Of a stretch of DNA of 64,000 bases, positions 1 through 64,000 are shown piece by piece. Positions within the stretch are counted from its first letter, which is position 1, and each line of letters starts with the position of its first letter. Source of the stretch: Selaginella moellendorffii. Lineage: Eukaryota > Plantae > Lycopodiophyta. Made by a program: the position numbers and the translations under genes. Location of the stretch: assembly GCF_000143415.4 (NCBI RefSeq), contig NW_003314262.1, forward strand, positions 2,778,603 through 2,842,602, in the 5' to 3' direction. Under the pieces are notes generated by a model. The model was not told the DNA's origin. It searched no databases and was given only the letters and a program-made list of their open reading frames with translations.

Positions 1-159
1 GGCAGCTCATCACCCAACACTGGGTCTGGCCTTCCTGGGCCAAACTGGCCTTTCCTGGCCAAACTGGCTCCACTGCAGTCCTCCCCCTTACTATACTTTT
101 GGGGCTCACCAAACCCCCCAGGGTCTGGGAGACGAACGCTTTGGGCTTTCACCCTCTCA

Positions 160-880
160 GACTCCGGACTCGGACTCGGACTCGGACTCGGACTCGGACT
201 CGGACTCGGACTCGGACTTGGATTCGGACTCGGACTCGGGCTCGGGCTCGGGCTCGATCTCGGCCTCGGCCTCGGTCTCGGTCTCGGTCCCAATCTCGGT
301 CTCGGTCTCGGTCTCGGTCCCGGTCTCGGTCCTGGTCTCGGTCTCGACTTCGGACTCCATCTCGGACTCCATCTCGGACTCCGTCTCGGGTCCATCTCGG
401 GTCCATCTCGGACTCCATCTCGGACTCCATCTCGGACTCCATCTCGGACTCCATTTCGGGTCCATCTCGGGTCCACCTCGGACTCCATCTCGGACTCCAT
501 CTCGGACTCCATCTCGGACTCCATTTCGGGTCCATCTCGGGTCCACCTCGGACTCCATCTCGGACTCCATCTCGGACTCCATCTCGAGTCCATCTCGGAC
601 TCCATCTCGGACTCCGTCTCGGGTCCATCTCGGGCAGGCTCTACCTTCCATCTCGGACTCCATCTCGGACTCCATCTCGGACTCCATTTCGGGTCCATCT
701 CGGGTCCACCTCGGACTCCATCTCAGACTCCATCTCGGACTCCATCTCGAGTCCATCTCGGACTCCACTTCGGACTCCAACTCGGGTCCATCTCGGGTCC
801 ACCTCGGACTCCACTTCGGACTCCAACTCGGGTCCATCTCGGACCCCACTTCGGACTCCAACTCGAGTCCATCTCGGACA
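160..880 (+). repeat. Tandem repeats: (GGACTC/GGTCTC)n hexamers (~160-350) then 12-mer CTCGGACTCCAT array (~350-880), probably within an LTR
   Basis: Periodic sequence read directly; explains the low-complexity ORFs 99-1093. Confidence 0.9.
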
Positions 881-1099
881 CTCCCACGTGTCATGTGTTG
901 GTCCTTTTGGGTCCCTTTTTGGAGCCTCGCCTTTTGCTCGCTTCGTGCTCGTTCCTCGAGCACTTCGTTGGGAGTTCCACTCCCGCTCTTGACTTTTCAA
1001 GTCGGAGCTTTTCGTCCAAACGTGTTACGCTCGTTTGGCTCTCGCTTCGGCCACTACCATGTGGCGCCCTTCCGGCTCCACTTTGGGGCCTAGGGATTT

Positions 1100-1420
1100 T
1101 GTGTCTCACATTAGTCCCAGAGACTAACTCCCAAGCTTGGGGTGAAAGCCCAAAACGTGTGTTCCTCGAGGGGGGGGGGGGGGGGGGGGGCTATGGGGGG
1201 CTCTAAATGTATAGTAAGGTTAGTGGGCAGGTTGGGCATGGCCAAACAACCTGAGACATAGTCTAGCTCTCGCTTGCGTGACTGTCCTTGTTCTGCATCT
1301 GGCTTGGGTTTAAGCCTAAGCTCCACACCATGTTAGCTGATGGAGTACCCATATCCTTGCGTTAGACCACCAGTATGCCAAAATAGCGCTAAACTCCGTT
1401 TGCCTCCGTTTTGCATGCTG
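1100..1420 (+). mobile_element. LTR-like segment, diverged inverted homolog of the gypsy LTR at ~3900-4210
   Basis: cccagagactaactcc...polyG...cagtatgccaaaat (1116-1384) is the diverged reverse complement of attttggcatactgg...polyC...ggagttagtctctggg (3933-4201). Confidence 0.7.
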
Positions 1421-1744
1421 GTCTTGGCATTGGGATGTTGGATGCTCTAGGACTGCTCCAAGTCACTTTGTGCTCCTGGCCCTTTGCTCCTTAGGCTGTA
1501 TGCTTGGAAGTTGCTCCATCATTCGGTTCGTTTGCTCCTTGGCTTCTAGCTTAGGAGTTTGGCACCGTTCCTTCGTTTAGTGGCCTAAAGCATTGAAACT
1601 CAGGTTCCACACCACTATCCTTTGGACACGTGGCATATGTCTCATGGCATGTGACACATGGTATATGGACGGTTTAGGTTCTGCTTCATGGTTATCCTAT
1701 GGTAAATCACCATAGGACAAAGGGTAAAAACCACGTACACTACA

Positions 1745-3600
1745 CCTGGTGGTAAATCCTTTGGAAAGATATCCTCATTCTGCACCAACAACTCCAATAT
1801 CTTCTTTGGTACAAAATCAACCCCATCACCAATTCAAACTAAGTTACCAACATTCTTAGCTTCCATCACTTGAACCCAAAAGGTTTGACATCCCTTCTTA
1901 GCTGCTTTTTGAGCGGGTCTCGTAGTCAGGAACTTAGCATCCCAATCCTTTGAGAAGAGCTTTTGCAACTAGAAGGACACATCAAGATGTCCTTCTAACT
2001 TCAACATGATACGACTTTGTCCAACACCATAAATCCCTTTAATATATTTGTTGAAGAAATCCATACCAAACACCATTTGAAAATTTGGTATCTTCAACAC
2101 TGCCAAGTCCACTCTTTCTTTCCACTTGGATATTTTTATTGAAACATCACTCATAAATTTTTTGGCTACTTGCCCACCTTCTGCAAACCAGAAGTATATG
2201 GGCGACATTTGCTCAGCATTCAATCCTAACAACTTAACTAAGTCTTCGGATATCACACTGTGTGTAGCTCCCATGTCAATCATCACTTAGATTCGGTGTC
2301 TGCAAACAAAGCCTACCAAATATATCAACGGATCAATGTTTGCATTGACTCCGAGAAAAGCTTGAGAAAAGTAACAAAAGTAACTCACCTCCTCTTCCTC
2401 ATAGTCTACATTGACCAACTCCTCAACCCCTTCAACTTCACCACCACTATCTTCCCTTATGACATTAACATGAGACCTTGTCTTATGCTTGTTAGGACAT
2501 TCCTAGGACCTATGTCCTGACTCTCCACAATAGAAGCAATGACCCACACTACCTGTTCCGCTAAGAGCAGGTTTCATAGGTTGCTATTGCTTGTACCCAC
2601 TAGGAGGCGAAATAGAGGGCCTAGGACCAGAAGAAGCTGTTGGTGGTCTCCAACCACCACCACCTTTGTTAACCGTTGCTTGTGAGCCTCTAGGGCGAAA
2701 CCTTCCTTCCACCCTCTGTTTCCGATCACCTTGTTTATTCCCATAATTCTTATTCTTGTCCGAGGTACCAACATACGGTTGCTGATATTGTTCCATGAGC
2801 GAGTGACTAAAGGCGACTTGTTGTGCTGTCTCTTTACACTTCATGTACGTCTTTAGCTTAAACTTCAAAATCTCATTGCAAGAAAGTGAACTTAAACCCT
2901 TCAAGAAGTAATTTTGAGCATCTTCATCACCATATTTGCAATCATAATGTGCTTTTGAGCAAACGCATTAACGTAATGCATAAGGTCCCCTCGCTACTTT
3001 AACTACCGCAGCTCTGCGTGAAGTCTCAGACCAAGATCATCCAGCAAGTACTCCTTATGGATACGAGATCCCATCTTGGTCCAACTTTTAGTCTGCCCTT
3101 TTTTAACACACACCTAGCACCACCAAGTTTTGGCATGATCAGTGAGAAAGGATTGCACACACGTAACTTTCATACAATCATTTACATCTGCCGTTGTGAA
3201 ATATTTTTCCATATCGTAGACCCAGCCTTCCAAAACCTAATAGTCCCACATGCCTCTGAAATTGGGTGGTTTTGGAGGCTTGAACTTTGAAACTCGTGCA
3301 ACTGGGGGCAGTTGCAGAACTTCATCATCCTCAAAACTTGAAGAGGAGTCCAGTTGCTTAGGTTTAATTGGTTTAGCTACCTTAGCTTCTTTCTTCCTTT
3401 TCTTGTTCTCCTTCTTCAATTTGCGAACTTCCCTTCACAAATTCTCTATCTCAACTTCCTAAGCCATACACTACAGTGTTGTAACATTTTGCTCTTCCTC
3501 TTCTGACTCAATCCGCCTCTTCTGCAACATCTTTAGTAGGAGTTTCCTCCTCTTGATTAGCCCGTCTAGAGGTTTCAGCATCATCAACACAGTTCCTTTT
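1745..3600 (-). pseudogene. Ty3/gypsy gag-protease region, decayed, truncated just before RT
   Basis: Aspartyl protease motif IDMGATH (ORF 1969-2286); CCHC knuckle CFYCGESGHRS*EC (~2500-2545); gag-like KPPKPPNFRG; linker EDIFPKDLPPG at ~1745-1790; stops and frameshifts. Confidence 0.85.
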
Positions 3601-3784
3601 CACCATCCTGCTAGCTGCATGCATGCCTCTATCAGTAATTTAATATGCATATAACATTCTTACCGAATGGTGCAATCTAATTAATCCTACATAGGTCATT
3701 TCAGATCTACTACAAAAGTCTCTGCGTATGCAACTTGAGTCAGAAAATCTGACAAAAGTTGGATAAGAATTGCTGAGATAATTC

Positions 3785-3795
3785 CTCTAATACCA
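3785..3795 (-). promoter_or_regulatory. Primer-binding site (tRNA-Met type) of the gypsy element
   Basis: Minus strand TGGTATTAGAG 2 nt after LTR end ...CTACA (3798). Confidence 0.75.
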
Positions 3796-5188
3796 AATGT
3801 AGTGCACATGAATTTTGAGCCAAACTCCAAGCCCGTTGCACTACAAAATAAAGGTTTGGTACAATCCCACGAGCATTAGCTCCCCGTATCCAACACCTCC
3901 ATGCAAAATAGTGTTAGACAGAGTTTGTCACAATTTTGGCATACTGGTGGCCTAACATGAGGAGGAGGGTACCCCACTGACTAAAGCAATGTGGAGCTTG
4001 GGCTTAGACCCAAGCCGGATGCAGAACAAAGAGCGACATAGCTTAGCGGGAGCCAAACTAATGTCTCAAGTGGTCGGACATGCATTCCAACCACTATCCC
4101 TATTATACATTTAGAACCCATACCTCCCCCCCCCCCCCGAGGAACACACACTTTAGGCTTTCACTCTAAACCTCCTTTAGTACCAGGAGTTAGTCTCTGG
4201 GATAAGCTCGAAACTTACTAAATATGGAATGTCTTTAGATTGTGAATTTAGACACGAGACAAACACCATTGTGTTCAAGCCAATCTCTACATTCCATAGA
4301 TGTGCCAAATGAATGAATCTAGACACTTTCCATAAATAACATTTGGGACCGAAATGAGACTAATACAAAAGGTATGATAGCGAGGGTGTTTGGCAAACAC
4401 AGTAAGCTATCATATAACGATATTGAGGGGCTATACTCAATATCGAGGGGGTTCCCAACACTAGCAAGTGCAAGTCAGCAAATGAGTTTGTCTAACTAAG
4501 TCAAATATGCTTAACAAATAACATATAGGAATTTTGTCCTTATGCTCATTTGATCAAGTGCACACGTAATGACTAGTTTCTCAACTAGCTTGGGTGGAGA
4601 CCATAAAAAGTACTAACAATACCGACCTTCTGCTATCGTGGTAGTAAAGAAAGAGTGTCTATAAAGACTGACCGACAAGTATCTTTCGATATTCGAAGTT
4701 ATATTTGCGACATTAACTAAATGACAATTTAAGATTTCCTTCCTTAAAGCTCTATTTCGTTAAAGTGGGAATTGTCATTATCCCACTTGTAAAATAAAGT
4801 TTCCAAACCTTTATATAGTATATAAATATAACAAAATTCAACTGTATTGAGGCACATGCCATTTTATTTTAAACAAGGAAATGTCTACTCAATCACTTCT
4901 CTTCCCCCTGCCACTGCTTCACCTCTCTTTTCTCCTTGTCATCGTCGTCCAATTTCTTTCCATCCTTTTAATATTGGCTCAGTTGCTCCGAGTCTAGGTG
5001 GAGCCCAAGTCCCCATTCAATCTTTACTTTCCCCTTATTAATAAAACAACTTCGTAGACTTCCAATAACATGTTGTAACACTTCTAGTATAATGCAAATC
5101 CTCTCAAAGAATTGTCTTTTAATATTAATACAATGGCATGGAACCCCATGCCATAATAAGTTACATTTTTAAATAAATACATGCCATC

Positions 5189-6073
5189 TCAGACTGTTAT
5201 TTTTTGCCTCCAACGCCTATACAATAATCTTGGAATTTCATCACTCTCCACACTATTAGGATTTAAACCCAATAGAAATGCCATCTCTTCTCTAATACGT
5301 CCACGCTCACGTTCAGTGGTCGAAGAACCCATCCGGTTGAGCAGATTATGGAGATACGGATAGTGCTTGGCTAGACAATATACATGCCATAAATGATGAC
5401 TGGTGTCTGTCCGATCAAATGGCTTCTGATATACCGTTCCATCTGCCATTTGGTTGATTTCTGTAGCCACCTCCTGGACTGGCCGGTTCTCTATCACCAT
5501 CGCTTCAAGCCGTTTTGCAAGGTCCCCCAGAACATACGGTTTCTTCTCCCTAGTTTCCATACTGCAAGAGATGGGGTGCACTGCATATGTGTGCGTGTTC
5601 GCTGCAGTTTTAATCGGCGAGTCATCGATGATGAGGATTTCACTTGACCTAGCAGTCCGGTTCATCACTACAGCCTCTGGCTTGACGAAGATGGGCTTGC
5701 TACCCCTCACATGGACCATAGTCAAGCAATCCTCTTGTGTTAGGAGAAAGTCAAATGGTAATATTACTCGCGTTTGATCGTGCATCATCTGTAGCAACGT
5801 TAATGCATTGTGGCGCATCATGGATGTCCAAACTCCCAATTGCAAATTGAACCCGGCCCTCTGTTTTAAGTGTCGCATGGTCATTATTAGATCCCGCAGT
5901 TTCTCCCGTGTGATTAATGTGAATCTGTCTCTTTTGACCAACTTGCGACCGCAGGCTTTGGAGGGTGTAGTGACATTCGAGGACGAGCCACGCTCATGGG
6001 AGAAAAGGACACCGTTCAGATCAAAAACGATACAGTACTTTCGCTGTGACTCTGAAATGAAATGCGTCAGCAT
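5189..6073 (-). CDS. FCP1/NIF-like HAD phosphatase domain, probably the last exon of the transposon cargo gene
   Basis: CIVFDLNGVL (motif I variant), LGVWTS, KPIFVK, ILIIDDSPIK; upstream frame 6067-6633 joins via a T-run frameshift and an in-frame stop. Confidence 0.7.
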   Translation of the reverse strand: MLTHFISESQRKYCIVFDLNGVLFSHERGSSSNVTTPSKACGRKLVKRDRFTLITREKLRDLIMTMRHLKQRAGFNLQLGVWTSMMRHNALTLLQMMHDQTRVILPFDFLLTQEDCLTMVHVRGSKPIFVKPEAVVMNRTARSSEILIIDDSPIKTAANTHTYAVHPISCSMETREKKPYVLGDLAKRLEAMVIENRPVQEVATEINQMADGTVYQKPFDRTDTSHHLWHVYCLAKHYPYLHNLLNRMGSSTTERERGRIREEMAFLLGLNPNSVESDEIPRLLYRRWRQKITV

Positions 6074-6634
6074 AAAAAATGGTACAAGTCAATTTTACCA
6101 TCTACAATATTAGCGAATGGTGCTCCCGATGGTCGTTCAGAGGGTTTTGGTCGAGGAAACGTGAAGGGCGGAAATACTCTCCTCTGCAATGTGGGGTCAA
6201 TCGCATCCGATGGCGTGTGGGCACATGCCATTTCAGCTGTAGACTCTGGTACAACTGGCTCAACAATGGCATGGGGTGGTTCCGATGGCGTGTGATCACA
6301 CGCCATTTCAGCTGGTGCCTCCGTTGGCAAAGTGGACATGACCGAACAGGCAGCAGGGGCGGTGTAGGGTGGTTCCAACGGCGCCTAGTCAGACGATTGG
6401 GCACACGTTGAGTCCGTTGGAAATGAGGATACGACCGGCTCGGCGGCTGGGGCGGCCTCATGCGGGTCCAATGGCGCCTGGTCACCGTCAATTGGATACG
6501 TGGACAAGATTGACTCAGTGGTATGGGTAGCATCAAGTGGAGCGTGGTCAGCTTGCTTGGCATTGATATGGATAGTAGCCTCCACCAGCTCTGATGACTC
6601 TTGCAGGCAAGTAGAGTCCACTGGCGGATCCATA

Positions 6635-7626
6635 TGTAAGCAACCAAAGGGAACGACTCGAGAGACGATCCATGGGGTTCAAATATAGAGGGAAAGGGCC
6701 CATGAATAAAAGTGCACCCCCTTTTCCAATCGGTTAAGGGTCTTGGGATATTTGGGGTTAAGCGTCCTTGGGTTTGAATAGTACTGGGCTGGGTGACCTC
6801 CCGGGAAGTCCAAACTCAGGAGCTTACATTTGGTATCGGAGCGGTCTCGGGTCCGACTCTGTTGGTTGGCTAGGGGAATCACACCACATGTTGATTGACA
6901 TCTGGCTGGTCCAGTTTGCTCCCGCTGGGCTCAACCCGAGGGGTAGGGTGTCAAGAGAGCGAGGCTCTCGGGAGAGCTGCGGCTCTCAGCTTCCGTTCAC
7001 GAGGGCGTGAACTTGCAGGGAAGCGTGGTGGATTGTAAGCAACCAAAGGGAACGACTCGAGAGACGATCCATAGGGTTCAAATATAGAGGGAAAGGGCCC
7101 ATGAATAAAAGTGCACCCCCTTTTCCAATCGGTTAAGGGTCTTGGGATATTTGGGGTTAAGCGTCCTTGGGTTTGAATAGTACTGGGCTGGGTGACCTCC
7201 TGGGAAGTCCAAACTCAGGAGCTTACATTTGGTATCGGAGCGGTCTCGGGTCCGACTCTGTTGGTTGGCTAGGGGAATCACACCACATGTTGATTGACAT
7301 CTGGCTGGTCCAGTTTGCTCCCGCTGGGCTCAACCCGAGGGGTAGGGTGTCAAGAGAGCGAGGCTCTCGGGAGAGCTGCGGCTCTCAGCTTCCGTTCACG
7401 AGGGCGTGAACTTGCAGGGAAGCGTGGTGGATTGTAAGCAACCAAAGGGAACGACTCGAGAGACGATCCATAGGGTTCAAATATAGAGGGAAAGGGCCCA
7501 TGAATAAAAGTGCACCCCCTTTTCCAATCGGTTAAGGGTCTTGGGATATTTGGGGTTAAGCGTCCTTGGGTTTGAATAGTACTGGGCTGAGTGACCTCCC
7601 GGGAAGTCCAAACTCAGGAGCTTACA
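6635..7626 (+). mobile_element. Cassandra TRIM tandem array: three 194-bp LTRs (6635-6828, 7034-7227, 7433-7626) and two internal domains
   Basis: TGTAAGC...GCTTACA termini; PBS TGGTATCGGAGC (6831); purine tract before each LTR; 5-bp TSD CCATA (6630-6634 / 7627-7631); 399-bp period; 5S-derived segment in each LTR. Confidence 0.93.
6756..6811 (+). promoter_or_regulatory. 5S rRNA-derived Pol III internal promoter (A box/IE/C box) in Cassandra LTR; repeated at +399 and +798
   Basis: GGTTAAGCGTCCTTGGG...TAGTACTGGGCTGGGTGACCTCCCGGGAAGTCC resembles plant 5S AGTTAAGCGTGCTTGGGCGAGAGTAGTACTAGGATGGGTGACCTCCTGGGAAGTCC. Confidence 0.88.
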
Positions 7627-10600
7627 CCATATGCATGTCCAAATATCTCCCTTCGATTGAGATGGTATCCTCCCTACTGGCTACTAAAAACAAACTCATT
7701 AGCACATTGAATCGACTATACTGTACTTACCATCAACTGCTATTGGGCGCACTGCTGATTCTGAAGGATTGGACATACGTTTCGACCCTTGCTTAGCACT
7801 ATCCTTCCTCGACACTAAAGGCTAGAGTTTGTATCTTAATTCAACTGAATAATCTCTACTTACCATTTCTTCTGCGACCTACATGGACAATGTTAAAAAT
7901 GGTAAAAGGTTAGGAATGGATGTACTATTATTTACCTGATGGTTTGTCTTGTATGACCTTCCTCCGCTGCTCTTTGGCCACCTCAGGCTGGCCATCGTCG
8001 TCATCATCGTCATCGTCGTTATTGTGATCGTCACCATTGTGAGGACCATCCAAGTCCTCTTCGTCCTCTTCTTCGTCCTCCTCTTCTTCGTCCTCCTCTT
8101 CTTTGTCCTCCTCTTCGTCCTTCTGCTCTTCCTGCTCATTATCTTTCTTTGGCTCCTCATCCCCCTCCTGCATTTCTTCCATAGGCTGCTCAGACTGGAT
8201 GGCTTGTTTTTCCAGGACCATCTTGGGAAAATCATCTGGCCGAGTCTCCATCTCAAAATACAAGACATCCATAGCCTGTTTTAGTGCTTGACCTAGGACC
8301 GTATCCTCACCCGACTGTCTTAACATGGTTTCTGCACGTTCTTGCACCCTTCGAAGACGACGAGATGAGAAAAACGTGGCCCTGACTTGAAAAGCATCCC
8401 TCATCCATTGTACCTCTCCATTGAGATTGGGGAAGGGGAGTCCGCCATAGGAATCTGAGTCAGGAGGTGGTGACTGGCTCCTTTCACTCAGCCCTTGATC
8501 TGCAATGAATGGCATGAGCACACACGCCATAACCGCGAGGCATTACCTATCATCTTTTCGTTGCCCTTCTTCCTTTTCGAATCAAACGCCTCTGATCCCG
8601 ACGACTGTCCAACGTGCTTTCGCTTTTTATGACCACTGTCAGTTTGAGCTTGGCTGGTGCTTGCCTGTTTTGCCTTTGAAGAAGTGTCTCCTGCAAGGAA
8701 TGGCATGAGACCACACGCCATTGCAAATATAATTTGTACCTCCTTTTTTCCTATTGCTTGTCTGTTTGTCCTTCTTCGACGCGCCACCAGTGCGCTTTTC
8801 AGTCCTCATGTCTGAATATTCACAACGATCTATAATCAAAATGGCGTGAGGCCTCACGTGACCTTACCTTGTGCAGGTTGTGAGCTCGGCCTAACATCAG
8901 TAGCTGTTAACGCCGTTTCAGCATCTAGGGTGGCCACGCTCCTGCATACAGAGCTTGTGAGATAACATTTAAACTTAAAGTGCGTACTCACCAGGTTCGT
9001 AGAGAAGATACTGTTTTTCTTTGGCAACTGTAATTATATGCTCCATTGAAGTCACCTCTTCAATGGAGTTTGTCACCGCAACACACGGGACACCCTTGAG
9101 TAGTGCGGCTCGAAAGAATAGTCCACCGCAGTTGTACTCGACAACGCATTTGCCCTTGGAGTCACCCGCTATTGCATTGAAGACCCAGCTGAGCATTTCC
9201 CATGCTGCACCTGGAGCTTTCTTTGGATTCGAAAGCTCCATAGCCGTCTTCAGTTCCTCAGGCACAGGTAAATTGACCTCCCTCAGATCAATTCAATCGG
9301 CCTTGTCGAACGAAGCTGGGAAGTCACTCCAGTCCCACTCTGCTGCAGGACCAATAACAAGGGCGAGTGTGAAGATGCGGACATTCGTCGGTATCTTCTT
9401 CTTAGCCATTATCCCATGGATCTCCTGCATCTCCTTGCCTTTCAACCGAGCCTTCACCTCATTCAAGGCCTTCCAGAACTTGTGATAGGATTCGGAGTCG
9501 TAGATCATATAGTGGACTGAAGATTCCACCTCCGCAAGTCCCACCATTAAGTCAATGATGGAGCTGACTTCGTCTGCATGAGTGATCTCCTCGTTTGTGA
9601 AGTCCATCACACAAAAGATGTTCTTGACCTGCTCATCTCCGCGGGAAACGATGCTCCTCCACCTTTGATCCTCATCCGAATTCACGTATACCCGGTAAGG
9701 TTCTCGATAGGCCTCTGTTGCGGGGTCAAGCTGTTTCTAAAGCCGGCGGTCGACATCCCTCTTAATGAAATTTGGATACTGATCCAACTTCTCAGCTTTA
9801 CTTTTCGTGGCATCCCACAACAGATCGATGAACTTGGGGGCCCCCTTCACGTACTCGTCGATGTCTTCATTTGACAACTCCAGCACTTCCATCATCTCTT
9901 GCGTGGTGTCGATGCTCACCCTCTCCACGGCCACTTGCTCGAAGATCCAATCCTTCAATAGCGCACGAGCTCTCAGAGTCGTGCACAAGTCCTCGTATGT
10001 CACAATATGGCCGGGAGTCATTTTGGTCTTGTTGAAGACTACCTCACCACGTAGAAGAGCATTAGCCACTGTCAGAAGGTCGTCGTCGTCTAGAGACCGC
10101 GAGAAACGCAAGGCGTTGAGCTTCAAATCATTGGGCTTCCGGCCGTCCTCCACACCCATTGAGTTTAGCAACTCCCCGTCATGGTACCTCCTCAGCACAT
10201 CTACTCATTTGTCAAAAACAACTTTTGTCACGAGTAGAATGTTATGGATGCTGAGTGTGTCATTGACCCCCAGTGTTTTCAAGAGAAGACTCGAGAATTC
10301 CTGCAATGGAAATGGCGTGAGGCCACATGCTATGCCACATGCAACGAGGCTTACCTGCCAGGCGCTAGTTGCTAGTGCACGTCCTTGTCCTGGTTTTTGT
10401 GGCTTCTTCAGTTGAACCCAGAGCTTCCGTGTTCGTGCCAATGTCTCGTGCAGACCCGATTTGTAGCATGTTTCTTGCTTGACATTCTGCGCGTGGGAGA
10501 TGTATATGATAGATCGGAGGGGCGAGTTGCCTTTTATCAAGCGGACAACTCTTGTCTTGAAGACTTTCTTCACCTCCTCGCCCACCATAATATCCACAAC

Positions 10601-11994
10601 TATCTGTTGCATCGCCAAGCTAGAATGCTGCCCGGAGACGGCATAGAACTGGATGTTCTGATCGTTCAACACCTTCCTATTGATCAAGTCTGGAAACCTC
10701 GTCTCGCCCTTCATTGTTCGGTAGTAGGGGATCACGTCTGCGATGTCGGGTGTTACTGGACTTGCCAGCATCTTCTGCTTCAGTTTCTCCACCCACTCAT
10801 CAGATACTAGCCTGTGGTTGTATTTGCTTTGGATCTCGATACGGCTCACGTCGATTGTATATACTTTGTTGGAATAGTAACAAGTACTATTATCTGCGAC
10901 GATTTTTGCTGCCTCTTCTTGCTCTTTCTGCTCTTTGCGGCTCTTCTTTTTGGTGGGTGTAGTGTTCGAACCCGAGGCAATGGCATCACCGAGTAGCTTC
11001 TTTTTTGGAGCAGCAGAGTCAGACGTCGGCTTGAGCTTGACCACCCTTTTCTGCTTCGGGGTAGTTTCCAGATCGACCCCCTTCCCCTTCGCTTCGCAAA
11101 CTGGAGGCACTCTCAACGGCTCAATGTTGGAATATAGTTTTTGAACATCGCCGTAGGTGAGGTCCGTGGATTCCATGTGATCTTCATAGACCCGCAGCAT
11201 CTTTGAAATTGTGGGCCTCCTGGACAACCTCTCCCTAGCTCCCTCTAGGAATTCCTCATAGCCGCTGCCCCCCTCCGGGAAGCCGCTAGGATGTGCAAGG
11301 TGGATCTTGAAGGCGGACGCTGTCTCTACCACAAGTGCCAGTCCATATTCTTGCATGGAACTGCATGGAGTGTCTGTCACTTGGATGAGGATCCCCATGC
11401 ATTCTTTTCTCCCACCATCTGTGTTGTACAGCATCAGATCCTCGCCTTCCATCCCGAAAGTCCAACTGGTGAGCTCCTCCCCCTTCTCTGCATCCACATT
11501 GACAGTGGCTGGAAGAAGAACGCAATTCCTCGCCTGTTCAGAAATGCACAACAATTAGAGCTGACAGATGAAAAGCTAGCAGCTGGAAATAACGTGAGGC
11601 CACACGCCATTCACCACTGCATCAGATGTCTTGAGGCTGCATCCTAAGATGGCGTGAGGCTACACGCCATCTGTAACCGGACTGCACTCGAGAGCCCAAT
11701 CGGTGCATGCCAATGTTGCTACTGAATGGCATGTGGCCTCATGCCATTTTCTACTTGGCCTAAAAGACTTACCATTTGAAGCCGAATGGAGGCCGTGACA
11801 ATCGAGGCCGGACTCGCTGGCGAATGTGCACTGTGTGTGCAGCGGATCGTAGCAGCAAGGCTACTCTGCCACTTACAGTTGGAGAGTGGCGCTGAAATCT
11901 CCCGGGACGCCAAGTGGGCTGCGTGTGGGTGGCGGAGTGGGCGGCGGAGTTGGCGGCGAAGTTACAAACTGGGTGTGTCTTGAAGTGGACGCCG

Positions 11995-12170
11995 ATGCAC
12001 ACGAGCGCGATGCGAGCGCGAGTGTGATGCAAGCGCGAGTGGACGCCGATGCACACGAGAAACCTGTAGAGAAGGCGCAAATGTGAGCGTGATCGCGAGT
12101 GGGAGCGTGATGCGAGCGCGAGTGTGATGCGAGCGCGAGCGCGAGTGTGCGAGCGCGAGTACGATGCAAA
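11995..12170. repeat. CpG-rich GCGAGC/GCGAGT low-complexity repeat upstream of cargo gene
   Basis: gcgagcgcgagtgtgatgcgagc units read directly. Confidence 0.75.
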
Positions 12171-13375
12171 ATGCAAAACCTAACCTCACACGCGCGAAAT
12201 GTCACAACGGTTGGTAATCTCGCCACGTCATCATTCCTCGGACTTGGGCGCCACCATTAATTTCTGGATTGCCGCGCGCATACAAGCACGCAAAATCCAA
12301 AAGAAATCCGCAACGTCATCATTCCTCGGACTGCATGCACGCGAAATCCAAAAGAAAGATCATGATTGGGATATCATTTAATACCCTCGCTATATTTATA
12401 CCATGCATGATTGGATATTCCAAAGCATCTTGCATTTCCAAAAATGGCAGATGTTCAGCTAAATAAAGAAATTCTATCTGTTTCTATTTTTCTCTCAAAT
12501 CAATATTATAGCGTGTGGGCTCATGCAATTTTGAACCAAAGAAACCCAAAAAACGTTGGACCCAAAATATTTTGAAAAAACCCAAAAAACCCTAAACATT
12601 TTAAACCCAAAAATCCAGGCGTCCTGTGGCGTTATTCCTTGAATGGCATGTGGGCGCATGCCATTTTCAGGGCCAAATGCTGAATGGAGAAAAATTCCCT
12701 TTCAGTGCAAATGCTGCAAGAGGGAGATGCCGAGCACAAAGGACTGTAACTACCTCACATGACACAGATAAACTTTTCTCTATTTGGCAAAGATAAACTT
12801 TATAGCGTGTGGGCTCATGCAATTTTCAACCCAAAAAATGCACCAAAAAATTCTCGGCGTCATCTGGCGTTATCTCTTGAATGGCGTGGGGCCGCATGCC
12901 ATTTTCAGGGGCACATAGGAGTATATTCCTAGAATATTCTGACACGTGCGAGATTTTTTTGAGTTTTCTGGAGATCCAACCATTAGATCGCAACTAGATT
13001 TTACAGAATGGTATACAATGTCTTTCTTGATGACTCTGCAAAGAAGCATCTCGATCGGACACCACATGAGACCACACGAGCCTTACAATGTTTCAGGGGC
13101 ATTTGCCATAGATCCGACCGTTATTTTGCTCCAAGATTTTACAGTTTGGTGTGCATTGACCTTTCCATCGACACTGCAAAGGACATCACAATCAGATGCG
13201 GGATCACAAGAAACTAACTTCACTAACTCTGGTTTCACCAAGATCTACGTAAGGAGTTATGAAATGAAAGGACCCTCTCTATTGAAATGTGTTTATGGTC
13301 CTAGGGGCATTGTGACATATCAAAGAATTTTGCATCAAGTTCTGTATTTGCATGTTTATCAAGCTACTGAATTGT

Positions 13376-13408
13376 TAAACCCTAAACCCTAAACCCTAAA
13401 CCCTAAAC
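13376..13408 (+). repeat. Interstitial plant telomeric repeat (TAAACCC)4+ / telo-box cluster
   Basis: taaaccc x4 + taaac. Confidence 0.85.
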
Positions 13409-14738
13409 ATGTGGCAAATGCTGCGTGAAGAAAGATGCCCTTTCTGGGCAAATGCTGTAAGAGGCAGATGCCGAGCAGATGTATCTCAGGCTAGCGAAGG
13501 GGACAAACGAAAGCTAGCTATAAACATGACGGGATGCAAATAGATTACTAGGCTGGTCCTACGAAAATCAAAAACCATAATTGAAAACATTGAAAATGCA
13601 AAAAGAAAGGTTTATAATATTTTTGAATTTTAAGCAACCAAAGGAATGTAAGTAGGGCATGTGTTTGTAAGTTTAAAAATGCCTCAACCACTTAAATTCC
13701 CAAGTAAATAAAGCTGTTTCTATTTTTGGTACAGGTAAACTTTATAGCGTGTGGGCTCATGCAATTTTGAACCCAAAAATGCACCAAAAAATACTCGACT
13801 AGCATTATTCTTTGAATGGCGTGTGGCCTTATGTCGAGCATTATTCTTTGAATGGCGTGTGGCCTTATATTGCCATAAATGGACGTACACACACAGCATA
13901 ATTATTCCTTTACACGGCGAATAATCTTGGCGCGGATCGCTGACATGGCATGGCAAAGTTCGAATCACTGACATGGCACAGCTGGATCGAGGCAAGGACA
14001 TGATGTGACAAAGTTCAACCTCCGACAGCAAAGTCTAGAAGCTACTCAGTTTGAAATTTGTCAAAGGAATCATAAGATCTGGTTTGTCAGAGGATTTGAT
14101 GTGACATTCAAGCGTGTGTTATTTTTGAATTCTCGAACTCATTCCTAAGTCTATCATTTTTGTGCGCCGTGTTCTTGGTTCCGCTGAGCGCAGTGAGCGC
14201 TGCTTGTGTAAGCAGCGTTGTGGGCTGTGGTTTATGCGTCTACGAGCGGTTGCGGCATTGCGAGCGCCATTGCGAGTGGCAGTTTATGCGAGTGGCAGTT
14301 TGTGCGAGCGGTGCTACAAGCAGTTGCGGTGTTGCGAGCAGCGCTACGAGTAGTTGCGGTGTTGCGAGCGGCACTGTTTTTGGTGTGGCTACCGCTTCCT
14401 CTTGATATTCGGCACTTGTGCTTCCTGGTATGTTCACCATGGAATGGCTTAGGACCACATTTAGAAATGGCATGAGGCCACATGCCATCTTGGGCCCTTG
14501 CAATTTCATGGCTAGCGTATTGTCATGTATGTTTTTACTTGCCTGCAGCTGTGTGTATATCAAGATGGCATGAGGCCTCATGCCAATTTTGTGAATGCGA
14601 AATTTCACGTGGGTGTCAATAGCATGTTTGAATAATGGCATGTGGCCTCATGCTATTGAGGTTGTTTGGTATGTTATGATTTAGGCCATTCTCCAATCAT
14701 TTTTTGTATGGTCTTAACTTCTTTTCTGCACTTTCAGA

Positions 14739-17700
14739 ATGGCCTTCAGGGTTGGGGAAAAGGTTTACATTTTGAATGGTGGGAAGAGAGTTGCAAAAGG
14801 GACCCTTATGTCTATGGATCGGAACTTTGTTATACACTGTCAAAGGCTTGGGGAAGGCAATGCTGCTGTATCAGTAGAGACTGTCTTCGATGGGAATGTG
14901 GTCGCTATTGAACGAGGAGAGATGGTCGTCGGGGTAAATGTTGTTGTTGCCTTGAAAATTCTTCAGAAGAAAGCAGATGTTGGGGACAGCGCAAGTGCGA
15001 CGCATGTTCCCTCTGTGGATCTTAAGAACCGTGCTACATGGATTCAGGCAAAGGTGTTTCTAAACAACCCCGAGGGGGAGGTGGTAGCTGAGGGCTTAGC
15101 CACAGTTGTCGATCCAAGAGATGCAGTTGCTAATCAAGAATTGGGCTGGGATGATATTGGAGTTGCGATTTTAGAGGTTGTTGACACAGAAGAAAACAGT
15201 CTGACTATTGGAAGCATTGTGCGGTGGAAATTGAGGCACTTAGTGTTTGAGAATGTGAAGGATTCACAATCAAACACCACTACAACTGATGACAGAACAT
15301 CTCTTCATGGGAAAAGAAAGTACACCTTCCTAAAGCGCAGCCAAAGGGATCTGAGCAACGAACCGAAAAGGCAGAAAATGGCGATGGAGGTTCGAATGGT
15401 CTCAACAGTTGCTTGTTGCAAGAGGAGGTGCTGTCAACATGCTGATTGGGATGCTATTGAAGAGGAGAGAGCAAGATACAAGACATTGTCCTGGAAGGCA
15501 GCTCGCAATTTTGTGTATGAGGCATTACGGTCATCTGTTGATGCTTCAGAACATCAGGTGGGGGGCATGGTCTTCCAGAGGGGTTTGGTCTGCATGAAGG
15601 CATGGAGAATCATTTATGGAGTCCCTCGAACCACATTCTACATAATCAAAACTGAGTTCGAGGAACAAAGGGTTCAACAGGCAGTCCATGGGAATGACGG
15701 TACGCACAAAACCAGGGGTCATGTTGTATATGGAGAGGCAATCTTCAAGAGGTTTGTCGAGACATGTAGCGAGCAGCAACCACATAAAACCCGCCTCTTG
15801 GAAGATGGAACACGAGACCCAATGAGTTCTCCCTTCCATGTATACCAAGGGGGCCATATTGGAATATGTGAATCGGGAACTCCAGAGTAATGGCTACAGG
15901 AAGCTGAGCCAATCTAGATTTAGTAGATTGTGAAGCAACAGGTTCAGGGATGTGAGTATAGGAAAGTACTCCAGCTTTTCAAAGTGTGACGAGTGCACTG
16001 CTATCAAAATGGCTTTGTCGAAGAATTCTTGCAGCGCTCAAGAGCGAGAGACGTTGGTTAGAAGGCGGCTCGACCACAACATCGAGCAAAGAAGCTGCAA
16101 GACTGCATATTATCATAACAGGATTCTCTCCATGGAGAGACCTGACTCTTACCTCTGCATCATCCACGACAAAATGGACCAGAAAAAGACGTGCTTACCT
16201 CGACTCAATCCTGCCCCCAAGGCAATCTCTTCATCCATGCAGCTGCCTGTGTCTCTGTTTGGCATAATCGCTCATGGGCATGGTGCCCAGAACTATGGGA
16301 ACTTCTTTGTACCTCTATGGGGTGGCGGGGGTGCAAACATGATGATTGCGTCCCTAGCAAAACACTTAAGGTCTCTGCAAAGTGCGCAGACTGAGCTGAA
16401 CGGCCAACCCTTGCATAAGGCCCTTGTCAATCGAATCCCATACAGGGTTCAGCTGGAGGAGGAGCAAAGGCTTGCAGTATCGCGTGGGGCCCCATGCCAT
16501 CCCAGTGAATATGTTGGCCGTCAGATTGTAGGGTTATCAAGTGAGGCCTCATGCCATTCCGACGAAGCTGGTCGCCCGGTGAATGCACAGCCTCATCCAA
16601 ACGAAGCAGAATCTCAAGGAAGTTCTTGCGGCCGATGTGGCCTTCCACCCCATCTTCTGCTCCAAACAGACAATGCTGGCAGTGAGAACAAAAACATGTA
16701 CGTCTTCGCGTACTTGGCGATGCTTGTTGCCAAAGGCATATTTGAAACGGTTACACTTGGCTTTCTCATGGTTGGGCACACTCATGAAGATGTCGATGCC
16801 ATGTTCAGTCACCTGGCAGAGTCCCTCCGGCGATCCAATGTCCTCACCCTCCCACAACTCTACAATGAATTCCAAAATTGCATCAAAGGCACTGTTGAAG
16901 CTGCACTTCTGACAGAGGTTCCAGACTTTAAGGGGTTTGTAAGAGGCTACATCAGGGACGGATCCAAAACGCTGATTGGCCACTCCAAGCCTCTTCAGTT
17001 TCATTTCAGCATGTGTGACGGTGCTCCAGTGATGAGGTACAAGATGAGAGAATGGGACACAGTGTGGCTGCCAGTGGACGGCATTGAACTCTTCAAGAGA
17101 GATCCCATAACTGGGGAACCTATGATTCCTCAGGGTTCCCCACGGCCGATGCACCCGGATGGACTCAAAGACCAGGAAAGTATAGTGGCCGGGATTAGAC
17201 AGCATATTGCCTTTTGGAAGAGGGGGTTGGTGTTTGGTGGAGAATCCTATTTTCAGAGGTGCAAGCCTTTGCTCGAATACTGGGAGAAGATTATATCTGC
17301 TATCCAAAATGGGCCGGTTGTATATGAAGAATTGGAAGAGTCCTTTTGGCCAGAACCCAGAGCACCAGATAGTAGCGGAACAATGTCCTCTGGAAATGCA
17401 GTGACAGATAACGATGTTGAGGATCACTATTGTGGGCCGAGGAACAAGAAGCCGGATTCAGCATTCAATCCAGTACAGGTCTGCAAAGGAATGGTCGTGC
17501 TTGTCAGACCCAGTAATAAAAAACAAATGATATGGGTGGGGCGCTGCATCACTAATGCAGAGGAGGACGCGGAAACTAACTCCTTCAATGTAACTGTGGA
17601 GTGGTTCAAGCCAAGTTCCGGATATACGAAGCATTGCCTAGAAAAGAGATGGGTGCTGAATCCAAGGGATCCCAGCATGAGCATATCGGTGGATAATGTT

Positions 17701-17880
17701 GTGCATGGTTGGATGCAGAAGCAGAGTGCCACCATCACCTTGCCAGACCATGCAAGAGATGCAGCAAGAGCATTCATAACCCGGGTTCAAGGTGAGATTC
17801 ATGAATATTCCTTTACTAAGTTTCTAATGTATTTTATTTCAAGGTGAACAATCCGAATCTGAATCAGAGGAGGCGTGATG
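14739..17880 (+). pseudogene. Sola-type DDD transposase with two N-terminal Tnp1/En-Spm-like repeats; one frameshift and one stop
   Basis: CCKRRC, VCMKAWRIIYGV, HGN, KCDEC; catalytic-like IIHDKMDQ / QTDNAGSENKN / FLMVGHTHEDVDAMF; frameshift ~15830 and TGA at ~15931 between ORFs 14739-15890 and 15952-17847. Confidence 0.8.
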
Positions 17881-20800
17881 GCATGTGGCCTTACGCCATT
17901 CCTAGGTGAGATGATACAAATAACAAGTATAAATTCTTAGTTGTTCTAGCAAATCTTACTTAAAGTTCAAGGTGAACAAGCCGAATATGAATTCATCGGA
18001 TTGTTATAACAAATTGCGAGGTGATGGCATGAGGCGATACGCCATTTGAGAGTGGTAGCCATTCCTATATGAGGTGAGTGAAATATTTATTAGAAATACC
18101 TCATTCAATTGTGCACTTCTAAGTCTTGGTCCACTCAGTACTGTTTGCATGTTTCTATTTTAATTATTTCTCTAAAATGTTATTTAGCATGTGGCTTCAT
18201 GCCATTGCTCTCCACAATCATGCATTGAATTTTTCTATCCTTGCATAATACTTCTCCATATATATAGCATGTGCGCACATGTGATATGGTTCATTAGGCC
18301 TGATATAGTGTGTGAGGTAAAACAAAGATGATGTGACATATGCATTTACCAATCACACGTGCATAAATCTAATAATATGGCGTGTGGCCCATATTAATGG
18401 CACATAAACCCATATTGTGGGCTTACGTGCTTTATGTACCATCATTCCCTTGCAGCGTATGTGTTGGTTTCCTTTTATAACATAACGAACTCCATATTTT
18501 AGGGTGAAGAGCGTTCTCATGGCAAGCACAAAATCTGTAAGTGAGGCAGAAAAGGAGACGGAGAAGGAGATAGGTGAAGATGTAGAATATATAAGTCTTC
18601 CAAACTCCCCGTACTATACTCCAGGTGATCATTTTTCTGAACAAACGGCAACATTAACAACTATCGAGAACGCCCCAGTAACGTCAGAGACAACAATCCA
18701 AAGCAAAACAACTGACCCGGAGAAGGATGATAGTACCGCTGAGAGTACCAAAAAGGAGGTGTCCACTAGCGCTTAGGCTTATAATGGCGTGTGCCCTCAT
18801 GCCATTTACTTGATCACCAAATACCTTTTTCCCTTTGCACTAGTATATCTTAATACCGGTCTGAGAAATAGAATGGCATGTGCCCTTAGGCCTTTTACTA
18901 AATCACCTTTGAAAGAAATGCAAGCCTCTATGTCGTAAAAAAAAGGTACTAGAGAAATTCCTTAATAATATGAATGTTATTTAGTTTCATGAAAATACAC
19001 TAAGGGTCAAATGAGTTAAATGACTTCTCCAGACTAGCAATGCCTCTTGCTACACCTTCACAATTAGATTCGTTAGAAAAAGATAACATTGAATAATATC
19101 TAAATGTTCTCACCATTAAGTTATATGTCTGGCTAATAGGAATGACGTTCATCTTGGAAAGCTCACCACACGCTCAATGAACAAACAAATAGTGTGTGCG
19201 CGCATGCCATCGCTCTTCTTTAGCTTCAGATTCGGCTTGTTCACCTTGACAATGAGATTTATTATACAACCAGATGGACTCAGTCTGGACACAAAGTCAC
19301 CGCGCTAGTCACCATGCCCCAGATATGTCTAGCCCCTGGACAAAAAACATATAATTTCACGTCATTTTCAAATACTTGAAAATTTGTACCTAGTCCCATT
19401 TTACTGAATAAATCCCACTTTAACGAAATAGAGCTTCTTAGTGCCCTTCTAGTTTAAGTGCACATGTGATGACCAGTTTTTCAACTAACTTAGGTGGAAA
19501 CTAATAAAGTATCCAGCAATACCAACCTCTTGCCATCATGGCAGTAAGAAAAGAATATCCGAAAGGACAACCAACAAGTAACTTTCGATACTCGAAGTCA
19601 TATTCGTGACACAAGCACTCCTTATGGACAATCAAAGGTGCCCCTCACCTCCACTAATATGAGTGCATAGAATATGGAAAGGGAATATAGAAAATGTGTA
19701 TATCAATTAGCTTAAAAACCCTAATTTATATATAGGAGCAAGTAATCTGAATTAAAACCAATCCGATGGCTACCAAAGTCCCATTACGCTAATATTAGTA
19801 TATAGCATCATAACCGTACACTTGGCCCTTACCATTCTACTTTTTAATTTTGGTCTTTTACACAATAACTAAATTAATTATAGCTCCAAATAAAAACTAA
19901 GATAATTTTGGAGTTTTTTAGGCTTATTTAATAAAATTTTCATCTCTTCCTTTTCATTCTGTTGCAAAAAGAATTAGTTTAGAATATAGACAAATGGGTT
20001 AGAAAATGTTAGTAGTTACTTTTTTTCAGTTAGTTTAAAAGGAAAGAAATAAAATGTTTTATAGATATAAATGGTCTTAAACTACCAATAAGGCAAATGA
20101 AAATGGATTTATCTTTAATATAAGAGCTTGACATATCAATACTTTTGATGTGTGATATAAAAGTTAGATATTTGGACCAAATACAAAGTCAAAGTCGATT
20201 TGAGGCCATATTCAAAATAGTACCCTAAGTTGAAATGAATACTTGTGAAAGTTGTGAATGAGACACCTTTAAATAGTTGAAAGTGTGGTTAAATGATTAA
20301 AATAAAATGGAAAATTTTGTCACTTATATGTTCTTCCAAAGTTTTAATATTAATAATCAAAATAACAATAGTTAAATCTATTTTTATAAGTTTAATAATA
20401 TTATAGAACTCAAGGTAATAGAATACTCCTAATAATTTATAGATAATTAAAATACTTGTATGTATCTTTTAAAATGTAAAAATAAATAAAATTATTGTGT
20501 TTTAGTTTTGTCTTTAATGTAAATGGTTTCTTTTCATGATGAAATGAATTTATGTAGACTTTGATTTTGATTTGGAATCAGTTTCAAAATTGTATGTTTT
20601 TTTTGCAAGGTAAAATACACTTTGCAATCAAATCCATTTACAAAATTATATCCTAATCACAAGAATAGTCATTTTTTGTCATCTCAGGTTAAACCACCTC
20701 ATATTTATCCACCACTTCACACTATACAATGTAAAATTGTGGTCCAAAGTTCATGGCAATAACTTTGCTAGTAGCTCTACAAAGAAAAAATGAGTGAAAA

Positions 20801-22347
20801 TAAACAAGAAATATCTAATAGCAATTAATGCAAAGCATATATATTATACATAATCATCAGACCATCTGCAATGATATAAACTCTATTTATTATGTCATTA
20901 TGCACTAGCAAAATTGTTTTATCTACATTCTAAAAATTTAACACTACTTCTATAAATCTCTATACTAGTGAGATCTTCCACTTCACCTCCTCCTTTACTT
21001 GTGCTAAGATTTGCAATGGAGGAAGGTTATGTGGAAACACCTATACATATAGGTTTGTTGTGTGGGGAGAAAAAAAGATGACATAGTCTCTAATTTTGAT
21101 GTTGCAAACAAATATTGTTTTTGGGCCATATATAGCAATTCTTAGTTCACAATTTTATTTTCTTCACAGGAGAGAGTATGAATCTCTCTCATGTGAAGAA
21201 AATAAAAGAATGTGTAAATATGGGAGGTATATACACAACAAAAAAAACATAGTATCCCCTCATATATAAAGTATATTATCTGACTATGCTCACCTAACAT
21301 AGTGACTACTGAATTCTTAATGCTTTAAAAAAGAAGGTGAAGAACCTTACACAAATCTAAAAATTCAAACCATACCACTTTAAAATGTATTGGCATCAGC
21401 AAAATGATTTTAGATTTTGAGCTCAGAAAGTTAATAATTGAGATTTTTGGAGTAGTTTGAATGACACACACTTGGGTACATGATTGTAGTGTAGTGATTT
21501 GCTAACTTATGGCCATGGAAAGAATCTAGAATAGAAACCACACACATTACGTGCATTGGAGAGGAATTGCCAAAATTAGTTATTTACTTATATACAAATA
21601 TTGTGTTGTAATAATCCACACTCCCACTATAATAATTATAAAGCTCAAGCCAAAAGGCAAAATCCCTAGAAAGAAAAGTCACTTTCAAGCACAATAAACC
21701 ATTGAAATATATAAGAGTGTGAGAAATTGATGGAGTTAATGTTTGCAACTACCATATGATCCAATTATTTGCTACAAAACCAACATACTCAACACCCAAA
21801 ACATGGTGGAGCCAGCCAAAAAAAAGCCTTTGTGCCATTACATAATGCCCTTACAGTAATTAATCACTCTCACCTATGACACTTTAAGCACTATGTAGCC
21901 TAGATTACTGCAAAATTGTGGTGCGTGCTCCAAACACACCACCAAGGTGCTGAAAGAAAAGAGAGTGTGCTCTTGTGTGAGAATAAGCATGTTATTATGT
22001 GAGAAATGCAAGTGCTCTCTCATGATAAATGAGAGGCAAATGACAGTTGAATATGTGTACAGGAAAGGAGAGAGAATTCACAATTAGAAAACCAGAAAAA
22101 GGTAAAAATGAGGAAAAAAAACCTTACTAAATTTACAATGATATCACATTATTTGAAATGAATTGATATCAAGGTTCCATGGCAGTCTAATGTGTCATGG
22201 CAATGAATACCCAATGACAAAATATTATAAATACAATCATATTTAAATTCCTATTATAGCAATTGAAAATAAATAAATAAATCCATAGATCTGCATGGTT
22301 GCCACCATACTTAAAAATGCCCATATATGCTTTGTGTATGGCAGGTT

Positions 22348-24000
22348 TCATATAGCACTTCCGCCGACAAGACTGCAGCACAGAATGTTGTTCAGAATGT
22401 TACATAATGACTTCAGAACCTCATCAACAACCGGTCTTTCGGATGGCTCGTCAGAAGAACATCGACATATCAGAGCCTCCAGCTCTGCTATTGGCGTCCC
22501 GATGGCAGGCTGTGACAAGACCAACTGGGAGAATGTCTATCCAAGGCTGTAAAGGTCCACCAATCTTGAGTACATGCTCTTACCATTTCTTCTACTTTCT
22601 TCACTCAGCAGCTCGGGGGCCATGAAAAACCTCGTCCCTACTGGAGCTGTATGTGAGTGTTCAGTATTGAAGTTGATGCATACCGAAATCAGTGAGTTTC
22701 AGGACAAGCTGCTCTTCGTCCTCATCAGTGAAATCGATTAGTACGTTTTCTGGCTTGAGGTCTCTGTACACAATGTTTTTCCCATGCAGGAACTCGAGGC
22801 CCTTGGTAATCTGGAGCAGCATCTCGACCAGTTGCAAGAGCGTGAGCCCTTTGTTCTTGCTGGCATACTCTTTTAGATCCATCCTCATTACCTCCATGAC
22901 CAAGTGGGTACAGCTTTTGTCAACCTTGTAGTAGCTGATGGTTTGAACAATGTGAGGAGCAGCCTGTATACTTGATACTGCGGGCAGTTCTCGTGATGGA
23001 AGATCTTGAGACTCCTTGAACTCCTTGACTGCAACTAGCCTTTGATGCCACATTCCTTTACGAACAACACCATAGCTTCCTCTATCGAGCATTTCCCCGA
23101 AATGAACACTCACGTCCTCTAAGTTCAACTCAGGCAGCTCTGAAGAATTTACTCTCTGTAGTATGTATTCAGCATAGTGACTTCTAAAATTTCCACGTTG
23201 GGCCTGTTGTTTTAGTGCGGTTTTGTAGACCTAGGCTGCTGCATGCAATTCTGGTAGCAAAGTCTGAATGCGACTTTTGCCAATAAGCCCGCACATGAAA
23301 TGAAGTTCCTCAACAATCTCCTTGATTTCCAATTCCCTATCGTATTTCACAGCCGCAAGCCACTCCCAATGCTCCTCAAGCTTGGAACACTCTCGAATCA
23401 GCCCGTTTGCTTTCCTGATGAATTGTCTTAGCCTCCTTAAGAAGAGCTTACTACTGCCTGCATACCCTCTCGCCATTTCAACGCTCAGTTTGCAAACCAA
23501 ACGCAACAGCAAGAATTGTTGGTAATGGACCTCGACAATCTGTGCAATGTGATTTATCTTCATCATGATCTTATCGAGTTCAGCTTCATGCTCGACGCTG
23601 TAAATTTGTGGTGCAGGGATTCGGACCCGAGATGAAGGATGTTCATGATGGTCAACCGGGCTGCTCCACCATAGCTTGAGTGTCAACGAACCTCTCTCCA
23701 TGATCACGATGCAGCCCAAGCTGATCTTCAGCGGGTACTCTCTGCTCGGAATCGGAAGGCTCAGCTGAACGATGCGGAACGTCACTACCCTCTATCTTGA
23801 TTTTCCCTAGAGAACGCCAATTCGTGCGATTCAGAACAGAGACACCAACATGGCTTCGCTGCAATTCATCCCCCTCAACGTTGAGATCCAGGGTCTCGTT
23901 CCATTCCGGATTCAGAGTCCTGTGTCGTACTTGGGTCTTGACCTGCTGCCCCTCGAGACTCACCATACAGTAAGGACTTGCTGATCTGCATCCATCTCTA
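22348..24000 (-). pseudogene. C2-4HB-kinase paralog 1, disabled
   Basis: ORFs 23652-24044, 23231-23785 and 22661-23128 match 37365-39065; start region deleted, frameshifts, in-frame stop at 23231. Confidence 0.88.
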
Positions 24001-24188
24001 ACAGCGCTACGTATACCTGCACACCCCCTCCCTCCGTCACCCAAGCCAAGTCAAAGCCAGATACGAGAATATTCTGAAAATTGGTTTAGGAACTTATATG
24101 AAAGAGTTTAGGGTTCTTGGGTTAAGCGGGAAAAGGGCATAGGCAGTTTCGTAGGTTCTCTATGGTCAAATTTAGGTTTCAGAGAGCT

Positions 24189-26490
24189 GAGGGTCGATCG
24201 ATGCGATTTCTGAGCTTGCGCCAAATGCCAAAGCGTATCCTCGTCTGTGCAGGCTGCTGTTCCTGGCATGCAATCAACATGCCCTGTACTGCTCCATGTG
24301 GAAGCAGATACAAAATGCCAGATTCCCACTATGCACACTCCCAGTTGCGGCATTGAGGCGCCTTGCCCATGTATTGGATAGGGTGAAGGAATTTCTCCAG
24401 CAATGCAGTCATAAAGAGCACTGGGAGTGGATCGCTACATCCAGGTATGACAGGAGATGGGAAGTTGTGGAACTTCTGTCAGAGCTTCAGGAATGTGTGG
24501 ACATAATCAACTCGGACGCAATTCCAAGGTTAGAGGGTATGTGGGCAGGCCGTGTTCTTGAGTGGTTGTCCGATATTGAGCAGGAGCAGGATCTGTATTA
24601 TGACCTCCACAGTTTGGCAAACAAAGATTGTGCCGAATTGGTGAAGAATGCAAATTCAGAGGAGCTTGTCGAGTACTTATCTCAAAGACAAAGCGGCTAC
24701 TGTCCAAGAATAAACATGGAAGATTGGCCCACTGGCCCTACTGAGGAGTGGTTTGGTTGGCAGGGTCAGGCTGCTATACTTGTGGAGCTCGATTATGATG
24801 AGGATCTTGAGGTGACAAATGGTCCTTTCCTAGGTCCAAGTTCCTCTATTGTGCAGATGTTTGGATGGTGTCACTGCCACAATCCCAGGAAGCATTATAT
24901 ACTTACCGAGAATCATGAGGTCACATATTTAGGGAGAGTGGCGACTGTCACACTCACCATACGGGAGGCACCCACCATGTCTCACCTACTTATAAACGTT
25001 GTCCAAAGTTGGTTGCAACACTTGCATAGACATGGTTTTCCGGAAGTTGTAATACTGTTGAGTTCATCGTTTACTGGTGGCAATGGGAAAGAGGGAATGT
25101 GACAAACTTGAAAAACTTACTCTGTAAATCATTAAAACTGTTTGTGAAGCTAACTAAAGTTAATTATGGTGAACTAAATGCAGAGGCCCTGAAAGAAATA
25201 GTAAACCAAAGTGACTATGACTTTCCACACATGGATGTGATCATCGATATCTTGCAACCCTTTTGAAGGCAGCACGCAAGTGTGTATAAACGTAACAGGC
25301 TATGAGTTTGAGCTCACGCTGACAGGACAGGTGCTGAGTGGAGACAGACAAACATTATTCCACACTCTGAGCTCCACTCCAAACGTATATATGTTAAAGG
25401 CCTTTACAGAGGCCTACCCTGCCGCAGAATTGTGCTTTACAGTTCTGATGTGCTCCCTACACAGTTTGAGAACCTGCCTAAGGTGGTAAAGAAGTCTACT
25501 CTCTAGCTTAGTAGTTCATACACATTTGACTTTTGGCTTTCAGGTTGTTGCAGAACTCAGCGCTCTGCGGCACCCCAACATCGTGCGGTACTATGCATCT
25601 GAGGCAGGCATTGAAGCAATAAACTATCCATGGATTGTGAATGGCATGCTGTTCATTTATGAGGAGGACGTCACTTCCAAGTCTGTCCTTCAACGAAAAT
25701 GAAATTCGAAAATACACTTATCAGATTTTATCTGGCTTGGAGTATCTTCATAGCAGAGGCGCAAGACACGGGTTCATGCTTTAAGATTGATCGTGAAAAC
25801 TTCATACTGATCTGTAGATTCTTTGTCAGGGCGCTCACAGCTGCAAACATACTCGTGGATACTTCGCATAAAGTTGTTAAGCTATTTCATTATGGCATCG
25901 CTTTGCAATCAGTACGTGTCTAGTCTGTAACATCTGAAACTGTTACGATTTTCCTTACCAGATTGAGGTCGTTCTTGAGATGCCGGCTGAGGTTTGTGGA
26001 TTGATAATCGTGGCCACATTGCTGAAACTTGTATCTCCAGTATTGTGATAGTCTTTCAGCGGATGTTTGGAGCCTGGGCTGTGTTGTACTTCAAATGATC
26101 AAGAATTTGGAGCCACAGGGTAAATACTCAAGCACGGTTTATATGCTCCCTTTGCATTTTTTAAAATTTTCTTAAAAACGTTTTAAGTGGTTGGTTTCAT
26201 CACAGCTCTCACACTTCTTTGGACGGGAAGTAGTCAACGTCCAATCTGGTGAGGAGGAGACCCCTGTAATGCCTGGGGACAACTTCCTAGTTGAATGCAA
26301 TCGCTTTTTGCATTGGTGCTTCGAAAGACGAACAAACAAACCCACAGTGAAGCAACTGCTTCATCAACCTTTGGTGCACATAGTAAGCTGGTCTTTACAT
26401 AAACAAACATAATAACATGTGAGATTATTTGCATGCTAGCAACACATTGAGAAACTTGTGGAGGACGTGCGTGCGGAGCTCAGGAAGCAC
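24189..26490 (+). pseudogene. 4HB-tandem pseudokinase paralog 1, disabled
   Basis: Homologous to 39202+ and 58033+; ATG deleted; frameshifts. Confidence 0.85.
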
Positions 26491-27094
26491 AAGTGACTTT
26501 AAACACTACATTTATAAGTGAGAGATACAGATTCCTTGATCACTGTTGTAATGGATTATAATATTTACATTGGTATGCATGGTTTCTGAATTGGGGACAC
26601 GAGCTAAAGATCAAGGACGTGGAGGTCCTGCCGGATCCCGTTGTGAGCGGCCAGGAGGCGGCATTCGTTATTCCAGCGAGCACGAGTGGGTTTTCTCTGC
26701 GAATTTTCTTAGCTGTATTTTAATCCAGCGACTGTGAAGATGCTGAGTAATCTTAAGGTTAGAGACATATTGTTTCTTTCTTCTTATTGTTCTTGTGATG
26801 AGTATTTTATTGTAGGTGCTGATGATTGCCTTGCTTCTCAAAGTGATCATGAGACCCCGGTTTTCAGTTTTACAGGTGAAAGTTCGTGCATTTTGCTCGT
26901 CATGTGTTCTAACTTGTGGAAGCACTTGCTTTGCTACTGATTGGAATCAGTGTGAGTCAGCTGCATACGACGCCGACCGGGACAACGGTGGTCGTTCCGC
27001 TTCAATTCATTGCATATGTATACACCTTGATTTTTGTAAGTCAGCTCTTCTTTGCATGTTGTGCTGTTTGCTCAATCTACAATCTCAGTTACAG

Positions 27095-27990
27095 GTCACT
27101 GTGCCATCCATGGCGTCCGTGTTCAATGAAACCGCGCCCTTAAGAGTCAGTTCGAGACAAGTCTTCATCTTCAGATGCGTGTGCTACACGTAGTTTTTGT
27201 AAATGTTTTTCTCTCTGTTTCTTTTTGCAGAACCTGTTTCTTTACAGTTATGGAGCGATGTCCAACTTTCTAGCGATTCTGGTTACTGCTGATTTTAGTG
27301 GTGTGGCCTTTACTCTATATCTGTTTTTTTCTTTTTCTTAATCCATGTGCGCTTTGTCAGCTGGGAATGGGCTTAATCTTTTCAAGGGCCACTCTCGGGC
27401 AAAAATGTTTCTAATCTTCAACAACGCAGCACAAGGAATACTCTCTTGCTTCTTTTTAAAATATGCTGGTAAGTCTTGAACTTTTGATGTGGCGCTTCTA
27501 TAGGTGCGTTTTTCCAGATGCAATCTTGAAAAAGTACTCGTCTACTGTTGCAACAATCTTTACGGCTTTGGCTTCTGCCGCCTTATTCGGGCACAAACTG
27601 ACAATCAACTTTGTCTTAGGTTGTTATAATTTCTATGCACCAGGTATTCTCGTAGCTCTATTCCAAATACTCTGCTAACGTAAAACAGTTCTTCTCGGCA
27701 CTAAGCAAAGCGAAGGACGAAAAGCTTGACAATCAAATGGACACGTTCGTTGACAAGCATAACACTTACACGAGGTAACCTTTATATATGACCTCCATAT
27801 GTGCGTTCTAAGTTTCACCCTTCTTTCCTTTAGGCCCAAGGATGACGCTTTTATCGATATGACTGCTGGCGCTGGTGAACAGGTATGAACTTCAATATTA
27901 TTTGCTATGTATACTTACATCCGGTGCTAACAGGCAAACCTTAAAGTCGGTATACTGGATGACAGACAACCTTTTCTTCCTACTTAAGCT
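27095..27990 (+). pseudogene. 3' fragment of nucleotide-sugar (CMP-sialic acid transporter-like, SLC35A) gene
   Basis: Exons [71 protein letters not shown]. Confidence 0.75.
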
Positions 27991-28252
27991 CGAGCGCAGT
28001 AATATAGCAGTGTTAGTAGTATATGGAGCAGCATACTGTACAAAACCGCGGTGATGGGTAAGGAGACGGTAGCATTTCCATTCAAGCCAATTTTTGCTGA
28101 GGAAGGTTTGAGTGGCTGTCTCAGAGCGAATGCACAGGAGCTAAATAAGATGGGGGGCACAGCATTTTCGTTACCCGGATCAATGGCTGTGATTTCCTCA
28201 AGTTACAACCGTTTCGTGTTTTCTTTTTGTTTTTCCAGTGATGAGGTGCCCG

Positions 28253-31200
28253 TGTCGAGATGTCAGTCTCGATCGGCTGACGTGGCATGTCCACGTGGTC
28301 ATGAGTCATGTCCCTTGAGTCATGTAAAAAGAGTCGGAACACAATGAACGAGCTCATGAGTGTTATGTCCATCCCTTTTTACATCACAACATGGTATCGG
28401 ATTTCGGGGACGATCCTGGTTGGTTGATTTGACGTTGCTGTCATGGCCGCTTCAACACCACCACCGCCGCCGCCGCCGCCGCCACCGGTTGCTGCTCAAG
28501 TTCTCGTGGCTTCCACAGAGGAGGTGGAGAAATTCAGTGGCACGAATTTCTTCACATGGGCGACAAGAATCAGGCTGATTCTCTCTGCGAAACGGGCGTG
28601 GAACATCGTTGATGGGACTGAGCCTCGTCCCGCTGAGCAGACGCTACAATCAGATTGGGATTTTCGCAATCAGCAAGCCATCACCGTCATTGGCTTGGGA
28701 TTGAGCGATGAATTCTTGCCGCTGATTGATCTCACCAAGACCGCTGCTGAAATCTGGACGTTGCTTCGCACGATCTTCGTGGCCCAAGCCACAAATTCTT
28801 CCATGCTGCTGAATCAACAATTCTTGGCGCTTCACATGGAAACGGGTGAAACCATTGCTGTGTACGTGGGACGGATTCGAGGGCTAATGGCTGAATTGAC
28901 TGGTGCTGGGTCTCCTGTCACGGACGATCGCGCCAGGGCGTTGCTGCTTGCAACCGTCACGCCTGCGTTTAGCACGCTCGCATCTGTTCTATCTCACAAC
29001 TTTGATCAAGTCGTGGGTGCCCTAATTGAAGAGGAACGCAAGATGAAGCGATGCCCTCAGCCAAATCTTCCTTGCTTTATGCTGGTGCTGCGGGAGGATC
29101 ATCCTCGTCCTCTCAAGCTCAGCCGAACGACACTGGTTTTCGTGGCATGTGTCACTATTGCCACAAACCTGGACACTTGGCGAGGGATTGCAAGAAGAAG
29201 AAAGTTGATCATGCTAAAGCTGCCAAGAACAATGACAAAGGAAACAAAGACAAGGGCTCTGGGACTCCTTGTAAGCTCTTGATGGCTCGCTCTGCAAGCA
29301 GCAGCCACCAGCCCGTGCTCGGACCAGAGCTGTGGCTGGATTCTGGAGCATCATTCCAAGAACAATGTTTCCTTTGTCTTTGTTCTTGGCAGCTTTAGCA
29401 CGATCAACTTTCTTTTTCTTGCAATCCCTCGCCAAGTGTCCAGGTTTGTGGCAATAGTGACACATGCCACGAAATGTCGTTCGGCTGAGCTTGAGAGGAC
29501 TAGGATGATCCTCCCGCAGCACCAGCATAAAGCAAGGAAGATTTGGCTGAGGGCATCGCTTCATCTTGCGTTCCTCTTCAATTAGGGCACCCACGACTTG
29601 ATCAAAGTTCATGGCCATGTGAGATAGAACAGATGCGAGCGTGCTAAACGCAGGCGTGACGGTCGCAAGCAGCAACGCCCTGGCGCGATCGTCCGTGACA
29701 GGAGACCCAGCACCCCCATGGCTTCCTTGTTTTTTGACTACCAAGAACCGTGTGAGAGTGACGCCGTGGGACTCGGTGACTCCTCTGCTCACAACGTACT
29801 AGGCAAAGGAACAATCAGGGTTCAGCTCTCTTCTGGAGAAATCCGGGAGATCTATCCTGTGTCTTATGTTCCGGGACTTACACACACGCTGCTGTCGATT
29901 GGAACTGCTGCTCAAGTAGGCTTCGATACTCTGTTCACAGCAATGCCGAGACTGGAGACTTGGAGTTCCAGTTGATACGCTCTACCGCCTGGATGCTCAC
30001 GTGATCCTTCCACCTGTGGCGCTGATGGCTCAGGTTCCACCGACACTTGCAACCTGGCACCAGCGCCTTGGTCACGTGAACGAGCAACAGCTAAAAATCC
30101 TGTGGCGCCTGGGAGCGCGCTGCCCTTTTGCGAAGCTTGTGTTGGTGGAAAACACCACGTTTTTCCTTTTCCACAGATTTCTCATTCTCGAGCAAGTTCT
30201 GTTCTTGAGTTGGTACACTCGGACATTTGTTCGATTATGGTTGAATCTTTGGGAGGCAAACGTTACGTAGTCACCTTCCTGGATGATTACACACGGCACC
30301 TGATCGTGTACCTGCTGGCTCATAAGTCAGAAGTGTTCTCCTGTCGAGAGGGTGAATCGCACCATCATAGAAGCTGCACACTGTATGCTGCTTCACGCGG
30401 GAATGCCGGCTGCTTTCTGGGGAGAGGCAGTTAACACGGCTGTTTATGTTCGAAACCGGTTGCCAACACGTGCCCTGCTTGGGAAGACCACTCCTTATGA
30501 GCTTTGGACTGGTCACGCACCTGGTTACGATCATCACAAGCAACGCCGAAAGCTGGAGTCAAAGGCTGAGCCATCCATTTTCCTGGGATATTTGGAGGGC
30601 ATGAAAGGATATCACCTTTATTCTCTCAAGCGCAAGACTTTGCTGGAAAGACGGGATGTGCTCTTTGATGAGAGCAAGCTGTACAAGGATCGCGCTGAAG
30701 TTCCTGCTCCTACTTTCGTGGAACTCCAGCTGGTGGACACAGTTCACGTGACTACAGCTGCCTCCATTGCTGCCTCTTGCTCCTGCTGGTGGTAACCTGG
30801 TGGTTCCTCCAGCACTGCCACCACGCCCTCCAGCTACGCCTCTGCAAGAATCTCCTCCAGTGAGAACACCTAGCTTCTCTGAAGAGCTGATGAACACTTA
30901 CTTCGAGGGCGACGAGGAATTTCAAGCTGCTCCTGAGTTCTTCCTCGGCTCATCTTCAGTGGGAGCTGGACGTGGATCATCACCTTCAGTGGGAGCTGGA
31001 AGCAGGTCGCCAACTTCAGTGGGAGCTCTCCCAGACTCTCCACTTGTTCCACCACCTGTGATCCACCCTCCAGCATGTCCTGAACCACGGCGCTCTGCTC
31101 GAGTTCCCGTACCATCGAGGCTGCAACTGGAAGCTGAGCAATCTCGTCCCTTCTTTAGTTTTGGAAAAATTAAAAAGAAAGGAACGCACCAGGCTAACTT

Positions 31201-32919
31201 CGTGGCTGCTAATCCAGAGCGAATCCCCATTCCAGCGAATGTTGACGAGGCATTAGCTGGACCTCATGCTTCCCAGTGGCGAGAAGCCATGAATGCTGAA
31301 ATGCATTCGCATGAGCGAAACAATACAATGACAAAGACAACCTTACCTGAAGGTGCTCACCTTGTGAGCTCGAAATGGATTTACACAGTCAAGTACAAAC
31401 CTGATGGAACTGTAGCAAAGTTCAAGGCCAGGTTTGTCGCACGGGGATTCAGCCAGATTCCAGGTTTGGAATACATGGAGACGTACTCACCAGTTGTGAA
31501 GTTGACCTCTGTGCGAGTGATCCTTGCACTGGCTGCCAAGTACGACCTGGAACTGCACCAGTTGGACGTTCGCACTGCTTTCCTGCACGGCAAGTTGAAC
31601 GAGGAGGTCTACGTCAAGCAACCACCTGGATTCGTCAAACCTGGTGAGGAATATCTTGTTTGCAAGCTGAATCGCGCCCTGTATGGGCTTAAACAATCCC
31701 CGAGGGTTTGGTTTGAACGCATTGATGCGTTCTTCAAGAGCCTGGGGTGTGTTCCTCTTGCAGTGGAAGGAAACGTGTACCTGTACAAGTGTGGTGACGA
31801 TTTTCTCCTGGTTGCTGTGTACGTTGACGACTGCATTCTCGGTGCAAAAACCCGCCACCTGCTGGATGAGATGAAAAAGAAGCTGAGTGAAGAATTTGAG
31901 ATGTCTGACCTGGGCGAGCTTCGCCATTTCCTTGGCATCCAAATTATACGCAATCGAGGAGCACACACTTTGAGTTTGACACAAGCTCACTATGCAAGGG
32001 AGATCTTGGAACACTTCAATATGCTGGACTGCTCTTCCATGGCCACACCTCTTGAGGTCAATCACAAACTCAGCCGTGACATGGCCCCTGAGAGTACACG
32101 GTGCCATATCGTCAAGCTGTGGGAAGTCTTGTTTATTTGATGCTGGGCACGCGACCAGATCTCGCCTATGCTGTTGGGAACTTGGGATGGTCTCCCAGTT
32201 CCTCGAGAACCCCGGACCTGGACATTGGCAAGCTGTGAAGCGGATTTTCCGCTACGTTCGAGGTACCTTGCATTTGCAGCTTCACTATGGCGCTGCTGTG
32301 TCACAGGAACTTCATGGGTACTCGGATGCGGACTGGGCGGGCGACCAGGACTCAAGGCGCTCTACCTCCGGGTATGCGTTCTTGCTCCATGGGGCTGCTG
32401 TGTCCTGGAGCAGTAAGCGCCAGCCGCTGGTGGCTCTGTCCTCGACAGAGGCAGAGTACATTGCCCTAACTGCTGCCAGCAAAGAAGCGATTTGGTTGAC
32501 CCAGTTCTGCCGTGACCTGCCCCAGATTCCTGCTTGCACCGGCCCTATGGTGCTGTTCTCGGACAACCAAAGTGCTCTTGCACTGGCCGCCAATCCTCGC
32601 TTCCATTCTCGGACGAAACACATCGAGATTCGTTTCCACTACGTGTGGGAACAAGTCCTGGAAAGTTGTTGCTGGAATATTGCCCCACCGAGGCAATGGT
32701 GGCTGATATACTCACGAAGGCTTTGGCTCGAGACTCCTTTGAACGCCATCGCGCTGCACTGGGAGTCTGCTCTCCATCTGTTTCGGCTGAGTGGGAGGGG
32801 TAGTAGATGTCAGTCTCGATCAGCTGTCATGAGTCATGTCCCTTGAGTCATGTAAAAAGAGTCGGAACACAATGAACGAGCTCATGAGTGTTATGTCCAT
32901 CCCTTTTTACATCACAACA
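28253..32919 (+). mobile_element. Ty1/copia retrotransposon, decayed, short LTRs (28253-28391; 32801-32919)
   Basis: PBS TGGTATCGGA 28392; gag (KFSGTNFFTW, CHYCHKPGH), protease WLDSGAS, integrase (WHQRLGH, LVHSDIC), RT (KARFVARGF, YGLKQSP, YVDD), RNase H (YSDADWAG, RTKHI); PPT GAGTGGGAGGGG; imperfect TSD GCCCG/GCTTG. Confidence 0.93.
29355..29716 (-). repeat. Inverted duplication of copia gag segment ~28903-29245
   Basis: Minus ORF 29214-29792 reproduces GAGSPVTDDRARALLL...CHYCHKPGH of the plus strand. Confidence 0.9.
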
Positions 32920-34249
32920 GCTTGAGCAGACCGGGCTTGCTTGTTCTGTTCTATATTTTCAGCGTCTACAACTTGACTCATCTCTGGAGCCACAGTGGTA
33001 CAACAGGCAGCTGGCCTACGAGTGCAGCCTTTCGGATGCTACTGTTACCCTGGATTGCCGCTGATAGCATCAACAGCTTGGTAAGTTAAATCCTCTTCTA
33101 TTCAACTGATTGCTACTTTCTTTTTTTCCTTTTTTTATTTTTTCAGACCGCGGACGAGTTTCGCAATCTTCAAACTGTGCTGAAGGAAAGCTGCTTTTAA
33201 CAAGACTGTCATCGTGACTCCTTTGAATAAGGCTTGGGCATCAAAACTGCTATCCTACTTCCTGGCTAGCTTCCAAGACGGTGACGATACGACCCGCCTT
33301 ATTCCGACGTTGGTGATCTTCACGTTGGATCCATCTGCGCACAAGAAATGCCTGGAAACTCATTCGCACTGCATCCTCCTCGAGAGCAATGGCGTGGACT
33401 TTTCAGCAGAGAAGCCGTACATGACCCGGGACTACTTGAAAAGGACAAGGAAGAAAATATCGTTCCTGAGCATTCTTCTACAGATGGGATACAACTTCAT
33501 CTTCTCAGTAAAAATTTGAACCACTTTCTCCTTGCCTTCCTGTACTAACTTCTTCTCCAGGAATCGTCTCCAGGATGCAGACGTCTTGTGGCTGCGAAAT
33601 CCCTTCTCGAATTTCTCTCCGGAAGCAGACGTGGAGCTGGCTTGTGACTTTTTCAATGGCAACGAAACGGACATTCGCAACCAGGACAACACGGGGTTGA
33701 GATCCAATAACCGGACAAACCCTAACCGGACTGGGACAGGCACGCCAAGTTCTACTACCACATCCACGACCAGGAAGTCTTCGACAGGATCAAGCTCCAC
33801 GCAGAGTTCCGGGCCATAGGAGCCAAGATCCGGTTCACGCCAACGGAGGTTTTCAGTGGGTTTTGCGAGCCAGCCAGCGACATGGAAAGAGTTTGCACCA
33901 TTCACGCCAACTGCTGCCAGGGTCTCCGCTCCAAGCTTGCGGATTTGCAGCTCGTCCAAGAGGACTGGAACCATTTCATGCGGACCAGGAACAGAGCAAA
34001 TCGGCCCAAGAGGTTTCGAGCTCCGAGGGCATGCCTCAAGGGATGCTTCTCGGCCTTTACATCGAAACCATGCTACAGGTCTTGCTACAACAGAAGTTTG
34101 AATGTTTCTTCAATGCCAACTTAAGCTTGTTCTTCGATGGGACTTGTTTTCATCAGATTTTCAATGAGTTCATGTAGCATTATTTTGTGAATTGCCAGTT
34201 TTCACCCTCATTCATACAGAGATTTGCAGCTCAGCCGGGGAGTTGCAAA

Positions 34250-34945
34250 GTTAGCTCTGAAGCCAGCTTGCTTGTTTCTCTATCAGGTCGACCGAGTTTT
34301 GATCCTGTGGAAGGCTGGGGATGAAACGAACAGCAACTGGATGCCCCGAGCACATCCTGCATCCAGCAGAGAATGGGATCATCTCCCAAAAGGCTCCACG
34401 GTGCTCATCAACATCTGGCAATCGGATGAGATCCAAAACACTGGCTTAACCCAGAAGACTGTCGTCCTGAACGCTTTCCAAAGAACCGTGTAGCTGGCTA
34501 ATGCCTCTTTCAGGATTGCGTGCATGTAAGGTAAGCCGGGGACATCTGAAGGCCTTGGGAATGAATTCCTGGCCCGAGGATTCAATCTCGAGTTTGCAAC
34601 TTTGCCATCAGATCGTTCCTTATTCTCCGGTTCACTCCATGGAGATCAAGACAATCAAGTGGCGGTATGAACTTCCCGACATTGATGCTCAGGGTCTGCT
34701 TCTCAATCAGGCTGATCAAGTCCAAATAGAACCTGGCAGAACGCACCAGAGCCTATGAATTCTCTGAGTGTGATGACTTTGGAGGCGGTGGCAAGACGTC
34801 CAACATCTTTGACTATGAGCTCCATTTCAGATTCTTGGTAAGCAGCAGCAGCATCCAGCCTGGAGTGAGCAAGTGCAGAGATAGTGATCATCTTTAGGTT
34901 CTTCTAGAACTGTAAGGAGCAAGCATAACATCTTTCCATCTGAAG
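34250..34945 (-). pseudogene. Cytochrome P450 fragments
   Basis: IPFSAGCRMCSG (heme-binding-like), DVPGLPYMHAILKEAL (K-helix). Confidence 0.7.
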
Positions 34946-37364
34946 TTGAAGTTGAAGTTTTGGTTTTTCTTTAGTTGGTGTGTGTATGAATAACAGGCTG
35001 TGCTGACAATAGGGAGGTGAGAGAGCAAGAGTAACTTTATAATGCCTTTTAAAATATTAATGTTTGACTTTTTAATCTTGGCATTTTACACAATAACTAA
35101 ATTAATTATAGCTCAAAAAAAGATAGTTTTGGAGTATTTAGGCTTATTTAATAAAATTGTCATCTCTTCCTTTTCATTCTATTGCAAAAAGAGTTAGTTG
35201 AGAATATATACAAATGGGTTAGAAATGTTAGCAATTACCTTTTTTCAATTAGTTTAAAAGGAAAGAAATAAAGTGTTATATATATATAAATGGTAATGAA
35301 AATGGATTTATCTTTAATATAAAAACTTGATATGTCAATAGTATTTTTGGTATGTGATATAAAAGTTATACATTTGGACCAAGTATAAAGTTAAAGTCGA
35401 TTTGAGGCCATATTTACATGTTCTCTATTGGGTGAACAATCTAACACTTAAATTGAGATGAATACTTGTGAAAGTTGTGAGTGAGACACCTTTAAGTGGT
35501 TGAAAGTTGGTTAAATGATTAAAATAGAATGAAATGTTTTGTCACTTATACATTCTTCCAAATTTTTATTATTAATAATTGAAATAAAAAAAGTTAAATC
35601 TATGTTTTTAGGTTTAATAAAATTATAGAAGTCAGGGTAATAGAATATTCTTAATAATTTATAGATATTTATAATATTTTTGTGTATCTTTTAAAATGTA
35701 AAAAGAAATAAAAATATTATGTTTTAATTTCGTCTTTAATGTAAATGATTTCTTTTCATGATGAAATGAATTTATGTAGATTTTTATTTTCATTTGAAAT
35801 CAGTTTCAAATTTTAATATTTTTTTCAAATACATTTTTTAATCAAATCCATTTACAAAATTATATGCTAATCACAAGAATAATCCTCTTTTGTCATTTCA
35901 GATTCAACCACTTCACATTCATCCACCACCTCACACTATACAATGTAAAATTATGGTCTAAAGTCTGTGGTAGTAATTTTGCTAGTAACCCTACAAAGAA
36001 AAAATGAGTGAAAACAAGTAAAAGATATTTAAGCAATTAATACAAAGCATATATGTTATACATAATCATCACACCATTTACAACAATATAAACTCTATTC
36101 AATATGTCATCTTGCACTAGCAAATTTTTTTTTTCTACATTCTAAGAATTCAACACTACTTCTATAAATCTCTATAACAGTGAGATCTTCCTCTTCATAT
36201 ATGCAGACTCATTGTGTGGGAAGAAAAGAAGATAACATAGTCTCTAATTTTGATGTTGTATGCAAACAAGTGTTGTTGTTGAGCTATATATGAGAATTAT
36301 TTGCTCCTAGTTTACACATTTGTGGCCTTTTAATTTCTTTATAGGAGAGAGTATAAATCTCTCTCCTGTGAAGAAAATAAAAGGCCACAAAAATGTAAAT
36401 GTGGGAGGTATATACATAACAATATAAACATAGTATCCCCTCATATATAAAGTATATCATCTCACTATCCTTACCTAACATAGTGACTACTAAATTTTTA
36501 ATGCTTTAAAAAAAAAAGAGGTGAAAAACCTTGCACAAATATCAAAATTCAAACCATACCACCTTAAAATGTATTAGCATTTTTTGAGCTCAGAAAATTA
36601 ATAATTGAGATTTTTGGAGTAGTTTGAATAACACACACTTGGGTACATGACTGTAATGTAGTGATTTGCTAACTTATGACCATGGAAAGAATCTAGAATA
36701 GAAACCACACACATTAATACATGCATTGGAGAGGAATTGGCATATATTAATTATTTACTTACATACAAATATTGTGTTGTAATAATCCACACTCCCCAAA
36801 ACAAATTCACCATAATGATCATACAACTCAAGCCAAAAAGCAAAAGCCCTAGAAAGAAAAGCTTATGTAGTCACTTTCAAGCACAATAAATGATTGAAAT
36901 GTGAAACATTTGTAAGAGTGTGAGAAATCAATGGGGGTAATGCTTTATTGCAACTACCATATGATCCAATTGTTTGCTGCAAAACCAACATACTCAACAC
37001 CTGAAACATGGTGAAACTAGCAAAAAAAAGCCTTTGTGCTATTATCTCACAAGAAATGAAAGGCAACTTACACAATTGAATATGTGTAAAGGAAAGGAGA
37101 GAGAAGTCATAATCAGAAAATCACAAATTGAATGAGAAAAAGGCAAAAATGAGGAAAAAAAACCTTACTAAATTTGCAATGATATCACAGAATTGATATC
37201 AAGGTTGCATTGCAGTCTAATGTGTCATGCCAATGAATACACAGCATATCCAATGACAAAAATATTATAAATACAATCATATTTAAATTGCAATTATAGC
37301 AATTTTAAAAAAATCTGCAAGTTTGCCACCATACTTAAAAATGCCCATATATGCTTTGTAGGTT

Positions 37365-39065
37365 TCATATAGCACTTCCGCCGACAAGACTGCAGCACAG
37401 AATGTTGTGCAGAATGTTACGTAATGACTTCAGAACCTCATCAACAACCGGTCTTTCAGATGGCTCATCAGAAGAACATCGACATATCAGAGCCTCCAGC
37501 TCTGCTGTTGGCATCCCGATGGCAGGCTGCGACAAGACCAACTGGGAGAATGTCTTTCCAAGGCTGTAAAGGTCCACCAATCTTGAGTACATGCTCTTAC
37601 CATTTCTTCTACTTTCTTCACTCCACAGCTCGGGGGCCATGAAAAACCTCGTCCCTACTGGAGCTGTATGTGATTGTTCAGTATTGAAGTTGATGCATGC
37701 AGTACCGAAATCGGTGAGTTTCAGGACAAGTTGCTCTTCGTCCTCATCAGTGAAATCGATTAGTACGTTTTCTGGCTTGAGGTCTCTGTACACAATGTTT
37801 TTCCCATGCAGGAACTCGAGGCCCTTGGTAATCTGGAGTAGCATCTCGACCAGTTGCAAGAGCGTGAGCTCTTTGTTCTTGCTGGCATACTCTTTTAGAT
37901 CCATCCTCATTACCTCCATGACCAAGTGGGTACAGCTTTTGTCAACCTTGTAGTAGCCGATGGTTTGAACAATGTGAGGAGCAGCCTGTATACTTGATAC
38001 TGCGGGCAGTTCTCGTGATGGAAGATCTTGAGACTCCTTGAACTCCTTCACTGCAACTAGCCTTTGATGCCACGTTCCTTTACGAACAACACCTTGGCTT
38101 CCTCTACCGAGCATTTCCCCAAAATGAACGCTCACGTTCTCCGGGTTCAACTCGGGCAACTCTGAAGAATTTACTCTCTGTAGTATATATTCAGCATAGT
38201 GACTTCTAAATTTCCCATCTTGTGCCAGGTTTTCCAGTGCGGCTTTGTCGAGTTGGGCTGCTACTTGGATTTGTGGCAGGTAAGCCTGAATAGGACTTTT
38301 GCCAATGAGCCCGCACATGAAATGAAGTTCCTCCACGATCTCCTTAATTTCCAATTCCCTGTCGTATTTCACAGCCGCAAGCCACTCCCAATGCTCCTCA
38401 TGCACGGAACACTCTCGAATCAGCCCGTTTGCTTTCCTGATGAATTGTCTTAGCCTCCTCAAGAAGACCTTACTGCTTGCAAACCCTCTCACCATTTCAA
38501 CGCTGTCGTTGCAAACCCAACTCAACAGCTTGCACTGTTCCTTATGGACTCCGACAGCACTTGCAGTCCGGTCTATCTTTGCCATGATCTGATCGAGTTC
38601 AGCTTCATGCTCGACGCTGTCAATTTGTGGTGCAGGGATTCGGACATGAGATGAAGGATGTTCATGATGGTCAACCGGGCCGCTCCACCATAGCTTGAGT
38701 GTCAACGAACCTCTCTCCATGATCGCGATGCAGCCGAAGCCGAACTTCAGCGGGTACTCTCGCTGCTCGGAAGGCTCAGCTGAACGATGCGGAACCTCAC
38801 TACCCTCTATCTTGATTTTCCCCAGAGAACGCCCATTCGTGTGATTCAGAACAGAGACACCAACATGGCTTCGCTGCAATGCATCCCCCTCAACGTTGAG
38901 AACCAGGGTCTCGTTCCATTCGGGATCCAGAGTCCCATGTTGTACTCGGGTATTGACCTGCTGCCTCTCGAAACTCACTATACAGTAAGGACTTGCTGAT
39001 CCGCGTCCATCTCTCGGCATCAAGCCGCGAGCGCTGCAAACCTTGATATGCACCCTCCTCGCCAT
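37365..39065 (-). CDS. C2 domain + MLKL/MCA-like four-helix bundle + Ser/Thr(TKL-like) kinase, intronless, ~566 aa
   Basis: Open ORF from MARRVHIK; C2 motifs (SARGL..SPYC..TLDPEWNET); helical QCKLL...LRQFIRKANGLIREC; kinase GRGSQG, VAVK, YRDLKPEN, DFG, APE. Confidence 0.88.
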   Translation of the reverse strand: MARRVHIKVCSARGLMPRDGRGSASPYCIVSFERQQVNTRVQHGTLDPEWNETLVLNVEGDALQRSHVGVSVLNHTNGRSLGKIKIEGSEVPHRSAEPSEQREYPLKFGFGCIAIMERGSLTLKLWWSGPVDHHEHPSSHVRIPAPQIDSVEHEAELDQIMAKIDRTASAVGVHKEQCKLLSWVCNDSVEMVRGFASSKVFLRRLRQFIRKANGLIRECSVHEEHWEWLAAVKYDRELEIKEIVEELHFMCGLIGKSPIQAYLPQIQVAAQLDKAALENLAQDGKFRSHYAEYILQRVNSSELPELNPENVSVHFGEMLGRGSQGVVRKGTWHQRLVAVKEFKESQDLPSRELPAVSSIQAAPHIVQTIGYYKVDKSCTHLVMEVMRMDLKEYASKNKELTLLQLVEMLLQITKGLEFLHGKNIVYRDLKPENVLIDFTDEDEEQLVLKLTDFGTACINFNTEQSHTAPVGTRFFMAPELWSEESRRNGKSMYSRLVDLYSLGKTFSQLVLSQPAIGMPTAELEALICRCSSDEPSERPVVDEVLKSLRNILHNILCCSLVGGSAI

Positions 39066-39201
39066 TGGGTGGAGCTCAAGAAGATGAACGCCGCTACGTA
39101 TACCTGCACACCCCCTCCCCCCTTCACCCAACCCAGCCCCAAAGCCAAACTCTTACCCAGCCCCAAAGCCAAACTCTTGCCTATTTAGGTTTCAGAGAGC
39201 T

Positions 39202-41460
39202 ATGGAGGACATACTGAGGTCGATCGATGCGATTTCTGAGCTTGCGCCAAATGCCAAAGCGTATCCTCGCCTGTGCAGGCTACTGTTTCTGGTATGCAAT
39301 CGACATGCCCGGTACTGCCCCATGTGGATCAAATGCGGGCTCATCTCTTACCTCTCACCACCGATCAAATTTGCGGCCTTGGAGCGCCTTGCCCATGTAT
39401 TGGATAGGGTGAAGGAATTTCTCAGGCAATGCAGTCATAAAGAGCACTGGGAGTGGATCGCTGCATCCAGGTATGACAGGAGATGGGAAGTTGTGGAACT
39501 TCTGTCAGAGCTTCAGGAATGTGTGGACATAATCAACTTGGACGCAATTCGAAGGTCAAGGCGAAAAGAGGGTATGTGGGCGGGCCGTGTTCTTGAGCGG
39601 CTGTCCGAGATTGAGCAGGAGCAGGATCTGTATTATGACCTCCACAGTTTGGCAAACGAAGATTGTGCCGAATTGGTGAAGAATGCAAGTTCAGAGGAGC
39701 TTGTCGAGTACTTATCTCAAAGACAAAGCGGCTACTGTCCAAGGATAAACATGGAAGATTGGCCTGCCGCTCCTACTAAGGAGTGGTTTGGTTGGCTGGG
39801 TCAGGAGGCTAAACTTGTGGAGCTCGATTATGATGAGGATCTCGAGGTGACGAAGGGTCCTTTCCTAGGTCCAAGTTCCTCTATTGTGCAGATTTTTGGA
39901 TGGTGCCACTGCCACGATACCGGGAAGCATTACATACTTACCGAGAATCGCGACCGTCACATATTTACGGAGAGTGGTGACCGTCACAGTCACCATAGTG
40001 AGGCACTCACACTGTCTTGCCTTCTGGAAGTCACTTATCAAGTTGCACAAACTGTTCTACACTTGCATAGACATGGTTTTCGGGAAGTTGAGATTGACCT
40101 GAGACTGCATAATTCTGTTGAGTTCATGGTTTACTGGTGGCGACGGGGAAGGGGGAATGCGACAAGTTTGAAGAGCTTACTCTGTGAATCATTAAAACTG
40201 TTTGTGAAGTTGGCTGATGGTGAACTATATTCAGAGGTCCTGGAAGAAATCATGAACCAAAGTGACAATGACTTTCCAGACATGGATGTGATAGTCGATA
40301 TCTTGCAAGCCTTTCGAACAGAGCGCACAGGTGTGTATAAATGTAACAGGCTATGAATTTGAGCTCACGCTGACAAAACAGGTGCTGAGTGGAGAAAAAA
40401 CAGTTTTCAACGTTGCCGCAGAATTGAGCTTTACAGTTCTGATGTGCTCCCTGCACAGTTTGAGAACTTGCCTAAGGTGGTAAAGAAGTCTACTCTCTAG
40501 CTTAGTAGTTCATACACATCTGACTTTTGGCTTTCAGGTTGTTGAAGAACTCAGTGCTCTGTGGCACCCCCACATCTTGCGGTACTATGGATCTGAGCCA
40601 GGCGTTGAAGCAATAAACTATCCATGGATTGTAAATTGCATGCTGTTCATTTATGCAGAGGATGTACATGGAATAACACTTGCAAGTCGGTCATTGAACG
40701 AAGATGCAGTTCGAGCATACACTTGTCAGATTTTATCTGGCTTGGTGTTTCTTCATAGCAGAGGCACAAAACACGGGTTCATGTTTTAAGATTGATCATG
40801 AAAACTTCATACTGATCTGTAGATTCTTTGTCAGGGCGCTCACAGCTGCAAACATACTTGTGGATACTTCGCGTGAAGTTGTTAAGCTATCGCATTATGG
40901 CTTCGCTTTGCAATCGGTACGTGTCTAGTCTGTAAAATCTGAAACTATTACGATTTTCCTTACCAGATTGAGGTCGTTCCTGAGATGCCCGCTGAGGTTT
41001 GTGGATTGATAATCGTGGCCACATTGCTGAAACTTGTATCTCCAGTATTGTGATAGTCTTTCAGCGGATGTTTGGAGCCTGGGCTGTGTTGTACTTGAAA
41101 TGATCAAGAATTTGGAGCCACAGAGTAAATATTCAAGCATATCCAACACCAGCAAAGATTTGGTTCGTCTTTGCATTTCTTTTTTTTTTTTCTTTTTCCT
41201 TTTTACATTTTAAGTGGTTGGTTTCATCACAGCTCCCACAGGAAGTAGGCAATGTCCAATCTGGTGAGGAGGAGACCCCTGAAATGCCTGGGAACAGCTT
41301 CCTAGTCGAATGCAATCACTTTTTGCATCAGTGCTTCGAAAAAGGAACAAACAGACCCACAGCAGTGCAACTGCTTGATCATCCTTTCGTGCGTGGTTAT
41401 GGCAGGCTGGTAAGCTGGTCTTTACATAAACAAACATAATAATATGTGAGGTATTATTTG
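39202..41460 (+). CDS. Four-helix-bundle + degenerate kinase + second MAP3K-like pseudokinase (multi-exon); integrity uncertain
   Basis: 384-aa first exon MEDILRSIDA...LCRLL...LERLAHVLDRVKEFLRQC; later exons HPHILRYYG, YTCQILSGLVFLH, LTAANILVD, ADVWSLGCVVLEM, RPTAVQLLDHPFV. Confidence 0.7.
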
Positions 41461-41599
41461 CATGCCAGCCAACCAACATCAGCATCAACAAGGATTTGGA
41501 CCTTGAAGTGGCAGGGTTGAAAGAAGAGCTAAGGGCATTGAAGATAGACTCTGAAGATTTCTATTTGAGCCGGTTTCCTCGGCATTCAAATAGATTTTC

Positions 41600-42740
41600 A
41601 AGTGGCGCATTTCATGGTTTGTCTATTCATTCACCTGAGATGGAGTCTGAGATGGATCCAAGATGGAGTCTATGATGGAGTCTAAGAAGGACTTGTGATG
41701 GAGTTGAAGATGAACATAAATTAGAGTCCAAAGTCGAGTTTAAGATGGATTTGAGATGGTGTCTGAAGTTAAAATTGAGTTTGAGCACCTTTGGGTGTCG
41801 GTCATGGGATTAAACATGTGGAGCATTTAGACTAAGTGCAAAGGTTAAATGGCATAGATATTATTCATGGGATTAGCAATTTTTTCTTAAATCCGGAGTA
41901 GGATTTATGGAGGTGGTGAGTAAGACTCTTCCAAGTGGTTGAAAGTGTGGTTAAATGACTAAAGTAGAATAAAAAAATTTAATTGTTTATGTATAGTAGG
42001 AAAAAGATTTCAATAAAGCCAATTTGGCTAGGAAATGTTAATGTAACCAAAGAAAGTTATACCCACGTGATACAACCACTAAGGAATTCAAGGTTAGAGT
42101 GAACATATACAAATAAATGGGGTATATTTGGTGAAATGTTCAAAAGTTAGCTCTCACTCCTCTGAAAGATCAAATGGTCAATGCTCTCAATCTAAGTGTG
42201 GGTGACACTACCTACTTGGATATATGGCATGGCTTATTGGACCCTTACTTTACCTATATGGTTAGAGCACCCAAAGGTGGAAAGTAGAGAGAATACTCAT
42301 GAGGTTTGTGTAGGGCTATAGTGTTCCAAAATATTGTCTTAGAGTCCCAATGTGTGAAAGCGAAGAAAAGTAATCCTTTTGTGTAATGACTGAAAATACG
42401 ATCACATGGTGAGAAAGTCCTGAGAACCTGCCTAAAGTGGTAAAAAAGTTTACTCTCTAGCTTAGTAGTTCATACCCTTAACTCCCTCGGGAGATCAAAT
42501 AATCAATGCTTTCAATCTAAGTGTGAGTGGCACTACTTACTTGGATATATGGCATAGCTTATTGAAACCTTACTATATGGTTAGAGCACCCAAAGGTGCA
42601 AAGTGGGGAGAGTACTCACAAGGCTTGAGGCTATAATGTTCCAAAATGTTGTCTTAAAGTCCTAGTGTGTGGAAAAGAAAAAGAATAGTCCTCTTGTGTA
42701 GTGATTGAAAATACGATCACATAGCGAGAAAGTCCTAGGG
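41600..42740. mobile_element. Decayed retroelement-derived insertion
   Basis: gagatggagtc units (41635-41770) are the degenerate reverse complement of the 12-mer at 350-880; two diverged ~260-bp repeats at ~42160-42420 and ~42480-42740. Confidence 0.5.
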
Positions 42741-42744
42741 GTTA

Positions 42745-43364
42745 GAGAACCTGCTTAAGGTGGTAAAGAAGTCTACTCTTTAACTTAGTAGTTCATACAC
42801 ATTTGACTTTTGGCTTTCAGGTTGTTAAAGAACTCAACACTCTGTGGCACCCCCACATCTTGCAGTACTATGGATCTGAGCCAGGCGTTGAAGCAATAAA
42901 CTATCCATGGATTGTAAATTGCATGCTGTTCATTTATGCAGAGGACGTACATGGAATAACACTTGCAAGTCAGTCATTGAATGAAGATGCAGTTCGAGCA
43001 TACACTTGTCAGATTTTATCTGGCTTGGTGTTTCTTCATAGCAGAGGCACAAAACACGGGTTCATGTTTTAAGATTGATCATGAAAACTTCATACTGATC
43101 TGTAGATTCTTTGTCAGGGCGCTCACAGCTGCAAACATACTTGTGGATACTTCACGTGAAGTTGTTAAGCTATCTCATTATGGCTTCGCTTTGCAATCAG
43201 TACGTGTCTAGTCTGTAAAATCTGAAACTGTTACAATTTTCCTTACCAGATTGAGGTCGTTGCTGAGATGCCGGCTGAGGTTTGTGGATTGATAATCGTG
43301 GCCACATTGCTGAAACTTGTATCTCAAGTATTGTGATAGTCTTTCAGCGGATATTTGGAGCCTA
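42745..43364 (+). pseudogene. Duplicated 3' exons of the 4HB-tandem pseudokinase gene
   Basis: Near-identical to 40460-41080. Confidence 0.85.
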
Positions 43365-44294
43365 GGCACTTTAGGATCTAATTTTCTGAAGATTGATGAT
43401 TGTTGTGGATACAAGTCTTGCCTGTTGCATAATGTAATACCAAGCTAACTTTAGTTTTCATTGCGTAAGTTATCATTCATTCATTCATATACTGTTACAT
43501 GGTTCTGCGGTGCTCAAGGAGCACAAGTGACTTTAAACACTACATTTATATGTAAGAGATAGTGATTCCTTTATCACTGTTCCTGGGTGTTGTCAAAAGT
43601 CACATGGATTATAAAATATTTACATTGGTATGTATGGTTTCTGAATTGGGCATTTTTATGGCTTCGGCGGGAAATCTCTTGTGCGTCTTGGCCATGGCGG
43701 CCACCGCGGCTCTGGCTGGGAGTTATGCGGTAAGCGCGTTGCATTCCCTCGTCCTTTCTAGCTGCTTGGGCATAACAATCCTTGCTCTCTTCCTCCAGAC
43801 AAGTACAAGAACTATCCCGTCAACATCAAGGACGTGGAGGTCCTGCCGGATCCCGTTGTGAGCGGCCAGGATGCGGCATTCGTTGTTCCAGCGAGCACCA
43901 GTAGGTTTTCTCTGCGAAGTTTCTTAGCTGTATTTTAATCCAGCGACTGTGAAGATGCTGAGTAACCGTAAGGTTAGAGACATGTTGTTTCTTTCTTCTT
44001 ATTGTTCTTGTGATGAGTATTTTATTGTTCTCAAAGTGATCATGAGACGCCGGTTTTCAGTTTTACAGGTGAAACTTCGTGCATTTTGCTCTTCATGTGT
44101 TCTAACTTGTGGAAGCAGTGGGAGGCACTTGCTTTGCTACTGATTGGTATCAGTGTGAATCAGCTGCATACGACGCCAACTGGGACAACGGTCGTCGTTC
44201 CGCTTCAATCCATTGCATATGTATACACCTTGATTTTTGTAAGTCAGCTCTTCTTTGCATGTTGTGCTGTTTGCTCAATCTACGATCTCAGTTA

Positions 44295-46990
44295 CAGGTC
44301 ACTGTGCCATCCATGGCGTCCGTGTTCAATGAAACCGCGCCCTTAAGAGTCAGTTCGAGACAAGTCTTCATCTTCAGGTGCGTGTGCTACACGTAGTTTT
44401 TGTAAATGTGCGATGTTCAACTTTCTAGCGATTCTGGTTACTGCTGATTTTAGTGGTATGGCCTTTACTCTCTATCTGTTTTTTTTTCTTTTTCTTAATC
44501 CATATGCGCTTTGTCAGCTGGGAATGGGCTTAATCTTTTCAAGGGCCACTCTCGGGCAAAAATGTTTCTAATCTTCAACAACGCAGCGAAAGGAATACTC
44601 TCTTGCATCTTTTTAAAATATGCTGGTAAGTCTTGAACTTTTGATGTGGCGCTTCTATAGGTGCGTTTTTCCAGATGCAATCTTGAAAAAGTACTCGTCT
44701 ACTGTTTCATGGCTAACTAGTATATTTCATAGTAGGCATATGTTTTGGTAGTGACAATTGTTGATAGCATTCAAAGTGTAATCAACAAGTTCTTGCATTC
44801 TAGAAACTTTGACATTCCTTCAAAAAAATAAACCTTTGCCTTTGCAACAATCTTTACGGCTTTGGCTTCTGCCGCCTTATTCCGGCACAAACTGACAATC
44901 AACTTTGTCTTAGGAGTATCAATTGTTATAATTTCTATGCACCAGGTATTCTCGTAGCTCTATTGCAAATACTCTGCTAACATAATAATGTAACAGTTCT
45001 TCTCGGCACTAAGCAAAACGAAGGACGAAAAGCATGACAATCAAATGGACACGTTCGTTGACAAGCATAACACTTGGTCATTGCCCCATATCTTGAGAGT
45101 TTACCACCAACCTTTTCCAAGCACTTGGGCTTTAGCAATTGCCACATCTGTAAATTTCTGCCTGTGAAGAAAGTATGCACTTCACCCATGCATGATGCAA
45201 TGTCTCCAAGCAAGAATCTCCATTGGGAGTAAGCCTGTCTCTAGAACCATGGTCAAATATGGAGCCTTGTATACCCTGAATTCTGCTGAGATGAAATGCT
45301 TATTGATTATTTTGCCTAACTTTTTACAAAGCCACTATCATTACCTTTATATGTAATAGATGTGTTTGACACCTCACCTATGTACGTTAGCTTTACAGCA
45401 ATTCGATTGGAAGCCTTTGTCACTGATGTGATGGGCTCCTTTACTTCAGTTTTCACAGGAGGTGTTGATTGACTAGGTACTTATATTTCTCCGTGTGCTC
45501 AATCCAGCTTAGCTTCATCGTGCTCAATCCAGCTTAGCTTCATCATGATTCAAAGTATTATCTCATAAATTTGCAGCTTAATATCTATAATACTTATTCT
45601 ATAACACATCACCTTTCAATCCTTCGCTTCATTTTTCAGTTCTTTAGTCCATGCTTCTTCTGCAGCTGCATACCGGTTATACCCTGGAGGCATTTCTTCA
45701 ACGGATCTGTAGAACTCGAAGCCTAGGCCTGCTTCGTATAAAAGTTCATCCAGTCGCTGAAAATATTCCCAGATAAGGGCCGCAAGAGGACGGGGTGGCC
45801 GAGGCACAATGAAGATTCCCAAGTCTGGATGTTTTTTGCAGATCCGTTTGAGGTTTTCGTATTCAATTCGTTGGACGCAGAAACGAGGATGGTATTGCGG
45901 GAAGTCTGCTACCTGAACGATATAACCCACCTGAAAACGTACACAAATAAACATATAAGGAAACAGAGAATGGGCAGAGAGGACTTACACTGGACCAATG
46001 AAGAGACTCCGTCTTCAGGTTTGTATCAGTTTCTAGTCCTCATTTCTCAGGGGATCTCTTGAACAGTGATACGTGTCGTGTCCCTTCGCTAGGCAGAGGT
46101 AGCATTTCTTTTGTTCAAGAGCAAAAGGATCCACTCCATGCTAGAAAAAGAAACAAAAAGTCAAATCTGGAAAATTCAGAATAAGTGAGCTTTCTTACCC
46201 CCTTGCAGTGTCTTTCCCAATGGCCTCTCTGCTTACAGCTTCTGCATTGGTCGACGAGTAATCCCTCCTTCTCACCCGGACGATGAGTTCCTATGATCTC
46301 GTACCTGTTACAAACAAAAGCAAGTAAACATCAAACTCAATCTTGCTTACCTTGCTCGGATGCGTTCGGTAGGGTTCTCGATTGCAAAAATGTCCACCTC
46401 CTTGGGCTCTTCCTTTGTGAACACATTGTGCTGCCCGTTTTTGCTGCCGCCGTAGGCATTCTTGTGCTGCCCTTTGCTACTGCTGCCGCCGTAAGCCTTG
46501 CTGCAGTGACCGTTGCTGCTGCCGCCGTAAGTCTTCTTGTGCTGCCCGTTGCTGCTGCTGCTGTAAGCCTTCATCCGGTAGCTATACCCCGTTCTTGGTG
46601 TTGAAAAGATACGAGCTTTAAATCATCCTGTTTATCGAGGATCCCTTACCTGGAGGACCGAAGCAAAGAGGACCTTGAGGAGAGCTTTATGTAGCTCCGA
46701 TGCGCGATCACAGCCTGGGTGGCACAAATAATTAGGTTTCCATGAGCTTCCACTCCATGGCGATTGATTACCTACACGAGGTAACCTTTATATTTGACCT
46801 CCATTTGTCCATTCTAAATTTCACCCTTCTTTCCTTTAGGCAAGGATGACGCTTTTATCGATGCTGGTGCTGGTGAACAGGTATGGACATCAATATTATT
46901 TGCTATGTATACTTACATCCGGTGCTAACAGGCAAACCTTAAAGTCGGTATGATGGATGACAGACAACCTTTGCTTCCTACTTAAGCTCG
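44295..46990 (+). pseudogene. Second nucleotide-sugar transporter fragment, split by a 1.7-kb insertion (45076-46772)
   Basis: Homologous to 27095-27990; cactt|acacgagg is contiguous in unit 1. Confidence 0.7.
45616..46650 (-). CDS. Unknown multi-exon gene with 33-bp repeat (SSxGQHKxxYGG) inside the insertion
   Basis: ORFs 45616-45954 and 46347-46574 with GT-AG boundaries between them; no recognised domain. Confidence 0.45.
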
Positions 46991-47177
46991 AGCGTAATAT
47001 AGCAGTGTTAGTAGTATATGGAGCAGCATACTGTACAAAACCGCGGTGATGGGTAAGGAGACGGTAGCGTTTCCATTCAAGCCAATTTTTTCTGAGGAAG
47101 GTTTGAGTGGCTGTCTCAGAGCGAATGCACACGAGCTAAATAAGATGGAGGGCACAGCATTTTCGTCACCCGGATCA

Positions 47178-48277
47178 ATGGCTGTGATTTCCTCAAGTTA
47201 CAACCGTTTCGTTACCCTGGATTGCCGCTGATAGCATCAACAGCTTGGTAAGTTAAATCCTCTTCTATTCACTGATTGCTGTTTTCTTTCTTTCCTTTTT
47301 TTTTATTTTTTCAGACCGCGGACGAGTTTCGCAACCTTCAAACTGTGCTGAAGGAAGCTGCATTTAACAAGACTGTCATCGTGACTCCTTTGAATAAGGC
47401 TTGGGCATCAGAACTGCTATCCTACTTCCTGGCTAGCTTCCAAGACGGTGACGATACGACTCGCCTTCTTCCGACACTGGTGATCTTCACGTTGGATCCA
47501 TCTGCGAACAAGAAATGCCTGGAAGCTCATCCGCACTGCATCCTCCTCGAGAGCAATGGTGTGGACCTTTCAGCAGAGAAGCCTTACATGACCCGGGACT
47601 ACTTGAGAATGACAAGGAAGAAAATATCGTTCCTGAGCATTCTTCTACAGATGGGATACAACTTCATCTTCTCGGTAAAACTTTGAACCACTTTCTCCTT
47701 GCCTTCCTGTACTAACTTCTTCTCCAGGAATCGTCTCCAGGATGCAGACGTCTTGTGGCTGCGAAATCCCTTCTCGAATTTCTCTCCGGAAGCAGACGTG
47801 GAGCTAGCTTGTGACTTTTTCAATGGCAACGAGACGGACATTCGCAACCAGGACAACACGGGGTTGATGCACGTGAGATCCAATAACCGGACGATCGAGC
47901 TCTTCAAGTACTTGGACAGGCACGCCAAGTTCTACTACCACATCCATGACCAGGAAGTCTTCGACAGGATCAAGCTCCACGCCGAGTTCCGGGCCATAGG
48001 AGCCAAAGATCCCGTTCATGCCAACGGAGGTTTTCACTGGGTTTTGCAAGCCAGCCAGCGACATGGAAAGAGTTTGCACCATTCACGCCAACTGCTGCCA
48101 GGGCCTCCGGTCCAAGCTTGCGGATTTGCAGCTCGTCCAAGAGGACTGAAACCATTTCATGCGGACCAGGAACAGAGCAAATCTCCCCAAGAGGTTTCAA
48201 GCTCCGAGGGCATGCCTCAAGGGATGCTTCCTTTATGTCGAAACCGTGCAACAGGTCTTGCTACAACAGAAGTTTGA
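47178..48277 (+). pseudogene. Nucleotide-diphospho-sugar transferase paralog 2
   Basis: Same motifs as 33147-34100; 5' deletion and a frameshift near 48010. Confidence 0.78.
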
Positions 48278-48599
48278 ATGTTTCCTCGATGCCAACTTAA
48301 ACTTGTTCTTCAATGGGACTAGGAAAACTTGTTTTCATCAGATTTTCAATGAGTTCATGTAAGTGCATAATGCTTCCTATTTTGTGAATTGCCAGTTTTC
48401 ACCCTCATTCATACAGAGATTTGCAGCTCAGCCGGGGAGTTGCAAAGTTAGCTCTGAAGCCAGCTTGCTTGTTTCTCTGTCAGGCCGACCGAGTTTTTGA
48501 TACAAAAGGCAGCGACTGCTGGCAACGACTGCTCATATTGTATATATGAAGCTATATATACATGGGCTGTGGCAACTGCCTAATGCCACATCATCCTAA

Positions 48600-49440
48600 C
48601 TGCCTAGCTAAGCATCTACCTGAGCATCTACTCTCAACAGTTTTGATCCGGTGGAAGGCTGGGCTTGCAAAACTGCGAAGGGGATGAAACGAACAGCAAC
48701 TGGATGCCCCGGGCACATCCTGCATCCAGCAGAGAATGGGATCGTCTCCCGAAAGGCTCCACGGTGCTCATGGACATCTGGCAATCGGAAGAGATCCAAA
48801 ACACTGGCCTAACCCAGAAGACTTTCGTCCTACCGTGTAGCTGGCTAATGCCTCTTTCAGGATTGCGTGCATGTAAGGCAAGCCGGGGACATCTGAAGGC
48901 CTTAAGAGGCGCTTGGTCCCAATTGCGTCTTGGATTTCTTCATGCGGTTTTTGCATGACCAAGGGGTTCTGAATCATTTCTTCCATCGCCCAGTACAGCT
49001 CCCTTCATGCTGTCAATTCAGCTGCAACCGGATCAAGAACTTTGCGTTTACTTACAGTGAGCAGGGCCATGTCTGAGAGATTATTATCAGCAGCGTCTTG
49101 CAGAGACAGAAGCACATCCGTCCAGTCCTTGGGAATGAATTCCTGGCCCGAGGATTCAATCTCGAGTTTGCAACTTTGGCATCAGATCGTCCCTTATTCT
49201 CCGGTTCACTCCATGGAGATCAAGACAATCAAGTGGCGGTATGAACTTCCCGACATTGATGCTCATCTTCAGGTTCTTCCAGAACCGTAAGGAGCAAGCA
49301 TAACATCTTTCCATCCGAAGTTGAAGTTGAAGTTTTTCCACTAGATAGTTCGTACAATTTCTAAAACCCTTTGATGTAGCAATGTTGAGGTGTCTACAAC
49401 AAGGAGGTGAGAGAGCAGCAGAAGAACAAGAATCCATTGC
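48600..49440 (-). pseudogene. Cytochrome P450 fragments, copy 2
   Basis: TIPFSAGCRMCPG; MEEMIQNP...DVPGLPYMHAILKEAL. Confidence 0.72.
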
Positions 49441-51410
49441 CTTCTATATTAAAAAACACTAAGATAAATTTTGAGTATTTAGGCTTGTTTGATAAAGTTT
49501 TCAGCTTTTCATTCTGTTAAAAAAAAAGTTTAGAATATATATATAAACAGGTTAGAAAATGTTAGCAATTACTTCAGTTAGTTTAATTAGGAGAGAAATA
49601 AAGTGTGTTATATAGGTACAAATAGTCTTGGATTACTAATGAGGCAAATGAAAATGAATTTATTTTTAATATAAGAACCTGATATATAAATAATACTTTT
49701 GGTGTGATATGGGAATTAGACATTTGGACAAAATCAAAATTATATTTAAGGTAATACCCTAAGTTGGGAAGAATTAGTGTAGTGATTTGCTAACTTTTTA
49801 AGCTTAAAATCTCAAATTGTCTCATTGATGCTAATACATTTTAAGGTGGTATGATTTGATATGAAGAAAATAAAAAGCCACAAAAGTGTAAATGTGGGGA
49901 GGTATGATATAAACATAATATCCCTTTATATATAAAATATATCATTTCACTATCCTCACCTAATATAGTGACTGGATGAATTCCTAATGCTTTAAAAAAG
50001 AAATGAAATGAAGAACCTCCCACAAATCTCAAAATGAGATTCATGCTCTCTCTTATGAAGAAAAAAAAGGCCACAAGAGTGTAAACCAGGAGTAAAAAAT
50101 TCTTATATATGGCTTAATGACAATACTTGTTTACATACAACATGAAGATTAGAAACTATGTCATCTTTCTTTCTCCTAACACAATGAACTTGCATGTATG
50201 GGTGTTTCCACACAGCCCTCCTCCATTGCAAATCACAAAGTTACGAGCACAAGTAAAAAAGGAAGGTGAAGAAGAAGATTTCACTGTCATAGAGATTACA
50301 AAAGTAGTGTTGGATCTATAGAATGTAGAAAAAATGATTTTGCTAGTGCAAGATGACATATCAAATAAAGTTTATATCATTGTAAATGATGTAATGGTTA
50401 TGTATGATATATATGCTTTGCATTAATTGTTTATTTTCACTCATTTTTTCTTTACAAAGCTACTACTGCAGACCTTGGACCACAATTCCACATTGTATGG
50501 TGTGAGGTGGTTGAACATGAGATGGCAAAAAAAGTCATTTAACCACACTTTCATGTACCCAAGTGTGTGTCATTCAAATTACTCCAAAAATCTTGGTTAT
50601 TTGGCCATGAAAGAATCTAAAATGGAAACCACACACATTAGTACATGCATTGGAGAGGAATTGGCATAAATTAGTTATTTACTTACATGCAAGTATTATG
50701 TTGTAATAATCCACACTCCCTACATCAGACTCACTAACCCAAAAAGAAAAAGCCTTAAAAAGAAAAGCAAAAGCCCCTTATGAGCACAATAAACCATTGC
50801 AATGCCAAAAATCTATAAAAATGTGAAAAATAAATGGAGCTAATATTTTATTACAACTACCATATGATTCAATTATTTGCTGCAAAACCACCATACTCAA
50901 CACGAAGCCAACCAAGAAAAATCCTCTGTGCCATTACCTAATGCCCTTTTTTAATCAATCACTCTTAATTACAATAAGCTCTCACATATAACACTTTAAG
51001 CACTATGTAGCCTAAATTAGTGCATAATTGTGGTACGTGCTCTTGTGTGAGAAATGCAAGTGCTCTCTCATGAGAAGTGAGAGGCAAATGACATAGTTGA
51101 ATGTGTAAAGGAAAGGAGAGAGAAGTCACAATCCGAAAATCAGAAATTGAATGAGAAAAAGGCAAGAATGAAGAAAAATAAACTTTATTAAATTTGCAAT
51201 GAGATCACATTATTTGAAATGAATTGATATCAAAGTTGCATATGCAGTCTGAGGTGTCGCTCAATGAATACACAGCATATCCAATGACAAAAATATTATA
51301 CCACAGTCACATTTAAATTGCTATTATAACCAAAAAAAAATACATCCATGGATCTGCATGGTTGCCACCATACTTAAAAATGCCCATATATGCTTTGTGT
51401 ATGGCAGGTT

Positions 51411-52596
51411 TCATATAGAACTTTTGCCAATAAGACTGAAGCGCAGAATGTCACGTAATGACTTCAGAACGTCACCAACAACCGGTCTTTGGGATGGCTT
51501 GCCACAACATTGACATATTAGAGCCTCCAGCTCTGCTGTTGGCTTCTGGATGGTAGGCTGCGACGAGACCAACTGGGAGAATGTCATTCCAAGGCTGTAA
51601 AGGTCTACCGATCTTGAGTACACGCTCTCACCATTTCTTCTACTTTCTTCACTCCGTAGCTCGGGGGCCATGAAAATACTCGTCCCTACTGGAGCTGTAT
51701 GTGAGAGTTCAGTATTGAAGTTGATGCATGCAGTACCGAAATCAGCGAGTTTCAGGACAAACTACTCTTCGTCCTCGTCAGTGAAATCGATTAGAACATT
51801 TTTTGGCTTGAGGTCTCTGTGCACAATGTTTGTCCCATGCAAGAACTCGAGGCCCTTGGTAATCTGGAGCAGCATCTCGACCAATTGCAAATGCGTGAGC
51901 CCTTTGTTCTTGCTTGCATACTCTTTTAGATCCATCCTCATTACCTCCATGACCAAGTGGGTACAGCTTTCGTCAACCTTCTTGTAGTAGCCAATGGTTT
52001 GAACAATGTGAGGAGCAGCCTGTATACTTGATAGTGCACGCAGTTCTGGTGATAGATGATGAAACTCCTTAACTGCAACTAACTGTTGATGCCACGTGCC
52101 TTTACGAACAACACCAAAGCTTCCTCTACCGAGCATTTCCCCAAAATGAACACTCACATTCTCTGAATTCAACTCGGGCAACTCTGAAGAATTTACTCTC
52201 TCTGTAGTATGTATTCAGCATAGTGACTTCGAAGTCCCCCATCTCGGGCCTGTTTTTCTAGTACGGCTTTGTCGAGCTGGGCTACTGCATAGACTTGTGG
52301 CAAGAAAGCCTGAATGGGACTGGCACCAATGAGCCCGCACATGAAATGAAGTTCCTCAACGATCTCCTCAATTTCCAATTCCCTGTCGTATTTCACAGCC
52401 ACAAGCCACTCCCAATGCTCCTCAAGCACGGAACACTCTCGAATCAGCCCGTTCGCTTTCCTGATGAATTGTCTTAGCCTCCTCAAGAAGAGCTTACTGC
52501 CTGCATACCCTCTCGCCATTTGAACGCTCGCCTTGCAAACCAAACTCAACAGCTTGCACTGTTTGTTATGGACTCCAACAGCACTTGCAGCACTTG
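51411..52596 (-). pseudogene. C2-4HB-kinase paralog 3, 5'-deleted
   Basis: Kinase and 4HB remain (HRDLKPKN) with a stop and a frameshift; C2 domain and start missing. Confidence 0.87.
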
Positions 52597-54215
52597 CAGC
52601 TCGATAATGATGAGGATCTCGAGGTGACGAGGGGTCCTTTCCTAGGTCCAAGTTCCTCTATTGTGCAGATTTTTGGATGGTGCCACTGCCACTATACTGG
52701 CAAGCGTTACATACTTACTGAGAATCACTACTGTCGCATATTTGCGGAGAGTAGCGACCGTAACAGACAGGTACTCCTCGTGTCTTGCCTTCTGGAAGTC
52801 ACTTACCAAGTTGTACAAACTGTTCTACACTTGCATAGACATGATTTTCAGGAACTTAAGATTGACTTGAGGCTGCATAATACTGTTGAGTTCATGGTTT
52901 ACTGGTGACGACGAGAAAGAGGGAATGCAACAAGCTTGAAGAGCTTACTCTGTGAATCATTAAAATTGTTTGTGAAGGTGGCTGAAACTAGTTATGGTGA
53001 ACTATATTCAGAGGTCCTGAAAAAAATCGTGAACCAGAGTGACTATGACTTTCCAGACATGGATGTGATAATCAATATCTTGCAAGCCTTTCGAAGACAG
53101 CACACAGGTGTGTATAAACGTAACAGGCTATGAATTTGAGCTCACGCTGACAGGACAGATGCTAAGTGGAGACAGACAGACATTAATCCACACTCTGAGC
53201 TCCATTCCAAACGTATATATGTTAAAGGCCTTTACGGACACCGACCCTGCCACAGAATTGAGCTTCACAGTTCCAATGTGCTCCCTGCACAGTTTGAGAA
53301 CCTGCCTAAGGTGGTAAAGAAGTCTACTCTCTAGCTTAGTAGTCCATACACATCTGACTTTTGGCTTTCAGGTTATTGCAGGACTCAGGACTCTGTGGCA
53401 CCCCCACATCTTGCGGTACTATGCATCTGAGGCAGGCGTTGAAGCAATAAACTATCCATGGATTGTAAATTGCATGCTGTTCATTTATGAGGAGGACGTA
53501 CCTGGAATAACACTTGCAAGTCTGTCATTCAACGAAGATGAAGTTCGACAATACACTTATCAGATTTTATCTGGCTTGGTGTATCTTCATGGCAGAGGCA
53601 CAAGACACGGGTTCATGCTTTAAGATTGATGGTGAAAACTTCACACTGATCTGTAGATTCTTTGTCAGGGCGCTCACAGCTGCAAACATACTCGTGGATA
53701 CTTCGCATAAAGTTGTTAAGCTATCTCATTATGGCATCGCTTTGCAATCGGTACGTGTCTAGTCTGTGACATCTGAAACTGTTACGATTTTCCTTACCAG
53801 ATTGAGGTCGTTCCTGAGATGCCGGCTGAGGTTTGTGAATTGATAATCGTGGCCACATTGCTGAAACTTGTATCTCCAGTATTGTGATAGGCTTTCAGCG
53901 GATGTTTGGAGCCTGGGCTGTGTTGTACTTGAAATGATCAAGAATTTGGAGCCACAGAGTAAATACTCAAGCACGGTTTGTATGCTCCCTTTGCATTTTT
54001 GTAAACATTTTAAGTGGTTGGTTTCATCACAGCTCTCACACTTCTTTGGACGGGAAGTAGTCAACGTCCAATCTGCTGAGGAGGAGACCCCTGAAATGCC
54101 TGGGAACAGGTTCCTAGTCGAATGCAATCACTTTTTGCATCAGTGCTTCGAAAGAGGAACAAACAGACCCACAGCGGAGCAACTGCTTTGTCATCCTTTC
54201 GTGCACCGGGTAAGC
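52597..54215 (+). pseudogene. 4HB-tandem pseudokinase paralog 3, 5'-deleted
   Basis: Begins mid-exon (LDNDEDLEVT) directly abutting the minus-strand paralog. Confidence 0.87.
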
Positions 54216-54221
54216 TGGTCT

Positions 54222-54800
54222 TTCATTAAGGTTTTCCTGTTCTGTCCGCTAGCGCGGTGCGCTTTGATCCCGATTTGTCTCATGGTATCGGAGCTGGGAT
54301 AGTGCTATGGAAGGAAAGCCATCCATCCGCGAGTTTGATGGAGAAGGGTTTGAGGGATTCAAGATCCATCTTGAATCCTATCTCTTGTTTCATGGTTTGT
54401 TGGGGATTGTAGATGGGACAGAGTCATCACCGGCTCCAGGCTCTAGCGCTGCTGAGGTGCGTGATTGGAACCTTCGGGATTCCAAGGCTAGAGGGAGTAT
54501 TGCGATGTGCTTGTCCTCAAATGTTCTCTTTGCTGCCCCATCAATTCCAAAGTCCACTGCCGCAGAGCTTTGGAAGTGGCTGAGTGACACTTATGGCACC
54601 AAGAGTGAAATGGATGTCTTCAACATCCATTCACAAATGGATTCCTTGAGGCTAGAGGAAAATGGCAGTATCTAGACTCACACTGCTAAGCTCCAGGGCT
54701 TCTTCACACAACTTGCGGCTGCTGGGGCAAAGCACTGTCTCACGGATGAGCAGCAGAGGCTGCGGCTTTACAGGTCCTTGCCCGCGAGCTGTTTTCATGC
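54222..54800 (+). mobile_element. Truncated copia element: LTR end, PBS, gag
   Basis: ...CA then TGGTATCGGAGC (54283-54294); gag MEGKPSIREFDGEGF...GLLGIVDGTE...W...DSKARG (54307-54675). Confidence 0.8.
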
Positions 54801-55188
54801 TAGATGCACCGTCACCAACTTTTTCAGGAATTGAAACGGCCGTGGAAAAAAGGAAGACTGCGTTCGTAATACAAGAATTGAATGCTCTGAGGTTCCCAGG
54901 CTCAGTGATAAGGCACTTTAGGATCTAATTTTCTGAAGATCGATAACAGAGTTTGATTGTTGTGGAGCGGGCTCATACAAGCCTTGCCTGTTGCACAATG
55001 TAATACCAAGTGAACTTTAGTTTTCATTAGTCATCATCCATTCATTCATATGCTTCTGCGGTGCTCAAGAGGCACGAGTGACTTTAAACACTAGATTTAT
55101 AAGTGAGAGATACAGATTCCTTGATCACTGTTGTAATGGATTATAATATTTACATTGGTATGCATGGTTTCTGAATTGGGGCATTTTT

Positions 55189-56420
55189 ATGGCTTCGGCG
55201 GGAAATCTCTTGTGCGTCTTGGCCATGGCGGCCACCGCGGCTCTGGCTGTGGCGAGCTCCTGGGAGTTATGCGGTAAGCGCGTTGCTTTCCCTCGTCCTT
55301 TCTAGCTGCTTGGCGAATTAGGGCATAATCTCTTCCTTTAGACAAGTACAAGAGCTATCCCGTCAAGATCAAGGACGTGGAGGTCCTGCCGGATCCCGTT
55401 GTGAGCGGCCAGGATGCGGCATTCGTTGTTCCAGCGAGCACAAGTAGGTTTTCTCTGCGAGATTTCTTTCTAAGTGATTATTGCGTGATTCTTTGCGAAT
55501 TGCTGCTCTTTCAAGGTGTTCCAATCAAGTCCGGCACTGTGATTGTCACTGTGCTATGGCATAACATCCCTGTGCATCGAGAGGTGGACAAAGTGCCCAA
55601 TTGCTGCTGGTGATTTCGTCTTGAACAGCACCCAAGCGCTGCCTGGATTTACGCCCTCTGTAAGTCACAGGATTTTTCTTTCTTTTGTTCTTTAGATCTT
55701 CTCTCTCAGGGGAAGTACAAGATTAGAATGCAGATCGCTTGTGCAAAACATCCAGTTCCAGATCGTTTGGCGACGATTAGACAAGTTATTAAGTTTCGCA
55801 AAAGCAATAAAAAGGGTTCTGTGCTAGAAGCTTTACCAGAGCTTACTGCTTCTAGCTGTTCTTTCTGTCTCGGCTGCAGCTCCTGGGCACCTTGTGGTGA
55901 GTTATCTTTTGATTTTCCTTTGTTTTGTTAACTCGTTTCCCGTATCATCGCCCTCGTAGACGTGAAAGTTGTCGTGGACCCTGCGATTACTGGCGAAGAC
56001 GTCGAGTTCCAAGTCACTGGTTCATCAAGTTAAATTCTTCTTCAGAGCTGTATATGTGTATTAAAGAGCGTGAGTTTTCCATCAGGTGCTAGATTGGCGT
56101 CGGGAAAGCTTGCGATCACAGTCTACTTCCATGGAATTTTTGTGCGCAGGGAGATCTACGATCTGTGCCAGAAAACAAGCTGTCCAGTTGAAGCAGGAAA
56201 CTTTGTGCTCAAGAGCGCCCAAAACTTGCCATCGGTCACGCCATCGGTAAGAAGATCTTCGTACAAACTTTGGATCTAAAGCTTTTATTCTTGCAGGGAG
56301 CGTATCGATTGAAGCTCGAGATGTTAGACCCCAAGAACAAACTCCTCGCTTGCGCGATGGTCAATTTCGATATTGTAAGACCAAATCCACTCACACCAAC
56401 GACAAGTGGCAAGACAGCAT
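55189..56420 (+). pseudogene. Two degenerate ML (MD-2-related lipid recognition) genes
   Basis: Copies of 60901-61594 and 61698-62316 with internal deletions. Confidence 0.8.
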
Positions 56421-56510
56421 CAAAGGAACAAAAATTGTCTTTTGCAAATATTGCGAAGTTAGACTTTAGTAGTCCCTAGGTGGGTGGTATATTTGCTTAG
56501 TTTTCACAGG

Positions 56511-56570
56511 TGCACTGCCCGGGAATGAAAAACCCGGATCTGTTCCGTGGCAGGACTATTCTACCACTGC
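56511..56570 (-). pseudogene. tRNA-Gly(GCC) remnant
   Basis: Minus strand AGTGGTAGAATAGT-CCTGCCACGGAACAGATCCGGGTTTTTCATTCCCGGGCAGTGCA resembles plant tRNA-Gly(GCC); 5' acceptor strand missing, T loop altered. Confidence 0.7.
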
Positions 56571-56939
56571 TTAAGTCAAATAAATGAGTTAAAATTTAGT
56601 CGTGCTAGCTCGGGGAGATGAAGATGACGTCGCTCGCAGCGGGCTCGTCCTGCTGGCGTCGGATTTGCTCCTCAAGCTCGAAATCAACAAGATTTTAAGT
56701 AAGCCTTCGCTATTATCTGGTCCCAATTTTACAATTACACTGATTTACCACCCACCTAGTCAATATTAGCGACAAGCCTGCCAATGATTTTTGTTCTTCT
56801 GCTGTTTCTCGCCTCCCTATTGTCGGCACAGCCTCTCATTCATACACCTCAGCATCTATATTGCTCTATTCCTGCTACTGATTTCTGGTGGCGGGCATCT
56901 TTATTCTTGTTAGTTTGGTTATATAGCGAAATATAAAAT

Positions 56940-57755
56940 GGAGCCATTCGCACTTGCGCTTTATATAAAAATATTTTAAAATGTGTATTTTAATTTTTGT
57001 GACTGTTGCATTCGCACTTCAATAGTTTTTAGGTTGTTTTAAGCTTTAAGTATGCATTTTAAAACATTTTCATTCCCACCTGCATAAGTTTTTGTAGTAA
57101 AAATTTAACGTAAAACACTAGTGACTTCGCACTTGACTTACTTTAAAATGTCTTCAAAATAAACCAAGATTCGAGAGATCCACATTTCCACGGCCTCAGC
57201 CCTGAGGCAGCCTGCCTCCTCAAGCAACAGCTGGGCTTGGTGCTCTTCCCAGATCCACCACGGTTGCTCCTCACTTCACGAGCAGCACCTCCTCACTAGA
57301 TGCCACTGCCCTAAACCTGTGTTAAACCCTACAGCTCCTCCTTCCCCAAAATCGGCTCTTCCTTCCTCCACTGAATCCCCAACAGGATCTAACCCTAGGG
57401 CGATGACTACTGTCGGCTCCCCCGCCATAAAATGCCTGAGATCACAGCAGCTCGCGGCAAAAAACTGAAATGCCCTAATCAGGGCGCTAGAATCTTTGGG
57501 GAATCTCGGAGATTCCTTTTAAAAATATTTTAAGTTTAAAAGAACCCCCCCCCCCATCTTTTAAAATCGGTCTGAATGTTTTAAAAAGTGAAAACATTGT
57601 GTTAAAGTTAGCACTATGTGCGAATCAAAATGTTTTAAAAAAATATCCTAAATTTTAATGTAAAGTAATTTACTTTATTTTAAAACATAGTGCGAATGTA
57701 TTCATCACTTAAATTTAACACATTTCAAGAATAAAGAGCAAGTGCGAATAGCTCC
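56940..57755. mobile_element. MITE / non-autonomous TIR element (~816 bp)
   Basis: Imperfect TIRs GGAGCCATTCGCACTTGCGCTTTAT / GGAGCTATTCGCACTTGCTCTTTAT; flanked by AAT on both sides; subterminal TTCGCAC repeats; no ORF. Confidence 0.75.
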
Positions 57756-58032
57756 AATATTCCCTAAGTTTTACAATATGTGTTAAGTCAGCTTTCATGT
57801 CGAAACTTGTTGATGATCAAAAGAAGAGAGAAAAACAAAAAAGCTGAGAGAGAAGAAGACTAGTTCTATGGATTTGAGATATGATTTGTTATAGTTATAA
57901 CAAACTATTATTTATTGACTCCCTGTTGACTTGGCTCCTATTTTGCCAACTTGGTGGAGCTCAAGAAGATGAACAGCGCTTATATCTGCATACCCCCTCC
58001 CCCCTTCACCCAAGCCAAGTCAAAGCCTGGGT

Positions 58033-60419
58033 ATGGAGGACATACTGAGGTTGATCGATGCGATTTCTAAGCTTGCGCCAAATGCCAAAGCGTATCCTCG
58101 TCTATGCAGGCTACTGTTTTTGGTATGCAATCAACATGCCCTGTACTGCCGCTTGTGGGGGCAGATCATCAATGCCGGGCTACCTTTCTCAATCCCACCC
58201 CTATCTGCGGCCTTGGAGCGCCTTGCCCATGTATTGGATAGAGTGAAGGAATTTCTCGGGCAATGTAGTCATAAAGAGCACTGGGAGTGGATCGCTGCAT
58301 CCAGGTATGACAGAAGATGGGAAGTTGTGGAATTTCTGTCAGAGCTTCAGGAATGTGTGGACATAATCAACTCGGACGCAATTGGAAGGTCAGAGGGTAT
58401 TTGGGCGGGCCGTGTTCTTGAGCGGCTGTCCGATATTGAGCAGGAGCAGGATCTGTATTATGACCTCCACAGTTTGGCAAACGAAGATTGTGCCGAATTG
58501 GTGAAGAATGCAAGTTCAGAGGAGCTTGTCGTGTACTTATCTCAAAGACAAAGCGGCTACTGTCCAAGAATAAACATGGAAGATTGGCCTGCTGGTCCTA
58601 CTGAGGAGTGGTTTGGTTGGCTGGGTCAGGCTGCTAAACTTGTGGAGCTCGATTATGATGAGGATCTTGAGGTGACAAAGGGTCCTTTCCTAGGTCCAAG
58701 TTCCTCTATTGTGCAGATTTTTGGATGGTGTCACTGCCACGATACTGGGAAGCGTTACATACTTACCGAGAATCGCGAGCGTCGCATATTTACGGAGAGT
58801 AGCGACCGTCACAGTCACCATAGTGAGGCACTCACCGTGTCTTGCCTTCTAGAAGTCACTTACCAAGTTGTACAAACTGTTCTACACTTGCATAAACATG
58901 GTTTTCGGGAAGTTGAGATTGACCTGAGGCTGCATAATACTGTTGAGTTCATGATTTACTGGTGGCGATCAGAAAAGAGGAATGAGATAAGCTTGAAGAG
59001 CTTACTTTGTGAATCATTAAAACTATTTGTAAAGCTGGCTGAAGTTAATTATGGTGAACAAAATGCAGAGGCCCTGAAAGAAATCATGAACCAAAGTGAC
59101 TCTGACTTTTCAGACATGGATGTGATAATCGATATCTTGCAAGCCTTTCGAAGACAGCATGCAGGTGTGTATAAACGTAATAGGCTATGAATTTGAGCTC
59201 ATGCTGGCAGGACAGGTGGTGACACTGCTGAGTGGAGACAGACAAACATTATTCCACACTCTGAGCTCCACTCCAAACATATATATGTTCAAGGCCTTTA
59301 CAGAGGCCAACCCTGCCGCAGAATTCTGCTTTACAGTTCCGATGTGCTCCCTGCACAATTTAAGAACCTGCCTAAGGTGGGAAGTAGTCTACTCTCTAGC
59401 TTAGTAGCTCATGCACATCTAACTTATGACTTTCAGCGAGTTGCAGAACTCAGCGCTCTGCGGCACCCCCACATCGTGCAGTACTATGCATCTGAGGCAG
59501 TCGTTGAAGCTATAAACTATCCATGGATTGTGAATTGCATGCTGTTCATTTATGAGAAGAACGTACGTGGAAAAGCACTTGCAAGTGTGTCATTCAACGA
59601 AGATGCAGTTCGAAGCTACACTTATCAGATTTTATCTGGCTTGGTGTATCTTCATAGCAGACGCACAAGACACGGGTTCATGCTTTAAGATTGATCAATT
59701 CCAAATGAAAACTTCATACGGATCTGTAGATTCTTTGTCAGGGCGCTCACAGCTGCAAACATACTTGTGGATACTTCGCATGAAGTTGTTAAGCTCTCTC
59801 ATTATGGCATCGCTTTGCAATCGGTACGTGTCTAGTCTGTAAACTCTGAAACTGTTACAATTTTCCTTACCAGATAGAGGTCGTTCCTGAGATGCCGGCT
59901 GAGGTTTGTGGATTGATAATCGTGGCCACATTGCTGAAACTTGTATTTCCAGTATTGTGATAGTCTTTCAGCGGATGTTTGGAGCCTGGGCTGTGTTGTA
60001 CTTGAAATGATCAAGAATTTGGAGCCACAGAGTAAATACTTAAGCATCAGCAAAGATTTCTTTCCCTCCAGGGTTTGTCTGCTCCCTTTGCATTTTTTTC
60101 TGTTTTACATTTTAAGTTCACAGCGCTCTCACTTCTTTGGACGGGAAGTTGACGTCCAATCTGGTCCGGAGGAGACCCCTAACAGCTTCCTGGTCGAATG
60201 CCATCACTTTTTGGATCGGTGTTTCGAAAGAGGAACAAACAGACCCACAGCGGTGCAACTGGTTGATCATCCTTTTGTGCGTGGTTTTCGCAGCCTGGTA
60301 AGCTGGTCTTTACATAAACAAACATAATAATATACGAGGTATTATTTGCTTGCTAGGCACGCATTAAACGTTTGGAAGAATTGGCAGCGTTGCAAGAAGA
60401 GGCTTTGAGTAGGCATTAG
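58033..60419 (+). CDS. 4HB-tandem pseudokinase paralog 4 (apparently most complete); minus-strand partner lost
   Basis: 385-aa first-exon ORF plus GT-AG-bounded kinase-like exons; only ~80 bp of the shared promoter remains at 57951-58030. Confidence 0.7.
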
Positions 60420-60900
60420 AGACTGAGTTCGTAATAAGAATGGAATGCTCTGTGGTTCCCAGGCTCAGTGATTAAGTACTTTAGAATCTAGTTTTCTGAA
60501 GATCTATACAAAGGCCAGGCACAAGGGACGAGGTGGATGTAGATGCCCATGAGATTGGACGACAAACAGCCACCCTCAAGAGCTGGCGGAACAATGGGTG
60601 ACAGCCATCGACAAAGGAAGGTTTGCATTTATCCTGTATGGAGACTCGTGTGTTGCAACATATTTGAACCCATTAATCTCATGCTTTTTGGCGCTGCAAG
60701 ACTTTGTAAAGAGTATATGAATGAATGAATGAATGAAATAACAGAGTTTTATTGTCATACAAGCCTTGCCTGTTTCATCGTTCATTCATTCATATACTGT
60801 TTACATGGTCCTGCGTTGCTCAAGAAGTATGAGTTACTTTAAACACTTCATACATGGATTATAAAATTGGTATGTATGGTTTCTGAATTGGGGCATTTTT

Positions 60901-61594
60901 ATGGCTTCGGCGGGAAATCTCTTGTGCGTCTTGGCCATGGCGGCCACCGCGGCTCTGGCTGTGGCGAGCTCCTGGGAGTTATGCGGTAAGCGCGTTGCAT
61001 TCCCTCGTCCTTTCTAGCTGCTTGGCGAATTAGGGCATAACAATCCTTGCTCTCTTCCTTTAGACAAGTACAAGAGCTATTCCGTCAAGATCAAGGACGT
61101 GGAGGTCCTGCCGGATCCCGTTGTGAGCGGCCAGGATGCGGCATTCGTTGTTCCAGCGAGCACAAGTAGGTTTTCTCTGCGAGATTTCTGTGTAAGTGAT
61201 TATTGCGTGATTCTTTGCGAATTGTCTGCTTTTTCAAGGTGTTCCAATCAAGTCCGGCACTGTGATTGTCACTGTGCTATGGCATAACATCCCTGTGCAC
61301 CGAGAGGTGGACGATTTGTGCGAGAAAACAAAGTGCCCAATTGCTGCTGGTGATTTCGTCTTGAACAGCACCCAAGCGCTCCCTGGATTTACGCCCTCTG
61401 TAAGTCACAGGAATTTTTTTTCTTTTGTTTTTTAGATCTTCTCTCTCACTCTCGCAAACTTTCTCTCTCTCTCTCTCTCTCTCTCTCAGGGGAAGTACAA
61501 GATTAGAATGCAGATCGTTCAGGGCTCCAGCCTTTTGGCCTGTGCAAACATCCAGTTCCAGATCGTTTGGCGACGATTAGACGCGGCAGCGTAA
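60901..61594 (+). CDS. ML domain (MD-2-related lipid recognition / NPC2-like) protein 1, 4 exons
   Basis: Signal peptide MASAGNLLCVLAM; WELC, VEVLPDPVVSG, DLCEKTKCPIAAGDF, LPGFTP, GKYKIRM, LLAC. Confidence 0.88.
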
Positions 61595-61697
61595 GCTTTT
61601 TAAGTTTCGCAAAAACGATAAAAAGGGTTCTGTGCTTTCCTTTTGAGTTGCCTATTTATGAATCGAAAAGGCTTTGGCCTCTTTGTGAAACCTAGCT

Positions 61698-64000: not shown

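Follow-up and report, generated by a model that had tools for sequence, protein, structure and literature searches.

Two genes lying head to head in the genome of the spikemoss Selaginella moellendorffii, here called A and B, very probably both encode a helical domain with an MLKL-like fold and are expressed as a pair. One product carries an active-looking kinase and the other a dead one. We propose, tentatively, that the two cooperate as a bipartite switch for cell death or defence, controlled by one ~136-bp bidirectional promoter. All positions refer to the window, that is, the whole stretch of 64,000 nucleotides that was analysed.

Layout and expression of the gene pair

As the initial annotation had described from the sequence, the start codons at 39065 (minus strand) and 39202 (plus strand) are divergent, with 136 bp between them. 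The features of the pair are listed with the evidence for each in brackets.

37365-39065, minus strand: gene A (P0001), coding sequence, a single exon of 566 amino acids (ORF, Pfam, RNA)
38784..39056, minus strand: gene A C2 domain, residues 4-94 (Pfam C2, E 2.4e-15)
38151..38615, minus strand: gene A helical domain, four-helix bundle plus brace, residues ~151-305 (AF2 model)
37401..38126, minus strand: gene A protein kinase domain, residues 314-555 (Pfam Pkinase, E 3.6e-40; PDB kinase matches)
39066..39201: intergenic region of 136 bp, presumed bidirectional promoter with a C-rich core (sequence, RNA contig ends)
39202-41675, plus strand: gene B, eight exons, ATG to stop
39202..39741, plus strand: gene B exon 1, first part, N-terminal MLKL-like four-helix bundle (4HB) and brace, residues 1-180 (BLASTP, AF2)
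39742..40330, plus strand: gene B exon 1, second part, possible kinase relic, residues ~181-376 (faint matches)
40382..41409, plus strand: gene B exons 2-7, STE/MAP3K-like pseudokinase (spliced RNA contigs, Pfam, paralogue P0005)
40382-40476, 40538-40776 and 40835-40916, plus strand: gene B exons 2, 3 and 4
40967-40996, 41046-41162 and 41215-41409, plus strand: gene B exons 5, 6 and 7
41469..41675, plus strand: gene B exon 8, non-conserved C-terminal tail and stop codon (RNA contigs; frame checked)

The promoter core is kept in all paired copies of the locus and also precedes the solo B copies. RNA contigs reach 39110 on the A side and start at 39164 on the B side. Those of gene A span 37360-39110 with zero differences. 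A minor splice form of A, with a 56-nt intron, shifts the frame. For run X20, which is stranded, the reads on this gene are consistent with the minus strand. Both genes are covered by spliced contigs of three runs and by the stranded reads of a fourth, transcripts of A and B occurring together in runs X1, X2, X5 and X20. The head-to-head layout is accompanied by a presumed shared promoter and by the joint presence of both transcripts.

The product of gene A combines a C2 domain, an MLKL-like 4HB/brace and a kinase in which all catalytic motifs are present and which is predicted to be active. The helical domain and kinase had both been recognised previously, but the N-terminal C2 domain, found with Pfam, had been missed. 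The sequence matches of the C2 domain in the PDB are the C2 domains of ferlin, PKC, synaptotagmin and plant CAR proteins, and it can be read directly in the PDB alignment that the key calcium-binding aspartate of the SDPY motif is replaced by serine. The Pfam Pkinase match spans positions 2-243 of the 263 in the profile, and the description of this kinase as intact is borne out, with GRGSQG (GxGxxG), VAVK, YRDLKPEN, DFG and APE all readable. A word search with the kinase found nothing above ~30% identity outside its own family and we therefore do not place it in a named plant subfamily.

Gene B starts directly with the bundle, followed by a faint kinase relic and then by a catalytically dead STE/MAP3K-like kinase. 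The end of the gene had been set at 41460, which is too early; with the 52-nt intron 41163-41214 removed the stop lies at 41675, and if that intron were retained an alternative stop would be used at 41213. Six GT..AG introns are confirmed by spliced RNA contigs from three runs. The X1 and X5 contigs that extend to 41779 show the intron at 41410-41468; the intron at 41163-41214 was placed by inference. Frame continuity was followed by joining the exons locally and comparing them with the stored NCBI models; the database and structure searches used exon fragments or the paralogue P0005. The C-terminal tail ends in low-complexity repeat sequence.

The initial annotation had given B two degenerate kinases, and this stands for the C-terminal one only, the first giving no more than faint matches. 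The C-terminal domain has HGA in place of HRD and HYG in place of DFG, and lacks both the Gly loop and the VAIK lysine. Fragments of the later exons match Pfam Pkinase, residues 395-645 of P0005 match the GCN2 pseudokinase, MST1/2 and ASK1, and by shape the pseudokinase of P0005 matches MAP3K clusters. For residues ~181-376 of B faint kinase matches were obtained in one register (BLASTP E 0.043, PDB E 0.07, hhalign E 0.15). This middle region is not claimed as a kinase domain, because its comparison with a kinase alignment in hhalign gave a probability of just 0.4% with the E of 0.15. Neither NB-ARC nor LRR domains were found in Pfam scans of A, of B exon 1 and of the ORF fragments from the later exons of B, or among the Pfam domains listed for the NCBI model of B.

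Fold of the helical domain

The helical domain is common to A and B (BLASTP E 5e-11), as had been proposed, and the motif reported for it also holds up, with the L..RL, CS, EHWEW, YDR and E..E...EL columns invariant in 7-10 A-type and B-type copies. AF2 models were obtained for the domain of A (pLDDT 85, pTM 0.80) and of B (pLDDT 65). When these AlphaFold models were used in three independent structure searches the top matches were the MLKL N-terminal domains of human, mouse and Arabidopsis. In Foldseek the top six matches of the A bundle are MLKL N-terminal domains or AtMLKL3, and the top five of the B bundle are MLKL N-terminal domains. VIA, searched exhaustively, gave Z scores of 11.9 (6ux8), 9.6 (4btf) and 9.2 (6ka4) for the A bundle and of 13.5, 11.1 and 9.8 for the B bundle, where the next match scores 8.5, though by the tool's own caveat chance Z for helical bundles can be ~13. 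In the ESM Atlas, by shape, the A bundle matches MLKL with a TM of 0.77 and MCAfunc with a TM of 0.65; by sequence features the nearest cluster is MCAfunc, a domain found at the N terminus of MCA calcium channels in plants.

The likeness goes beyond the bundle. In the model of A the bundle is followed by brace helices at 109-133 and 139-150, the kinase beginning ~10 residues further on, and for both A and B the alignment to full-length MLKL (4btf) and to AtMLKL3 (6ka4) continues through the brace. In B the region following the brace is faintly kinase-like and gives way to the clear pseudokinase. Each bundle thus precedes a kinase-type domain, the same plan as in MLKL, an observation that favours the pair model. 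In A, however, the C2 domain precedes the bundle and places it inside the chain, a position not shared by known executors, and this speaks against the pair model.

No such relationship is apparent at the level of sequence. Pfam at E ≤ 10 gave no match for the helical domain of A or B, and neither had a significant match to MLKL_NTD (PF22215), MCAfunc (PF19584), DUF1221 or RPW8; the only Pfam trace of a 4HB family is RPW8 at E 0.046 in the paralogue P0002. A profile of the helical domain did not find MLKL among PDB sequences. Its only match there, CDK2AP1 (E 0.007), is a short helical one and was taken as chance. A word search and an HMM search of 1.84 billion cluster representatives both found relatives of the domain in Selaginella paralogues only; one repeat protein, returned at E 5e-4 in the word and HMM searches, was judged unrelated. 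The earlier label of an MLKL-like 4HB is therefore upheld for the fold, through the AF2 models and the rank of MLKL in the structure searches, but not by sequence profiles. The models support the view that both helical domains are a four-helix bundle with a brace, MLKL-like by fold and not by sequence.

Copies of the pair, decay and selection

That the pair has been duplicated as a unit, with rapid decay and a birth-and-death mode of evolution, had been suggested previously, and the copies agree with all three points. By self-BLAST 19839-27552 of the window matches 35067-44709 at 81-90% identity, with additional copies at 51.1-54.2 kb and 58.0-60.4 kb. There are two further pairs in the window and two on another scaffold. 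The copies in the window are as follows.

22351..26440: decayed copy of the whole pair, A-type 22351-23999 on the minus strand and B-type 24191-26440 on the plus strand (tblastn, self-BLAST; frameshifts, stops)
42741..43367, plus strand: partial duplicate of B exons, 627 bp, 96% identical to 40458-41084
51414..54223: decayed pair, A-type 51414-52590 on the minus strand and B-type 52595-54223 on the plus strand (tblastn, self-BLAST)
58033..60401, plus strand: solo B-type copy, exon 1 an intact ORF of 385 amino acids, later exons uncertain

In the pair at 51414..54223 the promoter and both 5' ends are deleted, and an A-type partner is absent upstream of the solo B copy. Frameshifts and stops occur in most copies, such that four of the six A-type and at least four of the seven B-type copies are broken, and among the copies found only the focal pair has both members intact. 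The copying in blocks and the mostly broken members support birth-and-death evolution. By analogy, we infer a turnover of the family by duplication and loss that resembles that of immune receptor clusters.

On GL377581.1 an intact A (P0002) adjoins a dead B, and an intact B (P0005) lies ~120 kb from P0002 with no A within 10 kb. As neither has an intact partner, A and B types can evidently persist unpaired. GL377581.1 was considered as an independent example of the pairing and rejected: it is co-linear with the window, with flanks that are 95% identical, and is therefore a haplotype or a recent segmental copy. Since all of the pairs go back to a single ancestral pair that was multiplied by segmental duplication, the arrangement they have in common does not amount to independent evidence of coupling. 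The bundles of A and B are ~30% identical while copies inside each type are 75-87% identical, from which it follows that the split between A and B is far older than the recent duplications. The sequences indicate that the pair has been kept together since that deep split.

Gene A and P0002 differ at a dN/dS of 0.98, gene B and P0005 at 0.82. Open frames have been kept in two A and two B copies despite 106-126 substitutions, and in a neutral simulation at the observed substitution level the frame stays open in only 1.1-1.3% of runs. Ratios of this size together with the kept frames fit diversifying change on a maintained protein; the ratios near 1 would also fit weak constraint.

Possible function and relation to known systems

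The reading of the locus as a sensor/executor immune module comes from its architecture and from analogy. In the version we prefer, which resembles RIPK3-MLKL, the C2 domain would bring the active kinase A to membranes, A would phosphorylate, or co-assemble with, the pseudokinase B, and the free N-terminal bundle of B would then act on the membrane. A nearly equal alternative follows the cereal tandem kinases, with the dead kinases of B serving as bait for pathogen effectors and the product of gene A executing the response. A stronger form of the proposal, an NLR-free, necroptosis-like immune system of two genes in a plant nearly devoid of NLRs, in which an active C2-4HB-kinase and a 4HB-tandem-pseudokinase are produced from a single bidirectional promoter and form a hetero-oligomer, seems unlikely. 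Here, effector interference with the dead kinases, or their phosphorylation, would free the membrane-attacking bundle. If true, plants would have invented the logic of RIPK3-MLKL independently, and the system could be a forerunner of the receptor pairs with kinase fusions in cereals. A complex prediction for the A and B bundle/brace domains returned a score of 0.00, in a run where the supplied alignments were unused and which had no controls, and weighs neither way on binding.

It is doubtful, though a serious contender, that A and B are independent MLKL-like proteins, each acting alone as Pm13 or the AtMLKLs can, and that their layout is a leftover of a founding inverted duplication carried along by later segmental duplications. 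A and B are indeed paralogues, the block duplication that produced the copies took flanking DNA along, and the other scaffold has an intact A and an intact B that lack intact partners. Against this, expression was observed at the focal locus, which alone has both genes intact, the 136-bp shared promoter is conserved, and the pairing survived the deep divergence of A and B. Moreover, an active kinase and a pseudokinase that share the same oligomerising domain are the classic makeup of a regulator-effector pair.

Signalling at membranes outside immunity, for example in calcium or mechanical stress and without cell death, would be served by a C2 domain and an MCAfunc-like bundle. Gene A carries the former, and in the ESM Atlas MCAfunc comes closest of all clusters by sequence features and is among the closest by shape. 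We nevertheless regard such a role as quite improbable: genes for physiological or housekeeping signalling tend to be conserved between species and to evolve under purifying selection, whereas relatives of this family were not found outside Selaginella, dN/dS is ~1 and most copies are dead, and the serine in the SDPY motif of A removes the key calcium-binding aspartate. The least probable explanation is that the family is lineage-specific and dying, the focal pair being a copy that has yet to be disabled and its transcription residual. It would account for dN/dS near 1, for the proportion of broken copies of either type, for the non-conserved tail of B with its terminal low-complexity repeat and for the minor frameshifting splice form of A. 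It is, however, difficult to reconcile with frames open in both A and both B copies, given how rarely the simulation allows this, with a kinase in A that retains all of its catalytic motifs, with six RNA-supported splice sites that are kept and used, and with the block of residues invariant between A-type and B-type bundles despite their deep divergence.

The partnership proposed here can be set against several known systems. Vertebrate RIPK3-MLKL likewise unites an active kinase with a pseudokinase bearing an N-terminal four-helix bundle and brace, and both spikemoss bundles find their best structural matches in the MLKL N-terminal domains of human and mouse. In contrast to that system, the spikemoss bundle has no sequence-level homology to MLKL, the active kinase A has a bundle and a C2 domain of its own but no RHIM-type partner motif, a second dead kinase, STE-like, is present in B, and A and B are paralogues with a shared promoter. 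The plant MLKLs (AtMLKL1-3, DUF1221 clade) share the plan of HeLo/4HB, brace and kinase-like domain, and AtMLKL3 (6ka4) aligns with the spikemoss bundles over 153-179 residues (Z 9.2-9.8). They have been described as conserved across seed plants (bioRxiv 10.1101/681015). DUF1221 and MCAfunc profiles detect that family, whereas the spikemoss one matches neither profile and is found only in Selaginella; its members also lack the serine-rich tail, and the kinase of A is intact.

In cereals, fusions of a 4HB to a kinase, such as Pm13 and R3AK, execute immune cell death, and in wheat R3NLR and R3AK form a head-to-head NLR/MLKL pair (PMC10951266, PMC11297308, bioRxiv 10.64898/2026.08.07.743466), precedents that speak for the proposed switch. 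Gene A is similar to Pm13 and R3AK in joining a 4HB to a catalytically competent kinase in a lineage-specific fusion, but differs in its N-terminal C2 domain and in its host, a lycophyte rather than a member of the Poales. The spikemoss locus resembles R3NLR/R3AK as a head-to-head pair with one MLKL-type member; here, however, the partner is a second MLKL-like protein with dead kinases and not an NLR. The kinase-derived domains of B lack catalytic residues; in this they resemble the pseudokinase or decoy portions of tandem kinase proteins (Yr15/WTK1, Sr62, RWT4 and others), which also work with a genetically linked executor. Unlike these, B has its own N-terminal 4HB, its first kinase-like region is barely recognisable, and the gene linked to it is a 4HB-kinase rather than an NLR. 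Pm4 also has a kinase and C2 in one immune-type protein, but its C2 domains are C-terminal, with a transmembrane segment and without a 4HB, while the single C2 domain of A is N-terminal and no transmembrane segment was noted in A. Paired NLRs arranged head to head have in common with the locus the divergent orientation, a short shared promoter and clustered duplication and loss, although a spikemoss mechanism would have to use kinases and 4HB domains.

The part that 4HB-kinase fusions and tandem kinases play in plants as immune receptors and executors is a recent discovery, and the examples known so far are almost all from cereals and usually NLR-linked. A search of the literature found nothing relevant on MLKL or tandem kinases in Selaginella. 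The spikemoss locus differs in pairing two MLKL-like proteins, one active-looking and one dead, with a bundle too diverged for sequence methods, in a lycophyte host; S. moellendorffii is reported to have only ~2 NLRs. If A and B act jointly, kinase-controlled 4HB cell-death modules would have arisen repeatedly and could run without NLRs, and the pair would offer a compact two-gene system for probing how 4HB modules switch on. Surveys of plant MLKLs that use profiles (DUF1221, MCAfunc or Cbl-N annotations) will overlook families like this one.

Divergent genes and their transcripts

The proteins encoded in the window have matching NCBI entries from Selaginella moellendorffii. The start codons of the two genes are 136 bp apart (39065 and 39202), and the head-to-head arrangement described in the initial annotation is confirmed in the sequence, with which the divergent RNA agrees. 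The features of the pair are:

37365–39065, minus strand: gene A coding sequence, a single open frame of 566 amino acids with its ATG at 39065
39202–40330, plus strand: gene B exon 1, containing the start codon (39202) and, at its start, the helical domain related to that of gene A
40331–40381, 40477–40537, 40777–40834, 40917–40966, 40997–41045 and 41410–41468, plus strand: gene B introns with GT..AG ends, from spliced contigs

Three public runs (X1, X2 and X5) yield contigs with spliced forms of gene B and therefore contain RNA-derived sequence. Gene A is covered by contigs over 37360–39110 with zero differences. In a further run recorded as stranded RNA-seq (X20), first mates lie on opposite strands over gene A and gene B (n = 16 reads), the pattern expected of divergent transcripts. 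The contigs extend up to 39110 for gene A and from 39164 for gene B, limits that do not fix the true starts, and the gap without transcription between the genes is small.

Gene A begins with a C2 domain (residues 4–94; Pfam, E 2.4e-15), similar to those of ferlin, PKC, synaptotagmin and plant CAR, and ends in a protein kinase (residues 314–555; Pfam, E 3.6e-40). As GRGSQG, VAVK, YRDLKPEN, DFG and APE are all retained in the translation, the kinase looks active, in keeping with the proposal that one member has an intact kinase. The stretch between C2 and kinase (~151–305) matches no Pfam family. One RNA contig from X1 lacks 56 nt of the bundle-coding region (38436–38491, minus strand); the skip is bounded by GT..AG and the contig has a depth of 8 versus ~17–19 in the flanks. 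Because 56 is not a multiple of three, such a minor form would end A after the C2 domain, and it could represent either regulated unproductive splicing or an assembly artefact.

The helical domains and their predicted fold

The helical domains of the two genes were thought to be related, and this is borne out by BLASTP over both proteins (E 5e-11) and by a block, L..RL ... CS ... EHWEW ... YDR..E..E...EL, that is identical across every aligned copy resembling gene A (A-type) or gene B (B-type). The domain has no Pfam match except RPW8 at E 0.046 in one paralogue, MLKL was absent from a profile search of PDB sequences, and a profile HMM run against 1.84 billion cluster representatives recovered only Selaginella paralogues.

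AlphaFold2, run on a seven-sequence alignment, gave a model of the gene A bundle (pLDDT 85, pTM 0.80) with four long helices and two brace-like helices. The top six Foldseek hits in the PDB were AtMLKL3 and five human MLKL N-terminal-domain (NTD) entries, with probabilities of 0.95–0.99 and TM ~0.6, but E ~0.4. In an exhaustive structure search (VIA; 48,161 chains), in which helical bundles can by chance reach Z values as high as those of both genes, the leading hit was human MLKL NTD (Z 11.9, with an rmsd of 2.5 across 125 residues), with mouse MLKL at Z 9.6 and AtMLKL3 at Z 9.2 over 153 residues. A shape search of the ESM Atlas returned MLKL (TM 0.77), MCAfunc (TM 0.65) and fungal MLKL_N (TM 0.64). 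The gene B model is weaker (pLDDT 65); MLKL NTD nevertheless filled all top five Foldseek places and led VIA (Z 13.5 over 147/152 residues), with mouse MLKL at 11.1 and AtMLKL3 at 9.8, the next row at 8.5, and the NRG1 and Rx coiled-coil domains then at 7.8. Since the MLKL family ranks first across two models and three methods, and the match spans bundle and brace with a kinase-type domain next, we are persuaded that both domains are MLKL-like in predicted fold. The suggested MLKL-like four-helix bundle is thus retrieved by the models but not by Pfam or the sequence searches; the pair fits the MLKL architecture class but has no significant match to the MLKL sequence families.

Gene B and its kinase-like regions

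Removal of the six observed introns leaves a stop at 41213 (580 amino acids). A further candidate at 41163–41214 is bounded by GT..AG, includes a T-rich tract and falls within sequence skipped as repetitive in the read comparison. Taking it out regains the frame across the conserved C-lobe (697 amino acids, stop at 41675), and we infer a seventh intron here. The NCBI model (P0004, LOC112349717, 543 amino acids) ends early and misses the 49-nt intron 40997–41045, which is backed by spliced contigs from two runs. Exons were joined only for frame checks and comparison with stored models; queries in database and structure searches were single exons or the stored B-type paralogue P0005.

At its C-terminus, gene B encodes a kinase fold that lacks catalytic residues, with KHGALTAAN in place of HRDLKxxN and HYG in place of DFG; the focal gene also lacks 19 codons near the vestigial Gly loop that its paralogues have. 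Among PDB sequences, P0005:395–645 is closest to the GCN2 pseudokinase domain, MST1/2, ASK1 and MAP3K2, and MAP3Ks are the nearest ESM Atlas clusters by shape; the domain is therefore of STE-group kinase origin. The middle region (~181–376) occupies the position of the pseudokinase in MLKL. Its faint matches (gene A kinase, E 0.043; PDGFR-alpha, E 0.07; hhalign, E 0.15) all cover one stretch, beta4-alphaE-catalytic-loop. Of the two degenerate kinases originally described, the C-terminal one is clear, whereas the middle region, with matches at E 0.043–0.15 alone, is a possible kinase relic.

Long low-complexity arrays occur in the window at 99–1100 and 41630–41675, with frames reading SRSRSR, SDSISD or MESEMESE. 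Because the last codons of gene B (41630–41675, ..PEMESEMDPRWSL) resemble this repeat, such an element may be the source of its non-conserved C-terminus.

Copies, selection and proposed joint action

Copies were catalogued by tblastn and alignments.

Copies in the window and on scaffold GL377581.1 (loci L001 and L002)
Window ~22–26 kb: pair; A-type 22351–23999, B-type 24191–26440; both decayed
Window ~37–42 kb: focal pair; A-type 37365–39065, B-type 39202–41675; both intact
Window ~43 kb: B-type fragment without A-type, 42741–43367 (627 bp), 96% identical to 40458–41084
Window ~51–54 kb: pair; A-type 51414–52590, B-type 52595–54223; promoter and both heads deleted
Window ~58–60 kb: solo B-type without A-type, 58033–60401; exon 1 intact
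L001: pair; A-type P0002 intact, B-type head to head with it dead
L001, downstream: second A-type (P0003 region), broken
L002: solo B-type P0005, intact; no A-type within 10 kb upstream
L002: further pair; A-type and B-type both broken, dead

Duplication as a unit and decay of the copies, as initially proposed, are evident in the block match of 19839–27552 to 35067–44709 and in the broken state of the other pairs; no pair examined apart from the focal one retains two intact members. The intergenic core is kept in every copy, and the solo B-types too have it upstream. GL377581.1 is co-linear with the window and its flanks are 95% identical, so that it is a haplotype or recent copy and no independent case.

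At L001 9575–10001 the intergenic region has grown by a ~330-bp insertion and has two occurrences of the promoter core; the insert is the same sequence as that upstream of the solo B-type (window 57.9–58.0 kb). The 627-bp fragment corresponds to the exons 3–6 region of gene B, ~2.3 kb downstream of the original, and its identity, far closer than that of other copies, indicates a very recent local duplication. The right end of the window (60654–64000) is 94.8% identical, in inverted order, to L001 3112–6482, which flanks the other MLKL-like cluster, a zf-C2HC_2-type gene included, which indicates that both scaffolds carry co-linear versions of the cluster, as haplotypes or a recent segmental duplicate. 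Between pair copies, ORFs at 28443–32846, read by eye, show Gag-Pol features typical of retrotransposons (CCHC zinc knuckle, integrase-like stretch, YVDD-containing reverse transcriptase) and look like a Copia-type element. ORFs at 47211–48497 match a gene at L002 14583–15138 called nucleotide-diphospho-sugar transferase (PF03407), which lies between pair copies in both places.

dN/dS between copies (per-domain counts are small)
Gene A vs P0002: whole protein 0.98; kinase 0.71; bundle 0.96; C2 1.3
Gene B vs P0005: exon 1 0.82
Gene B vs 58-kb copy: exon 1 0.52

Random placement of the observed substitutions stayed stop-free in 1.1% of simulations for gene A (126 substitutions) and 1.3% for gene B exon 1 (106), and broken copies of like divergence have many frameshifts; the intact copies are therefore held open despite fast change. 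Open frames combined with fast change are frequent among immune receptors, though the pattern does not prove that the role is an immune one.

Gene A and gene B are expressed, divergent and anciently related proteins of the MLKL plan, A with a C2 domain and a kinase that looks live, B with its bundle free at the N-terminus, followed by a possible kinase relic and a dead kinase domain. We infer that their products act jointly, although obligate pairing is argued against by the intact members without a partner on GL377581.1 and by the common ancestry of all pairs. We slightly prefer an order like that of RIPK3 and MLKL, where A would activate B and the N-terminal bundle of B would then work on the membrane, because to our knowledge every executor bears its bundle at a free N-terminus. 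Nearly as likely is the reverse, in which the dead kinases of B would serve as bait and A as executor, an order that resembles cereal tandem kinase systems and R3AK.

About two NLRs are reported for S. moellendorffii, and no paper describing a family of this kind in Selaginella turned up in our literature search. The published description of plant MLKLs is of a seed-plant family (bioRxiv 10.1101/681015). Cereal fusions of four-helix bundles with kinases have arisen repeatedly (PMC10951266; PMC11297308; bioRxiv 10.64898/2026.08.07.743466); one stands in a head-to-head pair with an NLR, whereas here the partner is a second MLKL-like protein.
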